Shown: positions 1 to 64,000 of the stretch, piece by piece
Numbering within the stretch: position 1 is the stretch's first letter
Layout: each line of letters starts with the position of its first letter
From: a virus
DNA: 64,000 nt
Strand: one strand, 5' to 3'
Virus record (IMG/VR): IMGVR_UViG_3300032334_001019
Location: 54,465-118,464 of that record
The notes under the pieces: generated by a model
Seen by the model: the letters and a program-made list of their open reading frames with translations, nothing else
Told to the model about the DNA's origin: nothing
Database searches by the model: none
Program-made: the position numbers and the translations under genes

Positions 1-669
1 TTTAATTCTTTTCTTTTCATGCTTACCAATAACCTCACCCTTGTGATTTAGTGCATCCCTGTATCTATCTGTCCATTTACCCTGTGCTGCAACTGCTTCA
101 AATGCTTTACCAGATTCCATCAATTCGTCATAATATGATTGAGGTAAATCTTTATCTGATAATTCTAATTCTGTAAGTTCTAGTTCTGTTAGTGATATTG
201 GCATTATAGATCCTATTGGAGTACCTGCTGGAATTGTAATAATAGTATCTGGTCTTGTAACTTTATAAACAATTGGCAATGGACCTTTATATACTGAAGT
301 ACTCAATATTGCTGTAAATGCTTGTATTCCATCGATGAACTGATTTGGAACTGGCATTGTTAATAAACTTACATTCTCTTCAGACTCAAATGTAAGTCCA
401 GAATTTAAACTAATACTCTGATTTGCCCTGTTGGTGTTTGCATATTGATGACCAGACAAAATCTCAACTTGAGTATTATGACTATGCCAGATAAAAGTAA
501 TATCTTCATTAAAAGAAAATGTCCAACCTAAAAAATTTGCCAAGGTAACAGGAAAACACCTATAAGCATGATGATCCCAACTAGCATCCATCCAATCACG
601 CTTAACTCCAAGCACATCGAAATTAACATCATAGTTATCTCGTTTGTATACTTTTATTTTATTTGTCAT
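1..669 (-). CDS. DUF6065-like protein (runs off the left edge; not in the ORF track)
   Basis: Manual translation from ATG at 669: MTNKIKVYKR...KRDWMDASWDHHAYRCFPVTLANFLGW...MPVPNQFIDG...IPAGTPIGSIMP. The RDWMD/AYRCxPxxxAN..GW pattern is typical of DUF6065 phage proteins. Confidence 0.7.
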   Translation of the reverse strand, partial: MTNKIKVYKRDNYDVNFDVLGVKRDWMDASWDHHAYRCFPVTLANFLGWTFSFNEDITFIWHSHNTQVEILSGHQYANTNRANQSISLNSGLTFESEENVSLLTMPVPNQFIDGIQAFTAILSTSVYKGPLPIVYKVTRPDTIITIPAGTPIGSIMPISLTELELTELELSDKDLPQSYYDELMESGKAFEAVAAQGKWTDRYRDALNHKGEVIGKHEKKRIK

Positions 670-791
670 GAGGATTGATAGTTTGTTAAATGTTTCTTGC
701 ATACGCCAACAACAGAATAGTCTGCAAGATCATTGTATAGTGCATCATTGTTGCAATAGTGACATCTTTCTGGTGGTCTGTTTTCAATCAT
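666..791 (-). CDS. small Cys-rich hypothetical protein (41 aa)
   Basis: MIENRPPERCHYC...VCKKH; TGATATAAT 6 nt upstream of ATG; stop overlaps next start (ATGA). Confidence 0.5.
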   Translation of the reverse strand: MIENRPPERCHYCNNDALYNDLADYSVVGVCKKHLTNYQSS

Positions 792-910
792 AATTTAATT
801 ATATCACAGACTACTTTGTAGACAAATGATGCCCTTTTGTATATTCACACTTAGTACACTTAGAAATAACAAAAGATCCCCTTATGTATAACTGAATATC
901 ATGTTTGCAA

Positions 911-1051
911 TCAGGCACGGTAGTTTCTCACTACTGCAGCAGCAAGCATACGCATGCCTAAAGCATTAAGTTGAGAATTATCTTCGCCAAGTGGTATAGA
1001 TTCAATGGCCTTTGCAAGTTCTTCTCTTAGTGTAATTTCATCTAGACTCAT
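911..1051 (-). CDS. small hypothetical protein (46 aa)
   Basis: MSLDEITLREELAKAIESIP..., open frame in the same direction as its neighbours. Confidence 0.45.
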   Translation of the reverse strand: MSLDEITLREELAKAIESIPLGEDNSQLNALGMRMLAAAVVRNYRA

Positions 1052-1179
1052 ATTCTACCCCTTATTATCCTTTTGTGGAACCCAAATAAGTTTTCCATCT
1101 TTGTATTCTCTTTCATATCCTAAAGCCTTCCAGTCCATCTGCATAATCTTAGGTTCTTTTGGCATGTCAGACTCCAATC

Positions 1180-1731
1180 TTATATTATAATTTTCTTTTC
1201 TAAAAGTTTATTGTATTCATAATAACATAAATCAGTATTAAAGTCAACCAAACTTATTGTTTTATATTCCTTAAGATTCTGGCTTGATCCTAAATACTTT
1301 TCACCATTAAACTTTTTATAATCTTCAATGGTAAATTCAAGATTGTCTTCTATTTTTATGTTTAGGTAATCCATAAAATTATTAATTACTAAACTAGAAT
1401 CATTGACTAAATCATTAAAATCAATAACATAATCTGCATGTTCATACAAAAATTTATAAAAAAGTATATAGTTTGATAGAACATGATTTATAAAATCTTT
1501 GTTAACATCTTGACCATAACTTGATTGCACTGCTAAAATTGACATAGCAGTTTCTTTTGGGTCTCTGACTATTGTAATAATTTGTTTTGTTTTGTTCATA
1601 TCTTTATAAAACAAATCTAATATTGTATGAGAGCCTTCGATTCTGATACCAGTTTTTTGATAAAACAATTGATGAAAATAGTGTGATCCACTTCTTGGAT
1701 ATGTTAATAGATATGGAGGATTGCTATGCAT
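1180..1731 (-). CDS. sulfotransferase-fold (P-loop) protein
   Basis: 5'-PSB-like TYPRSGSHY and 3'-PB-like RDPKETAMS motifs; close paralog of 1734..2279. Confidence 0.65.
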   Translation of the reverse strand: MHSNPPYLLTYPRSGSHYFHQLFYQKTGIRIEGSHTILDLFYKDMNKTKQIITIVRDPKETAMSILAVQSSYGQDVNKDFINHVLSNYILFYKFLYEHADYVIDFNDLVNDSSLVINNFMDYLNIKIEDNLEFTIEDYKKFNGEKYLGSSQNLKEYKTISLVDFNTDLCYYEYNKLLEKKIII

Positions 1732-1733
1732 TT

Positions 1734-2279
1734 TTAAACTATAACTTTCTTTTCTAAAAGTTTATTGTATTCATAATAACATAATCCAATATTAAAATTA
1801 TCTAGTTTTATTTCATTATATGAATCAAATTTTTTGCTTGATTGTATCCATCTCTCACCATTAAATTTTTTATAATCTTCAATAATAAAATTTGAATCTT
1901 TGTTATATTCTATATTTAAAAAATTTAATATTTTATTAACTATGGTATCTGGATATTTAATTAAATCGTTATAATCTATCACATAGTCTGCATGATTATA
2001 CAAACATTGATAAAGTAAGGCATAGTTTGATATGGTATGACGAATAGAGTCGTCATGAACCTCTGTACCCTGTTCTTTTTGCATTGTCAAAAGAGATCGT
2101 ATGCTTTCTTCTGGATTTCTTGCTATTGTAATAATAGTTTTTGTTTTTATTTTATTTTTATCAAAAACATCTCCAATTGTGTGAGATCTTTTAAAGCGAT
2201 ACCCTATTTTTGCATAAACTAAATGTTCAAAATAGTGAGAACCACTTCTTGGGTATGTCAATAAGTGTGGAACCATCAA
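1734..2279 (-). CDS. sulfotransferase-fold (P-loop) protein
   Basis: TYPRSGSHY and RNPEESIRS motifs; tandem duplicate of 1180..1731 (shared CYYEYNKLLEKK end). Confidence 0.65.
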   Translation of the reverse strand: MMVPHLLTYPRSGSHYFEHLVYAKIGYRFKRSHTIGDVFDKNKIKTKTIITIARNPEESIRSLLTMQKEQGTEVHDDSIRHTISNYALLYQCLYNHADYVIDYNDLIKYPDTIVNKILNFLNIEYNKDSNFIIEDYKKFNGERWIQSSKKFDSYNEIKLDNFNIGLCYYEYNKLLEKKVIV

Positions 2280-2398
2280 GCACCTATTGAAGGCATGGTT
2301 TGTTCGCAGGGACAGATGATAGACTCAGGTAACTCATGAACCTCAGTCTCAATAGATATAATTGTTGCACAATCTGGACATTTATAAATAGTTTTCAT
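2276..2398 (-). CDS. small zinc-ribbon-like protein (40 aa)
   Basis: MKTIYKCPDC...IICPCE; TGATATACT 6 nt upstream of ATG. Confidence 0.5.
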   Translation of the reverse strand: MKTIYKCPDCATIISIETEVHELPESIICPCEQTMPSIGA

Positions 2399-2421
2399 GT
2401 TTTAAGTATATCAGATTAAAA

Positions 2422-3222
2422 CTATGCAGTCAACTCTTTAATTACAGAAAATATACCAGATAGATCCTTTTGATCTGTAACTATAATGAAATCATCTATA
2501 TTGAAATCTTTAGATATCTGTTTAATTTGATTAATAACTTCTTCGTGAGTGCCTTTGATAGTATGATTGGGTTTAATTGTATACTGGTATTGATTATATT
2601 CGACGGTATCTAGGCTTTGACCTTCTTTAAGTACTAGTGGATCAATTATTAGTATTAGTTTAGTATTCGTAATCTTGTCAAGTATATGCTCATTAAGCAT
2701 ATATTCTCCTACAATCAGGTAGTCTGCATAGTTATTTGCTATTCTTATGGTGGTATCAGATGAGCCAACTACACATAACTTTGCATCAAAGTCAAACTCT
2801 TTCATTAAATAAACAAACTTTTCCATCCAAGGCTCAGTTAATGCAACTCTTTTTTCATGATCATCTAGTATGGATGGATCTCCTGGATATGCTTGAATTA
2901 CCATATTTTCTCTATTTTCATCATATCTGCCAGCAACTAGGTTAAGATCTAGTCTTTTATGAGCAAAATTGTTAACTGACTTAAATATTTTTGCAGCATA
3001 TTCTGGTGTAATACCATAGGCAGGCAGTGCAAGCATCATCTTAATCTTTTTGGTTGCATTAAGCATTGGAAACAAATGAATTGAAAAATCTATACCTCTT
3101 GGGCCATAAGGAAGTAATATGGATGTTATGTTTGAATTTTCCATATCTTTAGCCATGCGGATAAGTCCATCACCCTCTACTGGCCAACCCACACGATGCA
3201 TCCAGTGAAATTTTATGCTCAT
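2422..3222 (-). CDS. luciferase-like (LLM class) flavin monooxygenase
   Basis: N-terminal FHW, SILLPYG, RLDLNLVAG and VVGSSD..IRIANNYAD follow the SsuD/LLM TIM-barrel pattern. Confidence 0.65.
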   Translation of the reverse strand: MSIKFHWMHRVGWPVEGDGLIRMAKDMENSNITSILLPYGPRGIDFSIHLFPMLNATKKIKMMLALPAYGITPEYAAKIFKSVNNFAHKRLDLNLVAGRYDENRENMVIQAYPGDPSILDDHEKRVALTEPWMEKFVYLMKEFDFDAKLCVVGSSDTTIRIANNYADYLIVGEYMLNEHILDKITNTKLILIIDPLVLKEGQSLDTVEYNQYQYTIKPNHTIKGTHEEVINQIKQISKDFNIDDFIIVTDQKDLSGIFSVIKELTA

Positions 3223-3310
3223 TATTAAATTATACCTGATTTAAAGTTCGGCGGAAAATAGAAGTAACAAACCATCTTATGCCCTACACGGGCGGTATTG
3301 GTTAATATAT

Positions 3311-3808
3311 CTACACAAGCCTACGAGATAGTAATAGATTATATGCCTCATATGCCTTAGATAAGTCATAGCCATCTAAATGGTTTTGACCATACAACTC
3401 TGAAGTAGTACTTGATACTAAATAAACCTCATCAGGCCTATCAATCATAGAGTCTTCATATGTATGGTCAATGACTGGTTTGTTTAATATATAGGATATT
3501 GAGTCTATAACTGCATCTGGGTTTTTTATCAGGGTATCGTAATCAATAACAGCATTAGCCCTAGTATATAACAAACCATATAGTGCCGTATATTTATCTA
3601 TCTCTGCCTGTATGCCTATATCCTGATGATAATGTGATGACATAGTTATGAAAGACTGAAGTGTATCTTTAGGGTTTCTTGCTATAGTAAAGACAAAGCC
3701 ATCTGCATCATCTATCAGGTGTGAGCCATCTATCCTAGTATCTAACTTTTGTACAATCAATGCTCTTAAGTAATGTGAGCCAGATCTAGGATAGGTAATT
3801 ATGATCAT
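3311..3808 (-). CDS. sulfotransferase-fold protein (third paralog)
   Basis: ITYPRSGSHY, ARNPKDTLQS and VIDYDTLIKNPD match the two paralogs at 1180-2279. Confidence 0.6.
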   Translation of the reverse strand: MIIITYPRSGSHYLRALIVQKLDTRIDGSHLIDDADGFVFTIARNPKDTLQSFITMSSHYHQDIGIQAEIDKYTALYGLLYTRANAVIDYDTLIKNPDAVIDSISYILNKPVIDHTYEDSMIDRPDEVYLVSSTTSELYGQNHLDGYDLSKAYEAYNLLLSRRLV

Positions 3809-3851
3809 ATATTTAGTATAACATATGGCTCAAAGTTTATATCCCCTGGCT

Positions 3852-4046
3852 TTAGTCACAGGATACACAGTAATATGGAGCACGAAGGTGATCTGGAGCA
3901 ATAAATGATGGTTTGCCACATCTTACACATACTGCTCTGACTAAACCATTGTCTTCCATCTCAAATCTAAATGATCTTGTGTAGTATACCCTTGTGGCAT
4001 ACCAGGTGAAGGCTATAGCGATTATTGTTATCATTTTACTCCTCAA
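3852..4046 (-). CDS. small membrane-anchored CxxC protein
   Basis: Hydrophobic N-terminus, CVRC and CVSC. Confidence 0.45.
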   Translation of the reverse strand: MRSKMITIIAIAFTWYATRVYYTRSFRFEMEDNGLVRAVCVRCGKPSFIAPDHLRAPYYCVSCD

Positions 4047-4167
4047 AACTCATTTGTGATGACCAAAAGTCATTATTGTCTGTTTCAATTTCATCTACAA
4101 CGACATGACAATTAGAACAAGTTACCTTGCCATCTAAGTCAATTTCATAGTAATGTCTACAGTCCAT
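4036..4167 (-). CDS. small hypothetical protein (43 aa)
   Basis: MDCRHYYEIDLDGKVTCSNC...; -10-like TACTAT 6 nt upstream of ATG. Confidence 0.45.
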   Translation of the reverse strand: MDCRHYYEIDLDGKVTCSNCHVVVDEIETDNNDFWSSQMSFEE

Positions 4168-4502
4168 AACTCTATAGTACCACATCAAGGTTAACAGATA
4201 TCCACAGGTTAGCAGTTATGAGTATAGCCACAATCAGGACATTTCTCTCCTGGATTTGCTACACAATCATCACACCAATCTGGAGCATCCTTCCAAGATT
4301 TACCTAAAGAATCATATTCTGGTTTGTCCATGTGTCTAGTATATCAAAAGATATTGTAATTTGATAGTGGATTTGTCGATAAATCATCTTACTGATGATA
4401 TTTCTAGATAGGGTAGAAGTGGAGTAAAGTGGAGGATAGTGGAGTACTGAGCATTTATTTGAAGGCGCCGTAATTTCCACAACGGCCAAACCACCTATCT
4501 TT

Positions 4503-5110
4503 CAAACCACCATATCCCTCATATACCACATATGGGGAATATTGTCAAACCTTCGTAATATTGTTTGGGCATTATATACCCTGAAACAGGGTTTGTCAAG
4601 CCCCAAACCACATATATTTGTATAATGTATTGTCGACAAATCTCCAAATATCAGAGAAAAATTAAATAAAAATATATAAAGGTTTGATAAATATTTAAAT
4701 ATCAGGATAAAAGGTTTGATATCGTAATATAGGGGTTATTCTGTATCAGAGTTGGCTTGTTTGTATACCTTGCCTAGTTCCCGCCCAATTTTGCGGGGGT
4801 TGAGAACCTCTGGATCTACGCCTGATAAATCGGCGGGGGTAAAAGAGAAGAAACGATTAACAATAGGAACATACTTAGTAACAGATACAAAACCATTCCA
4901 TAGGTTATCACTGAATGCTTGATATTGTTTTGGATCTTGCTTAGCATAGTCTGCAAAATGTGATCTTCCCATATAAGAATTATATCATGGTTTGACAAAC
5001 AAGGTTTTATATGATAAAAGGTTTGGTACGGGGAAAAGAATTTGTCTTTCGTAATCTGGTTTGGGGAAAATAATTGTTTGATCGTAATATGGTTTGATAT
5101 GAATGTTTGG
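4503..5110. repeat. array of short repeats TCGTAATNT(G/T)GTTTG and GGTTTG flanking one small ORF
   Basis: TCGTAAT at 4553, 4722, 5049 and 5082, plus about ten (G/T)GTTTG or CAAAC copies in this interval. Confidence 0.55.
4736..4972 (-). CDS. hypothetical protein
   Basis: 78-aa ORF; TGATATAAT 6 nt upstream of ATG. Confidence 0.55.
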   Translation of the reverse strand: MGRSHFADYAKQDPKQYQAFSDNLWNGFVSVTKYVPIVNRFFSFTPADLSGVDPEVLNPRKIGRELGKVYKQANSDTE

Positions 5111-5189
5111 TATGTCCGATATGTCCGAATTCACGTGGCGATTTTCTGGCAGCACAAAGCAGGGGCGCAAGGCCCCCACCTGTGACTGA

Positions 5190-5486
5190 TTATTCTATTG
5201 TGTTTTTCTTGATGTGTGACTCTGCCAAGAGAGCAGGAAGTGTGATTTCATCAAATGATTCAATCTCTTCCTCTGTAAGTTCGATAGCCTGAATAAACAT
5301 CTCAAACGATTCAACAATGTATTGCTCACCTAGTGGTGAGATTTCTTTTACTAAACCTTCAGCAACATAGTATGCCAATGGCAATCCAATGTCGTTATAC
5401 TCAATGAAGTTACTAAAATCCTCATCGTCCCTGAAGTTAATCCACAGTTCTCCTAAGATCCCTGCCTTGTCTGCCAAATCTACCAT
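5190..5486 (-). CDS. acidic hypothetical phage protein
   Basis: 98-aa ORF in a coupled operon. Confidence 0.6.
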   Translation of the reverse strand: MVDLADKAGILGELWINFRDDEDFSNFIEYNDIGLPLAYYVAEGLVKEISPLGEQYIVESFEMFIQAIELTEEEIESFDEITLPALLAESHIKKNTIE

Positions 5487-5713
5487 ACTGGTCTCCCTGT
5501 CTTTATCTCTTGCATAAGTTTATCATACTCCTCCCCCGCTGTCAAGGCAACAACCTCAAAGCGGTCATAGACAATCTTAGGCAGGTTTCTAACTAAATAA
5601 TAACCAACTCGTTCTAGGTCAATAGAAAAGTCCTCTGTCATCAACTTGCCAATACGCTCTGCTTGTCGTGTTTCTTTGTTTGCACCATTAAGACTAGTAA
5701 GCCTTCTAGACAT
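5480..5713 (-). CDS. hypothetical protein
   Basis: 77 aa; GAGGA RBS upstream. Confidence 0.6.
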   Translation of the reverse strand: MSRRLTSLNGANKETRQAERIGKLMTEDFSIDLERVGYYLVRNLPKIVYDRFEVVALTAGEEYDKLMQEIKTGRPVW

Positions 5714-5796
5714 AGTTCTCCTCTCTATTCATTGTACCAAAAAAGTATTGGGGGCGCAAGGTGGCAGGCCCCACGCCCCCTATAGGTAAGGGAGAC

Positions 5797-6177
5797 CTAG
5801 GCCCCTACCTCCGCAGCAACAGGTGCATAGGCTAAGACAAATACATCCCAGCCAACGGCATTGCCCTGTTCATCAATAACAGTATGATTAATCAAGTCAA
5901 CAATCACAGTGGTCTCGCCCAAATCATAGTTGGTTCCAGTGATGGAGTAAATTCCAAAGCCGTGCTCATCCAGAACAGAATCTTGAATAAGATAACTAAT
6001 CATCATACGGGTGGCATATGATGGATCAGTCCACCTAGGCTTAGCATGCTCCAGGGCCATGGCAATATCACGACGCCAGCCAGTCTCACCCCAATGGCTG
6101 TACAAAACAACTGCAGATGACAGTTCGTCCTTAAAAACAAAGTTAATCCGTGCTCCCATTAGTTTTCTTCCTTCCAA
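5797..6177 (-). CDS. hypothetical phage protein (LYSHWG family)
   Basis: MGARINF...VVLYSHWGE...PRWTDPSYATR; the start is probably the internal MGAR. Confidence 0.6.
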   Translation of the reverse strand: MEGRKLMGARINFVFKDELSSAVVLYSHWGETGWRRDIAMALEHAKPRWTDPSYATRMMISYLIQDSVLDEHGFGIYSITGTNYDLGETTVIVDLINHTVIDEQGNAVGWDVFVLAYAPVAAEVGA

Positions 6178-6304
6178 GATACAATTGATAGTTGACTTAA
6201 AATTTCATTGCAAAGGTCAGCCTCATTATCTGATTCAGCCTCATAACTAAATGTCATGTAATCACCTGTTGGTTCAAAGATGATTTCTACTTTATATTCG
6301 TTCA

Positions 6305-6760
6305 TTAGATTGCTCCTAGGTCTCTTAGTTCTTCAATACTAGCACAGCCTGCACATTTTTGCAACTCCTCAAACTTTTCAAAATGTAGAGTTGCTTGCTC
6401 GTCATCCCATATCATCTCACAATTTGGGCATTCGTAAGATGGTTCGATAACCGATACCTGATAATCCTTGCTTTCATCCCAAGGTACCTCAGTAACAAAA
6501 TAGCCAATCCTATTAACAATGCAGCGACCATTAATAACATAGGTACCCCCATCATCTCCGTCAATGTATGTCCAAGTATATAATGGGTCAGCGTCAGAAA
6601 CATACTGTACTTCATCACCGTAGGTCTCAAACATAATGCCACCTTCGCCATTGTCAAATGAAGCATTTTCATCTAGATGATTGGTGATAGGCTTGTAGGT
6701 CTCTAGCCATTCATCAAAGTCTATCTCTATAAGTTCGTTAGGCAAAGTACTTCTCCTCAA
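6305..6760 (-). CDS. hypothetical protein with C-terminal CxxC pairs
   Basis: FETYGDE...VNRIGYFVTEVPW core, then CPNC and CAGC. Confidence 0.6.
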   Translation of the reverse strand: MRRSTLPNELIEIDFDEWLETYKPITNHLDENASFDNGEGGIMFETYGDEVQYVSDADPLYTWTYIDGDDGGTYVINGRCIVNRIGYFVTEVPWDESKDYQVSVIEPSYECPNCEMIWDDEQATLHFEKFEELQKCAGCASIEELRDLGAI

Positions 6761-6977
6761 TGTTTTTGCGGTCTATAGATAAATTATAGGTCATGCAGTA
6801 TGCACTTGTCAAGGCTTCCATATACCCTTCCAAAAATCTATCAGCATTGCCTTCCATGGCGTACTCGCACTCCAGCATTTCTTGCTTTAGCCACCCATGC
6901 ATGAGGTCAATCAGAGGTATAGAGATGTCCTCTAATGGTTTAGTTAAATATTCGGGGATGAATGGATACTTACTCAT
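6738..6977 (-). CDS. hypothetical protein
   Basis: 79-aa ORF in the minus-strand early cluster. Confidence 0.55.
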   Translation of the reverse strand: MSKYPFIPEYLTKPLEDISIPLIDLMHGWLKQEMLECEYAMEGNADRFLEGYMEALTSAYCMTYNLSIDRKNIEEKYFA

Positions 6978-7122
6978 TGATTACTTCAATCAGATGTTTA
7001 ACAGCATAGATTTGTCCCTCGATATCTACCACATGGATAGAGGCTGGGTTTTCTTCAAGGTCTTGTTCAAGACTTATAAGGTGCAGGTTTAGATACTCTT
7101 TAAATGTTTTTAGGTCCATATA

Positions 7123-7362
7123 TTAATTATAAGGGTTGGTGTTGATTTTTACAAGTTTTGCTGGTGTGACCTTCATCACAGGCTCATCGTCAGGTGTTGG
7201 ATCTTCATCCACATGTGTAACAGTAGTATTCCATTTGCTTAATAGGATTACATGTGATGTAGCATGGCAAATACAGGCGGGATCAATCTGAGGATTAACA
7301 GATGCGCTAATCTCTATAAGAGCATCACAATCAGTACAAAGATAACTATACTTAGTCCACAT
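7123..7362 (-). CDS. Cys-containing hypothetical protein
   Basis: CTDC and CIC; AAGGAG RBS upstream. Confidence 0.5.
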   Translation of the reverse strand: MWTKYSYLCTDCDALIEISASVNPQIDPACICHATSHVILLSKWNTTVTHVDEDPTPDDEPVMKVTPAKLVKINTNPYN

Positions 7363-7363
7363 A

Positions 7364-7760
7364 TTAGTCTCCTTGATTAACTAGATAAGCACGAACTTCT
7401 TCCAGGGCATCAATAGCCTGTTCACATACTACAATCATATCTTCTCTAGTCATTAGTCAAAATACCCTTCTGCCCATAGACCCTGGAGGAATGCATAGGT
7501 CTTAGCCAAACCATCAGAAACAGTTTCATCTGTTGTGTAATCATGAGCGGTACCAACTGAGTTAATCATTTCATCTAACTCTATTTTAGTATATCCTAGC
7601 ATTATTCAACATACCCCACAATCATTTGCATAGCCTGGTGTAGGAAGCAATCGCAATCCCCACCATTCATATTTTCCATTAGTTCAAAGTGTGAGAAGTT
7701 ATCCTCGTAGATAGCGGTAAGTAGTTCATCTATTGTGTATGGTTTATAGGTCGTTGTCAT
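7364..7760 (-). CDS. three translationally coupled small ORFs (7602..7760, 7453..7602, 7364..7453)
   Basis: Manual translation MTTTYKPYTIDEL..., MLGYTKIELDEM..., MTREDMIVVCEQ..., joined by TAATG overlaps. Confidence 0.55.
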
Positions 7761-7886
7761 AGATTAATTCTACCCTAGACTGGGGAAAAATGCAAGTCAT
7801 CTTAAAGTTTTTATATAAGAAATTTCATTGTCCGAAATGTCCGTTTTTCACGTCCCGCATTTTTATGCATATCAGTGAATAAAAAT

Positions 7887-7915
7887 TGAGCAGTTTATTC
7901 TCATGCTCAGGAGAT
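7887..7915 (-). ncRNA. candidate H-type pseudoknot element, copy 1 of 5
   Basis: Minus strand TCTC-CT-GAGCA-T-GAGA-AT-AAAC-TGCTC, just after the DUF932 stop codon. Confidence 0.65.
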
Positions 7916-7922
7916 TTTTTAT

Positions 7923-8939
7923 TTATGCAATCTGCAAAGTGCTTTGCACAATTTTGAGCAAACGATTTTTCTCTGCGTTAATTGCAGGGTCAAATCCGCT
8001 TGCACTTGCAAGGATAGATTCGTTAGAACCACCACGAGCAGAACGATACCAATCTAAACGCTCTGTGAGCGCATTGAAAGCGCCCCATGCGTTACCAGCA
8101 ATCATTCCGTTAAACTCGCCTGTGTAGATGTCGTTAATAACATCGACCTTGTTTTCCCACTTCTTGAACGCACCCTTAGAGTCTTTTTCAGGCTTAGGGT
8201 ATGCAGCAAGAATGATGTCGTTGAATTGCTTAGCATTGACTTCTGTTTCAATCATAGCCTTAGCCATGAGGTCAAAAGAATCCATGTACTTATGAGCCAT
8301 GCCTAATGTCTCACGAGCAACTTGTACCTTGCCAGCAGCAGTTTGCGTGTGGCGAATCTTGAAAGATTGCTTGATGCCATTCTTACGCTTAGTAGTGTTA
8401 AGTGCAAGATTGAGGGTGTTAGCGCACACAACACGAACAGGTGTTATGCTTGCTTGAATAGCGATTGAGCCATCGTGTGATGTGTTGATTAGAAGATAAG
8501 TCTTTACCTTATCTGCTACACCGTTAGGGTCAAGAACTGTTTCACGCTCTAGTGCTAAAGCGCCAAATACTACACGACCACCCTTGATTGAGCCAGCGGT
8601 CTCCCAACGACCTCCGCCGTCAAGAATGTTATCACCAAATGAAAATAAATCTTCATTCTGCATAACATGATAACGCTCACCTACGACACCTAAAATGTCT
8701 GTCTGTGAATTATCTGTAGGGTTAGTACGCAAAACATACTGGTATGTCTTGTCGCTTGTTAAATGTGATGGGGTTTCCAAATCTTCCAGACGAACATTCC
8801 AACCATTGAGGTTTGCAGCCTCTAGCATTTCTGCTGTTGTTTTTTCTTCTGTAAATACGGTACCCAATCCATGCCAAGCGGGTTCACGAAATGATGCGAA
8901 TGAAGCCTTACCATTTTGTGTTTCGATTTCATGTGCCAT
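7923..8939 (-). CDS. DUF932 family (phage/plasmid-like protein)
   Basis: Start corrected to MAHEIE (AAGGAG RBS). Motifs REPAWHGLG, WETAGSIKGG, NTSHDGS, TPVRVVCANTL, IRHT. Confidence 0.85.
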   Translation of the reverse strand: MAHEIETQNGKASFASFREPAWHGLGTVFTEEKTTAEMLEAANLNGWNVRLEDLETPSHLTSDKTYQYVLRTNPTDNSQTDILGVVGERYHVMQNEDLFSFGDNILDGGGRWETAGSIKGGRVVFGALALERETVLDPNGVADKVKTYLLINTSHDGSIAIQASITPVRVVCANTLNLALNTTKRKNGIKQSFKIRHTQTAAGKVQVARETLGMAHKYMDSFDLMAKAMIETEVNAKQFNDIILAAYPKPEKDSKGAFKKWENKVDVINDIYTGEFNGMIAGNAWGAFNALTERLDWYRSARGGSNESILASASGFDPAINAEKNRLLKIVQSTLQIA

Positions 8940-8970
8940 GAGTTTACTCCTTTGTTGTTGTTGAGATTTA

Positions 8971-8999
8971 AGTATAACAGGATGGGCTGACAAATGCAA
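8971..8999 (-). promoter_or_regulatory. early promoter TTGCAT-N17-TATACT with TGTCAG spacer box
   Basis: The same geometry recurs at 9595-9624, 10366-10394, 11965-11993, 12834-12855, 13961-13982 and 14172-14193. Confidence 0.7.
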
Positions 9000-9105
9000 A
9001 TCGGGATAGTTAAACATGGGCAATTTGGACATGGGAAAAGTTTGACTGATCATAACGGCGTGTCGACTTGACAGGGGACGTGGCAAAATTTTGCAGGGAT
9101 TGAAG

Positions 9106-9134
9106 GAGCAGTTTTAAAACATGCTTAGGTTTTA
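9106..9134 (-). ncRNA. candidate pseudoknot element, copy 2
   Basis: TAAAAC-CT-AAGCA-T-GTTTTA-AAAC-TGCTC. Confidence 0.65.
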
Positions 9135-9148
9135 TTAGTAGCCCCCTA

Positions 9149-9562
9149 CTAAATATCGATACGGTCAACACTGGATGATAAATAAGTTACACCCTGTGGT
9201 TCTGATACAGAATCAAAATCAATGTCATGAATTAAATTCATTGCTGATTCTTCATCTCGTGCATTGACTGTAATTGAATATTGAACTGTAACTTCTAGTT
9301 CAAATTCTTTTGATAATTCAAATCCGCAAATATCTGCAATTGATTGAGCAGTGTCTTCATCAATGGTACCAAATTCCATTGCTTCCAAGGTCCACTCTTG
9401 CATTTCGCTACGCATACGGGAGCGCTCTGCAGCCTCGCCATATGAGCGCTGAGTTACTGTTTGAATGTGCTCTTCAAGTTGCTTGATACGCTCATCCTTT
9501 TGTGCAATTTGAGATTGAAGAAAATCTATTGTTGTGTTTGGTATTACTGTTGTTTGGTCCAT
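9149..9562 (-). CDS. hypothetical protein with N-terminal coiled coil
   Basis: 137 aa, with its own promoter at 9595-9624. Confidence 0.7.
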   Translation of the reverse strand: MDQTTVIPNTTIDFLQSQIAQKDERIKQLEEHIQTVTQRSYGEAAERSRMRSEMQEWTLEAMEFGTIDEDTAQSIADICGFELSKEFELEVTVQYSITVNARDEESAMNLIHDIDFDSVSEPQGVTYLSSSVDRIDI

Positions 9563-9636
9563 GGGGGCCTTTTTCTGTTAGTTTGTTTAATTTAATTGTA
9601 CAGGTGCCCACTGACAAATGTCAAGGACCCTTGCGG

Positions 9637-9665
9637 GAAGCAGTTTAGCGACATACTTAGGTCGT
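9637..9665 (-). ncRNA. candidate pseudoknot element, copy 3
   Basis: CGAC-CT-AAGTA-T-GTCG-CT-AAAC-TGCTT. Confidence 0.65.
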
Positions 9666-9673
9666 TTATTTAA

Positions 9674-10096
9674 TTAGAGATAACGAGCAACCGCTTGATA
9701 AGTTGATGTGGAAACTACTTCCTCATCTGTCATCTTGAGGATACGAATTGCATTAAGCATTTCCTCTTTTTGCTCATTGTATGTGTGAGCGTGCATAACT
9801 GTAAAGTCACGCTGAGGCTCTTTAGGCAAATCCTTTTCTGCAACTGTTAGGTCATAGTCAATGTTTAGTGTATTGTTCCATGAACGATAGTTGGTGCGGA
9901 AGTTTTCTGCCTTCTTGATGTTAGCAATAGCATAGTCAGAAATCTCTTTCTGCCAAGCCTTACGAGCCTTCTCATACTTTGCTTCGTTTGCTTCTTGTGA
10001 TGAGTAATCTGACTCTAGTTTTGCTAGTGCAGTTTCTAGTGCCTTGATTACCTTTGGTGTTGCGATTTTAACTGAGATTGCTTTTCCTCTTGCCAT
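9674..10096 (-). CDS. hypothetical protein
   Basis: 140-aa, mostly helical-looking ORF with an AGAAAG RBS. Confidence 0.7.
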   Translation of the reverse strand: MARGKAISVKIATPKVIKALETALAKLESDYSSQEANEAKYEKARKAWQKEISDYAIANIKKAENFRTNYRSWNNTLNIDYDLTVAEKDLPKEPQRDFTVMHAHTYNEQKEEMLNAIRILKMTDEEVVSTSTYQAVARYL

Positions 10097-10132
10097 GTGT
10101 TAGGTCTCTTTCTGTTAGTTGGGGGGTGAGGT

Positions 10133-10160
10133 AAGCAGTTTGTATTCATGCTCAGGAATA
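10133..10160 (-). ncRNA. candidate pseudoknot element, copy 4
   Basis: TATTC-CT-GAGCA-T-GAATA-C-AAAC-TGCTT. Confidence 0.65.
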
Positions 10161-10166
10161 AGATAA

Positions 10167-10334
10167 TTACTGCTTAGGTGTCCAAGTGGTATAACGAGTC
10201 ATACCATTAACATCTAACTTTACACGAACATTACCATTTGCTTGTGGGTCAATGGCAAGGATTGTGCCTGTAACCTTTGACTTCTGTGAAGTGTATAGGT
10301 CGCCTACCTTGTATGTATTTGTTGCTACTGACAT
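10167..10334 (-). CDS. small SH3/KOW-like beta protein
   Basis: Start corrected to MSVATNTYKVGD (AAGGAG RBS, promoter at 10366-10394); KVGD..VTGTI..VRVKL pattern. Confidence 0.55.
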   Translation of the reverse strand: MSVATNTYKVGDLYTSQKSKVTGTILAIDPQANGNVRVKLDVNGMTRYTTWTPKQ

Positions 10335-10500
10335 TGTGTTTCTCCTTTTGTTTGTTGATAATCCAAGTATAACATTTCCTACTGACATTTTCAAGCCAGC
10401 CAAGAAAAATCTCACATCTTGGACTACGGGGGTTATTTTTTTCATACCTTAATTGTAGCAAGAAAATGTCAAAAATACAAATCCAAGCCCCAACAAGCGG

Positions 10501-10516
10501 TGTGAGAAAAATCACA
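10501..10516. promoter_or_regulatory. CRP/GlxR-type palindrome TGTGA-N6-TCACA
   Basis: Perfect match. Further perfect copies start at 7165, 12035, 12884, 13003, 14011 and 14232; one-mismatch copies at 14297 and 14532. Confidence 0.75.
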
Positions 10517-10652
10517 TCTTAAAGCGGTGTGTCAATTTGACAAATGACTGGTCAGCGACGTGGCCCTTTTTCAAGGGGATACTAAGATCCAGATGCACCA
10601 AGCATATTAGAAAGAATAACAATAAGAATTAAGATCATGAATAACTGTTTCA

Positions 10653-10970
10653 TTACTCTTCGTCTTCAATAAATACATAGAGTGGAATTAAATCAGTATA
10701 AGCAAATTGAATAACTTCTTTTTCACCAAACTCATTTTCTGTTTGAACATCATAGTTATCTCCTGTTGAGTCTGACTCAATAAATACAACCTCAACAATG
10801 TCATCACCAATCTTAACTAAATCACCAAGCATTAACTGGTCTGGTGTTAAAGTATCTGCGTGGATTAATTCCATAGCATTCATTGTAGCATTCATTTTAT
10901 TCCTCAATTCTGTTTTTGTATTTAAGTTTACGAGTGTATTTCTTTTTATTACGGACAGGGGTAGCCGCAT
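10653..10970 (-). CDS. acidic hypothetical protein
   Basis: The start is probably an internal Met following the GAGGA RBS. Confidence 0.55.
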   Translation of the reverse strand: MRLPLSVIKRNTLVNLNTKTELRNKMNATMNAMELIHADTLTPDQLMLGDLVKIGDDIVEVVFIESDSTGDNYDVQTENEFGEKEVIQFAYTDLIPLYVFIEDEE

Positions 10971-11002
10971 TACTACGGCGTAACTCCTGTATTCGATTAA
11001 CC

Positions 11003-11311
11003 TTACTCTTCATTACAGATACAATCTTCACAGTCACAACTCCAATCATGAGGCAACCATGCATCTAGGTGGTGTTGCTCAATGATAGCCCATGCTGGTG
11101 CAGTATCTTTGCCTCTGTAAGATACGCCTTCAGGCATCTCAATCTCACGATTAAAGTCCTCGTCATAGGCTGCATCAATAGCATCAATACAAGGCTGAAC
11201 CATGCTTAGTGGTACTGGAGGATAGTGATTACCTCTAAGGTGCATGCCAATAGCACTCTCAAGTGATAGATCAATGTTTTCTGCTAAGTCTAGTGCTGTA
11301 TTCATTCCCAT
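11003..11311 (-). CDS. hypothetical phage protein (HLRGNHYPPVP family)
   Basis: 102 aa, coupled to the upstream ORF. Confidence 0.65.
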   Translation of the reverse strand: MGMNTALDLAENIDLSLESAIGMHLRGNHYPPVPLSMVQPCIDAIDAAYDEDFNREIEMPEGVSYRGKDTAPAWAIIEQHHLDAWLPHDWSCDCEDCICNEE

Positions 11312-11538
11312 TATCGTGTTACCACCATTCCTGTTGTGTAGAGGGTCTTTGTATGCATCTTACCTGAAGGCTCTGACAAGTTAATTGTTGCGTATTCTTT
11401 AGCATCTCCACTATCAACAAACTGCTGAAAAGTTTCAACGGCACTTAATGCATCTGAGTAGCGACCAACCCAAGTAGGGGTAGGGGCTGAGTCATAGGTA
11501 CAAGTTACTGAGTATAGGTATTCATTCATTTTATGCAT
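11311..11538 (-). CDS. hypothetical protein
   Basis: 75 aa; TAATG coupling to the next gene. Confidence 0.6.
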   Translation of the reverse strand: MHKMNEYLYSVTCTYDSAPTPTWVGRYSDALSAVETFQQFVDSGDAKEYATINLSEPSGKMHTKTLYTTGMVVTR

Positions 11539-11710
11539 TCTCCAATGTGTATTCGTTCATTTCGTTACTAGCATACCATTCGGTGTATTCGTTGTAAAGC
11601 GACACACCCAATGAACACTCACAAAATTCTGTGTCGTATTCACCATGTCCATTACCAAAGAATAGGACACCCTCATCATAGCATTCCATGCAATTCCAAT
11701 TATTCATTAT

Positions 11711-11920
11711 TTATTCTCCTGTCTTTACGGCAACTGTTGCCCAAAAATTTTTAATTCCACGAGTGGGGGATACTTCAATGGCATACGCCTCAAAGTTTTC
11801 ACCATACCAAACACCATCACGCTTTTCTGCGTATAGGATAGTGCCTTCATCATGGCGAGAGTGTGAGCGATAGTATTTTCCCTCTAAGAGGCTTTCTATT
11901 GTATAAGGTTTTGCTGACAT
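11711..11920 (-). CDS. hypothetical protein
   Basis: Start corrected to MSAKPYTI, downstream of the promoter at 11965-11993. Confidence 0.55.
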   Translation of the reverse strand: MSAKPYTIESLLEGKYYRSHSRHDEGTILYAEKRDGVWYGENFEAYAIEVSPTRGIKNFWATVAVKTGE

Positions 11921-12122
11921 GAGCAACCTGCTTTCTTTTTGTTTAATTACTTTATTACTCTGTAATCCTATCATTTTCTACTGACAAATACAAGACGACA
12001 CGCCATAAATCTTAAAAAGTGAGACGCTGGAGAATGTGAGAAAAATCACACACACTTAAAGTTATACACACCCTGTGGACGACACGCCCGACTGCGGGAC
12101 GTCAAATTTTAGTTGAAAGTTA

Positions 12123-12150
12123 AAGCAGTTTTAAATCGTGCTTAGGATCT
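12123..12150 (-). ncRNA. candidate pseudoknot element, copy 5
   Basis: AGATC-CT-AAGCA-C-GATTT-A-AAAC-TGCTT. Confidence 0.6.
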
Positions 12151-12170
12151 CCCCTTAGCCTGGCTCCAGA

Positions 12171-12353
12171 CTAAACTAATTCATTTTCTTTAACGCAAGC
12201 GTTCCAAAATCTTGTTTCATCAAATCTTGGATTATCTGCACTAAACCATTCGCTAAATTCAAAAACTAAATCATTAAAAGAATGTGAATCCATTCTGTTG
12301 ATAAATTGGTTTAGAATGTTTGCAGTTTCTACATAGTCTTTGCGTGTCATCAT
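12171..12353 (-). CDS. hypothetical phage protein (MTRKDY...DNPRFD)
   Basis: 60-aa small early-type protein. Confidence 0.65.
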   Translation of the reverse strand: MMTRKDYVETANILNQFINRMDSHSFNDLVFEFSEWFSADNPRFDETRFWNACVKENELV

Positions 12354-12355
12354 GA

Positions 12356-12667
12356 TTACTCACCATCCAATTTTAAGAATGCGTAGGACCCACCCTCGTT
12401 GATGTGTTCTAATTGTGCAAGGACCTCATCACGAGTTGTATTTTCTGTAATTGTAAGCAACTCGTCAATCATGCCTTTGTTCATGTTAATAAACATTCCT
12501 TCAGGTAGGTTAATTACTTGAGGATAGACAACTGATTCAATTTCTACATGAGAAACAAAATCAAATCCTTTATGTGTAAAAGGAAATAGTGCAAAGCGTG
12601 TTGTTGTGTTAGTCATTAGAGTGTAGCCTTTCCTCGTAGTGTGCCAGTAATTCCTAGAGTGTCGCAA
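12356..12667 (-). CDS. hypothetical protein
   Basis: Probable start MTNTTT at 12616, coupled to the upstream ORF. Confidence 0.55.
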   Translation of the reverse strand: MRHSRNYWHTTRKGYTLMTNTTTRFALFPFTHKGFDFVSHVEIESVVYPQVINLPEGMFINMNKGMIDELLTITENTTRDEVLAQLEHINEGGSYAFLKLDGE

Positions 12668-12810
12668 GCGACTTTAACAGATACACCAACAGGCAAAGTC
12701 TGAGGGTATTGTGAAATAAATTGAGCAACCGCACCCTTGCTAGGGAGTGAGATAGATTTTACTGAACCTGAAAAAGTTTCTAGTTTTACAGTGTATGACA
12801 TGGATGTCAT
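12616..12810 (-). CDS. hypothetical protein
   Basis: 64 aa; GAAAGGA RBS, downstream of promoter 12834-12855. Confidence 0.6.
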   Translation of the reverse strand: MTSMSYTVKLETFSGSVKSISLPSKGAVAQFISQYPQTLPVGVSVKVACDTLGITGTLRGKATL

Positions 12811-13067
12811 CCTTTCGTTTAAGTGATAAGACTATCTTATCTTAGGGGGCTGACAAATTGGGCACTTATTTGCTTAGGCTCACTGTGATTTGCATCACAT
12901 TTATTTGCTAAGGCTCATGCTTATTTATCTTTATTTAATTGTTATAGTAGCAATACTAGCAGAGAAATGTCAAAAAGTCAAGTCCAAACACGGCGTGTCG
13001 CTTGTGATTCGTATCACATTTTACCTGAGAGTAGTCTGAGAGGCGACGTCGATTTTTTTTGCAGTAT

Positions 13068-13750
13068 TTACAAATTACTTTGTGAATACAAAAAACCAAA
13101 AACAATAAATGCAATCATTACAACGAGCATTATTTATTCTCCTCATCTTCAAAATCCAAAACTGCTTGATGGTATGCAACGGGGTCTAATTGTTTTAGAA
13201 TTTGCGAAGGATAAAAGTTTAAGTAACCAATCTGCACTACTGGATAAACTAAATCCATGAACTGATCAAATCTATCTTGTAAATCTTGATCCATTACTTA
13301 TCCTCCAAAACTTCCAAAATTGTTTTTAGTTGTTCTTCATTTAACAAAACCTGAGCACAACCCCAAAGATAAGCAAGGTAAGTATCTCCACGATTTTCTT
13401 TTGCAAGGTTAGTTACCTCTTGTACTAATTCTGTTTTCATTATGCAATTTCCATTTCATTATAGTCGATAACCTCAAAGTCAATTTGACTTTCAAGGGGC
13501 ATAGCCTTTAGCCATGATAGTGCAGAGTCAAAATCCTCTGCTTCAACAGTTACGAATAAATCAAAATTAAAAATAGCCATTTTGTTTATTCTCCTTTCTT
13601 GTATAAAAAATCCCAAGCCTTACGGCATAACACGATAGAGTTGCAATTATCGCAACAGATAACCCCATGAGGGTTTAACTCGAAATCATAGATGTCTACC
13701 ATAGTGGTAGTTGCGCCACATACAGAGCGCATAGGTGCAAAGGTGCTCAT
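13068..13750 (-). CDS. chain of five small ORFs, mostly coupled (13586..13750, 13440..13580, 13294..13440, 13130..13294, 13068..13130)
   Basis: Manual translation (MSTFAPMRSVC..., MAIFNFDLF..., MKTELVQEV..., MDQDLQDRF..., MLVVMIAF...); most are joined by TAATG overlaps and all are below the ORF-track size cut-off. Confidence 0.55.
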
Positions 13751-13929
13751 TTAGAAACCTTCCAATCTGTCCACATAGGGAACTGTTCAGGGTCACTATC
13801 ATAGTAGTAACGCTCTACATTGTTTTCACAATCCATGCAGAAAGTGTATTGTGTATCTAGTACCTCAGAGATAGCAGATAGCATAGGGTTATGCTCTACG
13901 CATACTATTGTTTTTTCTAGTGTTATCAT
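13747..13929 (-). CDS. small Cys-containing protein
   Basis: Start corrected to MITLEK (AGAAAGG RBS, promoter 13961-13982); CVEH and CMDC. Confidence 0.55.
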   Translation of the reverse strand: MITLEKTIVCVEHNPMLSAISEVLDTQYTFCMDCENNVERYYYDSDPEQFPMWTDWKVSK

Positions 13930-14251
13930 TTTGACAACCTTTCTTTTATTTATGCTAGTAAGTCTAGCATGGGGGTCTGACAAATAAGCCCTACTTGTGA
14001 GGGTGTTTAGTGTGATACTAGTCACACTTATGGAACTCTAGGTAGAACCTATCGTTACAGTTTGGACAGAGAGCATACTCTGACTCTGGAGATTTTGTCT
14101 CCCAAATTCTGTTAGTCATTTTGACCTAACCTTTCTAATCAAGAACCTTTCTTGATTTTCTTTATACTAGTAGTATAACAGGCACCACTGACAAATTAGC
14201 CTGTTTTTCGGGCGTGTCGGGAAAGTATTTTTGTGATAAGGGTCACATTAG

Positions 14252-14284
14252 TTATCCACAATGAATGGTCTGACCTGTGGATAA
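14252..14284. promoter_or_regulatory. inverted pair of perfect DnaA boxes
   Basis: TTATCCACA at 14252-14260 and TGTGGATAA at 14276-14284; also TTATACACA at 12062-12070. Confidence 0.6.
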
Positions 14285-14325
14285 CTCCACGTGGCGTGTG
14301 ATCTAAAACACATTATGTATACGGC

Positions 14326-14362
14326 GTGTCGTGTTGACTTTTGAGGTATGGTGTGCTAGAAT
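14326..14362 (+). promoter_or_regulatory. rightward promoter GTGTC-N3-TTGACT-N17-TAGAAT
   Basis: Marks the strand switch of the early region; a GACAC box abuts the -35. Confidence 0.65.
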
Positions 14363-14410
14363 ACTAGTATTAGAAAGTTAGAGAAGGTCTCTAAACTAGA
14401 AAGGACTAGA

Positions 14411-14536
14411 ATGTTAGTCAATAAATGTAAGGTCTGCCAATGGCAGACACCAGAAGGGCAAGACTATTTCTGCCCTGTCTGTTCAGACGCTGAAAAGCGT
14501 GTCTTTGTTCGCCTAGAGCAAGATGTGTGGGTGTGA
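14411..14536 (+). CDS. small zinc-finger-like protein (41 aa)
   Basis: CKVC and CPVC; GAAAGGA RBS. Confidence 0.5.
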   Translation: MLVNKCKVCQWQTPEGQDYFCPVCSDAEKRVFVRLEQDVWV

Positions 14537-14677
14537 CCAACACCACACGCTAAAGGCTTGACTTTTGGCATGGTATCTGATAAGATACTCCTATACAATT
14601 AAATAGAAATCCTAGTGAGCCCCTAGAAATAGGGCAAATAACCTAGGTCAGCAAAACTACTAAAGAAAGGTGTTCAC

Positions 14678-14824
14678 ATGAATACACTAGAAAGAATACA
14701 AGCAGAGCAAGCAGAGCGTCGCCTTGCTCAACGAATTAAGGATAAGGCTATTGTTGAGGCTATGTTCTCCAATAACTCTCGCCCCCTAAATAACGAGTAC
14801 CTACTAGCGAAAGAAGAAAACTAA
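14678..14824 (+). CDS. small hypothetical protein (48 aa)
   Basis: MNTLERIQAEQ...; AGAAAGG RBS. Confidence 0.5.
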   Translation: MNTLERIQAEQAERRLAQRIKDKAIVEAMFSNNSRPLNNEYLLAKEEN

Positions 14825-14933
14825 TTGCTATCTGCTATGTATGCACATACCTGCGAGTCATGCGGTGACACAGGGTTAATTATCTTTGATGAAAACAATA
14901 CACACATTGACCCTTGCAAGTGCGAGGGTATAA

Positions 14934-15356
14934 ATGAATAAGCGTTGCAATGTATGCGAATCCCTTATACATACTAAGACTACAGATAGAGCATTATGGT
15001 TTTGTGAGGATTGCCATTCTACATTTAAGTATCAAAGTGACAGATACAAGATAGCCAAGCAAAAGTTCACACAACTAACTAAGTTAGAGCGAGGCTGTGA
15101 GGCTGAGGGTGGTTGTGACTATACACAACAAGGACAAATGCTAAGTCATTACATGTTTGACTATGACCACATGAATCCTAAGATTAAAACTGCTGATGTG
15201 TCTGCTATGTGCGTCAATGGTAAGTGGTCATTTGATGACATTAAAAAAGAGATTGCTCAATGTCGTGTATTGTGCAAGATGCACCACGCACTAGTAACAG
15301 AAAAGCAATGGCTAGACCGCAAAAAGTCAAAGGTGGGTGTACTAGTAAACGCTTAG
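14934..15356 (+). CDS. HNH endonuclease-like protein
   Basis: N-terminal CxxC pairs; DYDHMNP...EIAQCRVLCKMHH. Confidence 0.7.
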   Translation: MNKRCNVCESLIHTKTTDRALWFCEDCHSTFKYQSDRYKIAKQKFTQLTKLERGCEAEGGCDYTQQGQMLSHYMFDYDHMNPKIKTADVSAMCVNGKWSFDDIKKEIAQCRVLCKMHHALVTEKQWLDRKKSKVGVLVNA

Positions 15357-15624
15357 TGGGTAGTAGTAGCATGAAGGTAGTGAGATTATGTGCTCACTAT
15401 CTTTTTTGTTTTTTGTTTTATAAATCATGTATCATACATCTGGACAAAATATTCAGATTTTAGGCAAATTGGGTTTTACAAATTTTTTCAGATTTGCCAG
15501 GAATACGATATAATTATTATATGTCAGAAACTGTAGAAAACATTCTATATCCAGAAAACCTCGCTCTAAAAATATTTTCAGATTTTTGTTGCAACGGATG
15601 TTCATGCAAAACTGAAAAAGATCA

Positions 15625-15822
15625 TCAATTAGATTGATTTTCTGCAGAGATACGATCTCTCCAATATTGCTCAGTTAGCATACGCATGTTTGCGATATCT
15701 TCGTATTTTTCCTGGGTAGACTCATTAAGATCTTCTAAGTCACAGTTCATTAAGTATTGACGTAAATCCATTTTCTTACTCCTTATTGTTTTTAAATTTT
15801 GGCATCGGACGATATATCTCAT
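15625..15822 (-). CDS. hypothetical protein
   Basis: Probable start MDLRQY after AAGGAG. Confidence 0.45.
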   Translation of the reverse strand: MRYIVRCQNLKTIRSKKMDLRQYLMNCDLEDLNESTQEKYEDIANMRMLTEQYWRDRISAENQSN

Positions 15823-15938
15823 GTATATCTAAATAATGGACTATCGTCTGATGTGTAACATTACACTCTTCTGCTATTTGTTTGGCAGGTTTGCGTTGCG
15901 TAACATATTGGTCATATAACCAATTTTTGTCACGGTAT

Positions 15939-16124
15939 TTAGCCAATGACGCCATTATTCTTTAATATATCATACAACATTCCATTAACAAAGTCTAACT
16001 GTGTACGACCTGATGTGATAAATTCCTCTATCTGACTTTCAGGGATTCCAGATTGCTGAGCGCCTTGACGATTCATATTATCAATTGCATCTGACATTAA
16101 CTTTACTACTTCATCTCTATACAT
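15939..16124 (-). CDS. hypothetical protein
   Basis: 61 aa, last of the coupled minus-strand run starting at 17779. Confidence 0.55.
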   Translation of the reverse strand: MYRDEVVKLMSDAIDNMNRQGAQQSGIPESQIEEFITSGRTQLDFVNGMLYDILKNNGVIG

Positions 16125-16128
16125 TCTT

Positions 16129-16332
16129 TCACCATTTCTCTATTGGACATTTAGCCTGTTTTAAAGTTGACTTTAATTTCATAAAGCAACCACACTTTTT
16201 ACATTTTGCAAGTCGTTTGTTAAACCACTCACACTCATTACAGATTTTTAGGCGGGATTCAATGAGTTCACGATCTGATCTTGGCTGATTAGGATCAAAT
16301 AAGTCACCAAAGGTAACATCACTCATTTCCAA
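16129..16332 (-). CDS. DUF6171-like Cys-rich metal-binding protein
   Basis: RLKICNEC...CKKCGCFMKLKSTL..AKCPIEKW. Confidence 0.6.
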   Translation of the reverse strand: MEMSDVTFGDLFDPNQPRSDRELIESRLKICNECEWFNKRLAKCKKCGCFMKLKSTLKQAKCPIEKW

Positions 16333-17093
16333 TCCACTTCCTGATCATATGTAACCGAATACTCCCCACCATATACTTCTGCATATGACATGATATCTCT
16401 ATTATACCTTAAAACCGTATTGATACCAACTTTGTCAGCCATAAACTTCATACCCTTGGTCATAGGTAGGAATTCTACTGATCGTGTCTCTAAACCCTCA
16501 TTGAGGGCTTCTAAATACCGTTTCTTTCCAAACCTCTTAGATGTTATAGACTGGTTTGGATATATCTCTCTTAGTGCATCATCTTTGTTTATTTCTTCTT
16601 CCCCGCTATTTATAATATAATCAACTGCCAAATGAGGCATACGTACTGCCCAATTTCGCATGTTATCGCTGTAAGAATTCATATTGCGTAGTGTTGAATC
16701 AGCGTATGCCATGCGTTCTAGGTCATATGGGGTCAATAGAACCTCTGTTGCGAACGAAATTAAAAACGCCGTGGCGAAAGGGAACTTGTCGGTATAGGTT
16801 GTCACGCCGAACTCTACATTGGGATTAAAAGATCTATGCGACATAAAATCTCCTATTAGGCGCATGTGGTTTCCTATCGAAACATAATTAGGATGATTCA
16901 TATCGCAATCAACGAACAAGCAGTCATCTATTGTCACATCTTCGGAAAGACATAAAACATTTTTATCGTATGTGCCGACGACTTTAGAACCGTTATATCG
17001 ATTTAGTAACTCGGCGCAAAGTAGTCCATCCATATCTGGCGAGATGATAAGATTTGTTGAATGCTCTAGTGTCTTAAGAATTGCCGACTTCAC
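16323..17093 (-). CDS. DHH-fold-like phosphoesterase (degenerate)
   Basis: SPDMDGLLCA (DxDG motif I), FVDCD (motif II), GNH in place of DHH. Confidence 0.4.
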   Translation of the reverse strand: MKSAILKTLEHSTNLIISPDMDGLLCAELLNRYNGSKVVGTYDKNVLCLSEDVTIDDCLFVDCDMNHPNYVSIGNHMRLIGDFMSHRSFNPNVEFGVTTYTDKFPFATAFLISFATEVLLTPYDLERMAYADSTLRNMNSYSDNMRNWAVRMPHLAVDYIINSGEEEINKDDALREIYPNQSITSKRFGKKRYLEALNEGLETRSVEFLPMTKGMKFMADKVGINTVLRYNRDIMSYAEVYGGEYSVTYDQEVDWK

Positions 17094-17779
17094 TGCTGCG
17101 CCTTAAAATATTCATACAGTTCAATATCAAGTTGATTGATATCTTCAATTTGATTCTTATATTTATCATATAACTCTTGGCTAATTTTTTGCGAGGAATT
17201 TACATGGGTTTCAATATCATCTGGTATATTCATATCAAGTATAGAGAATACCTTGGTATATAATTCTGTGTCAGAATATTGAAGCACTTGAATGTTGTTA
17301 TTTGATAAATGTTCGATAACATCTTGTGCGTTAGTCTTATAGTCAACAAGGTTCCACCCCTTAAGAATCATCTCTCTCTGGTTATGAACATATCTGTTAT
17401 ACTTTTCAAGATTAAGAAATCCTGAGAAAAACTTAGAATGTTGATTTGACAGGTTTTTTCTAGTAATCTCATTATTTAAGAAAAGTGTAAAAGCATGGTC
17501 TATTGGCATGTGTGAATAAAAAACAGAAGCCATACCTTTTATATAACTAAATGTTCTTTCAACTGGATCTCTCATAATAGTAAATGTTTTATCAGCAAAT
17601 TTTACTGGTGTATTAGAATAATGACCAGCGATGTAGTCAGCCTGTTCTAAACTATCAAGTGATATTGGATATTTATGTCCTGCTACTATATTTGAGTCTG
17701 GCTTTTGTTCCCGCAAATTTTGAACTATAAAAGTTCCAGATGTGCGTGGAACATGCATATAGTAAACACACTGTTTCAT
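17090..17779 (-). CDS. sulfotransferase family 2-like protein
   Basis: YMHVPRTSGT, YIAGHY, MRDPVERTFS and INQLDIELYE. Confidence 0.7.
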   Translation of the reverse strand: MKQCVYYMHVPRTSGTFIVQNLREQKPDSNIVAGHKYPISLDSLEQADYIAGHYSNTPVKFADKTFTIMRDPVERTFSYIKGMASVFYSHMPIDHAFTLFLNNEITRKNLSNQHSKFFSGFLNLEKYNRYVHNQREMILKGWNLVDYKTNAQDVIEHLSNNNIQVLQYSDTELYTKVFSILDMNIPDDIETHVNSSQKISQELYDKYKNQIEDINQLDIELYEYFKAQQ

Positions 17780-17812
17780 TTTTTAAAAAACTCCCCTTAT
17801 AATAATCTAGTT

Positions 17813-18064
17813 ATGAATATCCAAGACTGGGCTTCCCTAATCGTAGCAATACTTACAATTGTATCATCAATAGCCTTTGCGATAAAGTGGTTGGTAAAAC
17901 ATTATCTCAGTGAACTTAAAACCAATGGTGGATCAAGTGTCAAGGATCAAATCAACAGGCTAGAAGTGCGAGCCAATGAAGCAGATGTAAAAATAAAAGA
18001 TATGGATCGTAAATTAGATCACATGTATGATATTCTAATTGAGTATATCTCTAAATCTAAATAA
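17813..18064 (+). CDS. single-TM coiled-coil membrane protein (possibly holin-like)
   Basis: Start corrected to MNIQDWASL; one TM helix, NGGSS motif, coiled coil. Confidence 0.5.
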   Translation: MNIQDWASLIVAILTIVSSIAFAIKWLVKHYLSELKTNGGSSVKDQINRLEVRANEADVKIKDMDRKLDHMYDILIEYISKSK

Positions 18065-18329
18065 TTACTATATATATAATATATAAATATATAAACCACT
18101 AAAAGATAGTTCTTTTTTCTTATATATATTTAAGTATACACCATCTCTTTTCTGATGACTTATTACATAATAGACAAAACGGACATAATAGACAATAACA
18201 ATTTGATAACTTTAAATTTCAATGTCCAAATTATACTGATATGATATACTTTAATCTGACTAGTACTCTGGTTTGTCTTTCATACCCACCAGCCTGAGTA
18301 CTAGTCTTTTTTCATGGTATAATCTCAAT

Positions 18330-18710
18330 ATGAATCTTTGTGGTCCTGAAGTATTTGGAGCAGATCCTGCTCGTATCAAATGGCAAATCGTTAGAGGAGA
18401 TACCTCACCTCTTAGAGTTGAATTTTTACAGGATGATGAAATAACATATTTTGATACATCTGATTGGACATATGAGGCTACTTCTTATGATCCTCAGTCT
18501 GATGTTCTTGATTCCCTGGAAGTTACTGCTTCAAATGGTTATGTTGATATTATGGCTCCAGCATCTATTACCCAGTATTGGGGTACTGGATATAAGTCAG
18601 TTGTAACAGAATTAACTTTTGACCTCCAAGTAACTATTGATAATGATACTATTTGGACACCACTGATTGGAACTATCTCTGTACTTGGAGATATTACAGG
18701 TAGTCTATAA
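18330..18710 (+). CDS. BppU-N-like (RGDT) virion protein
   Basis: Leaderless start after TGGTATAAT; WQIVRGDT...FDLQVT...GTISVLGDIT. Confidence 0.55.
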   Translation: MNLCGPEVFGADPARIKWQIVRGDTSPLRVEFLQDDEITYFDTSDWTYEATSYDPQSDVLDSLEVTASNGYVDIMAPASITQYWGTGYKSVVTELTFDLQVTIDNDTIWTPLIGTISVLGDITGSL

Positions 18711-18796
18711 TGGCAGTAGTAAAAGTTACAACTCCAAGACCTGATTTGCCATCAGTAATTAGAATTAAAAATAAAACCTTTAAGGTAGGTAAATAA
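18710..18796 (+). CDS. 28-aa basic peptide
   Basis: MAVVKVTTPRPDLPSVIRIKNKTFKVGK; abuts the genes on both sides. Confidence 0.5.
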   Translation: MAVVKVTTPRPDLPSVIRIKNKTFKVGK

Positions 18797-19072
18797 ATGA
18801 CAACACATGCACTAACACAACTGAGTAACACAACTGCTACTCGTTTAACTCCAAATGGAGTACACTCTGGTATGGATGTAACTTTACAAAATGTAAATGC
18901 AGAAGCATATATCTATATTGGTGGAGAAGATGTAAATTCAGAAAATTATGGATATAGAATTTCTCCTAACAATGCTTGGTCTGTAGAACTACCTGGCCAA
19001 GATGCACTATATGCAATTTCAGATACTAATGGTGCATATATTGCAATCTTACAGATGGGGCTTGAAAACTAA
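18797..19072 (+). CDS. small beta-rich virion protein
   Basis: TLQN..IYIGG..V...YG.....LYAI pattern. Confidence 0.55.
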   Translation: MTTHALTQLSNTTATRLTPNGVHSGMDVTLQNVNAEAYIYIGGEDVNSENYGYRISPNNAWSVELPGQDALYAISDTNGAYIAILQMGLEN

Positions 19073-20592
19073 TGTCACGATTTACACAACCAGGTGGTGG
19101 AAGCGGATCTGGTACTCCAGGACCACAAGGACCACAAGGTCCACAGGGAGAACCTGGAGATGCTGGTGCACAAGGTGCTGCTGGAGATCCATTTGGTATT
19201 TACTATTTAGGAAATTACAATTCAGAGTCTGGATATCTTCCAAACATTGCAGTAGTTAGAGGATCAGATGGACAACTATATCTTGCAAAAGCAAGTGGAC
19301 AACTTGGTGATCCAGTTTATTATGAAGTTAATGGACAATGGGAAGTATGGATTCCTAAAGGTGCAGATGGGGCAAATGGAGCATCTTCATATTTTCTTGG
19401 TACATGGAATAGTGTAGATGAATTTCTTGCAGTATATCAAGGTGGTCCAATAGGATTAGCAGTAGGAGATTGGTGGGCTTTTGTAAAGGATAATGAAAAC
19501 CCAAATAAAATTTATGTAGTTCGTGAAAACCCTGCTTCTTTAACTGGATGGGTAATTGATGATAACGAACATTTTGTCTTGCCTCAAGGACCAGCAGGTG
19601 AAAATGGAGCAAGCCCCTTTACTCTTGTAGGTGCATACGATAATGGTGTTTCATATAACTTAGGAATTGCTGTTTATTATAATGGCGGAACATATGTAAG
19701 AACTGGTAATCCACTTAATCCTGGATACCCTCCAACAGTAGGCTCTGTAAATGCATCATGGACACCTCTTGCAGAAAAGGGGTATGATGGAAGCCAACTT
19801 AATTATTGGGATGGAACTGGCACACCTTTAAATCCAGCAGAAGATGGTTTCTTAATTATTGACGGTGTTGTTACTGGATTAGGACGGGGGCTATTAGTAT
19901 CTGCTTCAGATAAAATTACAATAAATGCAAACAACGGTGAATTTTTAAATGATTCAAATGTTTCATCAAATCAGATTGCAACTATTGGAGATTTGCCAAA
20001 CCTTTCATCATACGAAGGAGATATTCTTCCATCACAAGACAACCAATATGTTTTAGGTAATTCAGAAAATAGATGGAAGTCTATATCTATTGGTGAAGGA
20101 ACTATTTATATTACTGACGCTACCCTGGGAACAGAAGTAGGGTTAACTATTGATGATGGTATTTTCTTTATTGACGGAATTGCACAAGCACAATTGCCTG
20201 ATGTTAAAATTACAAACTTAACTTTTGCCGATAACCACACTCAAACACACTCCTCAGATATTCTTCTCATCAGTCACCAAGATGGTAATCAGACACCATT
20301 TGAGACTGTTGATCTAACAAAACAAATTTTGGTAATGAGTGACGGAACATGGACACTGCCAGATGGTGCAGAAGGACAGATCATGTATTTTGTTCAAGGA
20401 AACGGCGGGAGTGCTGAAGATTCATATCTTAATGTTGCACACTTAAAATACAATAATAATGGACTAGCAACACAAATGAATAATGGTGTATGGTCTCCAT
20501 TTAATTATGAATCTGGACATGCACAAAGCCCAATGTGCACAGCAATATTTACTGATGGATATTGGTCATTTAGTAATGGAAGAAAACGATAG
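19072..20592 (+). CDS. collagen-like repeat fibre protein
   Basis: GPQGPQGPQGEPG repeats followed by fibre-type modules. Confidence 0.7.
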   Translation: MSRFTQPGGGSGSGTPGPQGPQGPQGEPGDAGAQGAAGDPFGIYYLGNYNSESGYLPNIAVVRGSDGQLYLAKASGQLGDPVYYEVNGQWEVWIPKGADGANGASSYFLGTWNSVDEFLAVYQGGPIGLAVGDWWAFVKDNENPNKIYVVRENPASLTGWVIDDNEHFVLPQGPAGENGASPFTLVGAYDNGVSYNLGIAVYYNGGTYVRTGNPLNPGYPPTVGSVNASWTPLAEKGYDGSQLNYWDGTGTPLNPAEDGFLIIDGVVTGLGRGLLVSASDKITINANNGEFLNDSNVSSNQIATIGDLPNLSSYEGDILPSQDNQYVLGNSENRWKSISIGEGTIYITDATLGTEVGLTIDDGIFFIDGIAQAQLPDVKITNLTFADNHTQTHSSDILLISHQDGNQTPFETVDLTKQILVMSDGTWTLPDGAEGQIMYFVQGNGGSAEDSYLNVAHLKYNNNGLATQMNNGVWSPFNYESGHAQSPMCTAIFTDGYWSFSNGRKR

Positions 20593-20647
20593 AATTAACT
20601 GGTCTGGCGGAAACTGGTAATTTAAAATACAATGAGATAATGTCGTT

Positions 20648-21376
20648 ATGGCTACTTCTAAATCTATGGATTTCCCTGGTGCAAAAAAATCTAGTTATGC
20701 TGCACAAGTAGAGCAAAGCCAAGCATCTACATATCAAGAAAACACTCTTTCATTCCTTCCAGTGCCAGGCCCAGTAGGACCACAGGGGCCTGCAGGTAGA
20801 GACGGCAAAGATGGAAAGCAAGGACCTGAAGGTCCAGAAGGAAAACAGGGTCCTAAAGGTTTACAGGGTCCAGCAGGAAAAGATGGCCTAAGTTCTCTAT
20901 CATCTTCAGGACAGCAAGCAGGATGGGCTTCATATCATAATAAGTCTCAAAAAGCATTTAAACTTGGAATTTCAGAAGGAGATGATGGGTGGGCAACAGT
21001 ATTCATTATTTCTGATGATTCATCAAATGAAAAATTTTTACCTAAAGGCTGCACATCCTTATGGAATGATAATTCAAGATCTTTTAACTTTAAAGGTTTG
21101 GAAATCGGTGCACAAGTATTCATTACATATAGTTTTGAGTTGACTACATATAGTAGTAATACTGAAACATGGATTAGGACATATTCACCTAATAGTGACT
21201 TAGATGTTGCTCAATTTATAGGTTCTATGAAATATCAGCATACATACCCAATAACAGTTACTCAGCAAATATTCATAGAAAACCAAAAAATCTGGGGTAA
21301 CGGGGCAATTCCTCAAATTAGAACAGATTATGATGCATCAGTAATTCTTAAATCTGTATATGTCAGCGTGGTATAA
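20648..21376 (+). CDS. collagen triple-helix protein
   Basis: Continuous Gly-X-Y run ([13 protein letters not shown]...) followed by a beta domain. Confidence 0.7.
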
Positions 21377-21383
21377 TAAAAGC

Positions 21384-21770
21384 ATGGCATTTCCAGGAGA
21401 ATTAAATATCAATTATTATAAGGGTGATACTTATGAGTTTAATGTATTCCCAAGAAAAACAGACGGAACCAGTTTTGACCTTACTGGATTTATAAATGCA
21501 ACATTTAAGATTGCTACAACTCGTGGCTCAGCAGGTGTAACAGCAGGACAAATTACTGGTTCTGCAAAAATATCAGATGATAAAAAACATATTGCTTGTG
21601 CTATTACACCAGCAAATGGTGATTTAATGAATGCTGGCACAACATATGTTTATGATATACAGGCATATTTGCCAACACCAGGTTCTTATAATAAAGTAAT
21701 TACTTTTATAACTGGATCTATTTCAGTTACAGATGATGTAACGCAAGGGTATGGAGATGCATCGGCGTGA
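21384..21770 (+). CDS. BppU-N-like (KGDT) virion protein
   Basis: Leaderless start MAFPGE; YYKGDTY...YVYDIQ...GSISVTDDVT. Confidence 0.55.
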   Translation: MAFPGELNINYYKGDTYEFNVFPRKTDGTSFDLTGFINATFKIATTRGSAGVTAGQITGSAKISDDKKHIACAITPANGDLMNAGTTYVYDIQAYLPTPGSYNKVITFITGSISVTDDVTQGYGDASA

Positions 21771-22363
21771 CAGATGTATTTGTATCCAGTGATTCATTAA
21801 CAGTTATTGGCGGAACAGCGTCAGTAGATGTCAATGTAGATTACGGTCCACAAGGAGACAGAGGAAGTTCTTTTTTTGTTGGTTATGGAAATCCAAATTC
21901 AATTACACACACATCTTCATTACAAGTTTTAGACATATACATAAATGTTCAATCAACAGATGATGATTATTTGGTTATGTATCAATATCAACTTTCAGAT
22001 GGAATTTTATCTTGGATTTCTATTGGTAAACTACTTACAGATCAATTTAGTTCAAATCGTCAGTTAAGATTTGTAAATGGAGTTACAGAAAATTCAGTAG
22101 ATTTTAATGTTGCAAATATTGTTCCAATGTCCATTTTGTCTAGTCTTACAAAAAATAACTTTAATGTTCAGTGTACATTTGTATCTGATAACCCAGTAGC
22201 AGCATCTACAGTAGTTGGTGATATTTATATAGATTCTTTAACTGGTAATACATATCTTCCAGTAGATATAAATGCTGCTGAATACTCAGAAGGGAATTGG
22301 GTTCCGCTGCACACTGGATCATCTCCATTGTCTAACGTACATTTTTTTGTTACGGTGGTATAA
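21767..22363 (+). CDS. putative virion structural protein
   Basis: GPQGDRGS...GNP..DIYIN module. Confidence 0.55.
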   Translation: MTDVFVSSDSLTVIGGTASVDVNVDYGPQGDRGSSFFVGYGNPNSITHTSSLQVLDIYINVQSTDDDYLVMYQYQLSDGILSWISIGKLLTDQFSSNRQLRFVNGVTENSVDFNVANIVPMSILSSLTKNNFNVQCTFVSDNPVAASTVVGDIYIDSLTGNTYLPVDINAAEYSEGNWVPLHTGSSPLSNVHFFVTVV

Positions 22364-22381
22364 TCCTAATGGTGATATATT

Positions 22382-22834
22382 ATGGCTTCTGAATACATTG
22401 ATGATACTGAAACTGGCACTGGGATATACCCAACAAAAATACCAGGGTACGAAGATGCTGCAGATATTCAAGAAGCATTAAAAATATATCACTATGGAAC
22501 AACAACGATTCCACAAACAACAGGGGCAGTAGATTCAAAATCTGTTGCAGGACATTTATTATCATTAAGACAAGATCTTAATACAGAGATTGCAAGAGGA
22601 ATTGGGTCTCAGATATCTAACTCAGCACCAGTATCTCCTGAAGATGGTTTTATTTGGGTAGATGCAGATACAGATGTTCCAGGTGTTGCAACATATTCAA
22701 CTGCTGTGTATACAAATATTGCACCAACTACTGGATTAACAAATGGGATAATCTGGGTAGAAAAAGGTTCTAGTCCATTAAAAATGTATGTATATAACAG
22801 CGATACATCTGCATGGGATGAGATTGGTGCATAA
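22382..22834 (+). CDS. putative fibre adaptor protein
   Basis: Two AP....G.IWVD/E repeats. Confidence 0.55.
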   Translation: MASEYIDDTETGTGIYPTKIPGYEDAADIQEALKIYHYGTTTIPQTTGAVDSKSVAGHLLSLRQDLNTEIARGIGSQISNSAPVSPEDGFIWVDADTDVPGVATYSTAVYTNIAPTTGLTNGIIWVEKGSSPLKMYVYNSDTSAWDEIGA

Positions 22835-24957
22835 TGACAACATTTAGCAGCACTCCAAAACCAGCATATATTTATGATGAGGCATCTGATACTTGGTATC
22901 TTGTTAGTGGAATAGTAAATACTGCATATCCATATACATGGACAGCGCCCAACACATTTGATGCTGTATTAACAGCAAAGGCTGGTGTTAATAATTTTGC
23001 AACATTAGCAGATAGAGATACTGCACTTGGACTAACACCAAGTAGTGGAGTTGTTTGTTTTGTTAGAGCAGATAATAGTTTAAACTCAATTAATCAATTA
23101 CAGTATTTTGATGGCTCAAAATGGAAAACAATTCATGATGCAACATTTGTTGATAAGTCATCAAACTATGTTATACAAAAGCATGATGTTAATAAAACAA
23201 TTAAAGTTGGATCACCATCTGATTCGTCAAGCGGTACAATAACTATAACTATTCCAAATAACTCAACTCAATCATTTGAAATTGGAAATAAAATTAATGT
23301 TGTTAGATATACTCCAAAACAAGTTTCTATTGTTCAAGGTTCTGGTGTAACAGTTTTTAGTAAATATAGTTCATTAGATATTGTTCCACAATTTGGAATG
23401 GTTGTACTTACAAAAATTGATACTAATTCTTGGTTGGTTACTGGAGATTTAGTTGGATCTATTCCATCAACACCAACTCCAACTCCAACTGCTACTCCTA
23501 CCCCTACACCTACTCCTACAACTCCACCACCAATTACAGATCCACCAATTACTCCAACACCTACCCCAACACCACCAATTACAGATCCACCAGTAACCCC
23601 AACACCTACTCCAACAGTAACCCCAACGCCTACTCCAACAGTAACTCCAACGCCTACGCCGACACCTACTCCTACACCTACGCCAGATAATAAATATTAT
23701 TATACATATTGCTATGGTGGTCAGACTTATAATGGAAATTCAAGCGTTCTTAATTGTGCAGAAATTGAAGCCAACCTTGGAGAAGGATCAACCAGTTTTG
23801 CTTGTCAACAAGGATCTGCACCAACACCTGCAGTTTGTAGCGTAACACCAACGCCTACTCCAACAGCAACACCAATTCCAACTTGGTATTTCTGCTGTAG
23901 TAATGGCGCAGGTGGATCTGTATCTGCAGCAAATGCTGGAATAGCAGCAGGATTAGCAAGTACATGGTGTGCTAATGAAGAACCTGGAAATACTTTATCT
24001 GGTGGAGTTTATTCAACACCACAAAGTTGTAATTCTATAACTCCTACACCAACACCGACTTCTACACCAACACCTACACCTTTAGATTGTTCTGACGCTG
24101 GATTCTTAAATCAAGCAGATTGTTTAGCATGTGGATATACCTATACAGGTGGAACTTGTTATGATACACCAAACCCTAGTGCAACACCTAATCCAACACC
24201 TACACCAACACCTACTCCTTTAAATTGTTCTGATGCTTCATTCTTAAACCAAGCAGACTGTTTGGCATGTGGTTACACTTACACAGGTGGAACTTGTTAT
24301 GATACACCAAATTTCACTCCTACACCAACACCAACTGCAAGCCCTAGCCCTACCCCTTCTCCAACTCCTTCACCAAGCCCTAGCCCTACTCCAACACCAA
24401 CTCCTACACCTACTCAAAACTGTACACCAATTTATCAAGGTATTGAAAATAGACAGTGCAATGGAAACTCAACACCAGTTGCAATTTATTTAAATCCATG
24501 TACTGGAGTTTATACTTGGAATTGCCCACCAGTAACTCCTACCCCTACACCTACACAACCACCAGTAACACCAACACCTACACCTACACAACCACCAGTT
24601 ACCCCTACACCTACACCAACACAGCCACCAGCAACACCAACACCAACACCAAGTTGTAGTCCAAATCAAGGTAATTCTTGTTTAGGTCCTGATGGATGTG
24701 CTGGAACAATTGGATGTAATGGAATTTGTTCATGTAATCCATCTCCATTTAGCGTCTTTAGTTTCTCACCATTTAGCGTATTTGGTTTCTCACCATTTAG
24801 CGCAGCCTTCTCAGTCTTTGGTTTCTCACCATTTGGCGCAGCCTTCTCAGTCTTTGGTTTCTCACCATTTAGTGCTGCATTTGGCGTATTTGGTTTCTCA
24901 CCATTTAGCGCAACATTCTCAGTCTTTGGATTTGCACCATTTACTGCACCAGACTAA
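22834..24957 (+). CDS. mucin-like Pro/Thr-rich, Cys-rich surface protein with C-terminal FSPF repeat tail
   Basis: Phage-type N-terminal domains ending WLVTGDL, (PT)n linkers, a duplicated Cys module and a Phe-rich tail. Confidence 0.7.
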   Translation: MTTFSSTPKPAYIYDEASDTWYLVSGIVNTAYPYTWTAPNTFDAVLTAKAGVNNFATLADRDTALGLTPSSGVVCFVRADNSLNSINQLQYFDGSKWKTIHDATFVDKSSNYVIQKHDVNKTIKVGSPSDSSSGTITITIPNNSTQSFEIGNKINVVRYTPKQVSIVQGSGVTVFSKYSSLDIVPQFGMVVLTKIDTNSWLVTGDLVGSIPSTPTPTPTATPTPTPTPTTPPPITDPPITPTPTPTPPITDPPVTPTPTPTVTPTPTPTVTPTPTPTPTPTPTPDNKYYYTYCYGGQTYNGNSSVLNCAEIEANLGEGSTSFACQQGSAPTPAVCSVTPTPTPTATPIPTWYFCCSNGAGGSVSAANAGIAAGLASTWCANEEPGNTLSGGVYSTPQSCNSITPTPTPTSTPTPTPLDCSDAGFLNQADCLACGYTYTGGTCYDTPNPSATPNPTPTPTPTPLNCSDASFLNQADCLACGYTYTGGTCYDTPNFTPTPTPTASPSPTPSPTPSPSPSPTPTPTPTPTQNCTPIYQGIENRQCNGNSTPVAIYLNPCTGVYTWNCPPVTPTPTPTQPPVTPTPTPTQPPVTPTPTPTQPPATPTPTPSCSPNQGNSCLGPDGCAGTIGCNGICSCNPSPFSVFSFSPFSVFGFSPFSAAFSVFGFSPFGAAFSVFGFSPFSAAFGVFGFSPFSATFSVFGFAPFTAPD
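24739..24951 (+). repeat. FSPF repeat tail (8- and 12-aa units)
   Basis: Units FSVFGFSP and FSAAFSVFGFSP; about one residue in three is Phe. Confidence 0.85.
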
Positions 24958-24978
24958 TCATTATGATATACTTTTAAG

Positions 24979-26187
24979 ATGTCAGAAATTGATAAAAAAG
25001 AAGAAGATCTTAGACAAGTTAGACCATGGGATTTTTTTAATCCAAATACTGAATATGCAACAAAAGAAGTTCAGTCTGCAAGATTTGATATTTGTAAATC
25101 TTGTCCAGAATTAATTAAACTAACATCGCAATGTAAAAAATGTGGTTGTGTCATGAGATTAAAAACTAAGTTAGCACTTGCAACATGTCCTATAGGTAAA
25201 TGGGGTACTGCAGAAAAATTAACTCCAGAATTAATACAAGAAGACTCAGTATCTAGAATATTTATTAATATACCTTCATATAAAGATCCAGAAATTTGGC
25301 TAACAGTAGAAAACTTTATTAAAAATGCTAAATATCCAGAAAGAGTTTTTTTTGGCATTACATTACAATCTAATAATATTTATCAAGATAGAATTCAGTC
25401 ATTTGAATATAATAATGTTAGTCTAGATGCTATTGAACCTGGATCAATTGTAGGCTGTCAGCCAGCCAGAAAAAATTCTCATAAATTTTATAGAAATGAA
25501 GAATATTATTTAAATATGGATTCACACATGAGGTCTATAAAAAACTGGGATGTAGAAATAATTAGAGAATACGAATTTAATAAAGAACATTATGGTGTAT
25601 CAATATTTACTGCCTATGCCCCACCTTATGATTTATTGCCAGATGGAACAGATGATATTAATCCAGATATAAGTTCAAACCCTACATTTTTTATGTCTGA
25701 ATCAAACATATCTAATTTTTATAAAAATTTAGTTCCACAGTTTACATCTCAATATACCAATCCTGGACACAATGTATTATCTCCATATATTTCTGGACAT
25801 TTTTTCTTTACAGAAAAACAAGTAATTGAAAGGGTTCCATTTATGTCTGAGATAACATTTACAGAAGAGGAACCCTTAATGGCTTTAAGATTTTTTACTG
25901 CTGGATTTAATCTTGTAACACCTAGTAAGGTTTTTGTATATCATAGATATGGAAGAGGTGGAAGAAGCCTATTTTGGGAAGATTTTCCAGAAAAGTTTTT
26001 CCCAGAAGATGAAAAATCTAGAAACTATTTTAGAGAATTAGTTACAACAAATAAAATAGACCCAGTAAGTGGTCTTTTTACAGAAAGATCACTAGAAGAT
26101 TATGAGAAGTATTCTGGTATAAGTTTTTCAACAGCAACCCTTCATGAGGGAGTAAAGTCTGGACTTCCTTCTGGTTCTTTCAAATAA
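24979..26187 (+). CDS. DUF6171-like domain fused to a GT60-like (Skp1-hydroxyproline type) GlcNAc transferase
   Basis: IFINIPSYKDPE, NAKYPERVFFGI, EEYYLNMDSHMR..KNWD, SGHFFF, EEPLMALRFFTAG. Confidence 0.7.
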   Translation: MSEIDKKEEDLRQVRPWDFFNPNTEYATKEVQSARFDICKSCPELIKLTSQCKKCGCVMRLKTKLALATCPIGKWGTAEKLTPELIQEDSVSRIFINIPSYKDPEIWLTVENFIKNAKYPERVFFGITLQSNNIYQDRIQSFEYNNVSLDAIEPGSIVGCQPARKNSHKFYRNEEYYLNMDSHMRSIKNWDVEIIREYEFNKEHYGVSIFTAYAPPYDLLPDGTDDINPDISSNPTFFMSESNISNFYKNLVPQFTSQYTNPGHNVLSPYISGHFFFTEKQVIERVPFMSEITFTEEEPLMALRFFTAGFNLVTPSKVFVYHRYGRGGRSLFWEDFPEKFFPEDEKSRNYFRELVTTNKIDPVSGLFTERSLEDYEKYSGISFSTATLHEGVKSGLPSGSFK

Positions 26188-26220
26188 AAAAGGGCCAGGT
26201 ATATAACCTGACCCAATTTT
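26188..26220. terminator. probable bidirectional terminator
   Basis: GGGCCAGGT/ACCTGACCC hairpin flanked by A and T runs, between convergent genes. Confidence 0.6.
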
Positions 26221-26229
26221 ATATAATTT

Positions 26230-26781
26230 TTATGATGGGAATTGTGTCATTAAATTTTTTGTTTTTGGCGTAATACCGTGCCAAGATGACCAATCTTTTC
26301 CACCGTTACTCATATGATATGCAATTTGAGCATTTAAAACTGGATTGAATAATTCAGCATTAGAAGAGAGTTCAAACTTATCTCTTCTATCTGGACCAAG
26401 AATTCCTAGCATGTTAATTTGAAAAAGTCCAAAAGATGAGTCTCCAGTGCTTGCATTTCCGTTAAATGCTAGAGGTCTTCCTCCAGATTCTTTTTTAGCA
26501 ACAGCCCAGGCCTCAATAAGGTCCTTTCCTTTAAATCCAACTAAAGATAATAAACTTTTTAACTCTAGATCAGTTAGAGAAACCTTATTTGAAAAACTCT
26601 CCAACATTTTCTCTTTAGAAACCAAAAAAACCTCTTTCGAGGTAGTTTGCGATGTCTGAGCCTGTTCGGGACTCAAATTATTAATAGTATTAGCGTTAGC
26701 AGCATTAGAAAAAACACTGATAAGTGCTACGGTACTGAGTATGCTAATGATCTCTTTGTTTCTTTCGATAAATTTAATCAT
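26230..26781 (-). CDS. secreted lysozyme-like / lytic transglycosylase
   Basis: Start corrected to MIKF (AAGGAGG RBS, TTGACT-N17-TATACT promoter); signal peptide ending ANA; AKKESGG catalytic Glu, SFGLFQIN, DWSSW. Confidence 0.75.
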   Translation of the reverse strand: MIKFIERNKEIISILSTVALISVFSNAANANTINNLSPEQAQTSQTTSKEVFLVSKEKMLESFSNKVSLTDLELKSLLSLVGFKGKDLIEAWAVAKKESGGRPLAFNGNASTGDSSFGLFQINMLGILGPDRRDKFELSSNAELFNPVLNAQIAYHMSNGGKDWSSWHGITPKTKNLMTQFPS

Positions 26782-26912
26782 AGTTTCCTCCTTAGAAAAC
26801 AATAACACCCTGGTAGGTGTCTACTGATAAGTATAACATGTTTTTGTCTCAAAAGTCAAATATTGTAACATTTTTTATAAAATAATTTATTCAAACATGG
26901 TATAATAATTAA

Positions 26913-27323
26913 ATGGCTACGCTCAGAGGGTCTCAATCATCATATGATATTGGAAACAAACCACCAACAGTTATTTGGACAGTTGTTCGTGGTGATACAT
27001 CTGGTTTTAAAGTTTATGTTACAGATGATGCTCAAGTTCCTTTAATTTTAAAGGGTGATGAGTCTGAATGGGATATTGCCATGAAGATTAAAAGACCAAA
27101 CTCAACACCTGGAGTTATTACTGATGATGCAGTTACAATTATGGCATTGCATCCAAGAGCAGATGAAGATGATCTAGTTGGTGAATTTACGGTTTGGCTT
27201 ACAGCAGAAGAATCTAATGTCTTACAGACAGGAGACATCTTTGATATTCAGGTTAGCGACCCAACAAGAGTCTGGACAGTTTGCCAGGGTAGCATGAAGA
27301 TTCTTGAAGATGTAACAGATTAA
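26913..27323 (+). CDS. BppU-N-like (RGDT) virion protein
   Basis: WTVVRGDT...IFDIQV...GSMKILEDVT. Confidence 0.55.
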   Translation: MATLRGSQSSYDIGNKPPTVIWTVVRGDTSGFKVYVTDDAQVPLILKGDESEWDIAMKIKRPNSTPGVITDDAVTIMALHPRADEDDLVGEFTVWLTAEESNVLQTGDIFDIQVSDPTRVWTVCQGSMKILEDVTD

Positions 27324-27547
27324 TGGCAACAGCAATACTACTAGATAACTTAAACGGTAAAACTAAAAAAATATTCCCAATTGATTATTCATTAATTGAA
27401 ATTAAAGGTTCAAATCAAAAAGTTATTATAAATGATGTTTTACCTTTTAGAGTTAGGTTTACAGCAATACAAATTGAAGGAATTGGTTTGGGTAATACCC
27501 CAGCAATTCCATTGCAGGTTATTGGATATAGCAACTATATTCTTTAA
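27323..27547 (+). CDS. hypothetical virion-associated protein
   Basis: Coupled to the upstream gene. Confidence 0.5.
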   Translation: MATAILLDNLNGKTKKIFPIDYSLIEIKGSNQKVIINDVLPFRVRFTAIQIEGIGLGNTPAIPLQVIGYSNYIL

Positions 27548-27582
27548 TAATATTATTTAAAAAGAGGGGTTATAATTACCAC

Positions 27583-28029
27583 ATGGCTAAAATATCAGTT
27601 CCAGGAGTAAAAAGTCTATTTCAAACAGGTGATAGACCAACTCAAGAAAATTATGTAGATTTAATTGATACCCTTGTTGCTCAATCAACAGATTTGGGAT
27701 CAGCAGGTAATAATGAAAATACAATCAATGGTATTGAGAATGTAACTGTAGTTGATAATTTTGACGCCACAGTTTGGCGTATGGTTAAGTACATTGTTTC
27801 AATATCAAAGACCTCTGCAGGGGACAACAAGTTCTATGCAACCGAACTAACAATTCTCGTTGACGGTACAGATGTATCAGTTAGCGAATATGGCACAATC
27901 GACAACGATGGGAATATTGGCACCATTAGCGTCTCTCGCACTGGAAATACCGTGGCTTTAACAGTCACTCCAGATCCTGCGATCAAGCCAGTCACTGTAC
28001 GATTTGCTCGTATGGGACTTAAGGCATAA
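27583..28029 (+). CDS. putative fibre-associated protein
   Basis: KSLFQTGDRPTQENYVDLID N-terminus; C-terminal domain (SEYG) resembles that of 28046..29854. Confidence 0.6.
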   Translation: MAKISVPGVKSLFQTGDRPTQENYVDLIDTLVAQSTDLGSAGNNENTINGIENVTVVDNFDATVWRMVKYIVSISKTSAGDNKFYATELTILVDGTDVSVSEYGTIDNDGNIGTISVSRTGNTVALTVTPDPAIKPVTVRFARMGLKA

Positions 28030-28045
28030 TAAAAGGAGATAAAAA

Positions 28046-29854
28046 ATGGCAACAGTAAATAAAGACTTTAAGATTAAGAGTGGCCTTATTGTTGAGGGTA
28101 CAACAGGTACAATCAACGGTTACGATATTCTTACAAAGAAAACAGCAGACCAAAACTATATTATTGGTCTTATTGGTGGATCAGCATCATCAGATGCTAC
28201 ACCAGATACAGTAGTACTTCGTGATGGAGATGCAAACTTTGCTGCAAACGAAATTACAGCAAATCTTTTTGTTGGAGATCTTGATGGCCAGGCTGCAACA
28301 GTTGATAGCCTTTCAGGTCATACAACAACAGAAATCTCAGAAGGTTCAAACCTTTACTTCACAAACCAAAGAGCACTTGATGCAACTAATGCTGCATATG
28401 ATCCAGCAGGTTCTGCAGCAGATGCTCAGGATGCAGCAGAAACTTATGCAGAGGGTTTAATCTCTACAGAAGTTACAAACCGCAACTCAGCAATCTCAAC
28501 TGCAAAGGGTGAAGCAATTTCTTCTGCTAATTCATACACAGATGGAGAAATCACAGACGCACTTACAACTGCACAAGGCTATGCTACAACAGCACAGGGC
28601 AATGCAGAAGATTATGCAGAGGGACTTATTTCAACAGAAGTAACAAACAGAAATTCAGCAATCACAACAGCAATTGATTCAGAAGTTACAGCACGTAACT
28701 CAGCAATTGCTACTGCTAAGGGTGAGGCAATTTATTCTGCTAACTCATACACAGACAGTGAAATTGCTTCTCTTGTAGGTACAGCACCAGATATTCTTGA
28801 TACTCTTGGAGAATTGGCAACAGCACTTCAGGAAAACCCAGATATTATCTCTGATCTTCAGGATATTGCAGCAGGAAAGCAAGATTCATTTACAGCAGGT
28901 GACGGACTTACATTTAATGGTACAAGCCTTGATGTAGAACTAGATCCAACAAGTGGTCTTTCACTTGCAACAGGAATGCTTGCAGTTGATACAAACATAA
29001 TTGCTACAACAGTTTATGCTGACGGAGTTGCTTCAGATGCACTTGATAGTGCAGAAGATTACACAAACTCTGCAATCTCAACAGAGGTTTCAAACCGTAA
29101 CTCTGCTATCTCTGATGCAATCTCAACTGAAGTTACAAATCGTAACTCAGCAATCTCAGATGCAATCTCAACAGAGGTTTCAAACCGCAATGGTGCAATC
29201 TCAGATGCGATTTCAACAGAAGTTTCAGATCGTAACTCTGCAATCACATCAGCAGTAAATGCACTTACAACATCTGATATCGAAGAGGGAACAAACCTTT
29301 ACTTCACAGATGGTCGTGCTAAGACTTCAGCAGCAGATCTTTTGACTGGTGCAACTCTTACAAATATCACAATCACAGGTTCAGGTTCAGGACTTACTAT
29401 CACCGCAGAAAACGGTGTAGCAGATTCTACAACTGATGATCTTGATGAGGGTACAACAAACAAATACTTTACAGCACAAAGAGCAGTAGATGCCCTTGAA
29501 GCAGTTGTTCCAAACTTTACAGCAGTTGAGTTAAACTCAGTTGCTAAGCAGGTTGCAGCAACAACATCAGTTCCAGTAGCAGGAATCTCAACAGGATATG
29601 CATGGGCTAAGGCTGACTACCGTTCAGCAGAGTTCCTTGTAAAGGTTGCTTATGGAACACATACAGAAATCTCAAAGGTACTTGTTACACTTGACACTTC
29701 TGATAATATCGCAATCACTGAGTATGGCATTGTTGGAACAAATGGTTCAGCATCATCAGTTTCAGCAGGAATCTCAGGAAACGATGTACAACTTCAGGTA
29801 ACAACAGTTAATAACAACTCAACAGTTACTGTAGTTGGAACATTGCTTGCTTAA
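28046..29854 (+). CDS. coiled-coil tail fibre-like protein
   Basis: EG.NLYFT repeats, APDILDTLGELA motif, AISTEVSNRNSAISD repeats. Confidence 0.7.
   Translation: MATVNKDFKIKSGLIVEGTTGTINGYDILTKKTADQNYIIGLIGGSASSDATPDTVVLRDGDANFAANEITANLFVGDLDGQAATVDSLSGHTTTEISEGSNLYFTNQRALDATNAAYDPAGSAADAQDAAETYAEGLISTEVTNRNSAISTAKGEAISSANSYTDGEITDALTTAQGYATTAQGNAEDYAEGLISTEVTNRNSAITTAIDSEVTARNSAIATAKGEAIYSANSYTDSEIASLVGTAPDILDTLGELATALQENPDIISDLQDIAAGKQDSFTAGDGLTFNGTSLDVELDPTSGLSLATGMLAVDTNIIATTVYADGVASDALDSAEDYTNSAISTEVSNRNSAISDAISTEVTNRNSAISDAISTEVSNRNGAISDAISTEVSDRNSAITSAVNALTTSDIEEGTNLYFTDGRAKTSAADLLTGATLTNITITGSGSGLTITAENGVADSTTDDLDEGTTNKYFTAQRAVDALEAVVPNFTAVELNSVAKQVAATTSVPVAGISTGYAWAKADYRSAEFLVKVAYGTHTEISKVLVTLDTSDNIAITEYGIVGTNGSASSVSAGISGNDVQLQVTTVNNNSTVTVVGTLLA
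29071..29250 (+). repeat. 45-bp (15-aa) tandem repeat, about four copies
   Basis: AISTEV(S/T)NRNSAISD units. Confidence 0.75.
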
Positions 29855-29889
29855 TAAAAAATAAAAATAGTTGGAAGAAGGAGTAGTAA

Positions 29890-30339
29890 ATGGCAACAGT
29901 CGATAAAGACTTCAAGGTAAAGAATGGATTAGTCGTTGCAAACGGCGGTACATTTGGAGATGCAGTAACAGTAGGAGCACCAACTCTTGCTGATCATGCA
30001 GCAACTAAGGAGTATGTTGATTCAAGATCTATGGCTGTAGGTAATACTGCTCCTTCTTCACCAACTAATGGAACACAATGGTTAGATACTCTAACAAATA
30101 GAGTTAACTTTTACTATAATGGTGATTGGTATACACAGGCAACTATTGATGATACCTTGACATTACCACAGCACATTCACGATACAGCAATTGATGGAAC
30201 TGGTTTCATAGTATCTCAGTTCTATGAAGGTGGATCATTTAATAGTCCACAAGGAACAGGTTTAGATGCTGGTGGACCAGGTACAACAACTTGGACATCA
30301 GTATTTGATGGCGGTACAGCAGTAGATAACTTCAATTAA
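29890..30339 (+). CDS. short fibre-type protein
   Basis: N-terminus MATVDKDFKVKNGL shared with 28046..29854; HAATKEYVD motif. Confidence 0.6.
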   Translation: MATVDKDFKVKNGLVVANGGTFGDAVTVGAPTLADHAATKEYVDSRSMAVGNTAPSSPTNGTQWLDTLTNRVNFYYNGDWYTQATIDDTLTLPQHIHDTAIDGTGFIVSQFYEGGSFNSPQGTGLDAGGPGTTTWTSVFDGGTAVDNFN

Positions 30340-30396
30340 AAACTGATGTTATAATAAGATAAGTTAATGGGCAGCCCCCATAAAAGGAGAATATAA

Positions 30397-33024
30397 ATGG
30401 CAACAAGAATGCAACAGCGCAGAGGAACTGCACAGCAATGGTTAGATGCAGACCCAGTTTTAGCAGCAGGAGAAATTGGATTTGAGACAGACACTAATGA
30501 GTTCCGTATTGGCGATGGTGTTAACGTTTGGTCAGACCTATCTCCTTTCAAGAATTTAGAAGACCTTGGTGGATCACTTGACGATTATGTCACAGTTGCA
30601 TCAAAGGGTCAAGTTAATGGTGTAGCACCACTTGGTTCAAATGGTCAGATCCCAATCGCATTTTTAGCAGATCTAATTGATGAAGCACCTGAAGCACTAA
30701 ATACACTTGGAGAAATTGCAGATCTTTTGACTACAGTTCAGTCAAGTGTTTCATCTTCAGTTGCAGCACACTCTGGAGACACAACAAATGTTCACGGAAT
30801 TGCAGATACAGCAAATCTTGCGTATCAAGCAGACATAACTACACACAATACTGACACAACAAATGTACACGGTATTGCAAATACAGCAGATCTTGCAACA
30901 AAGACATATGCAGATTCAGCAGTATCAACACATAATTCAGATACAACATCTGTTCATGGCATTTCAAACACTGCAGATCTAGCATTACAGGATGATGTAA
31001 CTGGTGCAGTATCAGCACACAATGATGAAACAGAAAATGTTCATGGAATTGCTGACACATCACTTCTAATAACAACAACTGCAATGGCAAGTGCAATTAC
31101 AACACACAATGATGATACTACATCTGTTCATGGTATTGCAGACACTACAGCACTTGCTACAAAGACTTATGCAGATGGCAAGGCTTCTGACGCTCAAACA
31201 GCAGCAATCTCAGCAGCAGCAACAGCAGCAGATGGCAAGGTTTCAGACCATAATGCTGATACTACATCTGTTCACGGTATTGCAGACACTACGGCACTTG
31301 CTACAAAAACATATGCTGACGGAGCAGTTTCAACTGCAGTATCAGCACTAACAAAATCTTCAGTAGGTCTAGGAAATGTAGATAACACTTCAGATGCATC
31401 TAAGCCAGTTTCAACCGCTACTCAAACAGCACTTGATCTAAAGGCACCACTTGCAAACCCAACATTTACAGGAACTGTTTCAGGTATTACAAAGTCAATG
31501 GTTGGTCTTGCAAATGTAACTAATACAGCAGATGCTGACAAGCCAGTTTCATCTGCTACCCAGACAGCACTTGACCTTAAGGCTAACCTTGCAGGTCCAA
31601 CATTTACAGGAACAGTAACACTTCCTGCAAATACAATTACAAATTCAATGATGGCTGATGATTCTGTAGATACTGCAGAAATCAAAAATTCAGCAGTTAC
31701 AAACGCTAAACTAGCAGGTTCGATTGGATGGGACAAGTTGTCAGTTTCTTCAACAGTTTCATCAACAGAACTTGGATATGTTGATGGCGTAACATCAGCA
31801 ATTCAGACACAGTTGGATTCTAAACTACCACTTGCTGGTGGAACAATGACTGGAGCACTTACACTTTCAGGTGCACCAACATCAGATCTTCATGCAGCAA
31901 CAAAGTTGTATGTTGATAACGTAACTGCTGGAATTAACTTCCATGAATCAGTTCACGCAGCATCAACTACAAACCTTGCAACAATTTATGCAAACGGAAC
32001 ATCTGGAGTAGGGGCAACTCTTACAGCAAATACAAACCGTGCATTTGCAACTCTTGATGGAGAATCTGTTACTCTTGGACAGAGAGTTCTTATTAAGGAT
32101 CAAACAGACGCAAAGCAAAACGGTATTTATACATTAACAACAGTAGGTTCAGTATCTGCTCCATGGGTATTAACTCGTGCAACAGATGCAGATAATAACC
32201 CAACTGGAGAACTAAAGGCTGGAGACTTCTGTTTAGTAATTAATGGAACTGTAAATGCTGGTTATGGATATATTAATAACTCAACAGCAAATCCAATCGT
32301 AATTGGAACTGATAACATTACTTACACAGCATTTAGTGCTGGCAAGACAGTAACTGCAGGCTCTGGTCTTACAGAGTCTACACCAGGAACACTTGATATT
32401 GCAACTGGTGGAGTTACATCAGCAATGATCGCTGATGGAACAATCGTAGATGCAGATATCAATGCTTCAGCAGCAATTGCTAAGACAAAGATTTCTGGAA
32501 CAGCGATCACTGCAGCAGATTCAGGTACAGTTACATCAGCAATGATTGCAGATGGAACAATTGTAGATGGAGACATTAATGCTTCAGCAGCAATTGCACA
32601 GTCTAAGATCTCAGGCCTAACATCAGCACTTTCTGCTAAGGCACCAGTTGATGCACCAACATTTACTAACCTAGTAACAGTTGCAGCATCTGGTGTAGCA
32701 TTTACAGATGGTACACAGACAAAGGCTGGCGTTCCTTCTATCACATCATTTGCAACAGCAATTTCTTCTAGTGCAACTCTTGCTTCTGGTCAACAGGACA
32801 AGTTCGTTCCACTAACTGGAGGAGTTCAGATCACATTGCCTGCAACTGGTTATTCAACTGGTCAATCAATTGATTTCTACCAAGAATCAGGTACAGGAGC
32901 ATCATTTGCTTCAACTAACGGCGTTGTTGGAACACCAGGTTTAAAGTTTAGAACTACAAACTCAGTTGTAACAGCAATGAAGACTTCTGCAGGATGGTTG
33001 GTCTTTGGAGACCTATCACTATAA
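30397..33024 (+). CDS. tail fibre with Mtd_N-like N-terminal domain
   Basis: RRGTAQQW...LAAGEIGFETDT..FRIGDG; six H..D/E...VHGI repeats; C-terminus WLVFGDL. Confidence 0.75.
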   Translation: MATRMQQRRGTAQQWLDADPVLAAGEIGFETDTNEFRIGDGVNVWSDLSPFKNLEDLGGSLDDYVTVASKGQVNGVAPLGSNGQIPIAFLADLIDEAPEALNTLGEIADLLTTVQSSVSSSVAAHSGDTTNVHGIADTANLAYQADITTHNTDTTNVHGIANTADLATKTYADSAVSTHNSDTTSVHGISNTADLALQDDVTGAVSAHNDETENVHGIADTSLLITTTAMASAITTHNDDTTSVHGIADTTALATKTYADGKASDAQTAAISAAATAADGKVSDHNADTTSVHGIADTTALATKTYADGAVSTAVSALTKSSVGLGNVDNTSDASKPVSTATQTALDLKAPLANPTFTGTVSGITKSMVGLANVTNTADADKPVSSATQTALDLKANLAGPTFTGTVTLPANTITNSMMADDSVDTAEIKNSAVTNAKLAGSIGWDKLSVSSTVSSTELGYVDGVTSAIQTQLDSKLPLAGGTMTGALTLSGAPTSDLHAATKLYVDNVTAGINFHESVHAASTTNLATIYANGTSGVGATLTANTNRAFATLDGESVTLGQRVLIKDQTDAKQNGIYTLTTVGSVSAPWVLTRATDADNNPTGELKAGDFCLVINGTVNAGYGYINNSTANPIVIGTDNITYTAFSAGKTVTAGSGLTESTPGTLDIATGGVTSAMIADGTIVDADINASAAIAKTKISGTAITAADSGTVTSAMIADGTIVDGDINASAAIAQSKISGLTSALSAKAPVDAPTFTNLVTVAASGVAFTDGTQTKAGVPSITSFATAISSSATLASGQQDKFVPLTGGVQITLPATGYSTGQSIDFYQESGTGASFASTNGVVGTPGLKFRTTNSVVTAMKTSAGWLVFGDLSL

Positions 33025-33047
33025 TACGAAATTAAAGGAGATTAATA

Positions 33048-34196
33048 ATGTCAAAACAAGCAGGTAGAATGAGCCAAGGTGCAAATGATTTCTTGGCTCC
33101 ATACGCACCAACAATAGGAACAGCAACAGATGTCGGAACAGCACGTCCATATAATAATGGAGCAGCAACCGTAACATTTACTGCAACAGGTCCAAATACA
33201 GCGGACTCATTCACAGTTTATGCTGTTGAAGATCCTACAAAGACTGCTACTGGCGCATCATCTCCTTTAACAGTAACAGGTCTAGCATCTGCAACAAATT
33301 ATACATTTAAGGTATATGGTACAAATACTGCAGGTGGTCGTGGTTCTGATTCTTCAGCATCTAACCAAATTACAGCAACAACAGTTCCTGCTGCACCAAC
33401 AATTGGCACAGCAACAGATGTTGGAACGGGCCGTGCATATAATAATGGTGCAGCAACTGTTACAGCAACTGCAGGAGCAACTGGTGGAAAAGCAATCACT
33501 GGATATACTGCACTTTCTAGCGCAGCACAAACAGGAACTGCTGCAACTAGCCCAGTAACTGTTGGAGGTTTAGCATCATCAACTGGTTACACTTTTACAG
33601 TTAAGGCAACAAATGCTAATGGTGATTCAGCGTATTCTTCAGCATCAAACTCTATAACAGCAACTACAGTTCCAGAAACTGTTGGCACACCTGGTGTAAC
33701 AACCGCTGCAGTTGGTGGTTCAGCAGCACAGGGTGCAGCAAATACTGCAAATGATACAGTTTCATGGTCAGCACCAGCAAATGGTGGAAAAGCAATTGAT
33801 CTGTATTATTGGACATGTTCAGACGGCAAATCAGGAAGCACTGCATCTACATCTATAGTTGTAGGACAAGAATCAAATACAGCACAGACATATAGTGTTT
33901 ATGCACACAACCCTAATGGAAATGGTGGCACTGGAACATCTGCATCAATTACATCAGCGTTCTCATTTACACCATTCTCAGTGTTCTCATTTTCACCATT
34001 TGGTGTGTTCTCGTTTTCACCGTTTGGTGTTTTCTCGTTCTCACCATTCGGATTCTCTCCATTTGGATTCTCGCCATTTGGATTCTCACCATTTGGTGTA
34101 TTCGGATTCTCACCATTCTCAGCAGCGTTTGGTGTATTTGGATTCTCACCATTTGGTGCATCGTTTGGCTTTGCACCATTCTCAGCATGGACATAA
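33048..34196 (+). CDS. fibronectin type III repeat protein with C-terminal FSPF repeat tail
   Basis: Two to three FN3-like units (TVTGL..ATNYTFKV..TN..G...S..SN) followed by a Phe-rich tail. Confidence 0.75.
   Translation: MSKQAGRMSQGANDFLAPYAPTIGTATDVGTARPYNNGAATVTFTATGPNTADSFTVYAVEDPTKTATGASSPLTVTGLASATNYTFKVYGTNTAGGRGSDSSASNQITATTVPAAPTIGTATDVGTGRAYNNGAATVTATAGATGGKAITGYTALSSAAQTGTAATSPVTVGGLASSTGYTFTVKATNANGDSAYSSASNSITATTVPETVGTPGVTTAAVGGSAAQGAANTANDTVSWSAPANGGKAIDLYYWTCSDGKSGSTASTSIVVGQESNTAQTYSVYAHNPNGNGGTGTSASITSAFSFTPFSVFSFSPFGVFSFSPFGVFSFSPFGFSPFGFSPFGFSPFGVFGFSPFSAAFGVFGFSPFGASFGFAPFSAWT
33960..34190 (+). repeat. FSPF repeat tail (5-, 8- and 12-aa units)
   Basis: Units FSPFG, FSPFGVFS and FSPFSAAFGVFG. 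Confidence 0.85.
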
Positions 34197-34212
34197 AAAT
34201 AAAATAAAGATT

Positions 34213-34244
34213 GGCCCTCCTGAAATACGGAGGGCTATTTCTTT
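34213..34244 (+). terminator. intrinsic terminator
   Basis: GCCCTCC/GGAGGGC stem followed by a T-rich run. Confidence 0.6.
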
Positions 34245-34279
34245 ATGGTATACTTTTATTATAGTAGATAGGACTTAAA

Positions 34280-34939
34280 ATGCAATATAGCATGAATATA
34301 CCACCAAGTGTGAGCAAGTCAACACAGCCACACAGATTCTTTGAAAGATTTTTAAATAATGATCTTCAAGAATTAACAGTAGAACTTCAAGATAGATATC
34401 AAAAAATCCAGGAAGCAAAAGTTGCTGGTGTTACACCAGTAGGAGAAAATGAATTTTGGAAGCAGTCTAATAGTGTTTCTACTATGAAGTGGAGACAGTA
34501 TAATGTTTTTCAGTTTCACTCATCTGGACTCTATAATCTTTATTCATCAATCTCTGATATGGTTAAAGAAGCATGTCAGTATTATGGTTTAGATTTTAAT
34601 GAACAGCAATATATGGTTCAGGGTTGGTTCAATATTAACTATACAAAATCTGGTAAGTTAGATTGGCATGACCATGGCCCAGAAGGTGCACCAAACTTTC
34701 ACGGATACTATTGTGTAAGTGCAGAACCTTCTACAACACATTATCGTGTTTTTGATAAGAATGTTGAAAATAATAACTTAAACAACCGTGCAATTTTGTC
34801 TGAAATGGGCCATCCACATGCTCAAGCAGACTGGGACTGGGAAGGTCCAAGAATTACAGTTGCATATGATGTAATTCCATTGAAAGATTTAAAGAAATTT
34901 GCAATGGATCAAGAACAGCATTGGATACCACTAATATGA
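34280..34939 (+). CDS. putative 2OG-Fe(II) oxygenase
   Basis: GWFNIN...WHDH...FHGYYCV...HPH...RITVAYD. Confidence 0.65.
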   Translation: MQYSMNIPPSVSKSTQPHRFFERFLNNDLQELTVELQDRYQKIQEAKVAGVTPVGENEFWKQSNSVSTMKWRQYNVFQFHSSGLYNLYSSISDMVKEACQYYGLDFNEQQYMVQGWFNINYTKSGKLDWHDHGPEGAPNFHGYYCVSAEPSTTHYRVFDKNVENNNLNNRAILSEMGHPHAQADWDWEGPRITVAYDVIPLKDLKKFAMDQEQHWIPLI

Positions 34940-35574
34940 GCGAAAAGAAAGCACACAGATTTTATTTTAGACATTTAGAAAATGATTTAGAAGAACTTAG
35001 TCAGTATTTAACACAAAAACAAGAAGAACTTTTAAACGGAACATGGCTAAATATAGATAAAGAGATTTTATCTGAATACAATAAGTATAATGGACCAACC
35101 ACACAACTTGGTTCACTATACAACATCTTTAATCTTGATGTACCAAGCATAGTTAATCTAAAGTCTGCAATTAGAGATGCAGTAAAAGATGCTTGTGATT
35201 ACTACGAGTTAGATTTTGAGGCATTGGATTATATGATTCATGGATGGTTTAATCTTGACTATAAGACTGAGGGTGACAATGGTGTTAACCCAGTAAAGAA
35301 TGAAGTCTTCATGCATGACCATATGGGTGGAGAAGGTGCACCAGTTTTCCATGGCTACTACTGTGTAAATGCAGAACCATCAATAACATACTATAAGATT
35401 GACGGCAAGCATCTGCATGAAAACCATAATCAAAATAATAAACTAATTGTTTCAGAAACTGGTCATCCACATGGAAGAGATGATTGGTATGAAGATAAGC
35501 CAAGAATCACTATTGCATATGATATCTCTCCTTTAGAAAGAGATGGCAAAGGCGAAAAGTGGATAAAGTTATAA
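34936..35574 (+). CDS. putative 2OG-Fe(II) oxygenase (paralog of the preceding gene)
   Basis: Start corrected to MSEKKAH; GWFNLD...MHDH...FHGYYCV...HPH...RITIAYD. Confidence 0.65.
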   Translation: MSEKKAHRFYFRHLENDLEELSQYLTQKQEELLNGTWLNIDKEILSEYNKYNGPTTQLGSLYNIFNLDVPSIVNLKSAIRDAVKDACDYYELDFEALDYMIHGWFNLDYKTEGDNGVNPVKNEVFMHDHMGGEGAPVFHGYYCVNAEPSITYYKIDGKHLHENHNQNNKLIVSETGHPHGRDDWYEDKPRITIAYDISPLERDGKGEKWIKL

Positions 35575-35789
35575 AGAAGTTGGTTTGCAAAGTTATTGGG
35601 CATTCTATTAATATTCAAGAGTGCCCAGTAACTGGTGCAAAGTTGTCACAGTGTAATAGATGTTCTCCAATTACACATTCATCTAATATGTCTTTTAGAT
35701 AACTCTACAGTTTACATTGAGGTAGAGTTTTACTTTTTCAAAAACTCTGCTATACTTAACACTATTCCGTTTTTGAAAGGACGATACAC

Positions 35790-37823
35790 ATGTCAGATTT
35801 TTTTAGTTTTAGACTTCCAGAAGATTTTGTAGAAAAGTACAAGAATACAGAAAGCCCATTTGGATTTAAAGATGCAGCAGAAAATTCACTTGGAGAGATT
35901 ACTTTTATTCGTACATATTCTCGGATGAAGGAAGATGGAACTAAGGAAAGATGGCACGAAGTATGTCGTCGTGTAATTGAAGGTATGTATTCAGTTCAAA
36001 AGAATCATGCTAAAGAAAACCGTCTTCCATGGAATGACTATAAGGCTCAGAAGTCAGCACAAGAAGCATTCCAAAGAATGTTTGAGTTGAAGTGGACCCC
36101 ACCAGGACGAGGTATGTGGGCATTTGGAACTCCTATGACTATGGAGAAAAAGAACTCAGCAGCACTGCAAAACTGTGCAATGGTTTCTACAAAGGACCTT
36201 GACAAGAATGATCCAGGAGCATTATTTGCTTGGGTTATGGATGCACTTATGCTTGGCATTGGTGTAGGGTTTGATACAGTTGGACAGGATAAGAATTTTT
36301 CAATCTATGCCCCAACAGAACCAGAACAGGTGTTTGAAATCCCAGATACCCGTGAAGGATGGGTAGAATCAGTTAGACTTTTAATCAACTCTTACCTAAG
36401 ACCAAACCAGAGCATTCAGAAGTTTAACTATGATTTGATTAGACCTCTTGGAGCACCTATTAAGGGCTTTGGAGGCGTTGCATCAGGACCTGCACCTCTT
36501 ATCAAGTTGCACGACCAGATAGACCGTGTAATCGGCTCCAGAGGCGGGGAAACACTAGATTCTCGTGCCATCGTAGACTTAGTAAACCTTATTGGTACAT
36601 GCGTTGTATCAGGCAATGTACGTAGGTCAGCAACACTTGCTTTAGGTAACGCTGGTGATGATACATTTATGAATTTAAAGAACTCAGAAATGTTCCCAGA
36701 GCGCAACTCGTTTGATCCAGAAAATCCAGGTTGGGCTTGGATGTCAAACAATTCTATTTCAGCAGAAGTAGGAACAAAGTACGAAGATTATGTAGATTTA
36801 ATTACAGAAAACGGAGAACCAGGTTTTATTTGGCTTGATGTTGCTCGTAATTATGGACGACTAAAGGATGCGCCAGACGGTAAGGATTATCGTGTGATGG
36901 GATTTAACCCATGTGCGGAGCAGCCATTGGAATCATATGAATTGTGTACACTTGTAGAAGTGCACTTGAATCGTCATGAATCTAAGGAAGACTTCCTGCG
37001 TACCCTGAAGTTTGCATACCTTTATGGAAAGACTGTAACTCTTGTTCCAACACACTGGCCACAAACAAACGGTATCATGCAACGCAACCGTCGTATTGGT
37101 ACATCACTAACAGGTATTGCGTCATTTGCAGATCAAAAGGGTTTGCCAATTGTTCGTGAGTGGATGGACGAAGGATACAACAAGATCCGTCACTATGACC
37201 ACCAGTATTCAGAATGGCTTTGTGTTCGTGAATCAATTCGTGTAACAACAGTTAAACCATCAGGATCAGTTTCAATTCTTTCTGGTGCAACTCCTGGAGT
37301 TCACTGGGGTCCTGGAGGAAACTTCTTCCTTCGTGCAGTTAGATTTGGAAACACAGATCCAATGATGCACTTGTTTAAAGCAGCAGGGTACACAATTGAA
37401 GATGACGTAGTATCAGCAAATACATCAGTAGTTTACTTCCCAATTAAATCAGGCCATCCAAGATCTGAAAAAGATGTAACATTGTTTGAAAAAATTGCAC
37501 TTGCTGCAACTGCTCAAAAGTATTGGTCTGATAACGGTGTTTCTGTAACGCTTTCTTTTGACAAGGAAACAGAATCAAAGCATGTTGTTCCAGCACTTCA
37601 TATGTACGAAGGACAACTAAAGGCAGTATCATTCCTTCCAATGGGAAATACAGTTTATCCACAACAGCCATATACTCAGATTACTGAAGAAGAGTATAAT
37701 AGTTATGTTGGAAAGTTGAAGCACATTGACTTTGGAGCAATTTACGACGGTGTGGACAATCTAGAAGCACAAGGTGAAGCATATTGCACAACTGATTATT
37801 GTGAAATTAAGATAGGAAAGTAA
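35790..37823 (+). CDS. nrdJ: class II (adenosylcobalamin-dependent, RTPR-type) ribonucleotide reductase
   Basis: PPGRG, LQNCA, GNVRRSA, NPCAEQPLESYELC, TTVKPSGSVS and C-terminal CTTDYC; no beta-subunit gene nearby. Confidence 0.9.
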   Translation: MSDFFSFRLPEDFVEKYKNTESPFGFKDAAENSLGEITFIRTYSRMKEDGTKERWHEVCRRVIEGMYSVQKNHAKENRLPWNDYKAQKSAQEAFQRMFELKWTPPGRGMWAFGTPMTMEKKNSAALQNCAMVSTKDLDKNDPGALFAWVMDALMLGIGVGFDTVGQDKNFSIYAPTEPEQVFEIPDTREGWVESVRLLINSYLRPNQSIQKFNYDLIRPLGAPIKGFGGVASGPAPLIKLHDQIDRVIGSRGGETLDSRAIVDLVNLIGTCVVSGNVRRSATLALGNAGDDTFMNLKNSEMFPERNSFDPENPGWAWMSNNSISAEVGTKYEDYVDLITENGEPGFIWLDVARNYGRLKDAPDGKDYRVMGFNPCAEQPLESYELCTLVEVHLNRHESKEDFLRTLKFAYLYGKTVTLVPTHWPQTNGIMQRNRRIGTSLTGIASFADQKGLPIVREWMDEGYNKIRHYDHQYSEWLCVRESIRVTTVKPSGSVSILSGATPGVHWGPGGNFFLRAVRFGNTDPMMHLFKAAGYTIEDDVVSANTSVVYFPIKSGHPRSEKDVTLFEKIALAATAQKYWSDNGVSVTLSFDKETESKHVVPALHMYEGQLKAVSFLPMGNTVYPQQPYTQITEEEYNSYVGKLKHIDFGAIYDGVDNLEAQGEAYCTTDYCEIKIGK

Positions 37824-38428
37824 TGAATATAGTAGAAGGTTTTATTGATAAAGATGATCTAAAAGTTGTACAAGATTATCTTAGTACAATTGTTTTTCAC
37901 ACAAAAGAAGAACATGTCCCTCTTCATGATAATCTATTTGATAATGGTGCACCTTTCGATATTCATACTCGTGGAGAGATGCCAGATCATATCCTAGAAG
38001 TTTTTTCAAAGTATTCAAAGGGTTACTATAATTTAGTTCAATCAGAGAATACAGATGAATACCATCCAGCAATGTTTTCAAAACACTACATTGCAAGATA
38101 TAAGCCAGGATCTTCAGATCAACCACATCACAATGAGCATTCAAAGCCAGAAGGAACATATGTTTCATACATTGTTTGGCAGAACGCTAACTCTGGTGGA
38201 GAATTTATTTTTCCTAAATTAGAAAAAACATTTTTGGCAAACCCTGGAGATCTTATTTATTTTAAGGATACAGAAGAAAATATGCATGGTCTATCAGAAA
38301 TTAAAGATGGGTTCTTATTTTTATCTGAGGCATGGATGGGTAAAAAGGGTCAACTTTGGATGGAAAATAGAAGTACATATGAAGAGGTTCAGTGGGATGA
38401 CTGGGAGATAAAAGGTTTTCATGAGTGA
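37823..38428 (+). CDS. prolyl-4-hydroxylase-like 2OG-Fe(II) oxygenase, possibly degenerate
   Basis: ARYKPG..PHHNE...SGGEFIFP...PGDLIYF...MHG; lacks canonical HxD and the distal Arg. Confidence 0.55.
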   Translation: MNIVEGFIDKDDLKVVQDYLSTIVFHTKEEHVPLHDNLFDNGAPFDIHTRGEMPDHILEVFSKYSKGYYNLVQSENTDEYHPAMFSKHYIARYKPGSSDQPHHNEHSKPEGTYVSYIVWQNANSGGEFIFPKLEKTFLANPGDLIYFKDTEENMHGLSEIKDGFLFLSEAWMGKKGQLWMENRSTYEEVQWDDWEIKGFHE

Positions 38429-38930
38429 CAAGATTAAACTTGTAAAAGGTTTTATGGATGCTAAAGATGCAGAAATAATCTCATCATATGCTAAATCTGT
38501 AGATCACACTTTTACTGAGTTTGGTAATGGAGAAAAAGAGTTTACCTTTCATGCTTCTTTTGAAAATACAGATGTCTTAAATCTTTTAAATGATTATGGC
38601 AAGTTAGTTCTTGGCTTTGTTAATAACAATTACGAAGGACCATTTCCAGACTTTGATTCATCAAAAACACATATTGCTCGTTTCCAAGAGGGAGTGGGTA
38701 TGCATGAGCACTTTGACTCAACAAAGCCAAATGATATTGCAACACTCATATATTTAAATGACTCTTACGAGGGTGGAGATATATATTTCCCAGATCATGG
38801 TGTAAGCATAAAGCCAGAACCAGGAGATTTAGTTTGTTTTCCAGATACTCCAGATTTTGTGCATGGAGTTAGACCAATTACAAGTGGTATTAGATATACA
38901 TCACCCCGTTGGTTTACACGCATAGTGTGA
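38421..38930 (+). CDS. prolyl-4-hydroxylase-like 2OG-Fe(II) oxygenase
   Basis: EHFD...LIYLNDSYEGGDIYFP...PGDLVCFP...HGVRPITSGIRY. Confidence 0.8.
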   Translation: MSDKIKLVKGFMDAKDAEIISSYAKSVDHTFTEFGNGEKEFTFHASFENTDVLNLLNDYGKLVLGFVNNNYEGPFPDFDSSKTHIARFQEGVGMHEHFDSTKPNDIATLIYLNDSYEGGDIYFPDHGVSIKPEPGDLVCFPDTPDFVHGVRPITSGIRYTSPRWFTRIV

Positions 38931-38945
38931 TAAAATAGACTTATA

Positions 38946-41900
38946 ATGTCTAGTCCATCAAATCTATATGCAGAAAAAATTTTCGCAGAACACCCCATTA
39001 GTCTTTGGGCACTAGACGATGCAGCAGACTATATAGATTTATTAACTGATGCAAAAAGAGATTTTTCTCTTTGGTCAATTACTGGCGGTACATCTGAAAT
39101 ATTAGGACTCGCACAGTATGACCAACCATTTGTAGATTCACCAGTTGTTAGGCTAGAGGGTGCAATACCATCATCAGAATCTGGACAGATTGTATTTGTA
39201 AGTTCAAACGTTCTAAATTTAAATACACTCAACGATACACTTGGAACATTCTCTATTGGATGTGTCGTAAACTCTGAGAGCGCATATTTGTCTAGTGTTG
39301 AAATTGGATATGAGTATGACAATCCAGTTGTTGGAGAAAACCCAATACAAGAGTTAAAAAGATTTAATGCATCGTTTAAGGATAGATGGTTTTTTATATC
39401 TCAAACAGTAGAAACACCAAATGTTAATGCAAACGTAAGAATAGTTTTAAAGATTAACTATATTGGTGGAGCAACAGAAACAGATAGTTATAGATTTTTG
39501 GTAAATGGCTTTACTTTTGGTCAGTGGTCTGAAGAGTTTAACGCATCATCTTTGGGAGTTCAAAAAGTATTAGTTCCAAGTTCAATTGCGTTGCCAACAA
39601 CATATGGAATTGAAGCATCAGCATATGGTTTGCAAGAAAACAAGGGTTACTATTTATTATCAGACAATGCTCTTCTTGCAAAAAATACTGGAATACCATT
39701 GGTATATGGTGCATCTAATCTAACAAGGCTTTCGCCAAATAACAATCTGCCATCATTAATAATTCCTGGCTTAGGATTTCTTGGTGAAGATGGGCAGTAT
39801 AAAGATTACACATTAGAGATGTGGCTAAGAGTAAATTCAGATAGTTCAACATCAAAAAGAATTGTAGGACCAATAGGATCTACTGATGGGCTATACGTAA
39901 ATGGTCCATTTCTAACATTAAAAATAAATAATAACATTGGCTCTTATTATGTTGGAGAATGGGCACGACCAATGTTGATTCATATAAGAGTTTCAAATAA
40001 CTATGCTTCATTATTGGTAAATGGTGAAGAGGTTATATCTTTAAATTATATTACTTCTGATTTGTCTTTTCCTTCAAGATTAAACAGTGATGGCAAAGAT
40101 CAGGATTGGCTTGGCTTCTATGCTTACAATGATGTTACTCCAGTTGAAGTAGACTGCGTTGCATTATATACATATCAGGTACCAATTGTCTTAGCAAAAA
40201 AGAGATTCGTATATGGTCAGGGTGTAGAGTTTCCAGAGGGTATAAATCAAGCATATAGTGGATCATCTGTTTATATTGATTATCCATTTGCAGATTATAC
40301 AAATAACTATTCGTATCCGACTATAGGTAATTGGAATCAGGCAACTATTGATAATCTTGTTGTTAAAAATAATACACTTACAACACCAGATTATTCTTTG
40401 CCATCCATAGTTTTGAGTAATGGAACTACTGAAGATTTTTACTCAGATATGAAGCAATTAAATGAAGACTATACTGAGTCAGATACATTCTTATCTTTTA
40501 AAAATCTAGATGGTGGTCATTTAGTATTTGAAGACTTAAACTTTTTAAAACAAAACATTAAGTCTTTTTATGGATCATTCAAGTTTTTAGAAGAGCCTAC
40601 ATCACAACAAACATTATTGCGTTTAGAATCAGATATAACATCAGACTATTTTGAAGTTGTAACTGATGGACTTTCAATAAAATATAATCTTAGTTACATG
40701 TCAAACATAGAAACACTTGCAACATTTTCATGGATGGGGATTGGAGAAATTTTTTCAGTTGGCATAGATATAGATAGAATGTGTGAATACTATGGTGGTT
40801 CAGTGTCATCATTTTTTGGTAACATAAATAGCCTCAAGTGTTATGTTGGCGGTATGTCAGATTTATCAGAAACCTTTCAGGGCAATATCTATAAGATTGG
40901 TTTTTGTACAGCAAGAAATCATCAAAAAATAAAAGATTTGTTTAGTGAGCGTGGAGTTCCAATAGACTATGAAAGCGTATTTGATTCATATATGGAAACA
41001 CCAGATGTTGACTACAACTCTACAGATGATTATTTTGGAACAAGTTCATATATTTGGGAAGAAATAATCGATGGCGGGTTTGAGACATCATTTGCATCAG
41101 ACGGACTGCAGGCTCACACAGCAAGTTATACACTTGTACCACAACTATATTTTGATAACTATGCTTTAGATATTGATATTCATTCATATTGGGAAGACTA
41201 TGTGCCAGTTACATATTTTGCACAGTATGTTGAGGATGAGTTTGGTGATTTATCTTATGATGTAGATTTTATTCAGTTTAATATAAACTATCCATCACCT
41301 TCTAAAACAACAGATGATATATATGATGCATCTAATTCTATGCTTAGATCTTATGTAAGTTTTCAATATGTTCAAAATGGAGCAAATCTTCCAGAAACTA
41401 ACTTTACAAATATTGAGTTGCCATCAAGCAGTTTAATTGTTTCTCCTCAGTCTGATTGGATGCAAACAAGGTATGAAGTTCTAAACAATAGCATTATATA
41501 TATGCCAGATTCTGTAAGTAAGACTGACCTTGCTCTGGTTACACATTTAGATTTTAATGTGAAAGGTATTTTGAAAAATAAAATAACTATAAGAAGTTTA
41601 GAGTATGCTTCACAGGCATTCAATTCTACATCTCCAAATCCAATTGGAACAAGATTTGGTAATGAAATTTATCCATATAAAAAGTCTGGATTCTATTATA
41701 GTTATAAAGATCAAAACCCATTTTCAATTTATAAAGGAAGTTCTCCATACCTATATCTAACTAGATATTCTGGAATAGAAGTAAAGGGTGATAATCATCC
41801 AGGAGTTAATCGTGGACTTGCTATTCCAATTAATACAAAATTGGCAACCAACTATAAAGTTATGGCTATGCAATCTGCAATACGATACGATCATGACTCA

Positions 41901-42503
41901 TTCCCAACAGCACCAGTTGAGATATTTGAGATTGAGTCAAAAAATGCACACATAAAGTTTTTCCTTGTATCTGTACATTCAAGCGGGGAAAGAGGAAAGA
42001 TTTATGCAGTAAATGCAAAGAATGGAATTATTGAAGAAGGTATTGGCTTTTATTGGAATGGCAAAATTGTTAGAGAGCCAGTAATCAATATAAAGGAATG
42101 GGGATTCTTGGGAATCTCATTTCCAAATACACTAGATTTTAAAAATGTAGTTGGTGCAATTAGAATTAATGGACCAATGACATTTAATACGATATCTCAC
42201 TATCAGTCAACAAACTTGCAAGAGGTCCAGCAGGTTGAGGTTAGACCTTGGTTCAATGTTAAGTATGTTGGTCCGCTAACCCTTGAGTGGGATTACTGGA
42301 GATCTTCCTCATTTGTATGGAATGAGGTTTTGGTCTTGTCTTCAACAAGTTATTATGGTGTTGATCCATCCACAATTTATAAGAGTTATACTGGAACAAA
42401 TAAGATTATTATTGATAGTGAAAAGGTCTTAACTCTAAATAAGTATGAATATAATGTGTATCAAGATATAACTTGGCAGCAAACAACCTCAAATGCTGTC
42501 TAA
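38946..42503 (+). CDS. large virion protein with LamG/concanavalin-like beta domains
   Basis: HPISLWALDD start and YTLEMWLR...LLVNGEEV LamG-like strands. Confidence 0.55.
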   Translation: MSSPSNLYAEKIFAEHPISLWALDDAADYIDLLTDAKRDFSLWSITGGTSEILGLAQYDQPFVDSPVVRLEGAIPSSESGQIVFVSSNVLNLNTLNDTLGTFSIGCVVNSESAYLSSVEIGYEYDNPVVGENPIQELKRFNASFKDRWFFISQTVETPNVNANVRIVLKINYIGGATETDSYRFLVNGFTFGQWSEEFNASSLGVQKVLVPSSIALPTTYGIEASAYGLQENKGYYLLSDNALLAKNTGIPLVYGASNLTRLSPNNNLPSLIIPGLGFLGEDGQYKDYTLEMWLRVNSDSSTSKRIVGPIGSTDGLYVNGPFLTLKINNNIGSYYVGEWARPMLIHIRVSNNYASLLVNGEEVISLNYITSDLSFPSRLNSDGKDQDWLGFYAYNDVTPVEVDCVALYTYQVPIVLAKKRFVYGQGVEFPEGINQAYSGSSVYIDYPFADYTNNYSYPTIGNWNQATIDNLVVKNNTLTTPDYSLPSIVLSNGTTEDFYSDMKQLNEDYTESDTFLSFKNLDGGHLVFEDLNFLKQNIKSFYGSFKFLEEPTSQQTLLRLESDITSDYFEVVTDGLSIKYNLSYMSNIETLATFSWMGIGEIFSVGIDIDRMCEYYGGSVSSFFGNINSLKCYVGGMSDLSETFQGNIYKIGFCTARNHQKIKDLFSERGVPIDYESVFDSYMETPDVDYNSTDDYFGTSSYIWEEIIDGGFETSFASDGLQAHTASYTLVPQLYFDNYALDIDIHSYWEDYVPVTYFAQYVEDEFGDLSYDVDFIQFNINYPSPSKTTDDIYDASNSMLRSYVSFQYVQNGANLPETNFTNIELPSSSLIVSPQSDWMQTRYEVLNNSIIYMPDSVSKTDLALVTHLDFNVKGILKNKITIRSLEYASQAFNSTSPNPIGTRFGNEIYPYKKSGFYYSYKDQNPFSIYKGSSPYLYLTRYSGIEVKGDNHPGVNRGLAIPINTKLATNYKVMAMQSAIRYDHDSFPTAPVEIFEIESKNAHIKFFLVSVHSSGERGKIYAVNAKNGIIEEGIGFYWNGKIVREPVINIKEWGFLGISFPNTLDFKNVVGAIRINGPMTFNTISHYQSTNLQEVQQVEVRPWFNVKYVGPLTLEWDYWRSSSFVWNEVLVLSSTSYYGVDPSTIYKSYTGTNKIIIDSEKVLTLNKYEYNVYQDITWQQTTSNAV

Positions 42504-42521
42504 TATGGTATACTTGTAGTT

Positions 42522-42926
42522 ATGAATCTCGAAAATCCAAAGAAAAAGCGTAAAGCATTGCCTAAAATGAAGGGGCAGGTGGGCGAGTCTCGTGCAAAAA
42601 TTATTGAAAAGCATTATGACTGGGGTTTATATGTTTACAAAAAGGCCAATGGAAAATGGTTTACAGACGGAACTGGTTCAGTTTTAAACATTGAATCAAT
42701 GAAGGGTGACATACTTCAGATATCTAAACTTAAAGAGGCAGCAAAATATTATGGTGATGAGGGAGATGGCGAATGCATCTTCGTGCCAGGATTAACTAGA
42801 ATTTCAGAAGAGGAATATTCTGAGCAAAAGCAAAGATTGTCTGAAGGACTAATTCCTTCAATGAATGACCTTGGAGCAGTTCAAGCAGCCAAGGATACTA
42901 TTGCAAAATATGGAAGTGATGACTAA
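42522..42926 (+). CDS. hypothetical protein upstream of portal
   Basis: 134 aa, coupled to the portal gene. Confidence 0.6.
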   Translation: MNLENPKKKRKALPKMKGQVGESRAKIIEKHYDWGLYVYKKANGKWFTDGTGSVLNIESMKGDILQISKLKEAAKYYGDEGDGECIFVPGLTRISEEEYSEQKQRLSEGLIPSMNDLGAVQAAKDTIAKYGSDD

Positions 42927-44512
42927 TGGCAGAAGAAAAAGAATTTTTTATTAGAGCAAAAATAGATTCACCTTTGCCAGAAGATGATACTTTTGCCAAG
43001 CAAGATCCATTTAACCAAACCTGGGATGTAATCAAAGATTTGCAGGGATTAGATAATAACTTTAAAAGAAGAACATCAAGACTAGTAAAGACAGAAGCAT
43101 CACAAGGATACATAGATAGTTCAAGAGCAGTAAGTTCTGGAATTGACGGAGCACAGTCAAAAGAAATAAACCCAGGAACAGTTTATAGAAATGCATACGG
43201 TCTGTTTGATGTAATTACTCCTCCATGGAACCTGTATGAACTTGCAAGTTTTTATGATACATCATTTGCAAACCATGCCGCTATTGATGCAAAGGTAGAA
43301 AATATTGTTGGACTTGGATACGAGTTTGAGGTATCAGCAAGAACAATGCTTAAACTAGAAGCATCTGAACCAAAGACAGCAGAAAATGCAAGAAAAAGAA
43401 TTGAACGAGCAAAGATTGAAATGCGTGATTGGCTTGAATCGCTAAATGATGAAGATTCATTTACAACTACAATGGAAAAGGTTTTTACAGATCTACAATC
43501 TACAGGAAATGCTTACCTAGAAATTGGTCGCACAGTTCGTGGAGAGATTGGATATGTTGGACACATACCATCTACTACCATGCGTGTGCGTAGACTTCGT
43601 GATGGTTTTGTTCAGGTAATTGGAAATAAAGTTGTTTACTTCCGTAACTTTGGGGCAACAAATCCTAATCCAATTGGAACAGATGCACGACCAAATGAAA
43701 TTATTCACTTTAAAGAATACTCACCACTAAATACTTTTTATGGTGTTCCAGATATCATGTCTGCAATTGGTTCTCTTCATGGAGACATGCTTGCATCTCA
43801 GTACAACATTGATTATTTCCAGAACAAAGCAACACCAAGATATGTTGTAACATTAAAGGGTGCTAAGTTATCACCAGAAGCAGAAGACAAAATGTTTAGA
43901 TTCCTTCAAACAGGACTCAAAGGGCAAAACCACAGAACACTTTATATTCCACTTCCTGGAGATTCTGATACCAACAAGGTAGAGTTTAAAATGGATCCAG
44001 TTGAAAATGGAATTCAAGAGGCATCATTTAAGGAGTACAGAAAGCAAAACCGTGATGATATTCTTGTTGCACATCAAGTTCCACTTTCTAAGATTGGTGG
44101 TTCTGACTCAGCAGCAATCGCTGCAGCACTTTCACAGGACCGTACATTCAAAGAGCAGGTTGCAAGACCAGCACAAAGAAATCTAGAAAAAATGATCAAT
44201 AAGATCGTAAAGGAAAAGACAGACATCCTTGATTTTAAGTTTAATGAACTCACCTTAACAGATGAGATTGCTCAGTCACAAATTATTGAAAGACTTGTTA
44301 AGACACAAGTCATGCTTCCTAACGAGGGTAGAGAGATTCTTGGGCTACCACAAAGAAAGGGAGGAGACGAGCCATTCAATCCAAAGCCAGAGCAGGCAGC
44401 AAATGATAACGCAAATCGTGCACGGGATACGGAACGAACAAACAACCAGTCTGATGGAGCAGCCACTATAAGTGGTAGAAATCCAAAGGGTGAAGGACGA
44501 TCATCTCAATAA
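42926..44512 (+). CDS. portal protein
   Basis: TGNAYLEI, EIIHFK..SP...FYGVP, YFQNKATP, HQVP..KIG, NEGREILGLP. Confidence 0.9.
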   Translation: MAEEKEFFIRAKIDSPLPEDDTFAKQDPFNQTWDVIKDLQGLDNNFKRRTSRLVKTEASQGYIDSSRAVSSGIDGAQSKEINPGTVYRNAYGLFDVITPPWNLYELASFYDTSFANHAAIDAKVENIVGLGYEFEVSARTMLKLEASEPKTAENARKRIERAKIEMRDWLESLNDEDSFTTTMEKVFTDLQSTGNAYLEIGRTVRGEIGYVGHIPSTTMRVRRLRDGFVQVIGNKVVYFRNFGATNPNPIGTDARPNEIIHFKEYSPLNTFYGVPDIMSAIGSLHGDMLASQYNIDYFQNKATPRYVVTLKGAKLSPEAEDKMFRFLQTGLKGQNHRTLYIPLPGDSDTNKVEFKMDPVENGIQEASFKEYRKQNRDDILVAHQVPLSKIGGSDSAAIAAALSQDRTFKEQVARPAQRNLEKMINKIVKEKTDILDFKFNELTLTDEIAQSQIIERLVKTQVMLPNEGREILGLPQRKGGDEPFNPKPEQAANDNANRARDTERTNNQSDGAATISGRNPKGEGRSSQ

Positions 44513-44551
44513 ATGAGACTTGTCTAAAAAGGCGCTATAATATATACTACC

Positions 44552-45868
44552 ATGACTATCTCTAAAGCCCATTGGAACACTGAGGGCGACAATGTTCGCC
44601 TATCGATGCCACTTACCAAGGTTGACAAGGAAAGACGTATTGTCTCTGGTTTTGCATCTTTAGATAATGTTGATAAGCAAGATGACATTGTAACATCAGA
44701 GGCATCACTAGATGCATTTGCAAGATTTCGTGGAAACATTAGAGAAATGCATCAACCATCAGCAGTAGGCAAGATGGTTTCATTTAAAGAAGATAAGTAT
44801 TTTGATCCAGAGACAAAGAAATTTTATAAGGGCGTTTTTGTCTCCGCCTATATTTCTAAAGGTGCACAAGATGCATGGGAAAAAGTTCTAGATGGAACAT
44901 ACACTGGTTTTTCTATCGGCGGTAGAATGAACAAGTGGGATGATGCATATGATGAGAAATCAGATAAAACAATTCGTGTTATTAAGGAATATGATTTAGT
45001 AGAGTTGAGTCTTGTAGATTCACCAGCAAATCAATTTGCAAATATTGTTTCAGTAGAAAAAGTTGATGGTGTAGATGTAGTCAAAGGTGACGAAACAATT
45101 TTAGAGAATGTTTTTTATGATAAAGAATCTGGTATAGTAATTGCTTCAGAAAATGAATCAGAATTAAGCCCAGTTACAGGTGAACAGATGACAAATATAG
45201 GATTCGTTGAAAAAACGGATAGCGAAAAAGTTAACATGATAAAATTCTTAGTTGATAGTGCTAAAGGCATTAATACTTCTAAGATTAACAAGGAGGTAAG
45301 TCCTATGACAGAAAACACAGAAACAGTTGCAGAAGTTATTGAAACAGAAGCAGTAGTAGAAGTAGAAACGTCAGAGGTCGCTCCAGAGGTTGATGCCGTA
45401 GTTGAAACACCTACAGAAGATGTTGTTAAGGCTGATGAAGCCACATCATCTGAAGAAATTGTAAAGTCTGAAGAGACTCCTGCAGTTGAAGTAGTTGCAG
45501 AAACTTCAGAGGTATCTAAGTCAGACGAAGCAATTGTTGATGCAGTTGCAGAAATCAAGAATACCCTAACATCTGCCTTTAGCGATCTAGTATCAACAGT
45601 AAAGTCTTTGCAAGCAGAAGTAGAACTTCTTAAGTCTTCAAAGGTTGATGTTGAAGAAGCAAGAAAATCATTTGAAGCAGTTGCAAAAGATATTGCAACA
45701 GCAGCACATGAGTTCAATGAATTTGGTAAGCGAGTAGACGCTGTAGAAGCAGATACCGCTTTCCGAAAGTCTGGCGATCTCGGCGAGATAGTACAGAATC
45801 AACCTGAAACGGTTGAAAAATCCCTATGGGGCGGTAGTTTCCTCAAAACAGCCGACTTATTCAATTAA
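44552..45868 (+). CDS. HK97-type prohead protease with acidic scaffold extension
   Basis: VSGFAS..VDKQDD, REMH, GFSIGG and ELSLVDSPAN, then an E/V-rich coiled coil. Confidence 0.85.
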   Translation: MTISKAHWNTEGDNVRLSMPLTKVDKERRIVSGFASLDNVDKQDDIVTSEASLDAFARFRGNIREMHQPSAVGKMVSFKEDKYFDPETKKFYKGVFVSAYISKGAQDAWEKVLDGTYTGFSIGGRMNKWDDAYDEKSDKTIRVIKEYDLVELSLVDSPANQFANIVSVEKVDGVDVVKGDETILENVFYDKESGIVIASENESELSPVTGEQMTNIGFVEKTDSEKVNMIKFLVDSAKGINTSKINKEVSPMTENTETVAEVIETEAVVEVETSEVAPEVDAVVETPTEDVVKADEATSSEEIVKSEETPAVEVVAETSEVSKSDEAIVDAVAEIKNTLTSAFSDLVSTVKSLQAEVELLKSSKVDVEEARKSFEAVAKDIATAAHEFNEFGKRVDAVEADTAFRKSGDLGEIVQNQPETVEKSLWGGSFLKTADLFN

Positions 45869-45906
45869 AAAAAATAAAATAAGTAAAATCACTAGGAGGT
45901 GACAAT

Positions 45907-47058
45907 ATGTCGGAGCAAGAAATAATCAAGAACCAGCCAGGTACTACAGGTACAGGGCACGTAGGTGGAACAGCACCAGGACTCTATCAGGGTCAGGGAG
46001 CATTCGCATCAGGTTCAGATGCAGGAGTTAACGTACCAGGAAACTACACAGATGGTGGAGTTTTGGGTAACATTCCTGCAGCAAATTACGGTCTAACAGA
46101 TGGACCAAACGCAGTAAACCCTTCAGGTGAGGCTGGATCAGGTATCCTACGCCCAGAGCAAGCACGTCGTTTTATTGACTACGTGTGGGATGCAACCACT
46201 CTCGCCCAAGATGGCCGTCGTGTTACTATGAGAGCCAATACAATGGAACTCGAAAAGGTAAACGTCGGAGAGCGTGTAATTCGTGCAGCAGCGCAAGCAG
46301 TTGGCGACTACACAAACGCAGGTGCAACATTCTCAAAGGTTGAATTGACTACAAAGAAGATTCGTCTTGACTGGGAAGTATCTGCAGAAGCACTAGAAGA
46401 TAACATCGAAGGTGCAGCACTAGAAGATCACATTGTCCGTTTGATGACAAATGCTTTCGGTAATGATATCGAAGACCTTGCAATCAATGGCGATGGCGCA
46501 ACAGGCAACTTCTTGTCAATCATGAATGGTTTCGTAAACCATGTTAAGACTGACGGAGATGCTCACGAAGCAGTTGTTACAGTATCTAACGATAACTGGA
46601 CAACAGATGCAATGCAGAAGATCATTCTAGCAATGCCACGCAAGTATCGTGCTATCAAGTCTAACTTGAAGTTCTATGCTGGTACAGACGCATTCCAGGG
46701 AATCATTAAGAATAATGGTACTTTGGCAGATGCAATCGCAGAAGCATTTGCTGGTACACCAGCAGGTACACCTGCAAACCGTCAGGCATACCTTGATGGT
46801 ACAGCACAGACATTCGGTGGAGCACGTACAACTCGTGTTCTAGGAATCGATGTACAGGAAGTTCCTTACTACCCTGCAGGATATGTCGACTTGACATTCC
46901 CACAGAACCGTGTTTGGGGATTCCAGCGTGACATCACTGTAAACCGTGAGTACAAGCCAAAGAAGGATACAGTAGAATATACAGTATTCGTTCGCTTCGG
47001 TATTCAGTGGGAAGAGCAGGATGCAATCGCATTCGCTGATGCTGCAGCAGATGCATAA
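45907..47058 (+). CDS. major capsid protein (HK97 fold)
   Basis: GILRPEQARRFI, EALEDNIEG, DIEDLAINGD; position after the protease; strong GGAGG RBS. Confidence 0.9.
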   Translation: MSEQEIIKNQPGTTGTGHVGGTAPGLYQGQGAFASGSDAGVNVPGNYTDGGVLGNIPAANYGLTDGPNAVNPSGEAGSGILRPEQARRFIDYVWDATTLAQDGRRVTMRANTMELEKVNVGERVIRAAAQAVGDYTNAGATFSKVELTTKKIRLDWEVSAEALEDNIEGAALEDHIVRLMTNAFGNDIEDLAINGDGATGNFLSIMNGFVNHVKTDGDAHEAVVTVSNDNWTTDAMQKIILAMPRKYRAIKSNLKFYAGTDAFQGIIKNNGTLADAIAEAFAGTPAGTPANRQAYLDGTAQTFGGARTTRVLGIDVQEVPYYPAGYVDLTFPQNRVWGFQRDITVNREYKPKKDTVEYTVFVRFGIQWEEQDAIAFADAAADA

Positions 47059-47080
47059 TCTGTAAACAGTACACTTTTAG

Positions 47081-47115
47081 GGGGAGTAGGAGTTAATTCT
47101 CCTGCTCCCCTTATT
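47081..47115 (+). terminator. intrinsic terminator after the capsid gene
   Basis: GGGGAGTAGGAG/CTCCTGCTCCCC hairpin. Confidence 0.7.
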
Positions 47116-47150
47116 AACTTATAATGATATAATACTATTTAGGAGGAATC

Positions 47151-47609
47151 ATGGAAAATATTAATGAAAATCCAATTGTAGAAGAAGCAGTAGTAGAAGC
47201 ACCAGTAGTTGAGACACCAGTTGTTGAGGCTCCAGTTGCAGAACCTATTGTTGAGGCTCCAGTTGCAGAAGAGGCTTTTGTTCCACCACACCTACAGAAT
47301 GAGCCAGATGCTATTACAGCACCAGCATATTCAGCACCTGAAGAAGTTCAGGCTCTAGGTTCAGTTGCAGAGGGAGTCATTGGTGCTACAACAGCAGCCA
47401 AGGCACCTGCAAAAAAGAAGGAAGCATCAAAGCCAGTAAAGAAAGAAACAGTTGCATTACATTCAACTAAGAATGTTACATGGACAGGAGTAGGCAAGGT
47501 CTACCGTGGATATAACATTGTTGAAAAAGATGCAGCAGACCAGTGGCTAACTCGCTCACACATTCGTGTAGCAACACCAGAGGAAGTCGCAAAGGAATTC
47601 GGTCAGTAA
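47151..47609 (+). CDS. low-complexity (VEAP repeat) protein
   Basis: Acidic EAPV repeats plus a small C-terminal domain. Confidence 0.6.
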   Translation: MENINENPIVEEAVVEAPVVETPVVEAPVAEPIVEAPVAEEAFVPPHLQNEPDAITAPAYSAPEEVQALGSVAEGVIGATTAAKAPAKKKEASKPVKKETVALHSTKNVTWTGVGKVYRGYNIVEKDAADQWLTRSHIRVATPEEVAKEFGQ

Positions 47610-47612
47610 TTC

Positions 47613-48521
47613 ATGGAGGTCATGAGAGTTCCACCTTATCCTATTACAACAACTTGGAATTTGCCTTATGCAAATTATAACTATATCCAATATGTTGAGG
47701 ATCTGGTGGACCACTCAGTCGTTGAAACAGAGGTAACTTCAGATGCTAATGGAATAGTTGAGTATATCCTACCATTAGAAAAAGTTCAGTACGACAGAAA
47801 GTTTTACATTAAATTTTATGATGCAGAGCATATACATACATTGTATGAAGAAAATTTAGACATTATTAGACCATATGTAAATGCAAATAAACTTGCATCA
47901 ACTGCATCTGAAATCACAGAATACAGAATGCTTGAGTTAGTATCAAGATCCATTATTGATACCATTATTCCAAATGGTTTTTATAATCACAAACAAATTA
48001 TTCAAGCAGTAGGTCAGGGATCTGACTATTTCCCATTGTGGTATGACACAAATAAAATTTTAAAAGTTTATGAAAATAATATTTTAGTATATGATGTTGA
48101 TACACCAGAATCAAATGAGTTTGAGTATGTTATTACATTGGATAACTCTGCAATCCAAAGAACTGTTTCTGGTTTATATAATAGAGCAGAGCAGTCATTT
48201 CCAAACTTACCAGTTGGAAGAGGAGATTTGGGCTATTATGGAAGAGCATTTGTTGCATTCCCAGAAGGATATGACTATACCTTTGTTATCGATAGTGGAT
48301 ATAAAACAATTCCATCAGATGTTGAATATGCAACACAAGTATTGATGGAAGATATTAAGTGCGGTAAACTTGATTACTACAAGAGATATGTAACAGCATA
48401 TAATACAGATCAGTTTAGAATTCAATTTGATAAGTCAGTTCTTGATGGAACTGGAAACATGCTAGTAGATAAGATATTAGATAAGTACTCAAATACTATT
48501 CTTAAACCAGGGATAATCTAA
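47613..48521 (+). CDS. putative head-tail adaptor
   Basis: Synteny; GY..IPSDVEYA and DKILDKY patterns. Confidence 0.55.
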   Translation: MEVMRVPPYPITTTWNLPYANYNYIQYVEDLVDHSVVETEVTSDANGIVEYILPLEKVQYDRKFYIKFYDAEHIHTLYEENLDIIRPYVNANKLASTASEITEYRMLELVSRSIIDTIIPNGFYNHKQIIQAVGQGSDYFPLWYDTNKILKVYENNILVYDVDTPESNEFEYVITLDNSAIQRTVSGLYNRAEQSFPNLPVGRGDLGYYGRAFVAFPEGYDYTFVIDSGYKTIPSDVEYATQVLMEDIKCGKLDYYKRYVTAYNTDQFRIQFDKSVLDGTGNMLVDKILDKYSNTILKPGII

Positions 48522-48967
48522 TGATATGCGAAGAGCCAGACTTTATCTTCCCTATGCAGGCAGACATATATTATCCAATTGTTGAGCAGGGTACGTACGG
48601 AAATGTTAAGAAGACTTGGATTTTAGACAAGACTATTGCTGCCAACTTTAATGCTGTAGGCTCTGCAGGTAAAGAAGAAATAACTCCTAATGTTAATATA
48701 ACACAAAAGACTCACCTTATTGGAAGAGTAAAGACAGACCTTAGAATCTCAAGTTTAGATTCCCCTCACTCAATAACAAATATCATTCTGACTAATGTTC
48801 GTGATAAGAACTGTAATTATATATACACAGAAACATCTGGTCCACGATCAGGTAAGTCTACAATATTTGAAATTGCAACACAGGAGCCTTTTGTTGGCCC
48901 ATTTGGTGGAATTGAGTATTATAATTTAGTTATCCGTAGATCTGAGAATCAGGCGGTGGATGTATGA
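48521..48967 (+). CDS. putative head-closure protein
   Basis: Synteny and size. Confidence 0.45.
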   Translation: MICEEPDFIFPMQADIYYPIVEQGTYGNVKKTWILDKTIAANFNAVGSAGKEEITPNVNITQKTHLIGRVKTDLRISSLDSPHSITNIILTNVRDKNCNYIYTETSGPRSGKSTIFEIATQEPFVGPFGGIEYYNLVIRRSENQAVDV

Positions 48968-49632
48968 AATTAGCATTTGATGCAAGAGCATTTAATAAAG
49001 AAATGAAGAATATTATAGATTACTCAACAGGTTTTCTTGATGGTGTTCAAAATGGTAAGAAGCAGTTTTTAAATAATCTTGGTCCAGAAATTGCAGAACT
49101 TGCATCACAATACATTGACTCAAATGCAAGGGTAGATGAACAATCACTGCACCATATCTATGAATGGTACCAAACGGGAGACTCCAATGCAAGACTATTT
49201 GATATCAAGTACACAGTAAGCAATCTTGGACTTTCATTTATAACAGAATTTAAACAGTCAACAACTATTAAAAATGGCTCTCGTGTTCCATTTTACAACA
49301 AGGCATCAATTATGGAATCTGGACAGTCAGTAACTATTGCACCAGTAAAAGCACAGGCTTTAAGATTTGAAGTTGGCGGAGAAGTTGTTTATACAAAGAG
49401 CCCAGTTGTAGTTGATAATCCTGGAGGAAATACTGCAGGTAAGTTTGCTCAAGTATTTGATACATTTTTTGGAAGATATTTTTCACAAGCGTTTTTAAGA
49501 TCTAGTGGCTTAGCAGAATATTTCAATAAGCCAGTAGTTTATAAAAAGAATTTGCCTCAAGGTTCTCGTGCAGGAAGATCTCATGGTCTTAATGTAGGGT
49601 ATCGTTGGGTAGCGAATGCGAGGATTGCATAA
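48964..49632 (+). CDS. putative neck/tail-completion protein
   Basis: Synteny; IAPVKAQALRFE...VDNPGG motif. Confidence 0.45.
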   Translation: MKLAFDARAFNKEMKNIIDYSTGFLDGVQNGKKQFLNNLGPEIAELASQYIDSNARVDEQSLHHIYEWYQTGDSNARLFDIKYTVSNLGLSFITEFKQSTTIKNGSRVPFYNKASIMESGQSVTIAPVKAQALRFEVGGEVVYTKSPVVVDNPGGNTAGKFAQVFDTFFGRYFSQAFLRSSGLAEYFNKPVVYKKNLPQGSRAGRSHGLNVGYRWVANARIA

Positions 49633-50177
49633 TGGCTAGTCCAACATCAACATTAAATACTCCAGGCTTATGGGTAAACAAATATCTGCAGGAAAAAATT
49701 TTTAATAACACGGAAATAGCAATGCCATTTTTCCCAACAATGCCAAGCACTATTGATGATTTGACAGAGCAGTGGGTAGTTATAAATGGAGAGAGGCTAT
49801 CTTATCAGGGTGTAGTTGCCGTATTTGACAGACTAATAAGAATGAGAAGATCTCCATTTCCACATATTAAGTGTGAGCAACTTCTTTATTATTTTTATGC
49901 TACTCAAGAAAATGTTACAGAAAATATGATTCAAGTACAGGAGGCAGTTTTAAGATTAATGGATCGTGGGGATGAAACTGCACAGGATATAAATGTCTGG
50001 GCAAAAGATAAGACTTTTGATGGTATGACTTGTAAGTTCTATTTTCATAACTTTAAGATTTACCAGTTAGAAGAAGTAAGAGACATTATTGACTTTGGAA
50101 CAGCACGTACCTTTGGCGGTAATAAGATGATCATTGACTATGATTACCACCAGCGTCAAGATATCATAAATAACTAA
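49632..50177 (+). CDS. putative tail terminator
   Basis: Start corrected to MASPTS (TAATG coupling); lies directly before the tail tube gene. Confidence 0.45.
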   Translation: MASPTSTLNTPGLWVNKYLQEKIFNNTEIAMPFFPTMPSTIDDLTEQWVVINGERLSYQGVVAVFDRLIRMRRSPFPHIKCEQLLYYFYATQENVTENMIQVQEAVLRLMDRGDETAQDINVWAKDKTFDGMTCKFYFHNFKIYQLEEVRDIIDFGTARTFGGNKMIIDYDYHQRQDIINN

Positions 50178-50251
50178 TCTAAAAAAGGTGCTATAATTAA
50201 TCTTGAGGAAACAAGCCCTTTATTCCATAAAGAAAAAAGAGGTGAAAGAAT

Positions 50252-50872
50252 ATGGCTTTAGGTAATAGCAGTAACATTATCGTAGGCGCAGCGCAACTCT
50301 GGACTTTTGAAGCAGGCCAGATGGTAGACGGCGATCTTCCAGCATATGCAAGTGGCGTTAAGTACGCAACAACACTTAATGATGCAGATGAAGATTTCCG
50401 CAACATCGGTTACACCATGAACGGTTTGGAAATTCAGTTCCAACCTGATTTTGGTGAGGTTCAAGTAGACCAGGTTCTAGACGTTGCAAAGTTGTACAAG
50501 CAGGGTATGCAGGTAAATCTAAATACTACATTTGCTGAGTCAACACTTGAGAATCTTCTTGTTGCTATCGCAGCATCAGATGATGATCTAAATACTGTAG
50601 CAGGAAATCCAACACTTAACTTGAAGGCAGGAAACCTTGGTGAATGTCCAGTTGAGCGTGGTCTTGTAGCAGTAGGTCCAGGTACAGGTGACTGTGCACT
50701 TGGATCAGAATTGGAAAGAATTTATGTAGCATACCGTGCACTATCAATTGAGAATGTATCAGTATCTGCAAAGCGTGATGAAGCAACAATGTTTGAAGTT
50801 TCATTCCGTCTACTTCCAAACGATGCAGGTTCATACGGTAAGATCGTTGATCGTACAGTAACACCAGCATAA
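50252..50872 (+). CDS. major tail (tube) protein
   Basis: NIIVGAA, IGYTMNGLEI.FQP...VQVDQ and TFAESTLENL; synteny. Confidence 0.8.
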   Translation: MALGNSSNIIVGAAQLWTFEAGQMVDGDLPAYASGVKYATTLNDADEDFRNIGYTMNGLEIQFQPDFGEVQVDQVLDVAKLYKQGMQVNLNTTFAESTLENLLVAIAASDDDLNTVAGNPTLNLKAGNLGECPVERGLVAVGPGTGDCALGSELERIYVAYRALSIENVSVSAKRDEATMFEVSFRLLPNDAGSYGKIVDRTVTPA

Positions 50873-50891
50873 TATAACTTAATATAAGATT

Positions 50892-50923
50892 GGCCCAGAC
50901 TAAAAATCTGGGCCTTTCTGTTT
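50892..50923 (+). terminator. intrinsic terminator
   Basis: GGCCCAGA/TCTGGGCC stem followed by TTTCTGTTT. Confidence 0.65.
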
Positions 50924-50937
50924 GGTATACTTATATA

Positions 50938-51618
50938 ATGGCAACAGAAATATATAAATTAGGATATATCAATCTAATCGATGGAGAAGAGTTAGAAATA
51001 TCTCCACTTAAGATTAAGTATCTTAGAAGACTTATGGATGAGTTTGAAAATGTCAGGGCATCTAAAAATGATTATGAAGCAATAAGCGCATTAGCAGTAT
51101 GTGCAATGCACTGTATGAAACAATATAAACCACAAATAGCAAACTCAATTGAAGAGTTTGAAAATCACATAGATTTAAAATCAATCTATAAACTACTTGA
51201 TCTTGCAGCGGGAATTAAAATTAATGATGACTCAGAAGAACCAGTAAAAGAACAAGCAGAAAAAAGTGGAGATACATGGGAAAACCTAGATCTTGCTAAA
51301 TTAGAGTCTGAGGTATTTCTTTTGGGAATCTGGAAAGATTATGAAGAACTAGAAAAATCTTTATCTATGCCAGAATTAACATCAATATTAAATATTAAAA
51401 GAGAAGAAGATTATAATCATAAAAAATTTCTTGCAGCAATGCAAGGTGTAGACCTTGATAAAGGCAATAAAACTGATGCTTGGGAAGACTTAAAGGCAAG
51501 AGTTTTTAGTAAGGGTCAAGCAAAAGATGCAAACGACATAGTTGCTCTTCAAGGACAAAATGCACAAAAGGCTGGTTTTGGAATTGGAATGGGTCTTTCC
51601 TACGAAAAAATAGAGTAA
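50938..51618 (+). CDS. tail assembly chaperone, long (GT-like) form
   Basis: Leaderless start MATEIY; the N-terminal half is paralogous to 51672..52007. Confidence 0.6.
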   Translation: MATEIYKLGYINLIDGEELEISPLKIKYLRRLMDEFENVRASKNDYEAISALAVCAMHCMKQYKPQIANSIEEFENHIDLKSIYKLLDLAAGIKINDDSEEPVKEQAEKSGDTWENLDLAKLESEVFLLGIWKDYEELEKSLSMPELTSILNIKREEDYNHKKFLAAMQGVDLDKGNKTDAWEDLKARVFSKGQAKDANDIVALQGQNAQKAGFGIGMGLSYEKIE

Positions 51619-51671
51619 AAATAAAGGTCCGCTATGGTATAATTAAGTGTTAACAACCTATGGAGGAAATA

Positions 51672-52007
51672 ATGGCTAACGCTAATGCAAAGAACGACAA
51701 GACAGAAAAGTTGTCCCTTATTGATGGAACAACATTTGAAGTTAAACCGCTAAAAATCTCACTACTAAAGCCCTTCATGAAAACTTTCCAGGGACTTTCA
51801 GAGGTAGCGGATGATAATGAGAAGTCAATGGATGTATTAATTGAATGCGTACAAATCGCTTTCCAGCAGTACTACCCAGAACTCGCTGATGACAAAGAAA
51901 AGATTGAAGATAGTTTGGATCTTCCAACTGTTTACAAAATCGTTGATGCTGCATCAGGAATTCAACTATCAGACGCTACAGCGCTGATGGGTCAAATTTC
52001 AAAGTAA
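51672..52007 (+). CDS. tail assembly chaperone, short (G-like) form
   Basis: Start after GGAGG; lies between tail tube and tape measure. Confidence 0.65.
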   Translation: MANANAKNDKTEKLSLIDGTTFEVKPLKISLLKPFMKTFQGLSEVADDNEKSMDVLIECVQIAFQQYYPELADDKEKIEDSLDLPTVYKIVDAASGIQLSDATALMGQISK

Positions 52008-52021
52008 AGAGGGTGTAATGA

Positions 52022-55000
52022 TTGTCTGATGTAAACGCCAATATTGGTATAGTCTTTGATACTAAAGACGCCCTTGCCAGTTTACGTCAATTACAGGCTG
52101 GATTAAGCAAGTTTAATCAGGCTTTAACTGTAGGCAATGTTAATGCAGCCAATGCACAAAAAGGATTAAATGCCCAGTTAATTCAGGCAATTAATTCAAC
52201 AGGAAAATTTGTTGCATCTCAAAAGAATGTAGTAAATAGTACAACTTCTTTTACTGAAGCACTTGAAAAAAATAAACTCAGCATGCGGGAATACTTTAGG
52301 TATACCGCTGCTGCTGCAACTGCAAATACAAAAACATTTAGCAGAATGTTTGCAGCAGAGCGAGACATTATTAATCGTGCTCGTAAAGATAGAGTCAAGT
52401 CTCTACAGACACAGTATATACAACTAACAAATGCACAGGGCGAACTTGTAAAAGTTTTACAGATAGTTCCAAAGCACCTTGAAATGGCCAACGGTCAGTA
52501 TGCTGATTATGCTACACGTGTTCAGATGGCTGCACAAAGACAGCAGTTAATGAATCAACTTCTGAAGCAGGGTTCTACACAACTTCTAAATTTTGGTAAA
52601 AATACACAGTGGGCTGGCCGTCAGTTGATGGTTGGTTTAACTATTCCGTTGTCTATGCTTGGTTCTTTTGCTGCTCAAACATTTAGAGACATGGAAAAAG
52701 AAGTTGTTAATTTTAAGCGTGTTTATGGTGACATGTTTACTGACAACGGTGCAACTGATAAGGCTGTAGCAGACATTCAAAGACTTGGTATGGAATTTAC
52801 TAAGTATGGAGTTGCAGTTAAAGATACTATGGCTATGGCTTCAAAGGCTGCTGCAATGGGTCTTACTGGATCAGATTTACAATCTCAAGTATCTGCAGCG
52901 ACAAAACTTTCAGTTCTTGGTCAAGTAGAACAGCAGCAAGCATTAGAAACAACTATATCATTGCAAAATGCATTTGGAATTTCTGCAGATCAACTTGCAA
53001 ATAAAATTAACTTTCTTAACGCAGTTGAAAACCAAACTGTACTTTCTATTGAAGATTTAACAACAGCAATTCCAAAGGCTGGTCCAGTTGTCCAGCAACT
53101 TGGTGGATCAGTAGAAGACCTTGCATTCTTTATGACTGCAATGAAGGAAGGTGGAATTAATGCATCAGAAGGCGCTAATGCACTTAAGTCTGGTCTTGCA
53201 TCTTTAATTAATCCATCAAAGAAAGCAAGTGATTTTCTTGCAGGTCTTGGAATTAACATTAAGGGAATTGTTGAATCAAACGCTGGTAACTTAAAGGGAA
53301 CTGTTGTAGCATTTGCACAAGCACTTGATACACTTGATCCACTTAACCGTGCTCGTGCTATTGAGCAACTTTTTGGTAAGTTCCAGTTTGCTCGTCTATC
53401 TACATTATTTCAAAATGTAACTAAGGATTCATCACAGGCTGCAAGGGCGCTTGGACTTGCTGGTGCATCAGTAGAAGAATTAGCAATCTTATCTGAACGA
53501 GAATTAGGTAAGGTTGAAGATGCTGTTGGAGTTAAGTTTCAAAAAACAATTGAACAACTAAAAGTTCAATTAATACCAGTAGGAAAAGCATTCCTTGAAG
53601 CATTAACACCTGTCGTTGCGTTCTTTGGAAAGATTTTAGAAAAGTTTAATAATTTTAGTGATGGAACAAAAAAAGCAATTGCAATTGTTATTGGAGTTGT
53701 TGGAGGTCTTGCTCCTATTGCACTTATGACATTTGGTCTTCTTGCAAACGGTCTTGCAAACTTGATTAAGTTTTTTGCAATGCTTCGTGGAGGAATGGCA
53801 AAACTTAATGGACAAAACTCAGTACTTGGTGCAGGATTTGATTATTTAACACAACAAGAAATTGAAAATCTAGCACAATCAAATGCTTTGCATACATCTC
53901 ATCAAAATCTTATTGAAACATTCAACATTGAAGCAGGTGCAGCAAATGCTTTGGCAACAGCATACGCAAATGCATCATCACAGGCAAGAACTCTTGCTGC
54001 AACATCTCCAGGATTATTTAATTCTGTTCCAGGTGCAAAGGGGGCAGTATCTAAACTGCCTAAGTTTGCTGATGGCGGAGTTGTTCCTGGTAGTGGTAAT
54101 AGTGACACTGTTGCCTCAATGCTTACACCAGGTGAAGTTGTACTTACAAAGCAAACAGTAAAAGAAAATCCAGAACTAGTTGCTGCACTTATGAATGGAA
54201 ATATTAAGAGATACAATGGTGGTACTGGACAAGAAGGAAATGGAATTCCAGGAGCAAGACAGTCAGATAATTTTGCAACAAGTGGAAGATATACAGATAT
54301 TGGTTCTGCAGCACAAAAATATATCCAAAGACAAATTAATAATATTATGGCAGAAAATGAAAGTGCAACAGCACGAGTAATTGAGTGGGCAAGAAAATCT
54401 GGCAAGGATGTTTCAAACGTAACAAAAGAATCAATTGATTTATGGCGTCAAGAAATGGTTACTAGTCTCAAGTCATCAGTTGATAACATAAGTGATGAAA
54501 CAGTAAAATCTCTTGCTGGTTTGTCAGATAAAGCAGCAAAGGCAAAGATTAAAGAAGGATTAAAACAAACCTCAGTTGGTAAAGATTCTAATTTATTTGA
54601 ATTTGTAGACCCAAGAGGCGGACAGCAGAAGAAGCAACAAGAAGCACATGCAGATGTTCATCCAAAAATGAATGCAAAACAAGTTTTAGATCAGTATGAT
54701 ATAACTGATGATCAGGCAGTAAAAGAACTTACAATGTTTGCTGAAGAATTCCCAGATCAATTATTCAGACCAGTTACAGCACACATGTATAAACTGGTTG
54801 GATTAGTAAATCGTGGAATGACTGGTGCAACTAAAAAGAGTGAAGCAGCATTTGAAAAGAAAAATGGAATGTCTTTATTTGATGCTTGGGAAAGCGATTT
54901 TTCTGGAAAGGGTTCTGGAAAATCTTCAATTGATGTTGCAAAAGACAAGTGGTCTCCAACATTTGATGCAATTGGAGAGAACATTGATACATATGGAGAA

Positions 55001-58000
55001 GAAGTAGATCTTTATCATAAAGATATTATTGCTGGTGCAAGAGAGTGGAAAAAACTTCATGGAGAAACTAAGGCATGGAACGATGAGGCTTTTGCAGAGG
55101 TAGAAAAAATTGCTAGATCAAGAAGAAGTGCTGGATTTAATAGTGTAATCCAAAAGGCCGAAGATAGACTTACTGGATTACGCACATCATTTAAAGATGA
55201 TGTTGCAACAGATGTTGAGGCTGTTGCTGGAAGAAGAGGCGTATCTGGCGGTATCATGAATGTTCTTCGTGGTGGAAGAGCAAAGATTGCAAACGTAGAA
55301 GATAGAGTTAAAGGACTTGGATCTAGAAAGAGACGTGCTAAACAAGACGGTGCCGAAATTGGAAGATCTACAATTGATGGTATTAGATCTAATGCTGGAA
55401 CAAATGCTAATTCTCCATCTATAGAAGCAGAAAAGGCTGGAGTGGAAGTCTCTGACGGACTAGCAAAAGGAATGAAAGAATCAAAAGGCAAGGTTAAAGC
55501 AGCAGCAGCAGAAACAGGAAGAGCAGCCACAGATGAAGTTAAAAGACAGGTACAGTCTGATACATTACAAAATGGAAATGTTGTAGATGCTTATGTTCCA
55601 ACATTTTATCCAGATGGTTCAATAGTTGCAGATGGAGATGGAAATCCACTACCTCCAAGACAAGCAAAGAAGTTAGTTACAAAGTATAAGCGTGGACTTA
55701 GAAGAGAAAAGGTTGGAAGATTTTCTGGTAAATCAGCAGGTGCTTTAGGAACAGCAGCAATGGTCTCTGGAATGGCAGGTGCACCAACAGCAGTTACAGG
55801 AGCACTAGGTGGTGCATCAATGGTTGCATCTATGGCACCAGCACTTGCAGGAATGGGTGCAGTTGGTTGGACAGTAACTGCTATTGCAGCAGTTGGCGTT
55901 GGACTTAAATTATTAGATAAGCATTTTAAAGATTCAGCAAAGAAACAAGCAGAGTATGTAAAGTCAGTTTCAGCAACAACTGAAAAAATGAAAAAGATTG
56001 GCGAAGTTACTGGAAAAGTTGGTGCCTCAGAACTTATGTCAAAAAGAAGAAGTGGCTCATTATTTAATGATTATAATGATGCTAATAGGGCTGGTACACA
56101 ATTTGGAGATCAGTTCTTAACATCAGATATTGGAAAGAGTATAACTAAATCATTTGTAGATAATATGTCAAAGAGTGGTTCTCCAGAAGCAGCAAAGACT
56201 TTGGCACTTGAACTAGCAGCATATATATCAGATGGTATTTTAACAGCAGAACAAGCAAACAGCATTGCTGAGCAAATTGGAACAAATCTTGGAAGTCACA
56301 CAATAACAACAAATATTGAAGGTAATCTTAGAATGCTTGTTGGTCCAAATGGAGAAGACATATTAAATAATCCAATTGAAGCAAGAGTTCGTCTTGTAAC
56401 TCAGCAGGGCATGGAAGTTGATAAAGCAATTAAAGCAATGAATAAATCTATTAGTGCTGGAAACAGTGGAAGAAATGAAGCAGCACAAGTAGTTGCCTTT
56501 GGAGTGCAAACAGTACAACTTGCACAAGCACAAGCAGATGCCGTTGCTAAATACTCTGACGATTTGATTCGTGCAAAAGAAGCAGAACTGGCTGCAACAA
56601 CAAATAAAGAAAAACAAATAACTTTACAAAAAGAACTAAATGATTTAACATCAAAGGCAGCATCAGACACTGCAAGAATGAATAGCAATACTGCAAGAAC
56701 TATTGATATGCAGATGAAGAATTTTGAAAAACTTCAAGCAACTGGAATGTATTCTGGAGGTCTTGGTCAAGATCCATTCAACAATTCAGGTGCACGAGAG
56801 GCTGCTGCATTTGATTCAGTAAAGGCTATGGCAAAAGATAGATATGCCAATACTGAATATAAGACTATGGCACAAACAGTTCTTAGCAGAACGGCAAAAA
56901 TTAGTGATAACCGTCAGTATGGACAGCAAGGATTTAAGACCGCCAAGGAAGCGCAAAAGTTAGAATATAAGATTGACTTCTTAATGGCAAGTGGATTGAT
57001 GAATCCAGCACAAGCAACAACACTACTTGATTTGTTCCAAGGAAACCTAGATCAACTTGCAACTACTCTTGATGTTGGAGTAAAAACTCATGGTGCAGCA
57101 AAAGTAGAAGAACTTGGAATGCTTCTTTCAGTTGGTAACAAAAAGGGTAAGATGCAAAATATTATGCTTAATGTTTCAAAAAGAACACCAGCAGACTTTG
57201 ACAAGTTCTCAAAGATGCTATCAACAATGACTGCTTTAGATGGACATGAGATAAACATGCAGGTAGTTCTAGACACACTTGGTCAAGATGAACTAGACAA
57301 GTTAGCAAATAATTTAGATAAGATTGAAAAAATTAACACACCAATAACAAAAGAAGTTATTGCAAAATTTATTCAAGACAATTCCGATATGCCAGGAATG
57401 ACACAAACAAATATTGATTTACTTACATCTAAGTGGGCAAATTGGGATAAACTTCCAGACTCAATTAAAAAAGAAGCCATATCAAAGTTTGAAACAATTT
57501 ATGCATCTACATATGAAACACATTTTAAAGATGATGCAGCAAGAATGAAATTTGCAGCAGAGTATGCAAATAGCAAGGTCAATGAACTTCCAGAAAATTC
57601 TCCTTCACAGGTTAAAGAATTTACATATAGATATAATTATGAAACAGTTGCTGCAGGAGATCCAGCAAAGGCTGCTGCTGCTATAACTGCAGACAAGGTT
57701 AAAACATACCTTGGCGAAAAACCAACACTTGACACTAAAAATCCAAAGAGTGGTGGCACCAGTGGAGGAACTGGAACTAACCCATTATCTTTCTTAGATG
57801 AACTTGCAATGAGATTAAAGCAGGTAAGAGATAATTCATTTAATGCTTTAAAACCAGTTCAATCATTACTTGCTGCATTTACAAGCAAGAAAGCACAAAA
57901 GAACGCAGCAGCAATGTTTGATATCTTTGATGGAATTCAGAATAGACTTTTAAACATGGGAGTTGGAAAAGATTTTAGAGATGCTATTGCATCAATGTCA

Positions 58001-60364
58001 GCAGAAGATTTTGCAAAGGTTGCTGCCCTTAAAGGTAAAAATGCATTGTTTACATTTAAAGATGGCGCAGCAAAGACAAAAGATACTATTACTGGTTTAA
58101 CTCAAACTGGCAAGGCAGTTGATAAGGGATACAATGAGGCAAACCTTGGACAATATAATTTTGTAAATGAGCAAACAATTAAAGAAGTTCAAGATCAAGC
58201 AACTGCATACAATATGCTTATTGCAAATGGGTTAGATGCATCTCAGGCTTTGGCTGTTGTAGAAGATAAGGCACAAGCAGCAGCACTTGCATCTGGAGCA
58301 ATTAAAGCATCTGATCCAGAATGGAAAAAATATATAGCAAATATTACTAAGGCAAATGATGCACTTGAAAGACAAGCAGTTCTTAATGAAGCAATTAAGG
58401 CAAATGAAGATTTCAAAATTTATCAAGAAATGCCAAAACTTGTTTCTCAATTGAGTAGTCTTGGCTATAGTACAGATCAAATTGATGCAGTTCTTGGCAA
58501 CCCAAATCTTGCAAAATTCTTAGTTGAAGACTTACAAGATGGTCGTATTGATGCCCAGGCAATTGCAGATTATTTAAATAATATTGAAGCAAGAAAAATT
58601 ATTGATATTCAGGTTAAGTTAAATAAGGGAGATCTTGCAGGGGCAGCAGAGCAAGGTCGTGCACTTATGGAAGAGTACTTCTCTGTTATGGAGGCAGTAA
58701 TTAGAACTGGCCCAGAAGCAATGCAACTAAATGCAAACAATAGAATTATTGCTGACCTAGAATTACAGTTAATGCCATTCAAGCAACAGATTGAGTCAAT
58801 TAATAAATTAATTGCAGATGCACAGCGTGAGATAGAAATGTCTTATTCAAGACCAATTGAAAACTTGCAGGAACAAGTAAATGATTTAACTCGTGAACTT
58901 GAAATGAATCCTTTGTTTGGTGATCGTGCAATGAAAAAGATTCAAGATGAAAATACTATGCTTTCAAATGATCTTACAGTTATATCTCATGCAGCAGACG
59001 AAATAAATAAAAAGTACGATGCACAAGCAGAAGCCTTGGCAAAGGTACAGGAAATTAATTCAAACATTATTGAACAACAAAAAAATCAACTTGATCTAGC
59101 AGATGCTTTAACACAAGGAGATATTTCAGCAGCAGCCCGTGCTGCTCAAACTATGAGAGCAACTGGAGCACAGCAGTTTGCTGGTGGCGTAACAGATGCA
59201 CTTGCACAGGCTAGAGCCAATGCTTTAGGTGGATTAACTGGACCTCAAAGTGGTTTAACACAAGATCAGATTAATGAAAAACAATATCAAAATTCACAAA
59301 AACTTTATCAAATGGAAACTGATCCAAGAAGACTTCAGATTATTGCAGACATTCAACTTAAGCAAGATGAGATTTATCAACTTGAAGAAAAGCGTGAGGC
59401 TGCACTACTTAATATTCAAAAACTTGAAGATCAAATTTACAACATTCAGAAAAATTCTATTCAACCAATTCAAGATAGAATTGATCGATTAACATATGAA
59501 AATCAAATTCTTCAAGCAAACATTGATAGACAGATTGCAGGACTTACATTCTTAGGTAAAACAAGAGAAGAGTGGGCAGCAATTACTGCTAAGATGGATG
59601 CATCAGCACTGCTTACAAAGTTGATGAATTCAAGTGCATATTTAGGAGCATTACTTGCAGCAGCAGAAGAACTTAACAATACCTGGGCAGATATTCTTGC
59701 GAAGTTATTGGAATATGCAAATACCCTTGCTTCTATTACAGCAGCACAAGGACAATTTAATACTCCAAGCACATCTTATATTCCACCAGCAGATACTCCA
59801 GAATCTAAGCAGTATCTTGAAAATACAATTAATGCAGCAACTGCTTTAGATGCTGCACAAGCAGCATATGATCAGGCAGTTATAAATGCATCAGAAAATA
59901 AGGGTGGAGGACCTGATGCTCAATATGATCAAAGAGCAGTTGCTGCTGCTGCAGCAGCCCTTGCTAAAGCACAGGATGCATACGATGCAGTAACTGGCAT
60001 TGAAGAACTTCTTGCAAACTATGACGGAAACTCAACTGGAGGAGGAGCAGGATATCAATATGCTGCAAAGGGTGGACTAATTAAGCCAAAGTATTTTGCA
60101 GTAGGTGGAAATGTTCGTGGAACAGATTCAGTTCCAGCAATGCTAACTCCTGGAGAATTTGTCATGAGTAGGTATGCTGTTAACTCACACGGTGTTGATA
60201 GAATGAGGGCTATCAATAATGGCTCATCAGTTGGTGACTCAGTGTATAATTATAGTATTAGTGTTAATGTTAAATCAGATGCAGATGCAAATGAAATTGC
60301 AAGAGCAGTAATAACACAAATAAAGAGCGTTGAATCACAAAAACTCAGGGGGACTAGATTCTAA
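52022..60364 (+). CDS. tape measure protein (TP901-type core), 2780 aa
   Basis: AGPVVQQLGGSVEDL...GINASEGANALKSGL core, long Ala-rich helical sequence, DSVPAMLTPGEFV near the C-terminus. Confidence 0.9.
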   Translation: MSDVNANIGIVFDTKDALASLRQLQAGLSKFNQALTVGNVNAANAQKGLNAQLIQAINSTGKFVASQKNVVNSTTSFTEALEKNKLSMREYFRYTAAAATANTKTFSRMFAAERDIINRARKDRVKSLQTQYIQLTNAQGELVKVLQIVPKHLEMANGQYADYATRVQMAAQRQQLMNQLLKQGSTQLLNFGKNTQWAGRQLMVGLTIPLSMLGSFAAQTFRDMEKEVVNFKRVYGDMFTDNGATDKAVADIQRLGMEFTKYGVAVKDTMAMASKAAAMGLTGSDLQSQVSAATKLSVLGQVEQQQALETTISLQNAFGISADQLANKINFLNAVENQTVLSIEDLTTAIPKAGPVVQQLGGSVEDLAFFMTAMKEGGINASEGANALKSGLASLINPSKKASDFLAGLGINIKGIVESNAGNLKGTVVAFAQALDTLDPLNRARAIEQLFGKFQFARLSTLFQNVTKDSSQAARALGLAGASVEELAILSERELGKVEDAVGVKFQKTIEQLKVQLIPVGKAFLEALTPVVAFFGKILEKFNNFSDGTKKAIAIVIGVVGGLAPIALMTFGLLANGLANLIKFFAMLRGGMAKLNGQNSVLGAGFDYLTQQEIENLAQSNALHTSHQNLIETFNIEAGAANALATAYANASSQARTLAATSPGLFNSVPGAKGAVSKLPKFADGGVVPGSGNSDTVASMLTPGEVVLTKQTVKENPELVAALMNGNIKRYNGGTGQEGNGIPGARQSDNFATSGRYTDIGSAAQKYIQRQINNIMAENESATARVIEWARKSGKDVSNVTKESIDLWRQEMVTSLKSSVDNISDETVKSLAGLSDKAAKAKIKEGLKQTSVGKDSNLFEFVDPRGGQQKKQQEAHADVHPKMNAKQVLDQYDITDDQAVKELTMFAEEFPDQLFRPVTAHMYKLVGLVNRGMTGATKKSEAAFEKKNGMSLFDAWESDFSGKGSGKSSIDVAKDKWSPTFDAIGENIDTYGEEVDLYHKDIIAGAREWKKLHGETKAWNDEAFAEVEKIARSRRSAGFNSVIQKAEDRLTGLRTSFKDDVATDVEAVAGRRGVSGGIMNVLRGGRAKIANVEDRVKGLGSRKRRAKQDGAEIGRSTIDGIRSNAGTNANSPSIEAEKAGVEVSDGLAKGMKESKGKVKAAAAETGRAATDEVKRQVQSDTLQNGNVVDAYVPTFYPDGSIVADGDGNPLPPRQAKKLVTKYKRGLRREKVGRFSGKSAGALGTAAMVSGMAGAPTAVTGALGGASMVASMAPALAGMGAVGWTVTAIAAVGVGLKLLDKHFKDSAKKQAEYVKSVSATTEKMKKIGEVTGKVGASELMSKRRSGSLFNDYNDANRAGTQFGDQFLTSDIGKSITKSFVDNMSKSGSPEAAKTLALELAAYISDGILTAEQANSIAEQIGTNLGSHTITTNIEGNLRMLVGPNGEDILNNPIEARVRLVTQQGMEVDKAIKAMNKSISAGNSGRNEAAQVVAFGVQTVQLAQAQADAVAKYSDDLIRAKEAELAATTNKEKQITLQKELNDLTSKAASDTARMNSNTARTIDMQMKNFEKLQATGMYSGGLGQDPFNNSGAREAAAFDSVKAMAKDRYANTEYKTMAQTVLSRTAKISDNRQYGQQGFKTAKEAQKLEYKIDFLMASGLMNPAQATTLLDLFQGNLDQLATTLDVGVKTHGAAKVEELGMLLSVGNKKGKMQNIMLNVSKRTPADFDKFSKMLSTMTALDGHEINMQVVLDTLGQDELDKLANNLDKIEKINTPITKEVIAKFIQDNSDMPGMTQTNIDLLTSKWANWDKLPDSIKKEAISKFETIYASTYETHFKDDAARMKFAAEYANSKVNELPENSPSQVKEFTYRYNYETVAAGDPAKAAAAITADKVKTYLGEKPTLDTKNPKSGGTSGGTGTNPLSFLDELAMRLKQVRDNSFNALKPVQSLLAAFTSKKAQKNAAAMFDIFDGIQNRLLNMGVGKDFRDAIASMSAEDFAKVAALKGKNALFTFKDGAAKTKDTITGLTQTGKAVDKGYNEANLGQYNFVNEQTIKEVQDQATAYNMLIANGLDASQALAVVEDKAQAAALASGAIKASDPEWKKYIANITKANDALERQAVLNEAIKANEDFKIYQEMPKLVSQLSSLGYSTDQIDAVLGNPNLAKFLVEDLQDGRIDAQAIADYLNNIEARKIIDIQVKLNKGDLAGAAEQGRALMEEYFSVMEAVIRTGPEAMQLNANNRIIADLELQLMPFKQQIESINKLIADAQREIEMSYSRPIENLQEQVNDLTRELEMNPLFGDRAMKKIQDENTMLSNDLTVISHAADEINKKYDAQAEALAKVQEINSNIIEQQKNQLDLADALTQGDISAAARAAQTMRATGAQQFAGGVTDALAQARANALGGLTGPQSGLTQDQINEKQYQNSQKLYQMETDPRRLQIIADIQLKQDEIYQLEEKREAALLNIQKLEDQIYNIQKNSIQPIQDRIDRLTYENQILQANIDRQIAGLTFLGKTREEWAAITAKMDASALLTKLMNSSAYLGALLAAAEELNNTWADILAKLLEYANTLASITAAQGQFNTPSTSYIPPADTPESKQYLENTINAATALDAAQAAYDQAVINASENKGGGPDAQYDQRAVAAAAAALAKAQDAYDAVTGIEELLANYDGNSTGGGAGYQYAAKGGLIKPKYFAVGGNVRGTDSVPAMLTPGEFVMSRYAVNSHGVDRMRAINNGSSVGDSVYNYSISVNVKSDADANEIARAVITQIKSVESQKLRGTRF

Positions 60365-61029
60365 TGGCAACTAATACCTACATGTCTGGAAGAAAGAAAT
60401 ATTCAAGACCACAGGCTATGCTATGGGCAGACAACCCTGGTACTAAAATTAATGGTTTCTATGTTCCAGACGGTTATGAGGTAGGGGCTAATCCAGGCCT
60501 AGAGGTCGATACAAGCCTATTTAACGAGTTTTTAATACTGTCAGATGATAACAGGTCATCCATAGACTTTAAGCCAGTTAGAATCGAAAAACGGGAGAGA
60601 ATGATCAATGGTCGAATGAGGTCATATCACATAGCAGATAAGACACAAATAACAGTGTCTTGGAATATGCTTCCATCCAGAGCCTACGATTCATTTGCTG
60701 ACTTTAATGCTAACGGTGAGCCAGACCTATCAGTAACACCATCAAGAACAAACCCATATGAATTTACTACAGATGGCGGAGCAGGTGGAGTTGAACTTTT
60801 GAATTGGTACGAAAATCACAATGGTTCATTCTGGGTTTATCTTTCATATGACAAATATACAAATTTTGAAAATGATCCAGAAGTAGAAGGTGATGATAGA
60901 TTTAATAATGTCAATAAATATAACGAAATCATAGAAGTATTCTTTTCAGACTTTAACTATACTGTTGTTAAAAGAAGTGGTTTGAACTTTGATTTCTGGA
61001 ATGTATCAGTAACTCTGGAAGAGGCATAA
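60364..61029 (+). CDS. putative distal tail protein
   Basis: Directly after the tape measure; ends WNVSVTLEEA. Confidence 0.55.
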   Translation: MATNTYMSGRKKYSRPQAMLWADNPGTKINGFYVPDGYEVGANPGLEVDTSLFNEFLILSDDNRSSIDFKPVRIEKRERMINGRMRSYHIADKTQITVSWNMLPSRAYDSFADFNANGEPDLSVTPSRTNPYEFTTDGGAGGVELLNWYENHNGSFWVYLSYDKYTNFENDPEVEGDDRFNNVNKYNEIIEVFFSDFNYTVVKRSGLNFDFWNVSVTLEEA

Positions 61030-64000
61030 TGTTTCAGAATGATGATTTATTAAATCATATAGAAACTAGTTCTTCTATAAAAACACAGTCAGTGGTAATT
61101 GCTGAATGGAACATGAATATCCCATCAAACATGTTGCAAATTGGAAATTATAGATACAGACCAAACCAATCAGACTCAGTATATAGCGCCTTACCAAATA
61201 CCTTTGATTTAACAGACTCTGGAAATTCAACTGGTGCTGTAAAATATTATACTGATGCAACCGATTCAGATGTTGTTATTGATGGAGGTTTTGATGATAA
61301 TAATGAACCAACAACACTGACATCATATAAAGAAAAACTAAAGATGCTTTATTCTTTAGAAGATTGCTTTAAACCTTTTAGACCTAGATCTGGCATAAAT
61401 AAAGCAACATATCTTAATGGCAAGTATTTGCATAACCCAAATATCAACATGGCAAAAAGACCAAGATATTATATGTCTGATAAAAATGATGCTTTTAAAT
61501 ATTGGACATCGTTTAGAACAGAAAACGGTATAGAATACGGTATTTCAAATAAGATAGTCGGCAATAGATATCACATAGAAGATACAGTTCCATTTATTGT
61601 ATATAAAGAAAAAATGCCAGTAAATAGAATAGTCGTAAAGATGCAAACAAATGTTGGAGACCTTGACTACGGAACATTTTCTAACTCTGCAACAACATTT
61701 TTAGACCCATACTACGGAGAACAAAATAAAACAATTCCTTTAAAATGGAAGATTCAAGTTTTAAAAAATAATAACTGGGTAGATGCTATTTCATTTTCAG
61801 ACAGCGATAAGCGTAAAGATGGAACAGCAATAATAAAATCAGATGGTTATCTAGAGGTATCATATGGACTAATTGTTCCAGATCGATATCGCTCAATATT
61901 TTTGTTTTCTGGCGAACTAGCATCTGAGACACTATTGACTAAACTTCCCAATGAAGGAGAGGCATATTTAGTTTCTGCAAATGATTCAGAACTTGGTGCT
62001 TTTCATATTTGGTATAAGGGAAATTGGGAAACATTTACTCCAAATTATGGTTGGCAAGTTGCAGATCCAGAAACTGATAGACTTACAAACTTTGTAACAG
62101 ATTTAACAAGCCCCCCAAGTTATTTGGCAGAATATGACACTGTGGTTAGATATAAAGAATTTGAATATATTTCTGGAATCAGACTAGTTATAGATACCAT
62201 GAGCAAGTTTGACTGTGCATTTGATTTAATTGAGTTATCCCCAAGACTTGCAGTCGATCTATCTGAAAAGGTGTTAGAGTTTTCAGTCAATAAGAGTGCT
62301 TCAGATTTAGGAGTAAGTGGATTACCAGTTGGACAATTACTTGCATCTACTGGAAAATTAAGTCTTTTTGATTTTGATAATGCATTCAACTCTAATAATA
62401 CTGATAGCATAATCAGTAATTATGTTTCAAAAAATATTCAAATTAAAATGTATGAGTCGATTACTGGTCCAGATAATTACTCATATTTTATTCCTATCAA
62501 GACAATGTACTCAGATGGTTTTCCAAAACTAGATAATGCAGCAAAGCATGTTTCTTTAGATCTTAGAGATCTATATTTTTATTTTGAATCTCAAACAGCA
62601 CCACAGATACTTTCAACAAGCACATCTGTAAGTTCGGCAGTATCTCTACTTCTAGACTCTATTGGATTTTCTAACTATGTATTTAAGCGTGTTGATGGAG
62701 AAGCAGAAGTTATCATTCCGTACTTCTTTATTCCGCCAGATAAGAGCATTGCACAAGTTCTTCAAGATATTGCAATCTCAACTCAGACAGCAATGTTCTT
62801 TGATGAATTTAATAACTTTGTAATGATGAGTAAAAACTATATTATGCCATCTATTGCAGAAAGACAAACAGACATAACGCTATTTGGATCAATTGACTAT
62901 GAGGATTCAGGTGTAGTTAAGAATCAAAACACTAATTTGAAACTAGCAAATGTTATAGAACTAACATCACAAAATAACGATGTATATAATGATGGAAAAA
63001 TAACATACACTACAAGACATATTCAAAGATCAATTGGAAGCATTAAGCAGGCAAGCCTAGTTGATAATGAAAAAACTTGGATATACAAGCCAGTATTGTT
63101 ATGGGAAGTTTCTGGAACCGAAAACACAAAGTCGATAAATAGTGAGGTGGGCAATCAGTCAACATATATGCTTAGCGCCATCCCTCTAAACTCAACTCTC
63201 TCTGATGCCGTACCTACAGTATCAAATAATCAGATACTTAATAATGTTATGGATCTTGGTGAAGGAGTTTATTGGATAACTAGATACAATGGATACTTCT
63301 ATTCTAATAGTGAAATAATTAAGTATGATGCTGTTCAGTATAATGTTTCTGGAACTGGGGATGTTTGGATTAATGATGTTCAGGAATATGATAAGTATTT
63401 TTCAGCGCTACCATTTAATGGGAAGATATATCCAACAGGATTAGTTAGAATATATTCTGAGCCAGATTATGAAGAAGTAAATGGCATAGTTAAATTAAAA
63501 AATGGAACTGTAGCAAAACATGGTAGAGGGCAATTCGGCACACCAGTTACAACTCATCATGCAGGATTAAACCCATACTGGTCTAATAATAGCAATGTTC
63601 GTGGCTGCACTATGCAGTCTAAGTACTTGTTTAAAACTAACCAAACGCTTCCAGTTACATATATTGGCCCAGCAGGTGTTAACAATACTCTTGCACAAAA
63701 AACAACCAGAAATGGTGTTATCAAAAATTTCTTGTCATCAAAGTATATCTCTGAATCAAATCTAAATACAATGGTTGCAACACAGTCTGGAACAATTCAG
63801 TCATCTGCACTAGTTATGAATGGTCCAGGATTTACAACCACAGAGTCTCCAATAGATTTTATTTCATATGTCTATAAACCACTAACTGATAGTTATAAAC
63901 ATTTTGGAACTAGAATGAGAATTATTGGCAAGATTGAAAATGATGCTAATCGTGGACAAACACCAGTAGGTGCATCAACTTACTTTATAGTTCCAGGAAC
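61029..64000 (+). CDS. large tail-tip/baseplate protein (runs off the right edge; not in the ORF track)
   Basis: ATG overlaps the previous stop; MFQNDDLLNHIETSSSIKTQSVVIAEWNMN...; the frame appears open to the window end. Confidence 0.65.
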   Translation, partial: MFQNDDLLNHIETSSSIKTQSVVIAEWNMNIPSNMLQIGNYRYRPNQSDSVYSALPNTFDLTDSGNSTGAVKYYTDATDSDVVIDGGFDDNNEPTTLTSYKEKLKMLYSLEDCFKPFRPRSGINKATYLNGKYLHNPNINMAKRPRYYMSDKNDAFKYWTSFRTENGIEYGISNKIVGNRYHIEDTVPFIVYKEKMPVNRIVVKMQTNVGDLDYGTFSNSATTFLDPYYGEQNKTIPLKWKIQVLKNNNWVDAISFSDSDKRKDGTAIIKSDGYLEVSYGLIVPDRYRSIFLFSGELASETLLTKLPNEGEAYLVSANDSELGAFHIWYKGNWETFTPNYGWQVADPETDRLTNFVTDLTSPPSYLAEYDTVVRYKEFEYISGIRLVIDTMSKFDCAFDLIELSPRLAVDLSEKVLEFSVNKSASDLGVSGLPVGQLLASTGKLSLFDFDNAFNSNNTDSIISNYVSKNIQIKMYESITGPDNYSYFIPIKTMYSDGFPKLDNAAKHVSLDLRDLYFYFESQTAPQILSTSTSVSSAVSLLLDSIGFSNYVFKRVDGEAEVIIPYFFIPPDKSIAQVLQDIAISTQTAMFFDEFNNFVMMSKNYIMPSIAERQTDITLFGSIDYEDSGVVKNQNTNLKLANVIELTSQNNDVYNDGKITYTTRHIQRSIGSIKQASLVDNEKTWIYKPVLLWEVSGTENTKSINSEVGNQSTYMLSAIPLNSTLSDAVPTVSNNQILNNVMDLGEGVYWITRYNGYFYSNSEIIKYDAVQYNVSGTGDVWINDVQEYDKYFSALPFNGKIYPTGLVRIYSEPDYEEVNGIVKLKNGTVAKHGRGQFGTPVTTHHAGLNPYWSNNSNVRGCTMQSKYLFKTNQTLPVTYIGPAGVNNTLAQKTTRNGVIKNFLSSKYISESNLNTMVATQSGTIQSSALVMNGPGFTTTESPIDFISYVYKPLTDSYKHFGTRMRIIGKIENDANRGQTPVGASTYFIVPG

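Follow-up and report, generated by a model that had tools for sequence, protein, structure and literature searches.

Five copies of a short motif follow stop codons in a phage genome

The window analysed here is a 64,000-nucleotide stretch of phage DNA (positions 54,465 to 118,464 of IMG/VR virus record IMGVR_UViG_3300032334_001019), in which five minus-strand genes are each followed, on the same strand, by one copy of a motif of 27–29 nt. The gene upstream of copy 1 (7923–8939) encodes a 338-residue DUF932 / phrog_1221 protein (Pfam E = 1.8e-47; PHROGs E = 1.4e-102). In Pfam and PHROGs the gene upstream of copy 2 (9149–9562, 137 aa) has no confident family, and those upstream of copy 3 (9674–10096, 140 aa) and copy 5 (12171–12353, 60 aa) have none. 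The gene upstream of copy 4 (10167–10334) is likewise without a family; it encodes approximately 55 residues from an ATG at 10334, and the open reading frame listing gives 10167–10445, from an earlier ATG.

Inspection of the minus strand placed copies 1 to 5 at 7888–7914, 9106–9134, 9638–9664, 10133–10160 and 12123–12150, behind stop codons at 7923, 9149, 9674, 10167 and 12171 and separated from them by 8, 14, 9, 6 and 20 nt, in agreement with an earlier sequence-only reading that had reported five such sites. The five-copy motif is more than chance. Each copy matched the full pattern and, with a covariance model built from copies in other phages, scored 47, 42.8, 40.1, 41.9 and 34.3 bits, respectively; the next match in the window scored 11.7 bits. 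The pattern occurs five times on one strand of the 118,464-nt genome, with no match on the other strand and none in a backwards-read control of the genome, and no further copies beyond the five were found in the 118-kb phage genome. The window contains 14 instances of the 8-mer made of the linker and the 3′ strand of the second stem; shuffles gave a mean of 3.88, and none of 100 reached 14.

Promoters and terminators were sought by consensus scan only. A strong sigma-70-like match (11/12; 9595–9624, minus strand) follows copy 3, ahead of the next gene, with further matches at 10366–10394 and 8971–9000. Between 7500 and 12700, none of the gene ends on the coding (minus) strand showed a terminator-like site; the single minus-strand terminator-like match in this interval falls inside a gene (11818–11833). 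Copy 4 had been described as mid-operon, and indeed the next gene starts at 10096, approximately 35 nt downstream, with no promoter-like site detected by the scan between the copy and that start codon. A T-run lies directly 3′ of copy 1. Separately, the stop codon ahead of copy 2 (9149–9151) sits within a small conserved hairpin.

The motif is predicted to fold as a compact pseudoknot

Judged from its sequence, the motif is a cis-acting RNA whose two interleaved stems form a compact H-type pseudoknot. A variable 4-bp stem (S1) is closed by an invariant C-G pair, the first loop (L1) is CU, the 5-bp second stem (S2) is most often GAGCA paired with UGCUC, and the 6-nt loop L3 ends in AAAC; the one-base junction between the stems tolerates an inserted hairpin. 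For copy 1 (minus strand) the elements are the 5′ strand of S1 (7911–7914), L1 (CU, 7909–7910), the 5′ strand of S2 (7904–7908), the junction base (7903), the 3′ strand of S1 (7899–7902), L3 (nnAAAC, 7893–7898) and the 3′ strand of S2 (7888–7892). The sequence-only reading had listed the S1 pairs as TCTC/GAGA, TAAAAC/GTTTTA, CGAC/GTCG, TATTC/GAATA and AGATC/GATTT; all were found, those of copy 2 making S1 extendable to 6 pairs and those of copy 5 including one G-U pair, and the CT-RAGYA-Y loop, AAAC linker and TGCTY strand that it described are present in every copy.

The interleaved topology proposed by that reading also held in independent sequences. Among the matches listed, the covariation sample comprised 139 distinct copies, all of them on other viral contigs. 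The two inner variable positions of S1 were paired in all 139, with four pair types each; 97.7% of cells were paired, compared with 79.4% in shuffles (0/500 shuffles reached this value), and sliding the partner strand left only 24–45% of cells paired. Once the search no longer fixed the S2 sequence, compensatory changes appeared at 4/5 of its pairs; the first S2 pair was G-C in 103 of these 139 copies, with 20 A-U and 10 G-U. Bases that do not vary are concentrated where the two helices meet. L1 was CU in 190/190 copies among the matches listed, although UU was permitted, and the fourth base of L3 was C in 188/190 of them, although it was left free. Both helices are thermodynamically weak alone, S1 ranging from +0.5 to −3.4 kcal/mol and S2 from −0.2 to −5.2 kcal/mol in the five window copies. 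In minimum free energy folds, S2 can be read as 6 bp long, the A that follows it pairing with the U of L1.

The pseudoknot is widespread and absent from Rfam 15

The motif family is large: at least hundreds of other phage sequences carry it, the counts from both collection scans being lower bounds. Its hosts are phages of many kinds, prophages, mobile elements and a few small bacterial genes, and five phages of about 100 kb each contain 3–7 matches at E ≤ 0.001. No family in Rfam 15 matched the pseudoknot, consistent with the initial impression that it was not a named family, and a literature search found no description of it. The function of the pseudoknot is inferred only. No protein family was found in more than 16/200 motif loci among the matches listed, arguing against a dedicated phage partner nearby.

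The motif lies on the sense strand just past the stop codon of a co-oriented gene

Among the matches listed, the upstream gene was co-oriented in 99/141 viral cases and opposite in 7. The distance from the stop codon to the stem-closing C was never less than 8 nt in the copies among the matches listed; for the viral copies with a long upstream open reading frame it was 11–30 nt in 80/121 of the matches listed and below 11 nt in none of the 121. The spacer distribution peaks at 5–9 nt. Where the intergenic region was long, 36/68 copies among the matches listed hugged the stop codon, 12 hugged the next start and 20 did neither. Downstream starts fell within 40 nt in 58/131 of the matches listed, and a convergent gene came next in 18, so the motif needs no downstream gene. 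For 13 of 244 copies among the matches listed, a tRNA gene on the same strand comes 4–14 nt downstream, whereas only 1 of the 244 follows a tRNA gene; most copies have no tRNA gene nearby. In several Firmicutes prophages the motif stands just past a terminator-like hairpin, 40–60 nt upstream of a scaffold gene, and in small bacterial peptide genes it is followed by an ordinary terminator.

Recoding at the stop codon was not supported: among the matches listed, at least 60 codons were open after a −1 shift in 6/121 copies, after a +1 shift in 5/121 and after read-through in 5/121 (median extensions 9, 4 and 7 codons, respectively), and the 121 copies contained only 2 distinct slippery-type heptamers.

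Bases +1 to +10 after the motif are G-poor. The base following S2 is A in 56%, and then come pyrimidines, with G at 4–5%. Across 244 copies among the matches listed, the commonest triplets are ATT (30, expected 5.7), ACT (21, expected 3.9) and ACC (21, expected 2.7), and ACCA is present in 10. A U-tract directly follows 29/227 copies among the matches listed, against roughly 12 expected from our own binomial estimate, and a terminator-like hairpin lies within 70 nt downstream in 14/227; these low frequencies agree with the earlier view that the element is not a plain terminator. A classic riboswitch expression platform was likewise not supported, since downstream complementarity to the motif was no greater than in shuffles, which argues against a general platform of this kind.

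A possible role in processing and protecting cistron ends

The sequence-only reading had left a nuclease block, processing or self-cleavage, antitermination and an aptamer as candidate functions, a list that the present analysis narrows only partly. Our tentative preference, resting on inference and quite possibly wrong, is for a non-terminating element that processes and stabilizes cistron ends. According to this model, the knot would mark the 3′ boundary of a cistron while RNA polymerase continues, placed at the closest distance at which the structure would stay folded with a ribosome on the stop codon; the ribosomal helicase acts about +11 from the P site, and the observed minimum spacer is 5 nt ahead of a 4-bp S1. 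A G-poor, A/U-rich single-stranded stretch, a tRNA gene or the next ribosome-binding site comes after the knot; once an RNase E-like or RNase Y-like endonuclease or, beside a tRNA, RNase P had cut there, the knot would be only a few nucleotides from the newly made 3′ end and would halt 3′-to-5′ exonucleases, thereby protecting the upstream message. At an adjoining tRNA, RNase P cleavage would leave the knot as the 3′ end of the message. In favour of this reading, the coding strand between 7500 and 12700 has several promoter-like sites and no gene-end terminator-like site. Between the early genes of T7, hairpins cut by RNase III recur in a comparable way, intercistronic and within an early region rich in promoters, and both kinds of element would define and stabilize mRNA 3′ ends without ending transcription; however, the T7 hairpins are long imperfect duplexes of one phage lineage, whereas the 9-bp pseudoknot is too short for RNase III and occurs in very different phages.

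The weak helices are unlike classic exonuclease barriers, so a block would have to come from the conserved junction, through loop-helix triples, or from a host factor bound to the knot. No RNA run carrying this sequence was listed, and no RNA ends were observed. A mere barrier would also not need the invariant loop bases (CU in L1, C in L3), which are more typical of a catalytic core, ligand pocket or factor-binding site. Moreover, the upstream message in the Firmicutes prophages is already capped by the preceding terminator-like hairpin, and the terminator behind the motif in small bacterial peptide genes would make protection redundant there.

Alternative explanations

Invariant junction bases beside a freely covarying outer helix, with an optional hairpin tolerated at the junction, would also suit a very small self-cleaving ribozyme of a new class, which would cleave polycistronic phage transcripts at the boundaries between cistrons and need no host factor. 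We regard this as unlikely but worth retaining, for the distribution resembles that of known small ribozymes: broad hosts and habitats, many phage and prophage copies, several per genome (3–7 in the five ~100-kb phages) and no gene association. At about 28 nt, however, the motif is below the size of any natural self-cleaving class known to us; no Rfam ribozyme model matches, there are no cleavage data, and, were the knot itself cut, the tail of the upstream message would be unprotected. Some copies adjoin tRNA genes, as theta ribozymes often do; these minimal HDV-like RNAs have helices P1–P4 and a catalytic C in J4/2 and abut the tRNA 3′ end (PMC10879173). Both are small pseudoknotted RNAs, mostly of tailed phages and sense to their neighbours, but the motif has only two helices and lies on the other side of the tRNA (13 copies 4–14 nt upstream and 1 downstream among the matches listed).

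Proximity to tRNA genes also bears on a still less probable idea, that S2 stacked on S1 imitates an acceptor/T helix, which host tRNA-processing enzymes would read as punctuation. The RNase P cut would fall just before S2, with the U of L1 at −1; in another version, RNase Z or exonucleases would remove what lies beyond the base following S2. The invariant −1 U (190/190 among the matches listed), the mostly G-C first S2 pair, the A in 56% and then pyrimidines after S2, the excess of ACC (21/244 among the matches listed versus 2.7 expected) and the 13 listed copies occupying the first slot ahead of tRNA genes at tRNA-like spacing (4–14 nt) all fit, and a universal host enzyme would account for conservation over very different hosts. 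The TYMV tRNA-like structure has a pseudoknotted acceptor arm, and such plant-virus arms and other non-tRNA RNase P substrates share the strand topology, the U before the first S2 base, the exit into A and then pyrimidines, and, for the motif, the tRNA neighbourhood. Yet CCA is not specifically conserved (ACCA in 10/244 of the matches listed, ATT being the commonest triplet), the A after S2 may equally pair with the L1 U, the stack is 9 bp rather than 12 and lacks a T-loop or D-loop mimic, and an invariant AAAC loop would not be required. The motif also lies within mRNAs instead of at the end of a genome, and ARAGORN called no tRNA at any copy.

The sharp minimum distance from the stop codon and the 5–9-nt spacer mode correspond to frameshift-pseudoknot geometry and raise the improbable alternative of a ribosome-directed element, either a tRNA-anticodon-arm/codon mimic or a roadblock at the mRNA entry channel. 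Its targets would be ribosomes in termination or recycling, or else it would keep 30S subunits in place for the cistron that follows. The order of stem, C-U, pairing triplet, A-rich linker and codon-like strand resembles an anticodon arm; in domain PKI of the dicistrovirus IGR IRES an anticodon-like triplet pairs in cis. The decoding centre is universal, which fits the host breadth, and the next ribosome-binding site often follows (58/131 starts within 40 nt among the matches listed). The BWYV luteovirus-type −1 frameshift pseudoknot is also ~28 nt, with a first loop beginning with C, a single junction pyrimidine and an adenine-rich second loop, 5–9 nt past the ribosome-occupied codon; the motif differs in having no slippery heptamer or extended alternative frame, in following stop codons of DNA phages and in its A/U-rich, variable S1. 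Against a ribosomal target, 18 copies among the matches listed face a convergent gene, and tRNA genes or, in the window, promoters follow others, so downstream translation is not required; the window copies have no open frame starting right behind the motif, and recoding is not supported.

Two readings are very unlikely. As a ligand-sensing aptamer, the motif would tune termination, decay or downstream expression for a common metabolite. The preQ1-I aptamer matches it in size (~30 nt) and H-type topology, with a short variable first stem, conserved junction bases and an A-rich 3′ loop ending AAAC just ahead of the 3′ strand of the second stem; ligand binding in these aptamers takes place around the helical junction, which is also where the invariant bases lie, and weak helices would gain from ligand stabilization. 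But the loop sequences differ, and neither PreQ1 nor any other riboswitch model of Rfam matched a 56-nt stretch even at E ≤ 10. preQ1-I riboswitches occupy the 5′ leaders of queuosine genes, whereas the motif is multi-copy, lies behind stop codons rather than ahead of genes, and is associated with no gene class. As a transcription-level signal, the motif would cause pausing or termination or, like put, antitermination, acting on RNA polymerase as the motif itself emerges; this would fit its placing at expected terminator positions in a window region with promoters and no gene-end terminator-like sites, and the U-tract excess (29/227 among the matches listed versus roughly 12) includes window copy 1. 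Nevertheless, 87% of copies among the matches listed lack a U-tract, copy 4 and many others are mid-operon or ahead of tRNA genes that need transcription, and five copies in 4 kb are unlike known antiterminator RNAs.

A DNA-level site (a protein operator on the inverted repeat that S2 forms in DNA, or a recombination site) or a stimulator of frameshifting or read-through, suggested by spacing like that of recoding signals, has only a slim chance and is already largely refuted by the covariation (the two strands of S1 remain complementary although the S1 sequence is different in each copy, a pattern that a protein site leaves unexplained), the strict strand specificity relative to genes and the frame test.

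The family of the protein encoded upstream of copy 1 recurs near the motif elsewhere: DUF932 / phrog_1221 was present in 15/200 loci among the matches listed, directly upstream of the motif in 8 of the 15, and the motif often comes next after DUF932 homologues in related phages.

A compact RNA motif recurs behind stop codons in the window

Direct reading of the minus strand across positions 7700-12400 of the window identified five copies of a motif with a single shared layout. Written as RNA, each copy begins with the 5′ strand of an outer stem (S1; 4-6 nt with a final C), followed by CU (loop L1), RAGYA and one pyrimidine, and continues with the 3′ strand of S1 (its first base G), 0-2 free bases, AAAC (the end of loop L3) and UGCUY; RAGYA and UGCUY are the two strands of the second stem (S2). 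The sequence-only reading had placed these elements just behind stop codons and had described S1 as different in every copy yet always complementary, and both statements held. The core of copy 1 lies at 7888-7914, 8 nt after the stop codon of an open reading frame; copy 2 at 9106-9134 (spacer of 14 nt), copy 3 at 9638-9664 (9 nt), copy 4 at 10133-10160 (6 nt) and copy 5 at 12123-12150 (20 nt) follow the same arrangement, all on the minus strand.

The word AAACTGCT occurs 14 times in the window, compared with a shuffle mean of 3.88, and the two-part pattern is found there at these five places only. Across the whole 118,464-nt source virus record, which has direct terminal repeats, the pattern was detected five times on one strand, never on the other and never in a backwards control. 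A covariance model built almost wholly on copies from other phages (R1) scored the five window copies at 34.3-47 bits, and the next match within the window reached 11.7 bits. The five-copy match far exceeds chance expectation.

Other features were observed beside the copies. A small hairpin with a 6-bp stem and a GGGG loop (9135-9152, minus strand) lies directly upstream of copy 2, where it overlaps the TAG stop codon of a 137-aa gene, and it is kept in related phages (motif-bearing loci L007, L035, L052 and L061). Separately, an A/T run followed by a TTCGAC- or TTGAC-like word is present ~20-30 nt downstream of several motif copies (window positions ~12075-12100 and 9070-9095, minus strand; also loci L007, L061 and L085), and may represent the UP element and −35 box of the next promoter.

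Covariation supports an interleaved two-stem fold

IMG/VR was scanned with a pattern in which S1 was free apart from its closing C-G pair and most of S2 was fixed, yielding at least 140 matches at no fewer than 119 loci. S1 contained at least three pairs in all 140 matches listed (three in 25, four in 74, five in 26 and six or seven in 15); by our own estimate, the chance of S1 reaching three pairs is ~0.14. In an alignment of the 139 distinct copies among the matches listed (A1), the two inner variable pairs of S1 were standard in 139/139, with four pair types at each, and the fourth pair was standard in 110 of 133 scorable copies. Paired cells amounted to 97.7%, compared with 79.4% in shuffles (none of 500 reached the observed value) and 24-45% with a slid partner. 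At positions beyond four pairs only 36% of cells were paired, which is chance level; an extension of S1 past 4 bp was therefore rejected, leaving a 4-bp helix and an L3 of 6 nt.

Because the first pattern had fixed most of S2, this helix was tested separately. The single S2 pair left free in A1 was G-C in 103 of the 139 copies, A-U in 20, G-U in 10 and something else in 6. R1, which treats the S2 columns as unpaired, recovered ~30 further copies outside the strict pattern from 100 loci. When 25 copies violating that pattern were aligned with the five window copies (A4), neither S2 pair 2 (A-U 27, G-C 3) nor pair 4 (C-G 21, U-G 5, U-A 4) contained a mismatch. A structure-only scan of 1.96 Mb accepted any 5-bp complementary S2, provided that the closing C-G pair, CU or UU in L1, AAA followed by any base and an S1 of 4 bp or more were present. 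Of the 190 copies that it recovered, 16 showed other S2 pairings; the changes lay at pairs 2, 3 and 4, with a single one at pair 5. As a control, candidates whose S2 5′ strand was non-canonical were scored: full pairing was seen in 12 of 183, compared with 4, 1 and 2 of 183 when partners were slid and 3 of 177 in reversed sequence. The proposed H-type pseudoknot is thus supported by covariation of S1 in A1 and by varied S2 pairings in A4 and the structure-only scan, and a covariance-model search of 100 loci did find further copies with compensatory stem changes.

The linkers had been described as invariant. This was so for L1, which was CU in 190/190 copies of the structure-only scan, and nearly so for AAAC, the last base of which was C in 188/190 although it had been left free. 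A subclass of four copies found with the covariance model carries A at this position. This subclass (L044:2934-2971, L009:11342-11379, L009:12066-12103 and L061:4516-4553) also has G for U as the first base of the S2 3′ strand, the two changes always co-occur, and the paired change may reflect tertiary covariation at the junction.

The junction base between the S2 5′ strand and the S1 3′ strand was U in 133 of the 190 copies, C in 34, A in 22 and G in 1, and two loci carry an extra hairpin inserted at this point (L051:6624-6672 and L054:3082-3145). The truly fixed bases are the closing C-G pair of S1, the CU of L1, the junction-proximal A-U pair of S2 and AAAC, a conservation pattern that surrounds the helical junction. 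The individual helices of the window copies are weak, with nearest-neighbour energies of +0.5 to −3.4 kcal/mol for S1 and −0.2 to −5.2 kcal/mol for S2.

The motif is widespread in phages

The window derives from a tailed phage whose genes include those for a portal protein, a head protease, ribonucleotide reductase and tail fibres. Five phages of ~100 kb each contain 3-7 model matches, most of them clustered over a few kb like those of the window. In window-like phages the motif is often preceded by the DUF932/phrog_1221 gene; in one locus group it follows an Hsp20-like gene, and in Firmicutes prophages it lies between minor-capsid and scaffold genes. Across 200 motif-bearing loci the most widespread neighbouring protein family occurred in at most 16, and a shared partner protein was rejected on this ground.

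A scan of bacterial and archaeal genome contigs gave at least 125 matches. Among the 125 listed, S1 reached at least three pairs in 86 and at least four in 61, while the remaining 39 look like chance. The real matches come from Saccharibacteria and other Patescibacteria, Lachnospiraceae, Enterococcus, Bacillus, lactobacilli, Clostridium, Anaerolineae, Aminicenantes, Desulfobacterota and a few archaeal bins, and their neighbouring proteins are mostly of phage or mobile-element type. One genome contig (L243) holds five copies within ~4 kb, several behind short open reading frames. Phages that carry the motif infect bacteria of freshwater, marine, gut and soil habitats.

Two cultured phages carry one copy each: Methylophilales phage Melnitz (MZ577097.1, 47736-47769), where a small gene flanks it on either side and a TAG stop codon precedes it by 6 nt, and Phage C48C1 (OQ984149.1, 55460-55492). 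A degenerate motif-like element (3-bp stem, shortened loop, AAAC and partial S2; L250:1010-1035) was also seen in C48C1, 4 nt after the 3′ end of tRNA-Tyr and ~25 nt upstream of the full copy. Six other marine phages that were checked contain no copy. Syn9, P-SSM4, HTVC010P and Synechococcus phage ACG-2014f gave no model match at E ≤ 0.01, and weak matches in P-SSM2 and HTVC008M comprise only the 3′ half of the motif and were not accepted as members. A Latilactobacillus phage related to an Enterococcus prophage locus has a gap of only 40 nt at the matching junction. Megablast of window positions 7700-12400 against 50,697 phage records gave no match, and no RNA data set is listed as containing this stretch.

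Copies follow gene ends at a minimum distance

Among the matches listed, 99 of 141 viral cases have an upstream gene oriented like the motif and 7 have one facing the other way; a convergent gene follows 18 copies (8 viral, 10 genomic). Stop codon distances were determined for the 121 viral copies among the matches listed that have an upstream open reading frame of at least 60 codons. The stop codon started 11-30 nt before the closing C in 80 of these, exactly 11 nt before it in 18 and never closer. The spacer between the stop codon and the first S1 pair, which shows no sequence conservation, measured 3 nt in 1 copy, 4 nt in 5, 5 nt in 18, 6 nt in 18, 7 nt in 12, 8 nt in 10, 9 nt in 13, 10 nt in 7 and 11 nt in 6, followed by a tail. 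Of the 68 copies in long intergenic regions, 36 keep close to the stop codon, 12 keep close to the next start and 20 do neither.

A position directly behind stop codons could suggest a stimulator of −1 frameshifting or read-through; this was rejected, with only 2 distinct slippery-type heptamers among the 121 copies. Extensions of at least 60 codons numbered 6 (−1), 5 (+1) and 5 (read-through), and the median extension was 9, 4 and 7 codons, respectively.

Intrinsic (Rho-independent) terminators consist of a G+C-rich hairpin with an immediate U-tract. A U-tract directly follows only 29 of 227 copies, the helices are weak and A/U-rich, and many copies lie mid-operon or ahead of tRNA genes, so the motif was rejected as an intrinsic terminator, in agreement with the view that it is not a plain terminator. 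Terminator-like hairpins within 70 nt were equally rare downstream and upstream (14/227 each). The window region contains several sigma-70-like promoter matches and, on the coding strand, no terminator-like site at any gene end.

The motif matches no known family in the catalogues searched

Rfam 15 gave no match at gathering thresholds in the 64-kb window, only four noise matches (E 1.8-8) in region 7700-12400 and none at E ≤ 10 in the 56 nt around copy 4. In 19 other motif-bearing loci (147 kb) it identified two tRNAs and one tmRNA, none on the motif. The expectation that no named family would emerge was therefore met, no family being at or near threshold. The literature searched contains no description of the motif, although the supplementary tables of a 2023 catalogue of 10,006 candidate viral RNAs (PMC10690425) were not covered and may contain it unnamed. 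The accessible part of 10.64898/2026.09.22.753630 is unrelated to the motif.

In architecture the motif resembles compact triple-helix pseudoknots such as preQ1-I aptamers, luteoviral frameshift knots and the TYMV acceptor arm; beyond this likeness, it satisfied none of the criteria tested for preQ1-I riboswitches and frameshift pseudoknots. We regard it as a new RNA family of unknown function that is strongly supported in structure and widely distributed. A 28-nt RNA with a near-invariant junction that accompanies unrelated genes and is absent from the searched catalogues is a candidate for a new class of functional RNA.

Possible roles at cistron ends

The simplest reading, offered tentatively and with more doubt than confidence, is that the motif acts as a processing and stability module at cistron ends, a function inferred from its position and fold. 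The closest allowed position was taken as 5 nt between the stop codon and the 4-bp S1. The ribosomal helicase site lies at ~+11 from the first P-site base, and frameshift pseudoknots have a spacing equal to this 5-nt minimum. This minimum would equal the spacing that allows a helix downstream to remain folded while the stop codon occupies the ribosomal A site. Since the minimum spacing matches this ribosomal limit, the motif seems to have been selected to stay folded on translated messages and seems to be placed as near the gene end as physics allows. According to this model, RNA polymerase would continue past the motif into the next gene, a tRNA gene or a promoter region. A cut in an A/U-rich stretch, or RNase P cleavage at a tRNA, would then leave the knot at the 3′ end, where it would stop 3′ exonucleases short of the stop codon.

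However, the helix energies are low for such a barrier, the invariant junction bases look more like a catalytic, ligand-binding or factor-binding core, and in Firmicutes prophages some copies follow a terminator-like hairpin, just as those in small bacterial peptide genes precede an ordinary terminator. These weak points keep four rivals alive.

Two of the rivals infer cleavage and can be combined into one proposal, which is possible but rather doubtful: that the motif is a self-contained RNA punctuation mark with which many unrelated phages cut polycistronic transcripts at gene ends, either by the smallest natural self-cleaving ribozyme class yet seen or by a minimal pseudoknotted tRNA-acceptor mimic recruiting universal tRNA-processing enzymes. 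On its own, a new and very small self-cleaving ribozyme appears unlikely. The distribution of the motif is typical of ribozymes; hammerhead, twister, pistol, hatchet and HDV-like/theta ribozymes were each rejected, as no Rfam ribozyme model matches. For the theta/HDV-like ribozyme, PMC10879173 describes a P1-P4 architecture, which the motif lacks, and the motif lies on the opposite side of the tRNA.

We consider it less likely still that RNase P or RNase Z reads the motif as a pseudoknotted tRNA-acceptor mimic. Here, U at −1 and the G-C first pair of S2 fit, as do the bases after S2: the base after the motif is A in 56% of copies, followed by pyrimidines, and G stays low for ~10 bases. Position also agrees, since 13 of 244 copies have a tRNA gene on the same strand 4-14 nt further downstream (six tRNA identities) and one copy lies downstream of a tRNA. 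Against this reading, CCA itself is not conserved: S2 is followed by ACC in 21 of the 244 copies and by ACCA in 10. Mitochondrial transcripts are punctuated by tRNAs, and the mimic, if real, would be the bacterial-virus counterpart.

Binding of the motif to the ribosome, which is likewise only inferred, is improbable. Least favoured among the survivors, and very unlikely in our judgement, is an inferred ligand aptamer, including one for preQ1. The preQ1-I riboswitch resides in the 5′ leader of genes for queuosine or preQ1 synthesis or transport, which it controls. The motif shares with it an H-type topology and an A-rich 3′ tail, as judged by covariation, and this likeness is one of architecture only; by contrast, the motif stands behind stop codons, and the genes around it are unrelated, most of them coding for phage structural proteins or lacking a known function. 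A classic riboswitch was rejected, as there is no gene association and downstream complementarity to the motif equals that of shuffles.

The remaining candidates can be dismissed briefly. Type III toxin-antitoxin RNAs are tandem near-identical repeats next to a ToxN-like toxin gene, whereas the motif copies are dispersed, differ in their genes and S1 and have no common neighbour family. A CRISPR repeat or solitary unit is excluded by an S1 that differs in every copy (a CRISPR-DR66 match was noise, at 19.4 bits against a threshold of 45 and on the opposite strand), and a DNA site for a protein by an S1 that changes sequence yet keeps its complementarity and strand.

The motif appears to work in very different hosts with no dedicated partner gene nearby, and its role would therefore reveal a general rule of how phage messages are organised or protected. 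Candidate roles include a 3′ cap, a ribozyme, a tRNA-processing decoy and a ribosome binder. Its small size makes the motif easy to test, and experiments are possible because a cultured phage-host pair (Methylophilales phage Melnitz) carries a copy; we consider it worth such work. Should it insulate or stabilise cistrons, it would provide a ready-made part for synthetic operons.

Other elements associated with motif copies

Locus L100 has an Rfam tmRNA match (11486-11558; 47.3 bits, threshold 47) ~90 nt downstream of a motif copy, and ARAGORN calls a tmRNA in another motif-bearing viral locus (L042:11748-12110). In three Saccharibacteria loci (L136, L215 and L223), a segment of 9-10 nt, set 4 nt beyond the motif, shows complementarity to the S2 5′ and S1 3′ strands and could form an alternative hairpin, seen in that lineage only. 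Finally, some genome contigs contain stand-alone genes for a peptide of 20-26 aa with the conserved core P-R-V-x-H-C-x-x-G-C (L133, L141, L207, L240, L212, L180, L218, L228, L158 and L173, from MAGs of Aminicenantes, Anaerolineae, Thermodesulfobacteriota and Eubacteriales). All of these genes possess a promoter-like site and a ribosome-binding site; in each, the UGA stop codon falls within the pseudoknot loop, and an ordinary terminator hairpin comes next.

Follow-up and report, generated by a model that had tools for sequence, protein, structure and literature searches.

A Phe-rich C-terminal repeat on two fibre proteins of a 118-kb siphovirus and its relation to Hint-like domains in related phages

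The window analysed here, a 64,000-nucleotide stretch of viral DNA, is part of a complete, terminally repeated siphovirus genome of 118 kb (118,464 bp) that encodes a tape measure protein of 2780 aa. Of chief concern are two of its proteins, here called P1 (22834..24957, 707 aa) and P2 (33048..34196, 382 aa). Both reading frames are open over these coordinates, and the next genes begin 21 nt past the P1 stop, at 24979, and 83 nt past the P2 stop, at 34280. The features around them are collected in Table 1. The fibre N-terminal module encoded just ahead of P1 is a separate gene in the window and is fused ahead of the P1-type protein in relatives, the mucin-like fusion proteins of L082, L085 and G004 beginning with homologous N-termini. 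The fibre encoded directly upstream of P2 is recognised by Pfam Mtd_N (E 6.4e-14) and by 24 PHROG tail/fibre families, and a fibre of this type lies upstream of P2 in 70 of 79 loci. P2 itself begins with FN3 domains (Pfam fn3, E 2.3e-13), which AF2, run with a 90-sequence alignment and averaged over 10-residue blocks, models as three beta-sandwich domains, with block means of 89-98 over residues 21-300 except for a linker block (221-230) at 70.

Table 1. Features around the two fibre proteins, in coordinates of the window.
Feature	Position	Strand	Basis
Fibre N-terminal module protein, 150 aa	22382..22834	+	N-termini homologous to fused mucin-like proteins
P1 residues 1-206, fibre-end ('WLVTGDL') domain	22834..23451	+	PHROG matches; stand-alone ORF in relatives
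P1 mucin-like spacer, Pro/Thr-rich linkers alternating with Cys-containing modules	23452..24732	+	Translation, TRF arrays
P1 Phe-rich tail, 74 aa + stop; shared 19-mer at 24850..24906	24733..24957	+	
Glycosyltransferase, Cys-rich DUF6171-like N-terminal part + PF11397	24979..26187	+	Pfam, PHROG
Tail fibre, 875 aa, Mtd_N N-terminus and 'WLVFGDL' C-terminal domain, directly upstream of P2	30397..33024	+	Pfam, PHROG
P2 residues 1-300, three FN3 domains	33048..33947	+	Pfam fn3, AF2
P2 Phe-rich tail, 82 aa + stop; shared 19-mer at 34098..34154	33948..34196	+	
Predicted DSBH/cupin-fold 2OG-oxygenase-like protein, paralogue 1	34280..34939	+	AF2, Foldseek, ESM Atlas
Paralogue 2 of the 2OG-oxygenase-like family, 42% identical to paralogue 1	34921..35574	+	Alignment
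Two more 2OG-Fe(II) oxygenase genes behind the RNR gene (context only)	37823..38428, 38421..38930	+	PF13640

Both proteins end, as the initial annotation had pointed out, in an uncharged tail rich in F, S and P (74 aa in P1, 82 aa in P2) that is closed in each case by FGFAPF. The P1 tail (nt 24733..24954) contains 23 F, 15 S, 9 P, 9 A, 7 G and 6 V, its sole charged residue being the last D, while the P2 tail (nt 33948..34193) contains 28 F, 17 S, 11 G and 10 P and no charged residue at all. The 19-mer to which that annotation drew attention is exactly the longest common substring of P1 and P2; at the DNA level 46 of its 57 nt are identical and 10 of its 19 codons are the same, and among the differences is a Ser written AGT in one tail and TCA in the other. 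Along their full length the tails align at 68 codons, 54 of which encode the same residue (pS 0.76, pN 0.17), though two arrays of one short unit will align well by construction; the same codon is used at 27 aligned positions, against 27.6 expected when synonymous codons are drawn randomly from tail usage. With so many residues shared and the synonymous sites randomised, the likeness is one of peptide, as had been proposed, rather than of recent DNA copying. Both tails are tandem arrays in the DNA as well, with units of 24 and 36 bp in P1 and of 24, 15 and 36 bp in P2 (matches of 75-94%) and consensus units GFSPF and xVFGFSPF; a search of the 118,464-bp genome finds tail matches at these two sites only, and both proteins stop 4 aa past the repeat. 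The AF2 block means for P2 fall to 68 at residues 301-310 and to 41-52 over 311-382, with no secondary structure, low pLDDT being weak evidence of disorder in a repeat that aligns so poorly.

A Phe-rich tail is carried by 72 of the 79 related loci and by 141 of 141 database hits, in which it has a median length of 73 aa (range 32-144), an F fraction of 0.31-0.41 and a median charged fraction of 0. The repeat unit, which in relatives is GFTPF, GAF or FFxPP, and the length of the array differ widely. In a second genome with two tails, G008, repeats of the FSPFSAAG type close both a mucin-like and an FN3 protein. The repeat also doubles as an inter-module linker, FSVFGFSPTPPEA units joining Cys-rich modules in protein P0072, and FN3 homologues of other phages have globular C-terminal domains at the position of P2's tail. 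This Phe-rich, essentially uncharged low-complexity repeat is a lineage-specific, family-wide module of the fibres.

The description of the repeat as a C-terminal tag is right for the window and wrong for most of the relatives, in which a Hint/intein-like domain of 157-206 aa comes after it (about three quarters of homologues); the initial annotation was blind to this domain because the window's genome has none. The extension is found in 56 of the 72 tail-bearing P2 loci, another 15 ending 19 aa or less from the repeat and one being cut by the contig end, and among the 141 database proteins 107 continue for 100 aa or more past the repeat and 33 end within 20 aa. A profile built from 31 extensions matches the Pho RadA intein (4e2u, E 2.6e-7), more mini-inteins and the bacterial intein-like 2lwy (E 7.9e-4), and Pfam Intein_splicing matches 8 of the 31 members (best E 8.7e-8), single sequences falling mostly below the Pfam cut-off. 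On profile similarity, the extension is a Hint (Hedgehog/intein, BIL-like) domain. In its alignment the junction is occupied by Cys1 or Ser1, a T/SxxH block follows, and the domain closes with HN (Cys-type members) or HD (Ser-type). Ser-type members and the L030 group retain the T/SxxH block, and in the Cys-type L038, L039, L045, L056, L060, L062 and L081 the block-B His has given way to Q or E; with this loss, some of the Hint domains may be inactive or co-opted as plain terminal domains. Members of the L047 type continue for about 40 aa past the Hint at their C-terminus. The terminal Hint domains end in HNK, HNLKYY or HD..., and with the C-extein nucleophile absent splicing would be impossible, so that only N-terminal cleavage or transfer is left.

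No Hint was found in the window's 118-kb genome by profile search at E<=1, and the same search returned 1, 2, 1, 2 and 0 matches in genomes G001-G005, with E 1e-48 to 1e-57 in four of these five relatives. Where P2 has no Hint, the rest of the record yields none either (7 of 7 records); this is true of 5/5 records with such a P2 and of the complete genome G005. Genomes with two Hint-bearing fibre proteins (G002, G004, L047) use one Hint subtype and one junction sequence for both. On the P2 N-terminal tree, the presence of the domain switches at least 9 times. Since the window's genome is without Hint, P1 and P2 match the product that would be expected from Hint self-cleavage in the relatives.

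It had also been suggested that related WLVxGDL domains precede the two tails, within P1 in one case and at the end of the upstream fibre in the other. Inside the window this relation is weak (BLASTP E=0.043, 9/17 identical), and it is borne out through the relatives and PHROG: P1 residues 86-207 match the C-terminal parts of the fibre ORFs that immediately precede P2 in 3/5 genomes (E 7.9e-10 to 1.5e-8), and the PHROG matches of the domain fall at the C-terminal ends of tail proteins (phrog_8780, E 1.8e-10). In G001, G002, G003 and G005 the domain forms an ORF of its own, about 211 aa long, which in G002 lies directly upstream of the mucin-plus-tail protein; in the window, L082, L085 and G004 it is fused to that protein. 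The mucin-like spacer of P1 matched no Pfam family; it is built of TRF arrays of 6-66 bp plus a 138-bp unit in 2.2 copies at 24040..24336.

The gene after P1 does encode a GlcNAc-type glycosyltransferase of PF11397 (E 2.6e-39, 136.1 bits against a cut-off of 21; matched stretch aa 140-361), a family which we take to be CAZy GT60. The DUF6171-like part of the protein spans aa 24-75, PHROG assigns it to phrog_24687 (glycosyltransferase, aa 93-393) and phrog_13558, PF11397 homologues occur in L100 (E 2.2e-33), and a search by sequence found no solved relative. The proposed link between this enzyme and the tag is not supported: the gene tracks the Pro/Thr-rich mucin-like protein, whether the Phe tail is present or absent. 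It lies downstream of mucin-like genes in L082-L086 and G002, and so also after homologues that end in a PT repeat plus Hint (G002), in a TIN repeat plus Hint (L085) or in Cys-rich ends with an internal FFPP stretch only (L083, L084, L086). This gene neighbourhood argues for the mucin-like PT-rich part, rather than the Phe-rich tail, as the acceptor. Prolyl hydroxylation of some part of the mucin-like proteins is plausible, because a PF13640 oxygenase adjoins the mucin-like gene in G008 and L085.

The two ORFs after P2 are paralogues with a predicted 2OG-oxygenase-like fold, in agreement with the initial annotation. For the first of them AF2 gives a pLDDT of 91, and its model has 114 Foldseek matches in the PDB at E<=1e-3, the top ones being 3bvc, 2rg4, ThoJ, PHD2 and P4H (E about 1e-5, TM 0.44-0.64). 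The ESM Atlas neighbours of the paralogues are 79% PF13759; no match was found in Pfam, PHROG or NCBIfam. An alignment of the family has invariant H130, H132, H141, H180 and R191, with D131 and H178 conserved at 90% or more, giving a motif HDH...HPH...R that is presumably as compatible with a cupin-type His cluster as with a 2OG triad. Searching the phage's own genome with this family returns exactly the two ORFs. PF13640 matches 38421..38930 with E 5.4e-11 and 37823..38428 with E 1.2e-3, below the cut-off; the relatives have 4-6 PF13640 oxygenase genes per genome, and the window's phage has 3, plus the 2 PF13759-like ones.

We lean, if only slightly, toward an account in which the tail is the working fibre tip, the Hint of the relatives a self-removing cap, and the neighbouring enzymes not specific to the tag. 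Judging from its motifs, the Hint of the relatives would form a (thio)ester at Cys1 or Ser1 and cut itself off, leaving the Phe-rich repeat as the mature C-terminus; the window's phage would have dropped the Hint in both genes and would encode the 'already cleaved' form directly. Self-removal in the relatives, together with the Hint-less genes of the window, would make the tail the working part, most likely a disordered, sticky and hydrophobic distal tip on two fibres. One of these would consist of the fibre-end domain, mucin-like spacer and tail of P1, and the other would have P2, an FN3 stalk with its tail, following the fibre protein encoded directly upstream. Such a tip might serve for low-specificity adhesion to the host envelope or for homotypic Phe-Phe association. 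In function the Hint would resemble the C-terminal chaperone domains that cleave themselves off other phage fibres, the PF11397 enzyme would most likely O-glycosylate the Pro/Thr-rich mucin-like part of P1, and the PF13759-like paralogues would be syntenic neighbours bordering a nucleotide-metabolism module.

The initial annotation had envisaged a two-copy module of anchor, spacer, tag and enzymes, of which the tag, its carriers and the fibre-end domain, in a fibre cluster, are retained here and the tag-specific enzymes are not. That the adjacent enzymes modify the Phe/Ser/Pro repeat and the modified tail is the functional product, the paralogues for instance hydroxylating Pro of SPF/TPF units and the PF11397 transferase glycosylating, seems to us unlikely, though several observations point that way. 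Prolyl hydroxylases are among the structural neighbours of the predicted oxygenases; Pro-containing repeats (Pro fraction 0.09 or more) are found in all 54 loci with paralogues, and Pro-poor GAF-type tails in 14 of 16 loci that extend as far as the RNR gene and have no paralogues; and the PF13640 and PF11397 genes beside the L085 mucin-like gene resemble the PhyA/Gnt1 pair of the Skp1 pathway, as described in PMC6939170. Four phylogenetically independent contrasts between paralogue presence and Pro content are available, in which the two change together 2-3 times and never oppositely, which with so few contrasts gives p 0.25 in a sign test, and L008 and L035 have Pro-rich tails with no paralogues. 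Moreover, tail, Hint subtype and downstream slot lie side by side and could be exchanged together in a single recombination block, so that linkage may explain the co-variation. Evidence against a dedicated role of the paralogues in modifying the tag comes from the 16 loci that are without them and still bear a Phe-rich tail, from the location of the paralogues on the edge of a module with RNR and other nucleotide-metabolism genes, and from the 4-6 further oxygenase genes per genome; there is no glycosyltransferase near P2 and no paralogue near P1, and the glycosyltransferase also follows homologues with no Phe tail (G002, L085). The suggestion of a RiPP-like core finds no support, the carriers being multi-domain structural fibre proteins rather than short leader-plus-core precursors and the repeat unit varying freely among relatives; Pfam scans of 20 window ORFs matched no RiPP enzyme, only GT, SLT, fn3, Mtd_N, collagen and 2OG families.

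More doubtful still is a reading of the repeat as an interchangeable low-complexity spacer with no function of its own, in which the Hint, or something the Hint did, was the functional end and the window's copy is a leftover after Hint deletion. Such a spacer might be expected from the other repeats that precede the Hint (PT in G002, VTP in G004, TIN in L085), from the use of the Phe-rich units as linkers in P0072 and from the wide variation in unit and length, but it would hardly keep 54 of 68 residues identical between two tails with saturated synonymous sites, or persist in all 15 loci and the 33 database proteins that have no Hint; a content of 31-41% Phe with almost no charge is also far from ordinary linker composition, and matching tails occur on both proteins of one genome in the window as well as in G008. 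We regard as improbable, and as the least probable of these readings, that a non-water nucleophile resolves the (thio)ester in the relatives, as cholesterol does in Hedgehog, so that the Phe-rich C-terminus is ligated to a virion protein, lipid or wall component, Hint-less phages binding non-covalently. No adduct-recognition region was identified, and since the Hint has changed at least 9 times on the tree with the tail kept, a covalent step cannot be essential; on the other side, a terminal Hint with no C-extein nucleophile leaves N-terminal cleavage or transfer, L047-type members have their extra 40 or so residues behind the Hint, and one module is common to two proteins per genome.

Among known systems, BIL and Hog-Hint domains come closest to the C-terminal domains of the relatives, which match intein profiles and solved inteins and a BIL and have a Cys1 or Ser1 and, in part of the members, the T/SxxH block and an HN end with no downstream nucleophile. 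PMC7765530 describes BILs in hypervariable, non-conserved proteins, and the Hint domains of the relatives likewise occur in proteins of this kind. They differ in their place, at the very end of phage fibre proteins and preceded by a Phe-rich repeat, and in that many end in HD or have no block-B His, while the proteins of the window have no such domain at all. A literature search found no paper on a terminal Hint domain of a phage fibre; phage papers among its results concern true inteins in terminase and RNR genes. Phage tailspikes and fibres may also carry self-cleaving C-terminal intramolecular chaperone domains of the Peptidase_S74 type, which leave a functional fibre end; a fibre domain that removes itself follows the same logic as proposed here for the Hint, but fold and chemistry are unlike those of Hint, for which a chaperone role would be conjecture, and Pfam scans of P1, P2 and their homologues gave no Peptidase_S74 match.

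In composition the tail recalls the FG nucleoporins, with their uncharged, Phe-Gly-rich, probably disordered repeats, and its Phe residues could likewise give cohesive multivalent contacts. Nup98 has GLFG repeats followed by an autoproteolytic domain, and in the relatives, too, the Phe repeat precedes a putatively self-cleaving domain. The Phe density of FG domains is much lower than 31-41%, however, and here the setting is a viral fibre and the autoproteolytic fold is unrelated; we know of no homology between nucleoporin FG domains and the phage tail. With hydrophilic spacers absent and a median charge fraction of 0, the tails were not classed as FG-nucleoporin-type repeats, the resemblance being one of chemistry only.

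GT60 enzymes transfer GlcNAc to Hyp of Skp1 (PMC6939170) and act on Ser/Thr-rich mucin domains in the mucin-type O-GlcNAc of protists (PMC8724618). The PF11397 gene is consistently found downstream of fibre genes of the Pro/Thr-rich mucin-like kind, in one case separated from them by a PF13640 oxygenase, the difference being that nothing links the window's enzyme with the Phe-rich tail in preference to the PT-rich part. In phages, mycobacteriophage glycosyltransferases are linked to capsid glycosylation (PMC11256854). The capsid protein of the window's phage is about 45% identical to those of large Streptomyces phages; one database homologue is labelled as an Oxalobacteraceae MAG, which conflicts with this actinophage-like capsid.

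The Phe-rich C-terminal tag shared by the mucin-like fibre-type protein (P1) and the FN3 protein (P2) belongs to a conserved, previously undescribed module of the fibre proteins of a large uncultured phage group. What it normally accompanies is a terminal Hedgehog/intein-like (Hint) domain, not the neighbouring enzymes to which the initial annotation had tied it, and the window carries the Hint-less state in both proteins. The tag itself is as first described: the last 74 residues of P1 and the last 82 of P2 are almost wholly F, S, P, G, V and A, with 23 and 28 Phe, respectively; both close with FGFAPF, and the shared 19-mer is present exactly as reported, with 46 of its 57 nucleotides and 10 of its 19 codons identical between the two genes. 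The view that this likeness resides in the peptide holds when the codon comparison is extended to the whole tails: 54 of 68 aligned codons specify the same residue and only 27 are the same codon, vs. 27.6 expected with synonymous codons drawn at random (pS 0.76, pN 0.17), with the caveat that arrays of one unit align well by construction. Since synonymous codons behave as if random while residues are kept, the likeness is old and held at the peptide level. The tail DNA consists of imperfect tandem arrays with units of 15, 24 and 36 bp (matches 75-94%), found in these two places only in the genome; neither the tail nor the mucin-like part has a family in Pfam, PHROG or NCBIfam, and our literature search found no description of a Phe-rich fibre repeat. 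An artefact or wrong-frame reading was rejected, as the frames are long and 141 database proteins conserve them; the alternative-frame ORFs overlapping the tails are by-products of the repeats. Logan contigs of the probable source run end within the P2 repeat, and a 1250-nt contig of another study covers P2 and its stop.

Scanning viral contigs with P2 gave at least 273 relatives, from which 79 loci were kept for analysis. A Phe-rich repeat lies behind the FN3 domains in 72 of these 79, the other seven being FN3 proteins of other phages with globular C-terminal domains in the tail's place. Although the unit drifts among relatives (GFSPF, xVFGFSPF, GFTPF, GAF, FFxPP), the composition is constant: tails of the 141 database proteins run from 32 to 144 aa (median 73), Phe makes up 31-41% of them and the median fraction of charged residues is zero. 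We dropped collagen as a reading of the GAF-type repeats, the Pfam Collagen match being weak (E 0.073); nor would it apply to the window, where the repeat units are 5 and 8 residues. The close relative G008 mirrors the window, with a mucin-like protein ending in FSVFSFSPFSAAG units and a P2 ending ...FSPFSAAGDW, and a Hint domain on neither. Long proteins of P1 type with this tail were sought between 388 and 1238 aa, but all 54 matches were P2-type; the sole other mucin-plus-FSPF-tail protein seen is the truncated one in G008. In one locus (L036) P2 passes from the GFSPF repeat into an out-of-frame-looking end of 19 aa (SIWILSIWVL...), which probably reflects either slippage in the repeat, with a shift of frame, or an error of assembly.

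The tag had been taken for the terminus of its proteins, which does not hold for most relatives: 157-206 further residues follow it in 56 of the 72 tail-bearing loci (of 79 kept) and in 107 of the 141 database proteins. In an alignment of 31 such extensions the junction residue is Cys or Ser, a T/SxxH block is present and the end has the form ...HNK, ...HNLKYY or ...HD...; searched against solved structures, the profile of this alignment finds the Pho RadA intein (E 2.6e-7) along with further mini-inteins, as well as a bacterial intein-like domain (E 7.9e-4), and Pfam Intein_splicing matches 8 of the 31 members (best E 8.7e-8). Motifs, intein profile matches and Pfam matches together identify the extension as a Hint-superfamily domain. 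As it is terminal, without a downstream nucleophile, splicing is impossible; what would be expected instead is that an N-terminal (thio)ester forms and is cleaved, the chemistry reported for BIL domains (PMC7765530). The block-B His is lost in several Cys-type members, so not all of these domains need be active. In our literature search no phage fibre protein was described with a terminal Hint domain; phage papers among the results dealt with true inteins in terminase and RNR genes. Beyond its HD end, one subtype continues with some 40 conserved, helical-looking residues (...SLE.LYQ.WK.SQ...), in the position of the sterol-recognition region of Hedgehog proteins.

A profile search (E<=1) found no Hint domain in the window's own 118,464-bp genome, nor did the same profile find one in five records with P2 ending at the repeat; five relative genomes (G001-G005) have 1, 2, 1, 2 and 0 copies. 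Where there are two, the second copy (G002, G004, L047, L055, L061, L071) belongs to a fibre protein of mucin-like or PASTA type; it shares its subtype with the P2 copy and has a nearly identical junction sequence. At least nine changes in Hint presence are seen on a tree of P2 N-terminal regions (71 rows, a quick method, many weak branches).

The presumed location of the tail comes from gene and domain order. The N-terminal ~206 aa of P1 form a domain with matches to tail-protein C-terminal ends in PHROGs and to the C-termini of fibre ORFs directly upstream of P2 in relatives (E 1e-8 to 1e-10). The related WLVxGDL domain proposed to precede each tail is thus borne out by way of the relatives, while within the window the likeness to the fibre upstream of P2 is weak (9 of 17 residues, E 0.043). 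This fibre-end domain is a separate gene of ~211 aa in G001, G002, G003 and G005, directly followed in G002 by the mucin-like Hint protein, and is fused to the mucin-like protein in the window, L082, L085 and G004. P2 shows the like order in 70 of the 79 loci kept (of at least 273): the FN3-plus-tail protein comes after a fibre that has this domain at its end. The recurrence of this order leads us to see the spacer-plus-tail proteins as extensions of fibre ends, which would make the Phe-rich segment distal. AlphaFold2 (90-sequence alignment) predicts three confident FN3 domains in P2 and a tail without secondary structure, with block means of 41-52 over residues 311-382. Between PT linkers, P1 and its homologues (L091/L095, L082, L085) carry repeated four-Cys modules of the type C-x9-11-C-x2-C-G-x8-9-C, for which Pfam has no family. 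L085 and the database protein P0072 also carry WSxWS-containing Cys modules, which we take to resemble thrombospondin type-1 repeats.

The gene after P1 encodes a glycosyltransferase of family PF11397, which we equate with GT60, with a Cys-rich DUF6171-like N-terminal part; no solved relative was found by sequence. Its five close relatives among viral contigs and a more distant one of G002 are each found a short way downstream of a mucin-like, Pro/Thr-rich fibre gene, whatever that gene's C-terminus: an FFPP tail in L082, an internal FFPP stretch in L083, L084 and L086, TIN repeats plus Hint in L085, and PT repeats plus Hint in G002. This argues against the enzyme as the tag's partner, and the simplest reading of the gene neighbourhoods is that it would target the PT-rich spacer rather than the tag. 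A PF13640 oxygenase lies between the mucin-like gene and the transferase in L085, and in G008 the mucin-like gene with the tail is succeeded by two ORFs, one DUF6171-like and one PF13640-like. GT60 enzymes add GlcNAc onto Hyp of Skp1 after PhyA, and onto Ser/Thr-rich mucin domains (PMC6939170, PMC8724618). The occurrence of such a transferase, at times with a prolyl-hydroxylase-like oxygenase, beside Pro/Thr-rich fibre proteins suggests phage-encoded mucin-type glycosylation of virion fibres, and this pairing may prove easier to pursue than the link between tag and enzymes that was proposed at first. The DUF6171-like (phrog_13558) segment of the transferase also matches separately in relatives, and in G001, G004, G005 and G008 it stands in the same neighbourhood with no GT-domain match in the locus.

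The two paralogous ORFs after P2 have no curated family in Pfam, PHROG or NCBIfam, and their profile gives only a chance-level match to PDB sequences (E 0.31). The predicted structure is a 2OG-oxygenase-like double-stranded beta-helix (pLDDT 91) whose structural neighbours are the uncharacterised 3bvc and 2rg4, ThoJ and prolyl hydroxylases (E ~1e-5); their language-model neighbours are PF13759 clusters of viruses. The paralogues are present in 54 of the 79 loci kept (of at least 273), and 16 loci that reach the RNR gene without them have in the slot a DUF6065-like gene of ~240 aa, whose G002 counterpart matches DUF6065 weakly (E 0.0048). The oxygenase gene load is unusually high, with 4-6 PF13640 genes per genome in five relatives, and in the window's own genome three, one weak further candidate and the two PF13759-like paralogues; an oxygenase beside any given gene is therefore not unexpected.

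Positions of features in the window, its own genome (G000) and relatives
Feature	Position	Remarks
Fibre-like gene cluster	window 19072..34196	upstream of head/tail genes; collagen-like, endosialidase-like, Mtd_N and FN3 matches
242-aa protein	window 20648..21376	
P1	window 22834..24957	
Four-Cys-module unit of P1	window 24040..24336	residues ~400-500; 138 bp, 2.2 copies
Alternative-frame ORFs	window 24692..25114, 33895..34278	
Glycosyltransferase	window 24979..26187	
DUF6171-like segment of glycosyltransferase	window 24979..25200	residues 24-75
602-aa fibre	window 28046..29854	tandem repeat at 29071..29245
Fibre upstream of P2	window 30397..33024	
P2	window 33048..34196	
Oxygenase-like paralogues	window 34280..34939, 34921..35574	
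Tape measure protein, 2780 aa	window 52022..60364	phrog_10030, E 1.5e-92
2OG-Fe(II) oxygenase genes and oxygenase-like paralogues, own genome	G000:C1:31148-31402, 45517-45765, 93134-93379; window 37823..38930, 34280..35574	
Separate DUF6171-like / phrog_13558 matches	L109:547-747; L088, L090, L095	
Conserved ~240-aa slot gene	L021:7720-8442, L019:7547-8296, L014:1951-2664, L008:6336-7082, L035:4838-5572, L025:2914-3627; L097:2743-3510	between P2 and RNR
Hint subtype with ~40-aa extension	L047:1193-1798, L047:6721-7356; L055/L061 equivalents	
P2 with out-of-frame-looking end	L036:2305-3087	

One alternative keeps the neighbouring enzymes as modifiers of the tail, and the best point in its favour, though a weak one, is the covariation of the paralogues with tail Pro: tails contain Pro in 54 of 54 loci with paralogues and are of the Pro-poor GAF type in 14 of the 16 without. 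The supported independent contrasts number only four, with two or three changing together and none in the opposite direction (p 0.25). Moreover, L008 and L035 depart from the pattern, and tail, Hint subtype and downstream slot are neighbours that recombination could transfer together as a block. A RiPP reading of the tag was rejected: the carriers are multidomain fibre proteins of 707 and 382 aa, and none of the 20 window ORFs scanned with Pfam matches a RiPP enzyme. The Phe-rich repeat might instead be a mere linker, as PT, VTP and TIN repeats fill the same pre-Hint position in G002, G004 and L085, respectively, and FSVFGFSPTPPEA units act as linkers between Cys-rich modules in P0072; against this, the tail is kept in all 15 Hint-less loci. 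Covalent anchoring of the tail is a further alternative.

We give slightly better than even chances to a model in which the tail would be the working distal end of the fibre, probably disordered and sticky, the Hint domain of relatives a self-removing, or possibly transferring, cap, and the glycosyltransferase an enzyme decorating the mucin-like spacer; we are more confident of the architecture and less so of the adhesive role. If true, this would be a new use of the Hedgehog/intein fold, in the self-processing of phage fibre ends, and a new type of fibre tip, with a Phe-rich low-complexity repeat in place of a folded receptor-binding domain. It would bear on host adsorption by uncultured freshwater phages, on the annotation of several hundred metagenomic "hypothetical proteins" with the module (429 matches) and on protein engineering, through naturally terminal, splicing-incompetent Hint domains behind sticky peptides. 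A bolder version, which we consider unlikely, would have a family of freshwater actinophage-like siphoviruses with a new fibre-tip module: an ultra-Phe-rich uncharged repeat matured by a terminal Hint domain (a self-removing cap, or transfer of the tail's C-terminus onto another molecule), of the same type on two fibres per virion and sometimes encoded "pre-cleaved" as here, with a viral prolyl-hydroxylase / GT60-like pair building mucin-type glycoprotein spacers in the same fibres. Such a phage fibre would unite a mucin of eukaryotic kind with processing as in Hedgehog proteins and an FG-like chemistry of adhesion.

Positions 54465-118464, the right half of a complete virus record of 118,464 bp that has direct terminal repeats, make up the window, which encodes a portal protein, head protease, major capsid protein, minor tail protein and a tape measure whose 2780 aa imply a very long non-contractile tail. 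The capsid protein shares ~45% identity with its counterparts in Streptomyces phages of 121-134 kb and was the only query with matches in the "phages" collection, where megablast and tblastn searches with the region and with P2 gave none. The host might be actinobacterial; one P2 homologue in the database carries the label of an Oxalobacteraceae MAG. Among the other genes of the fibre cluster, the 602-aa fibre contains a 45-bp (15-aa) tandem repeat in 3.9 copies, and the 242-aa protein a collagen triple-helix repeat (Pfam E 1.5e-7).
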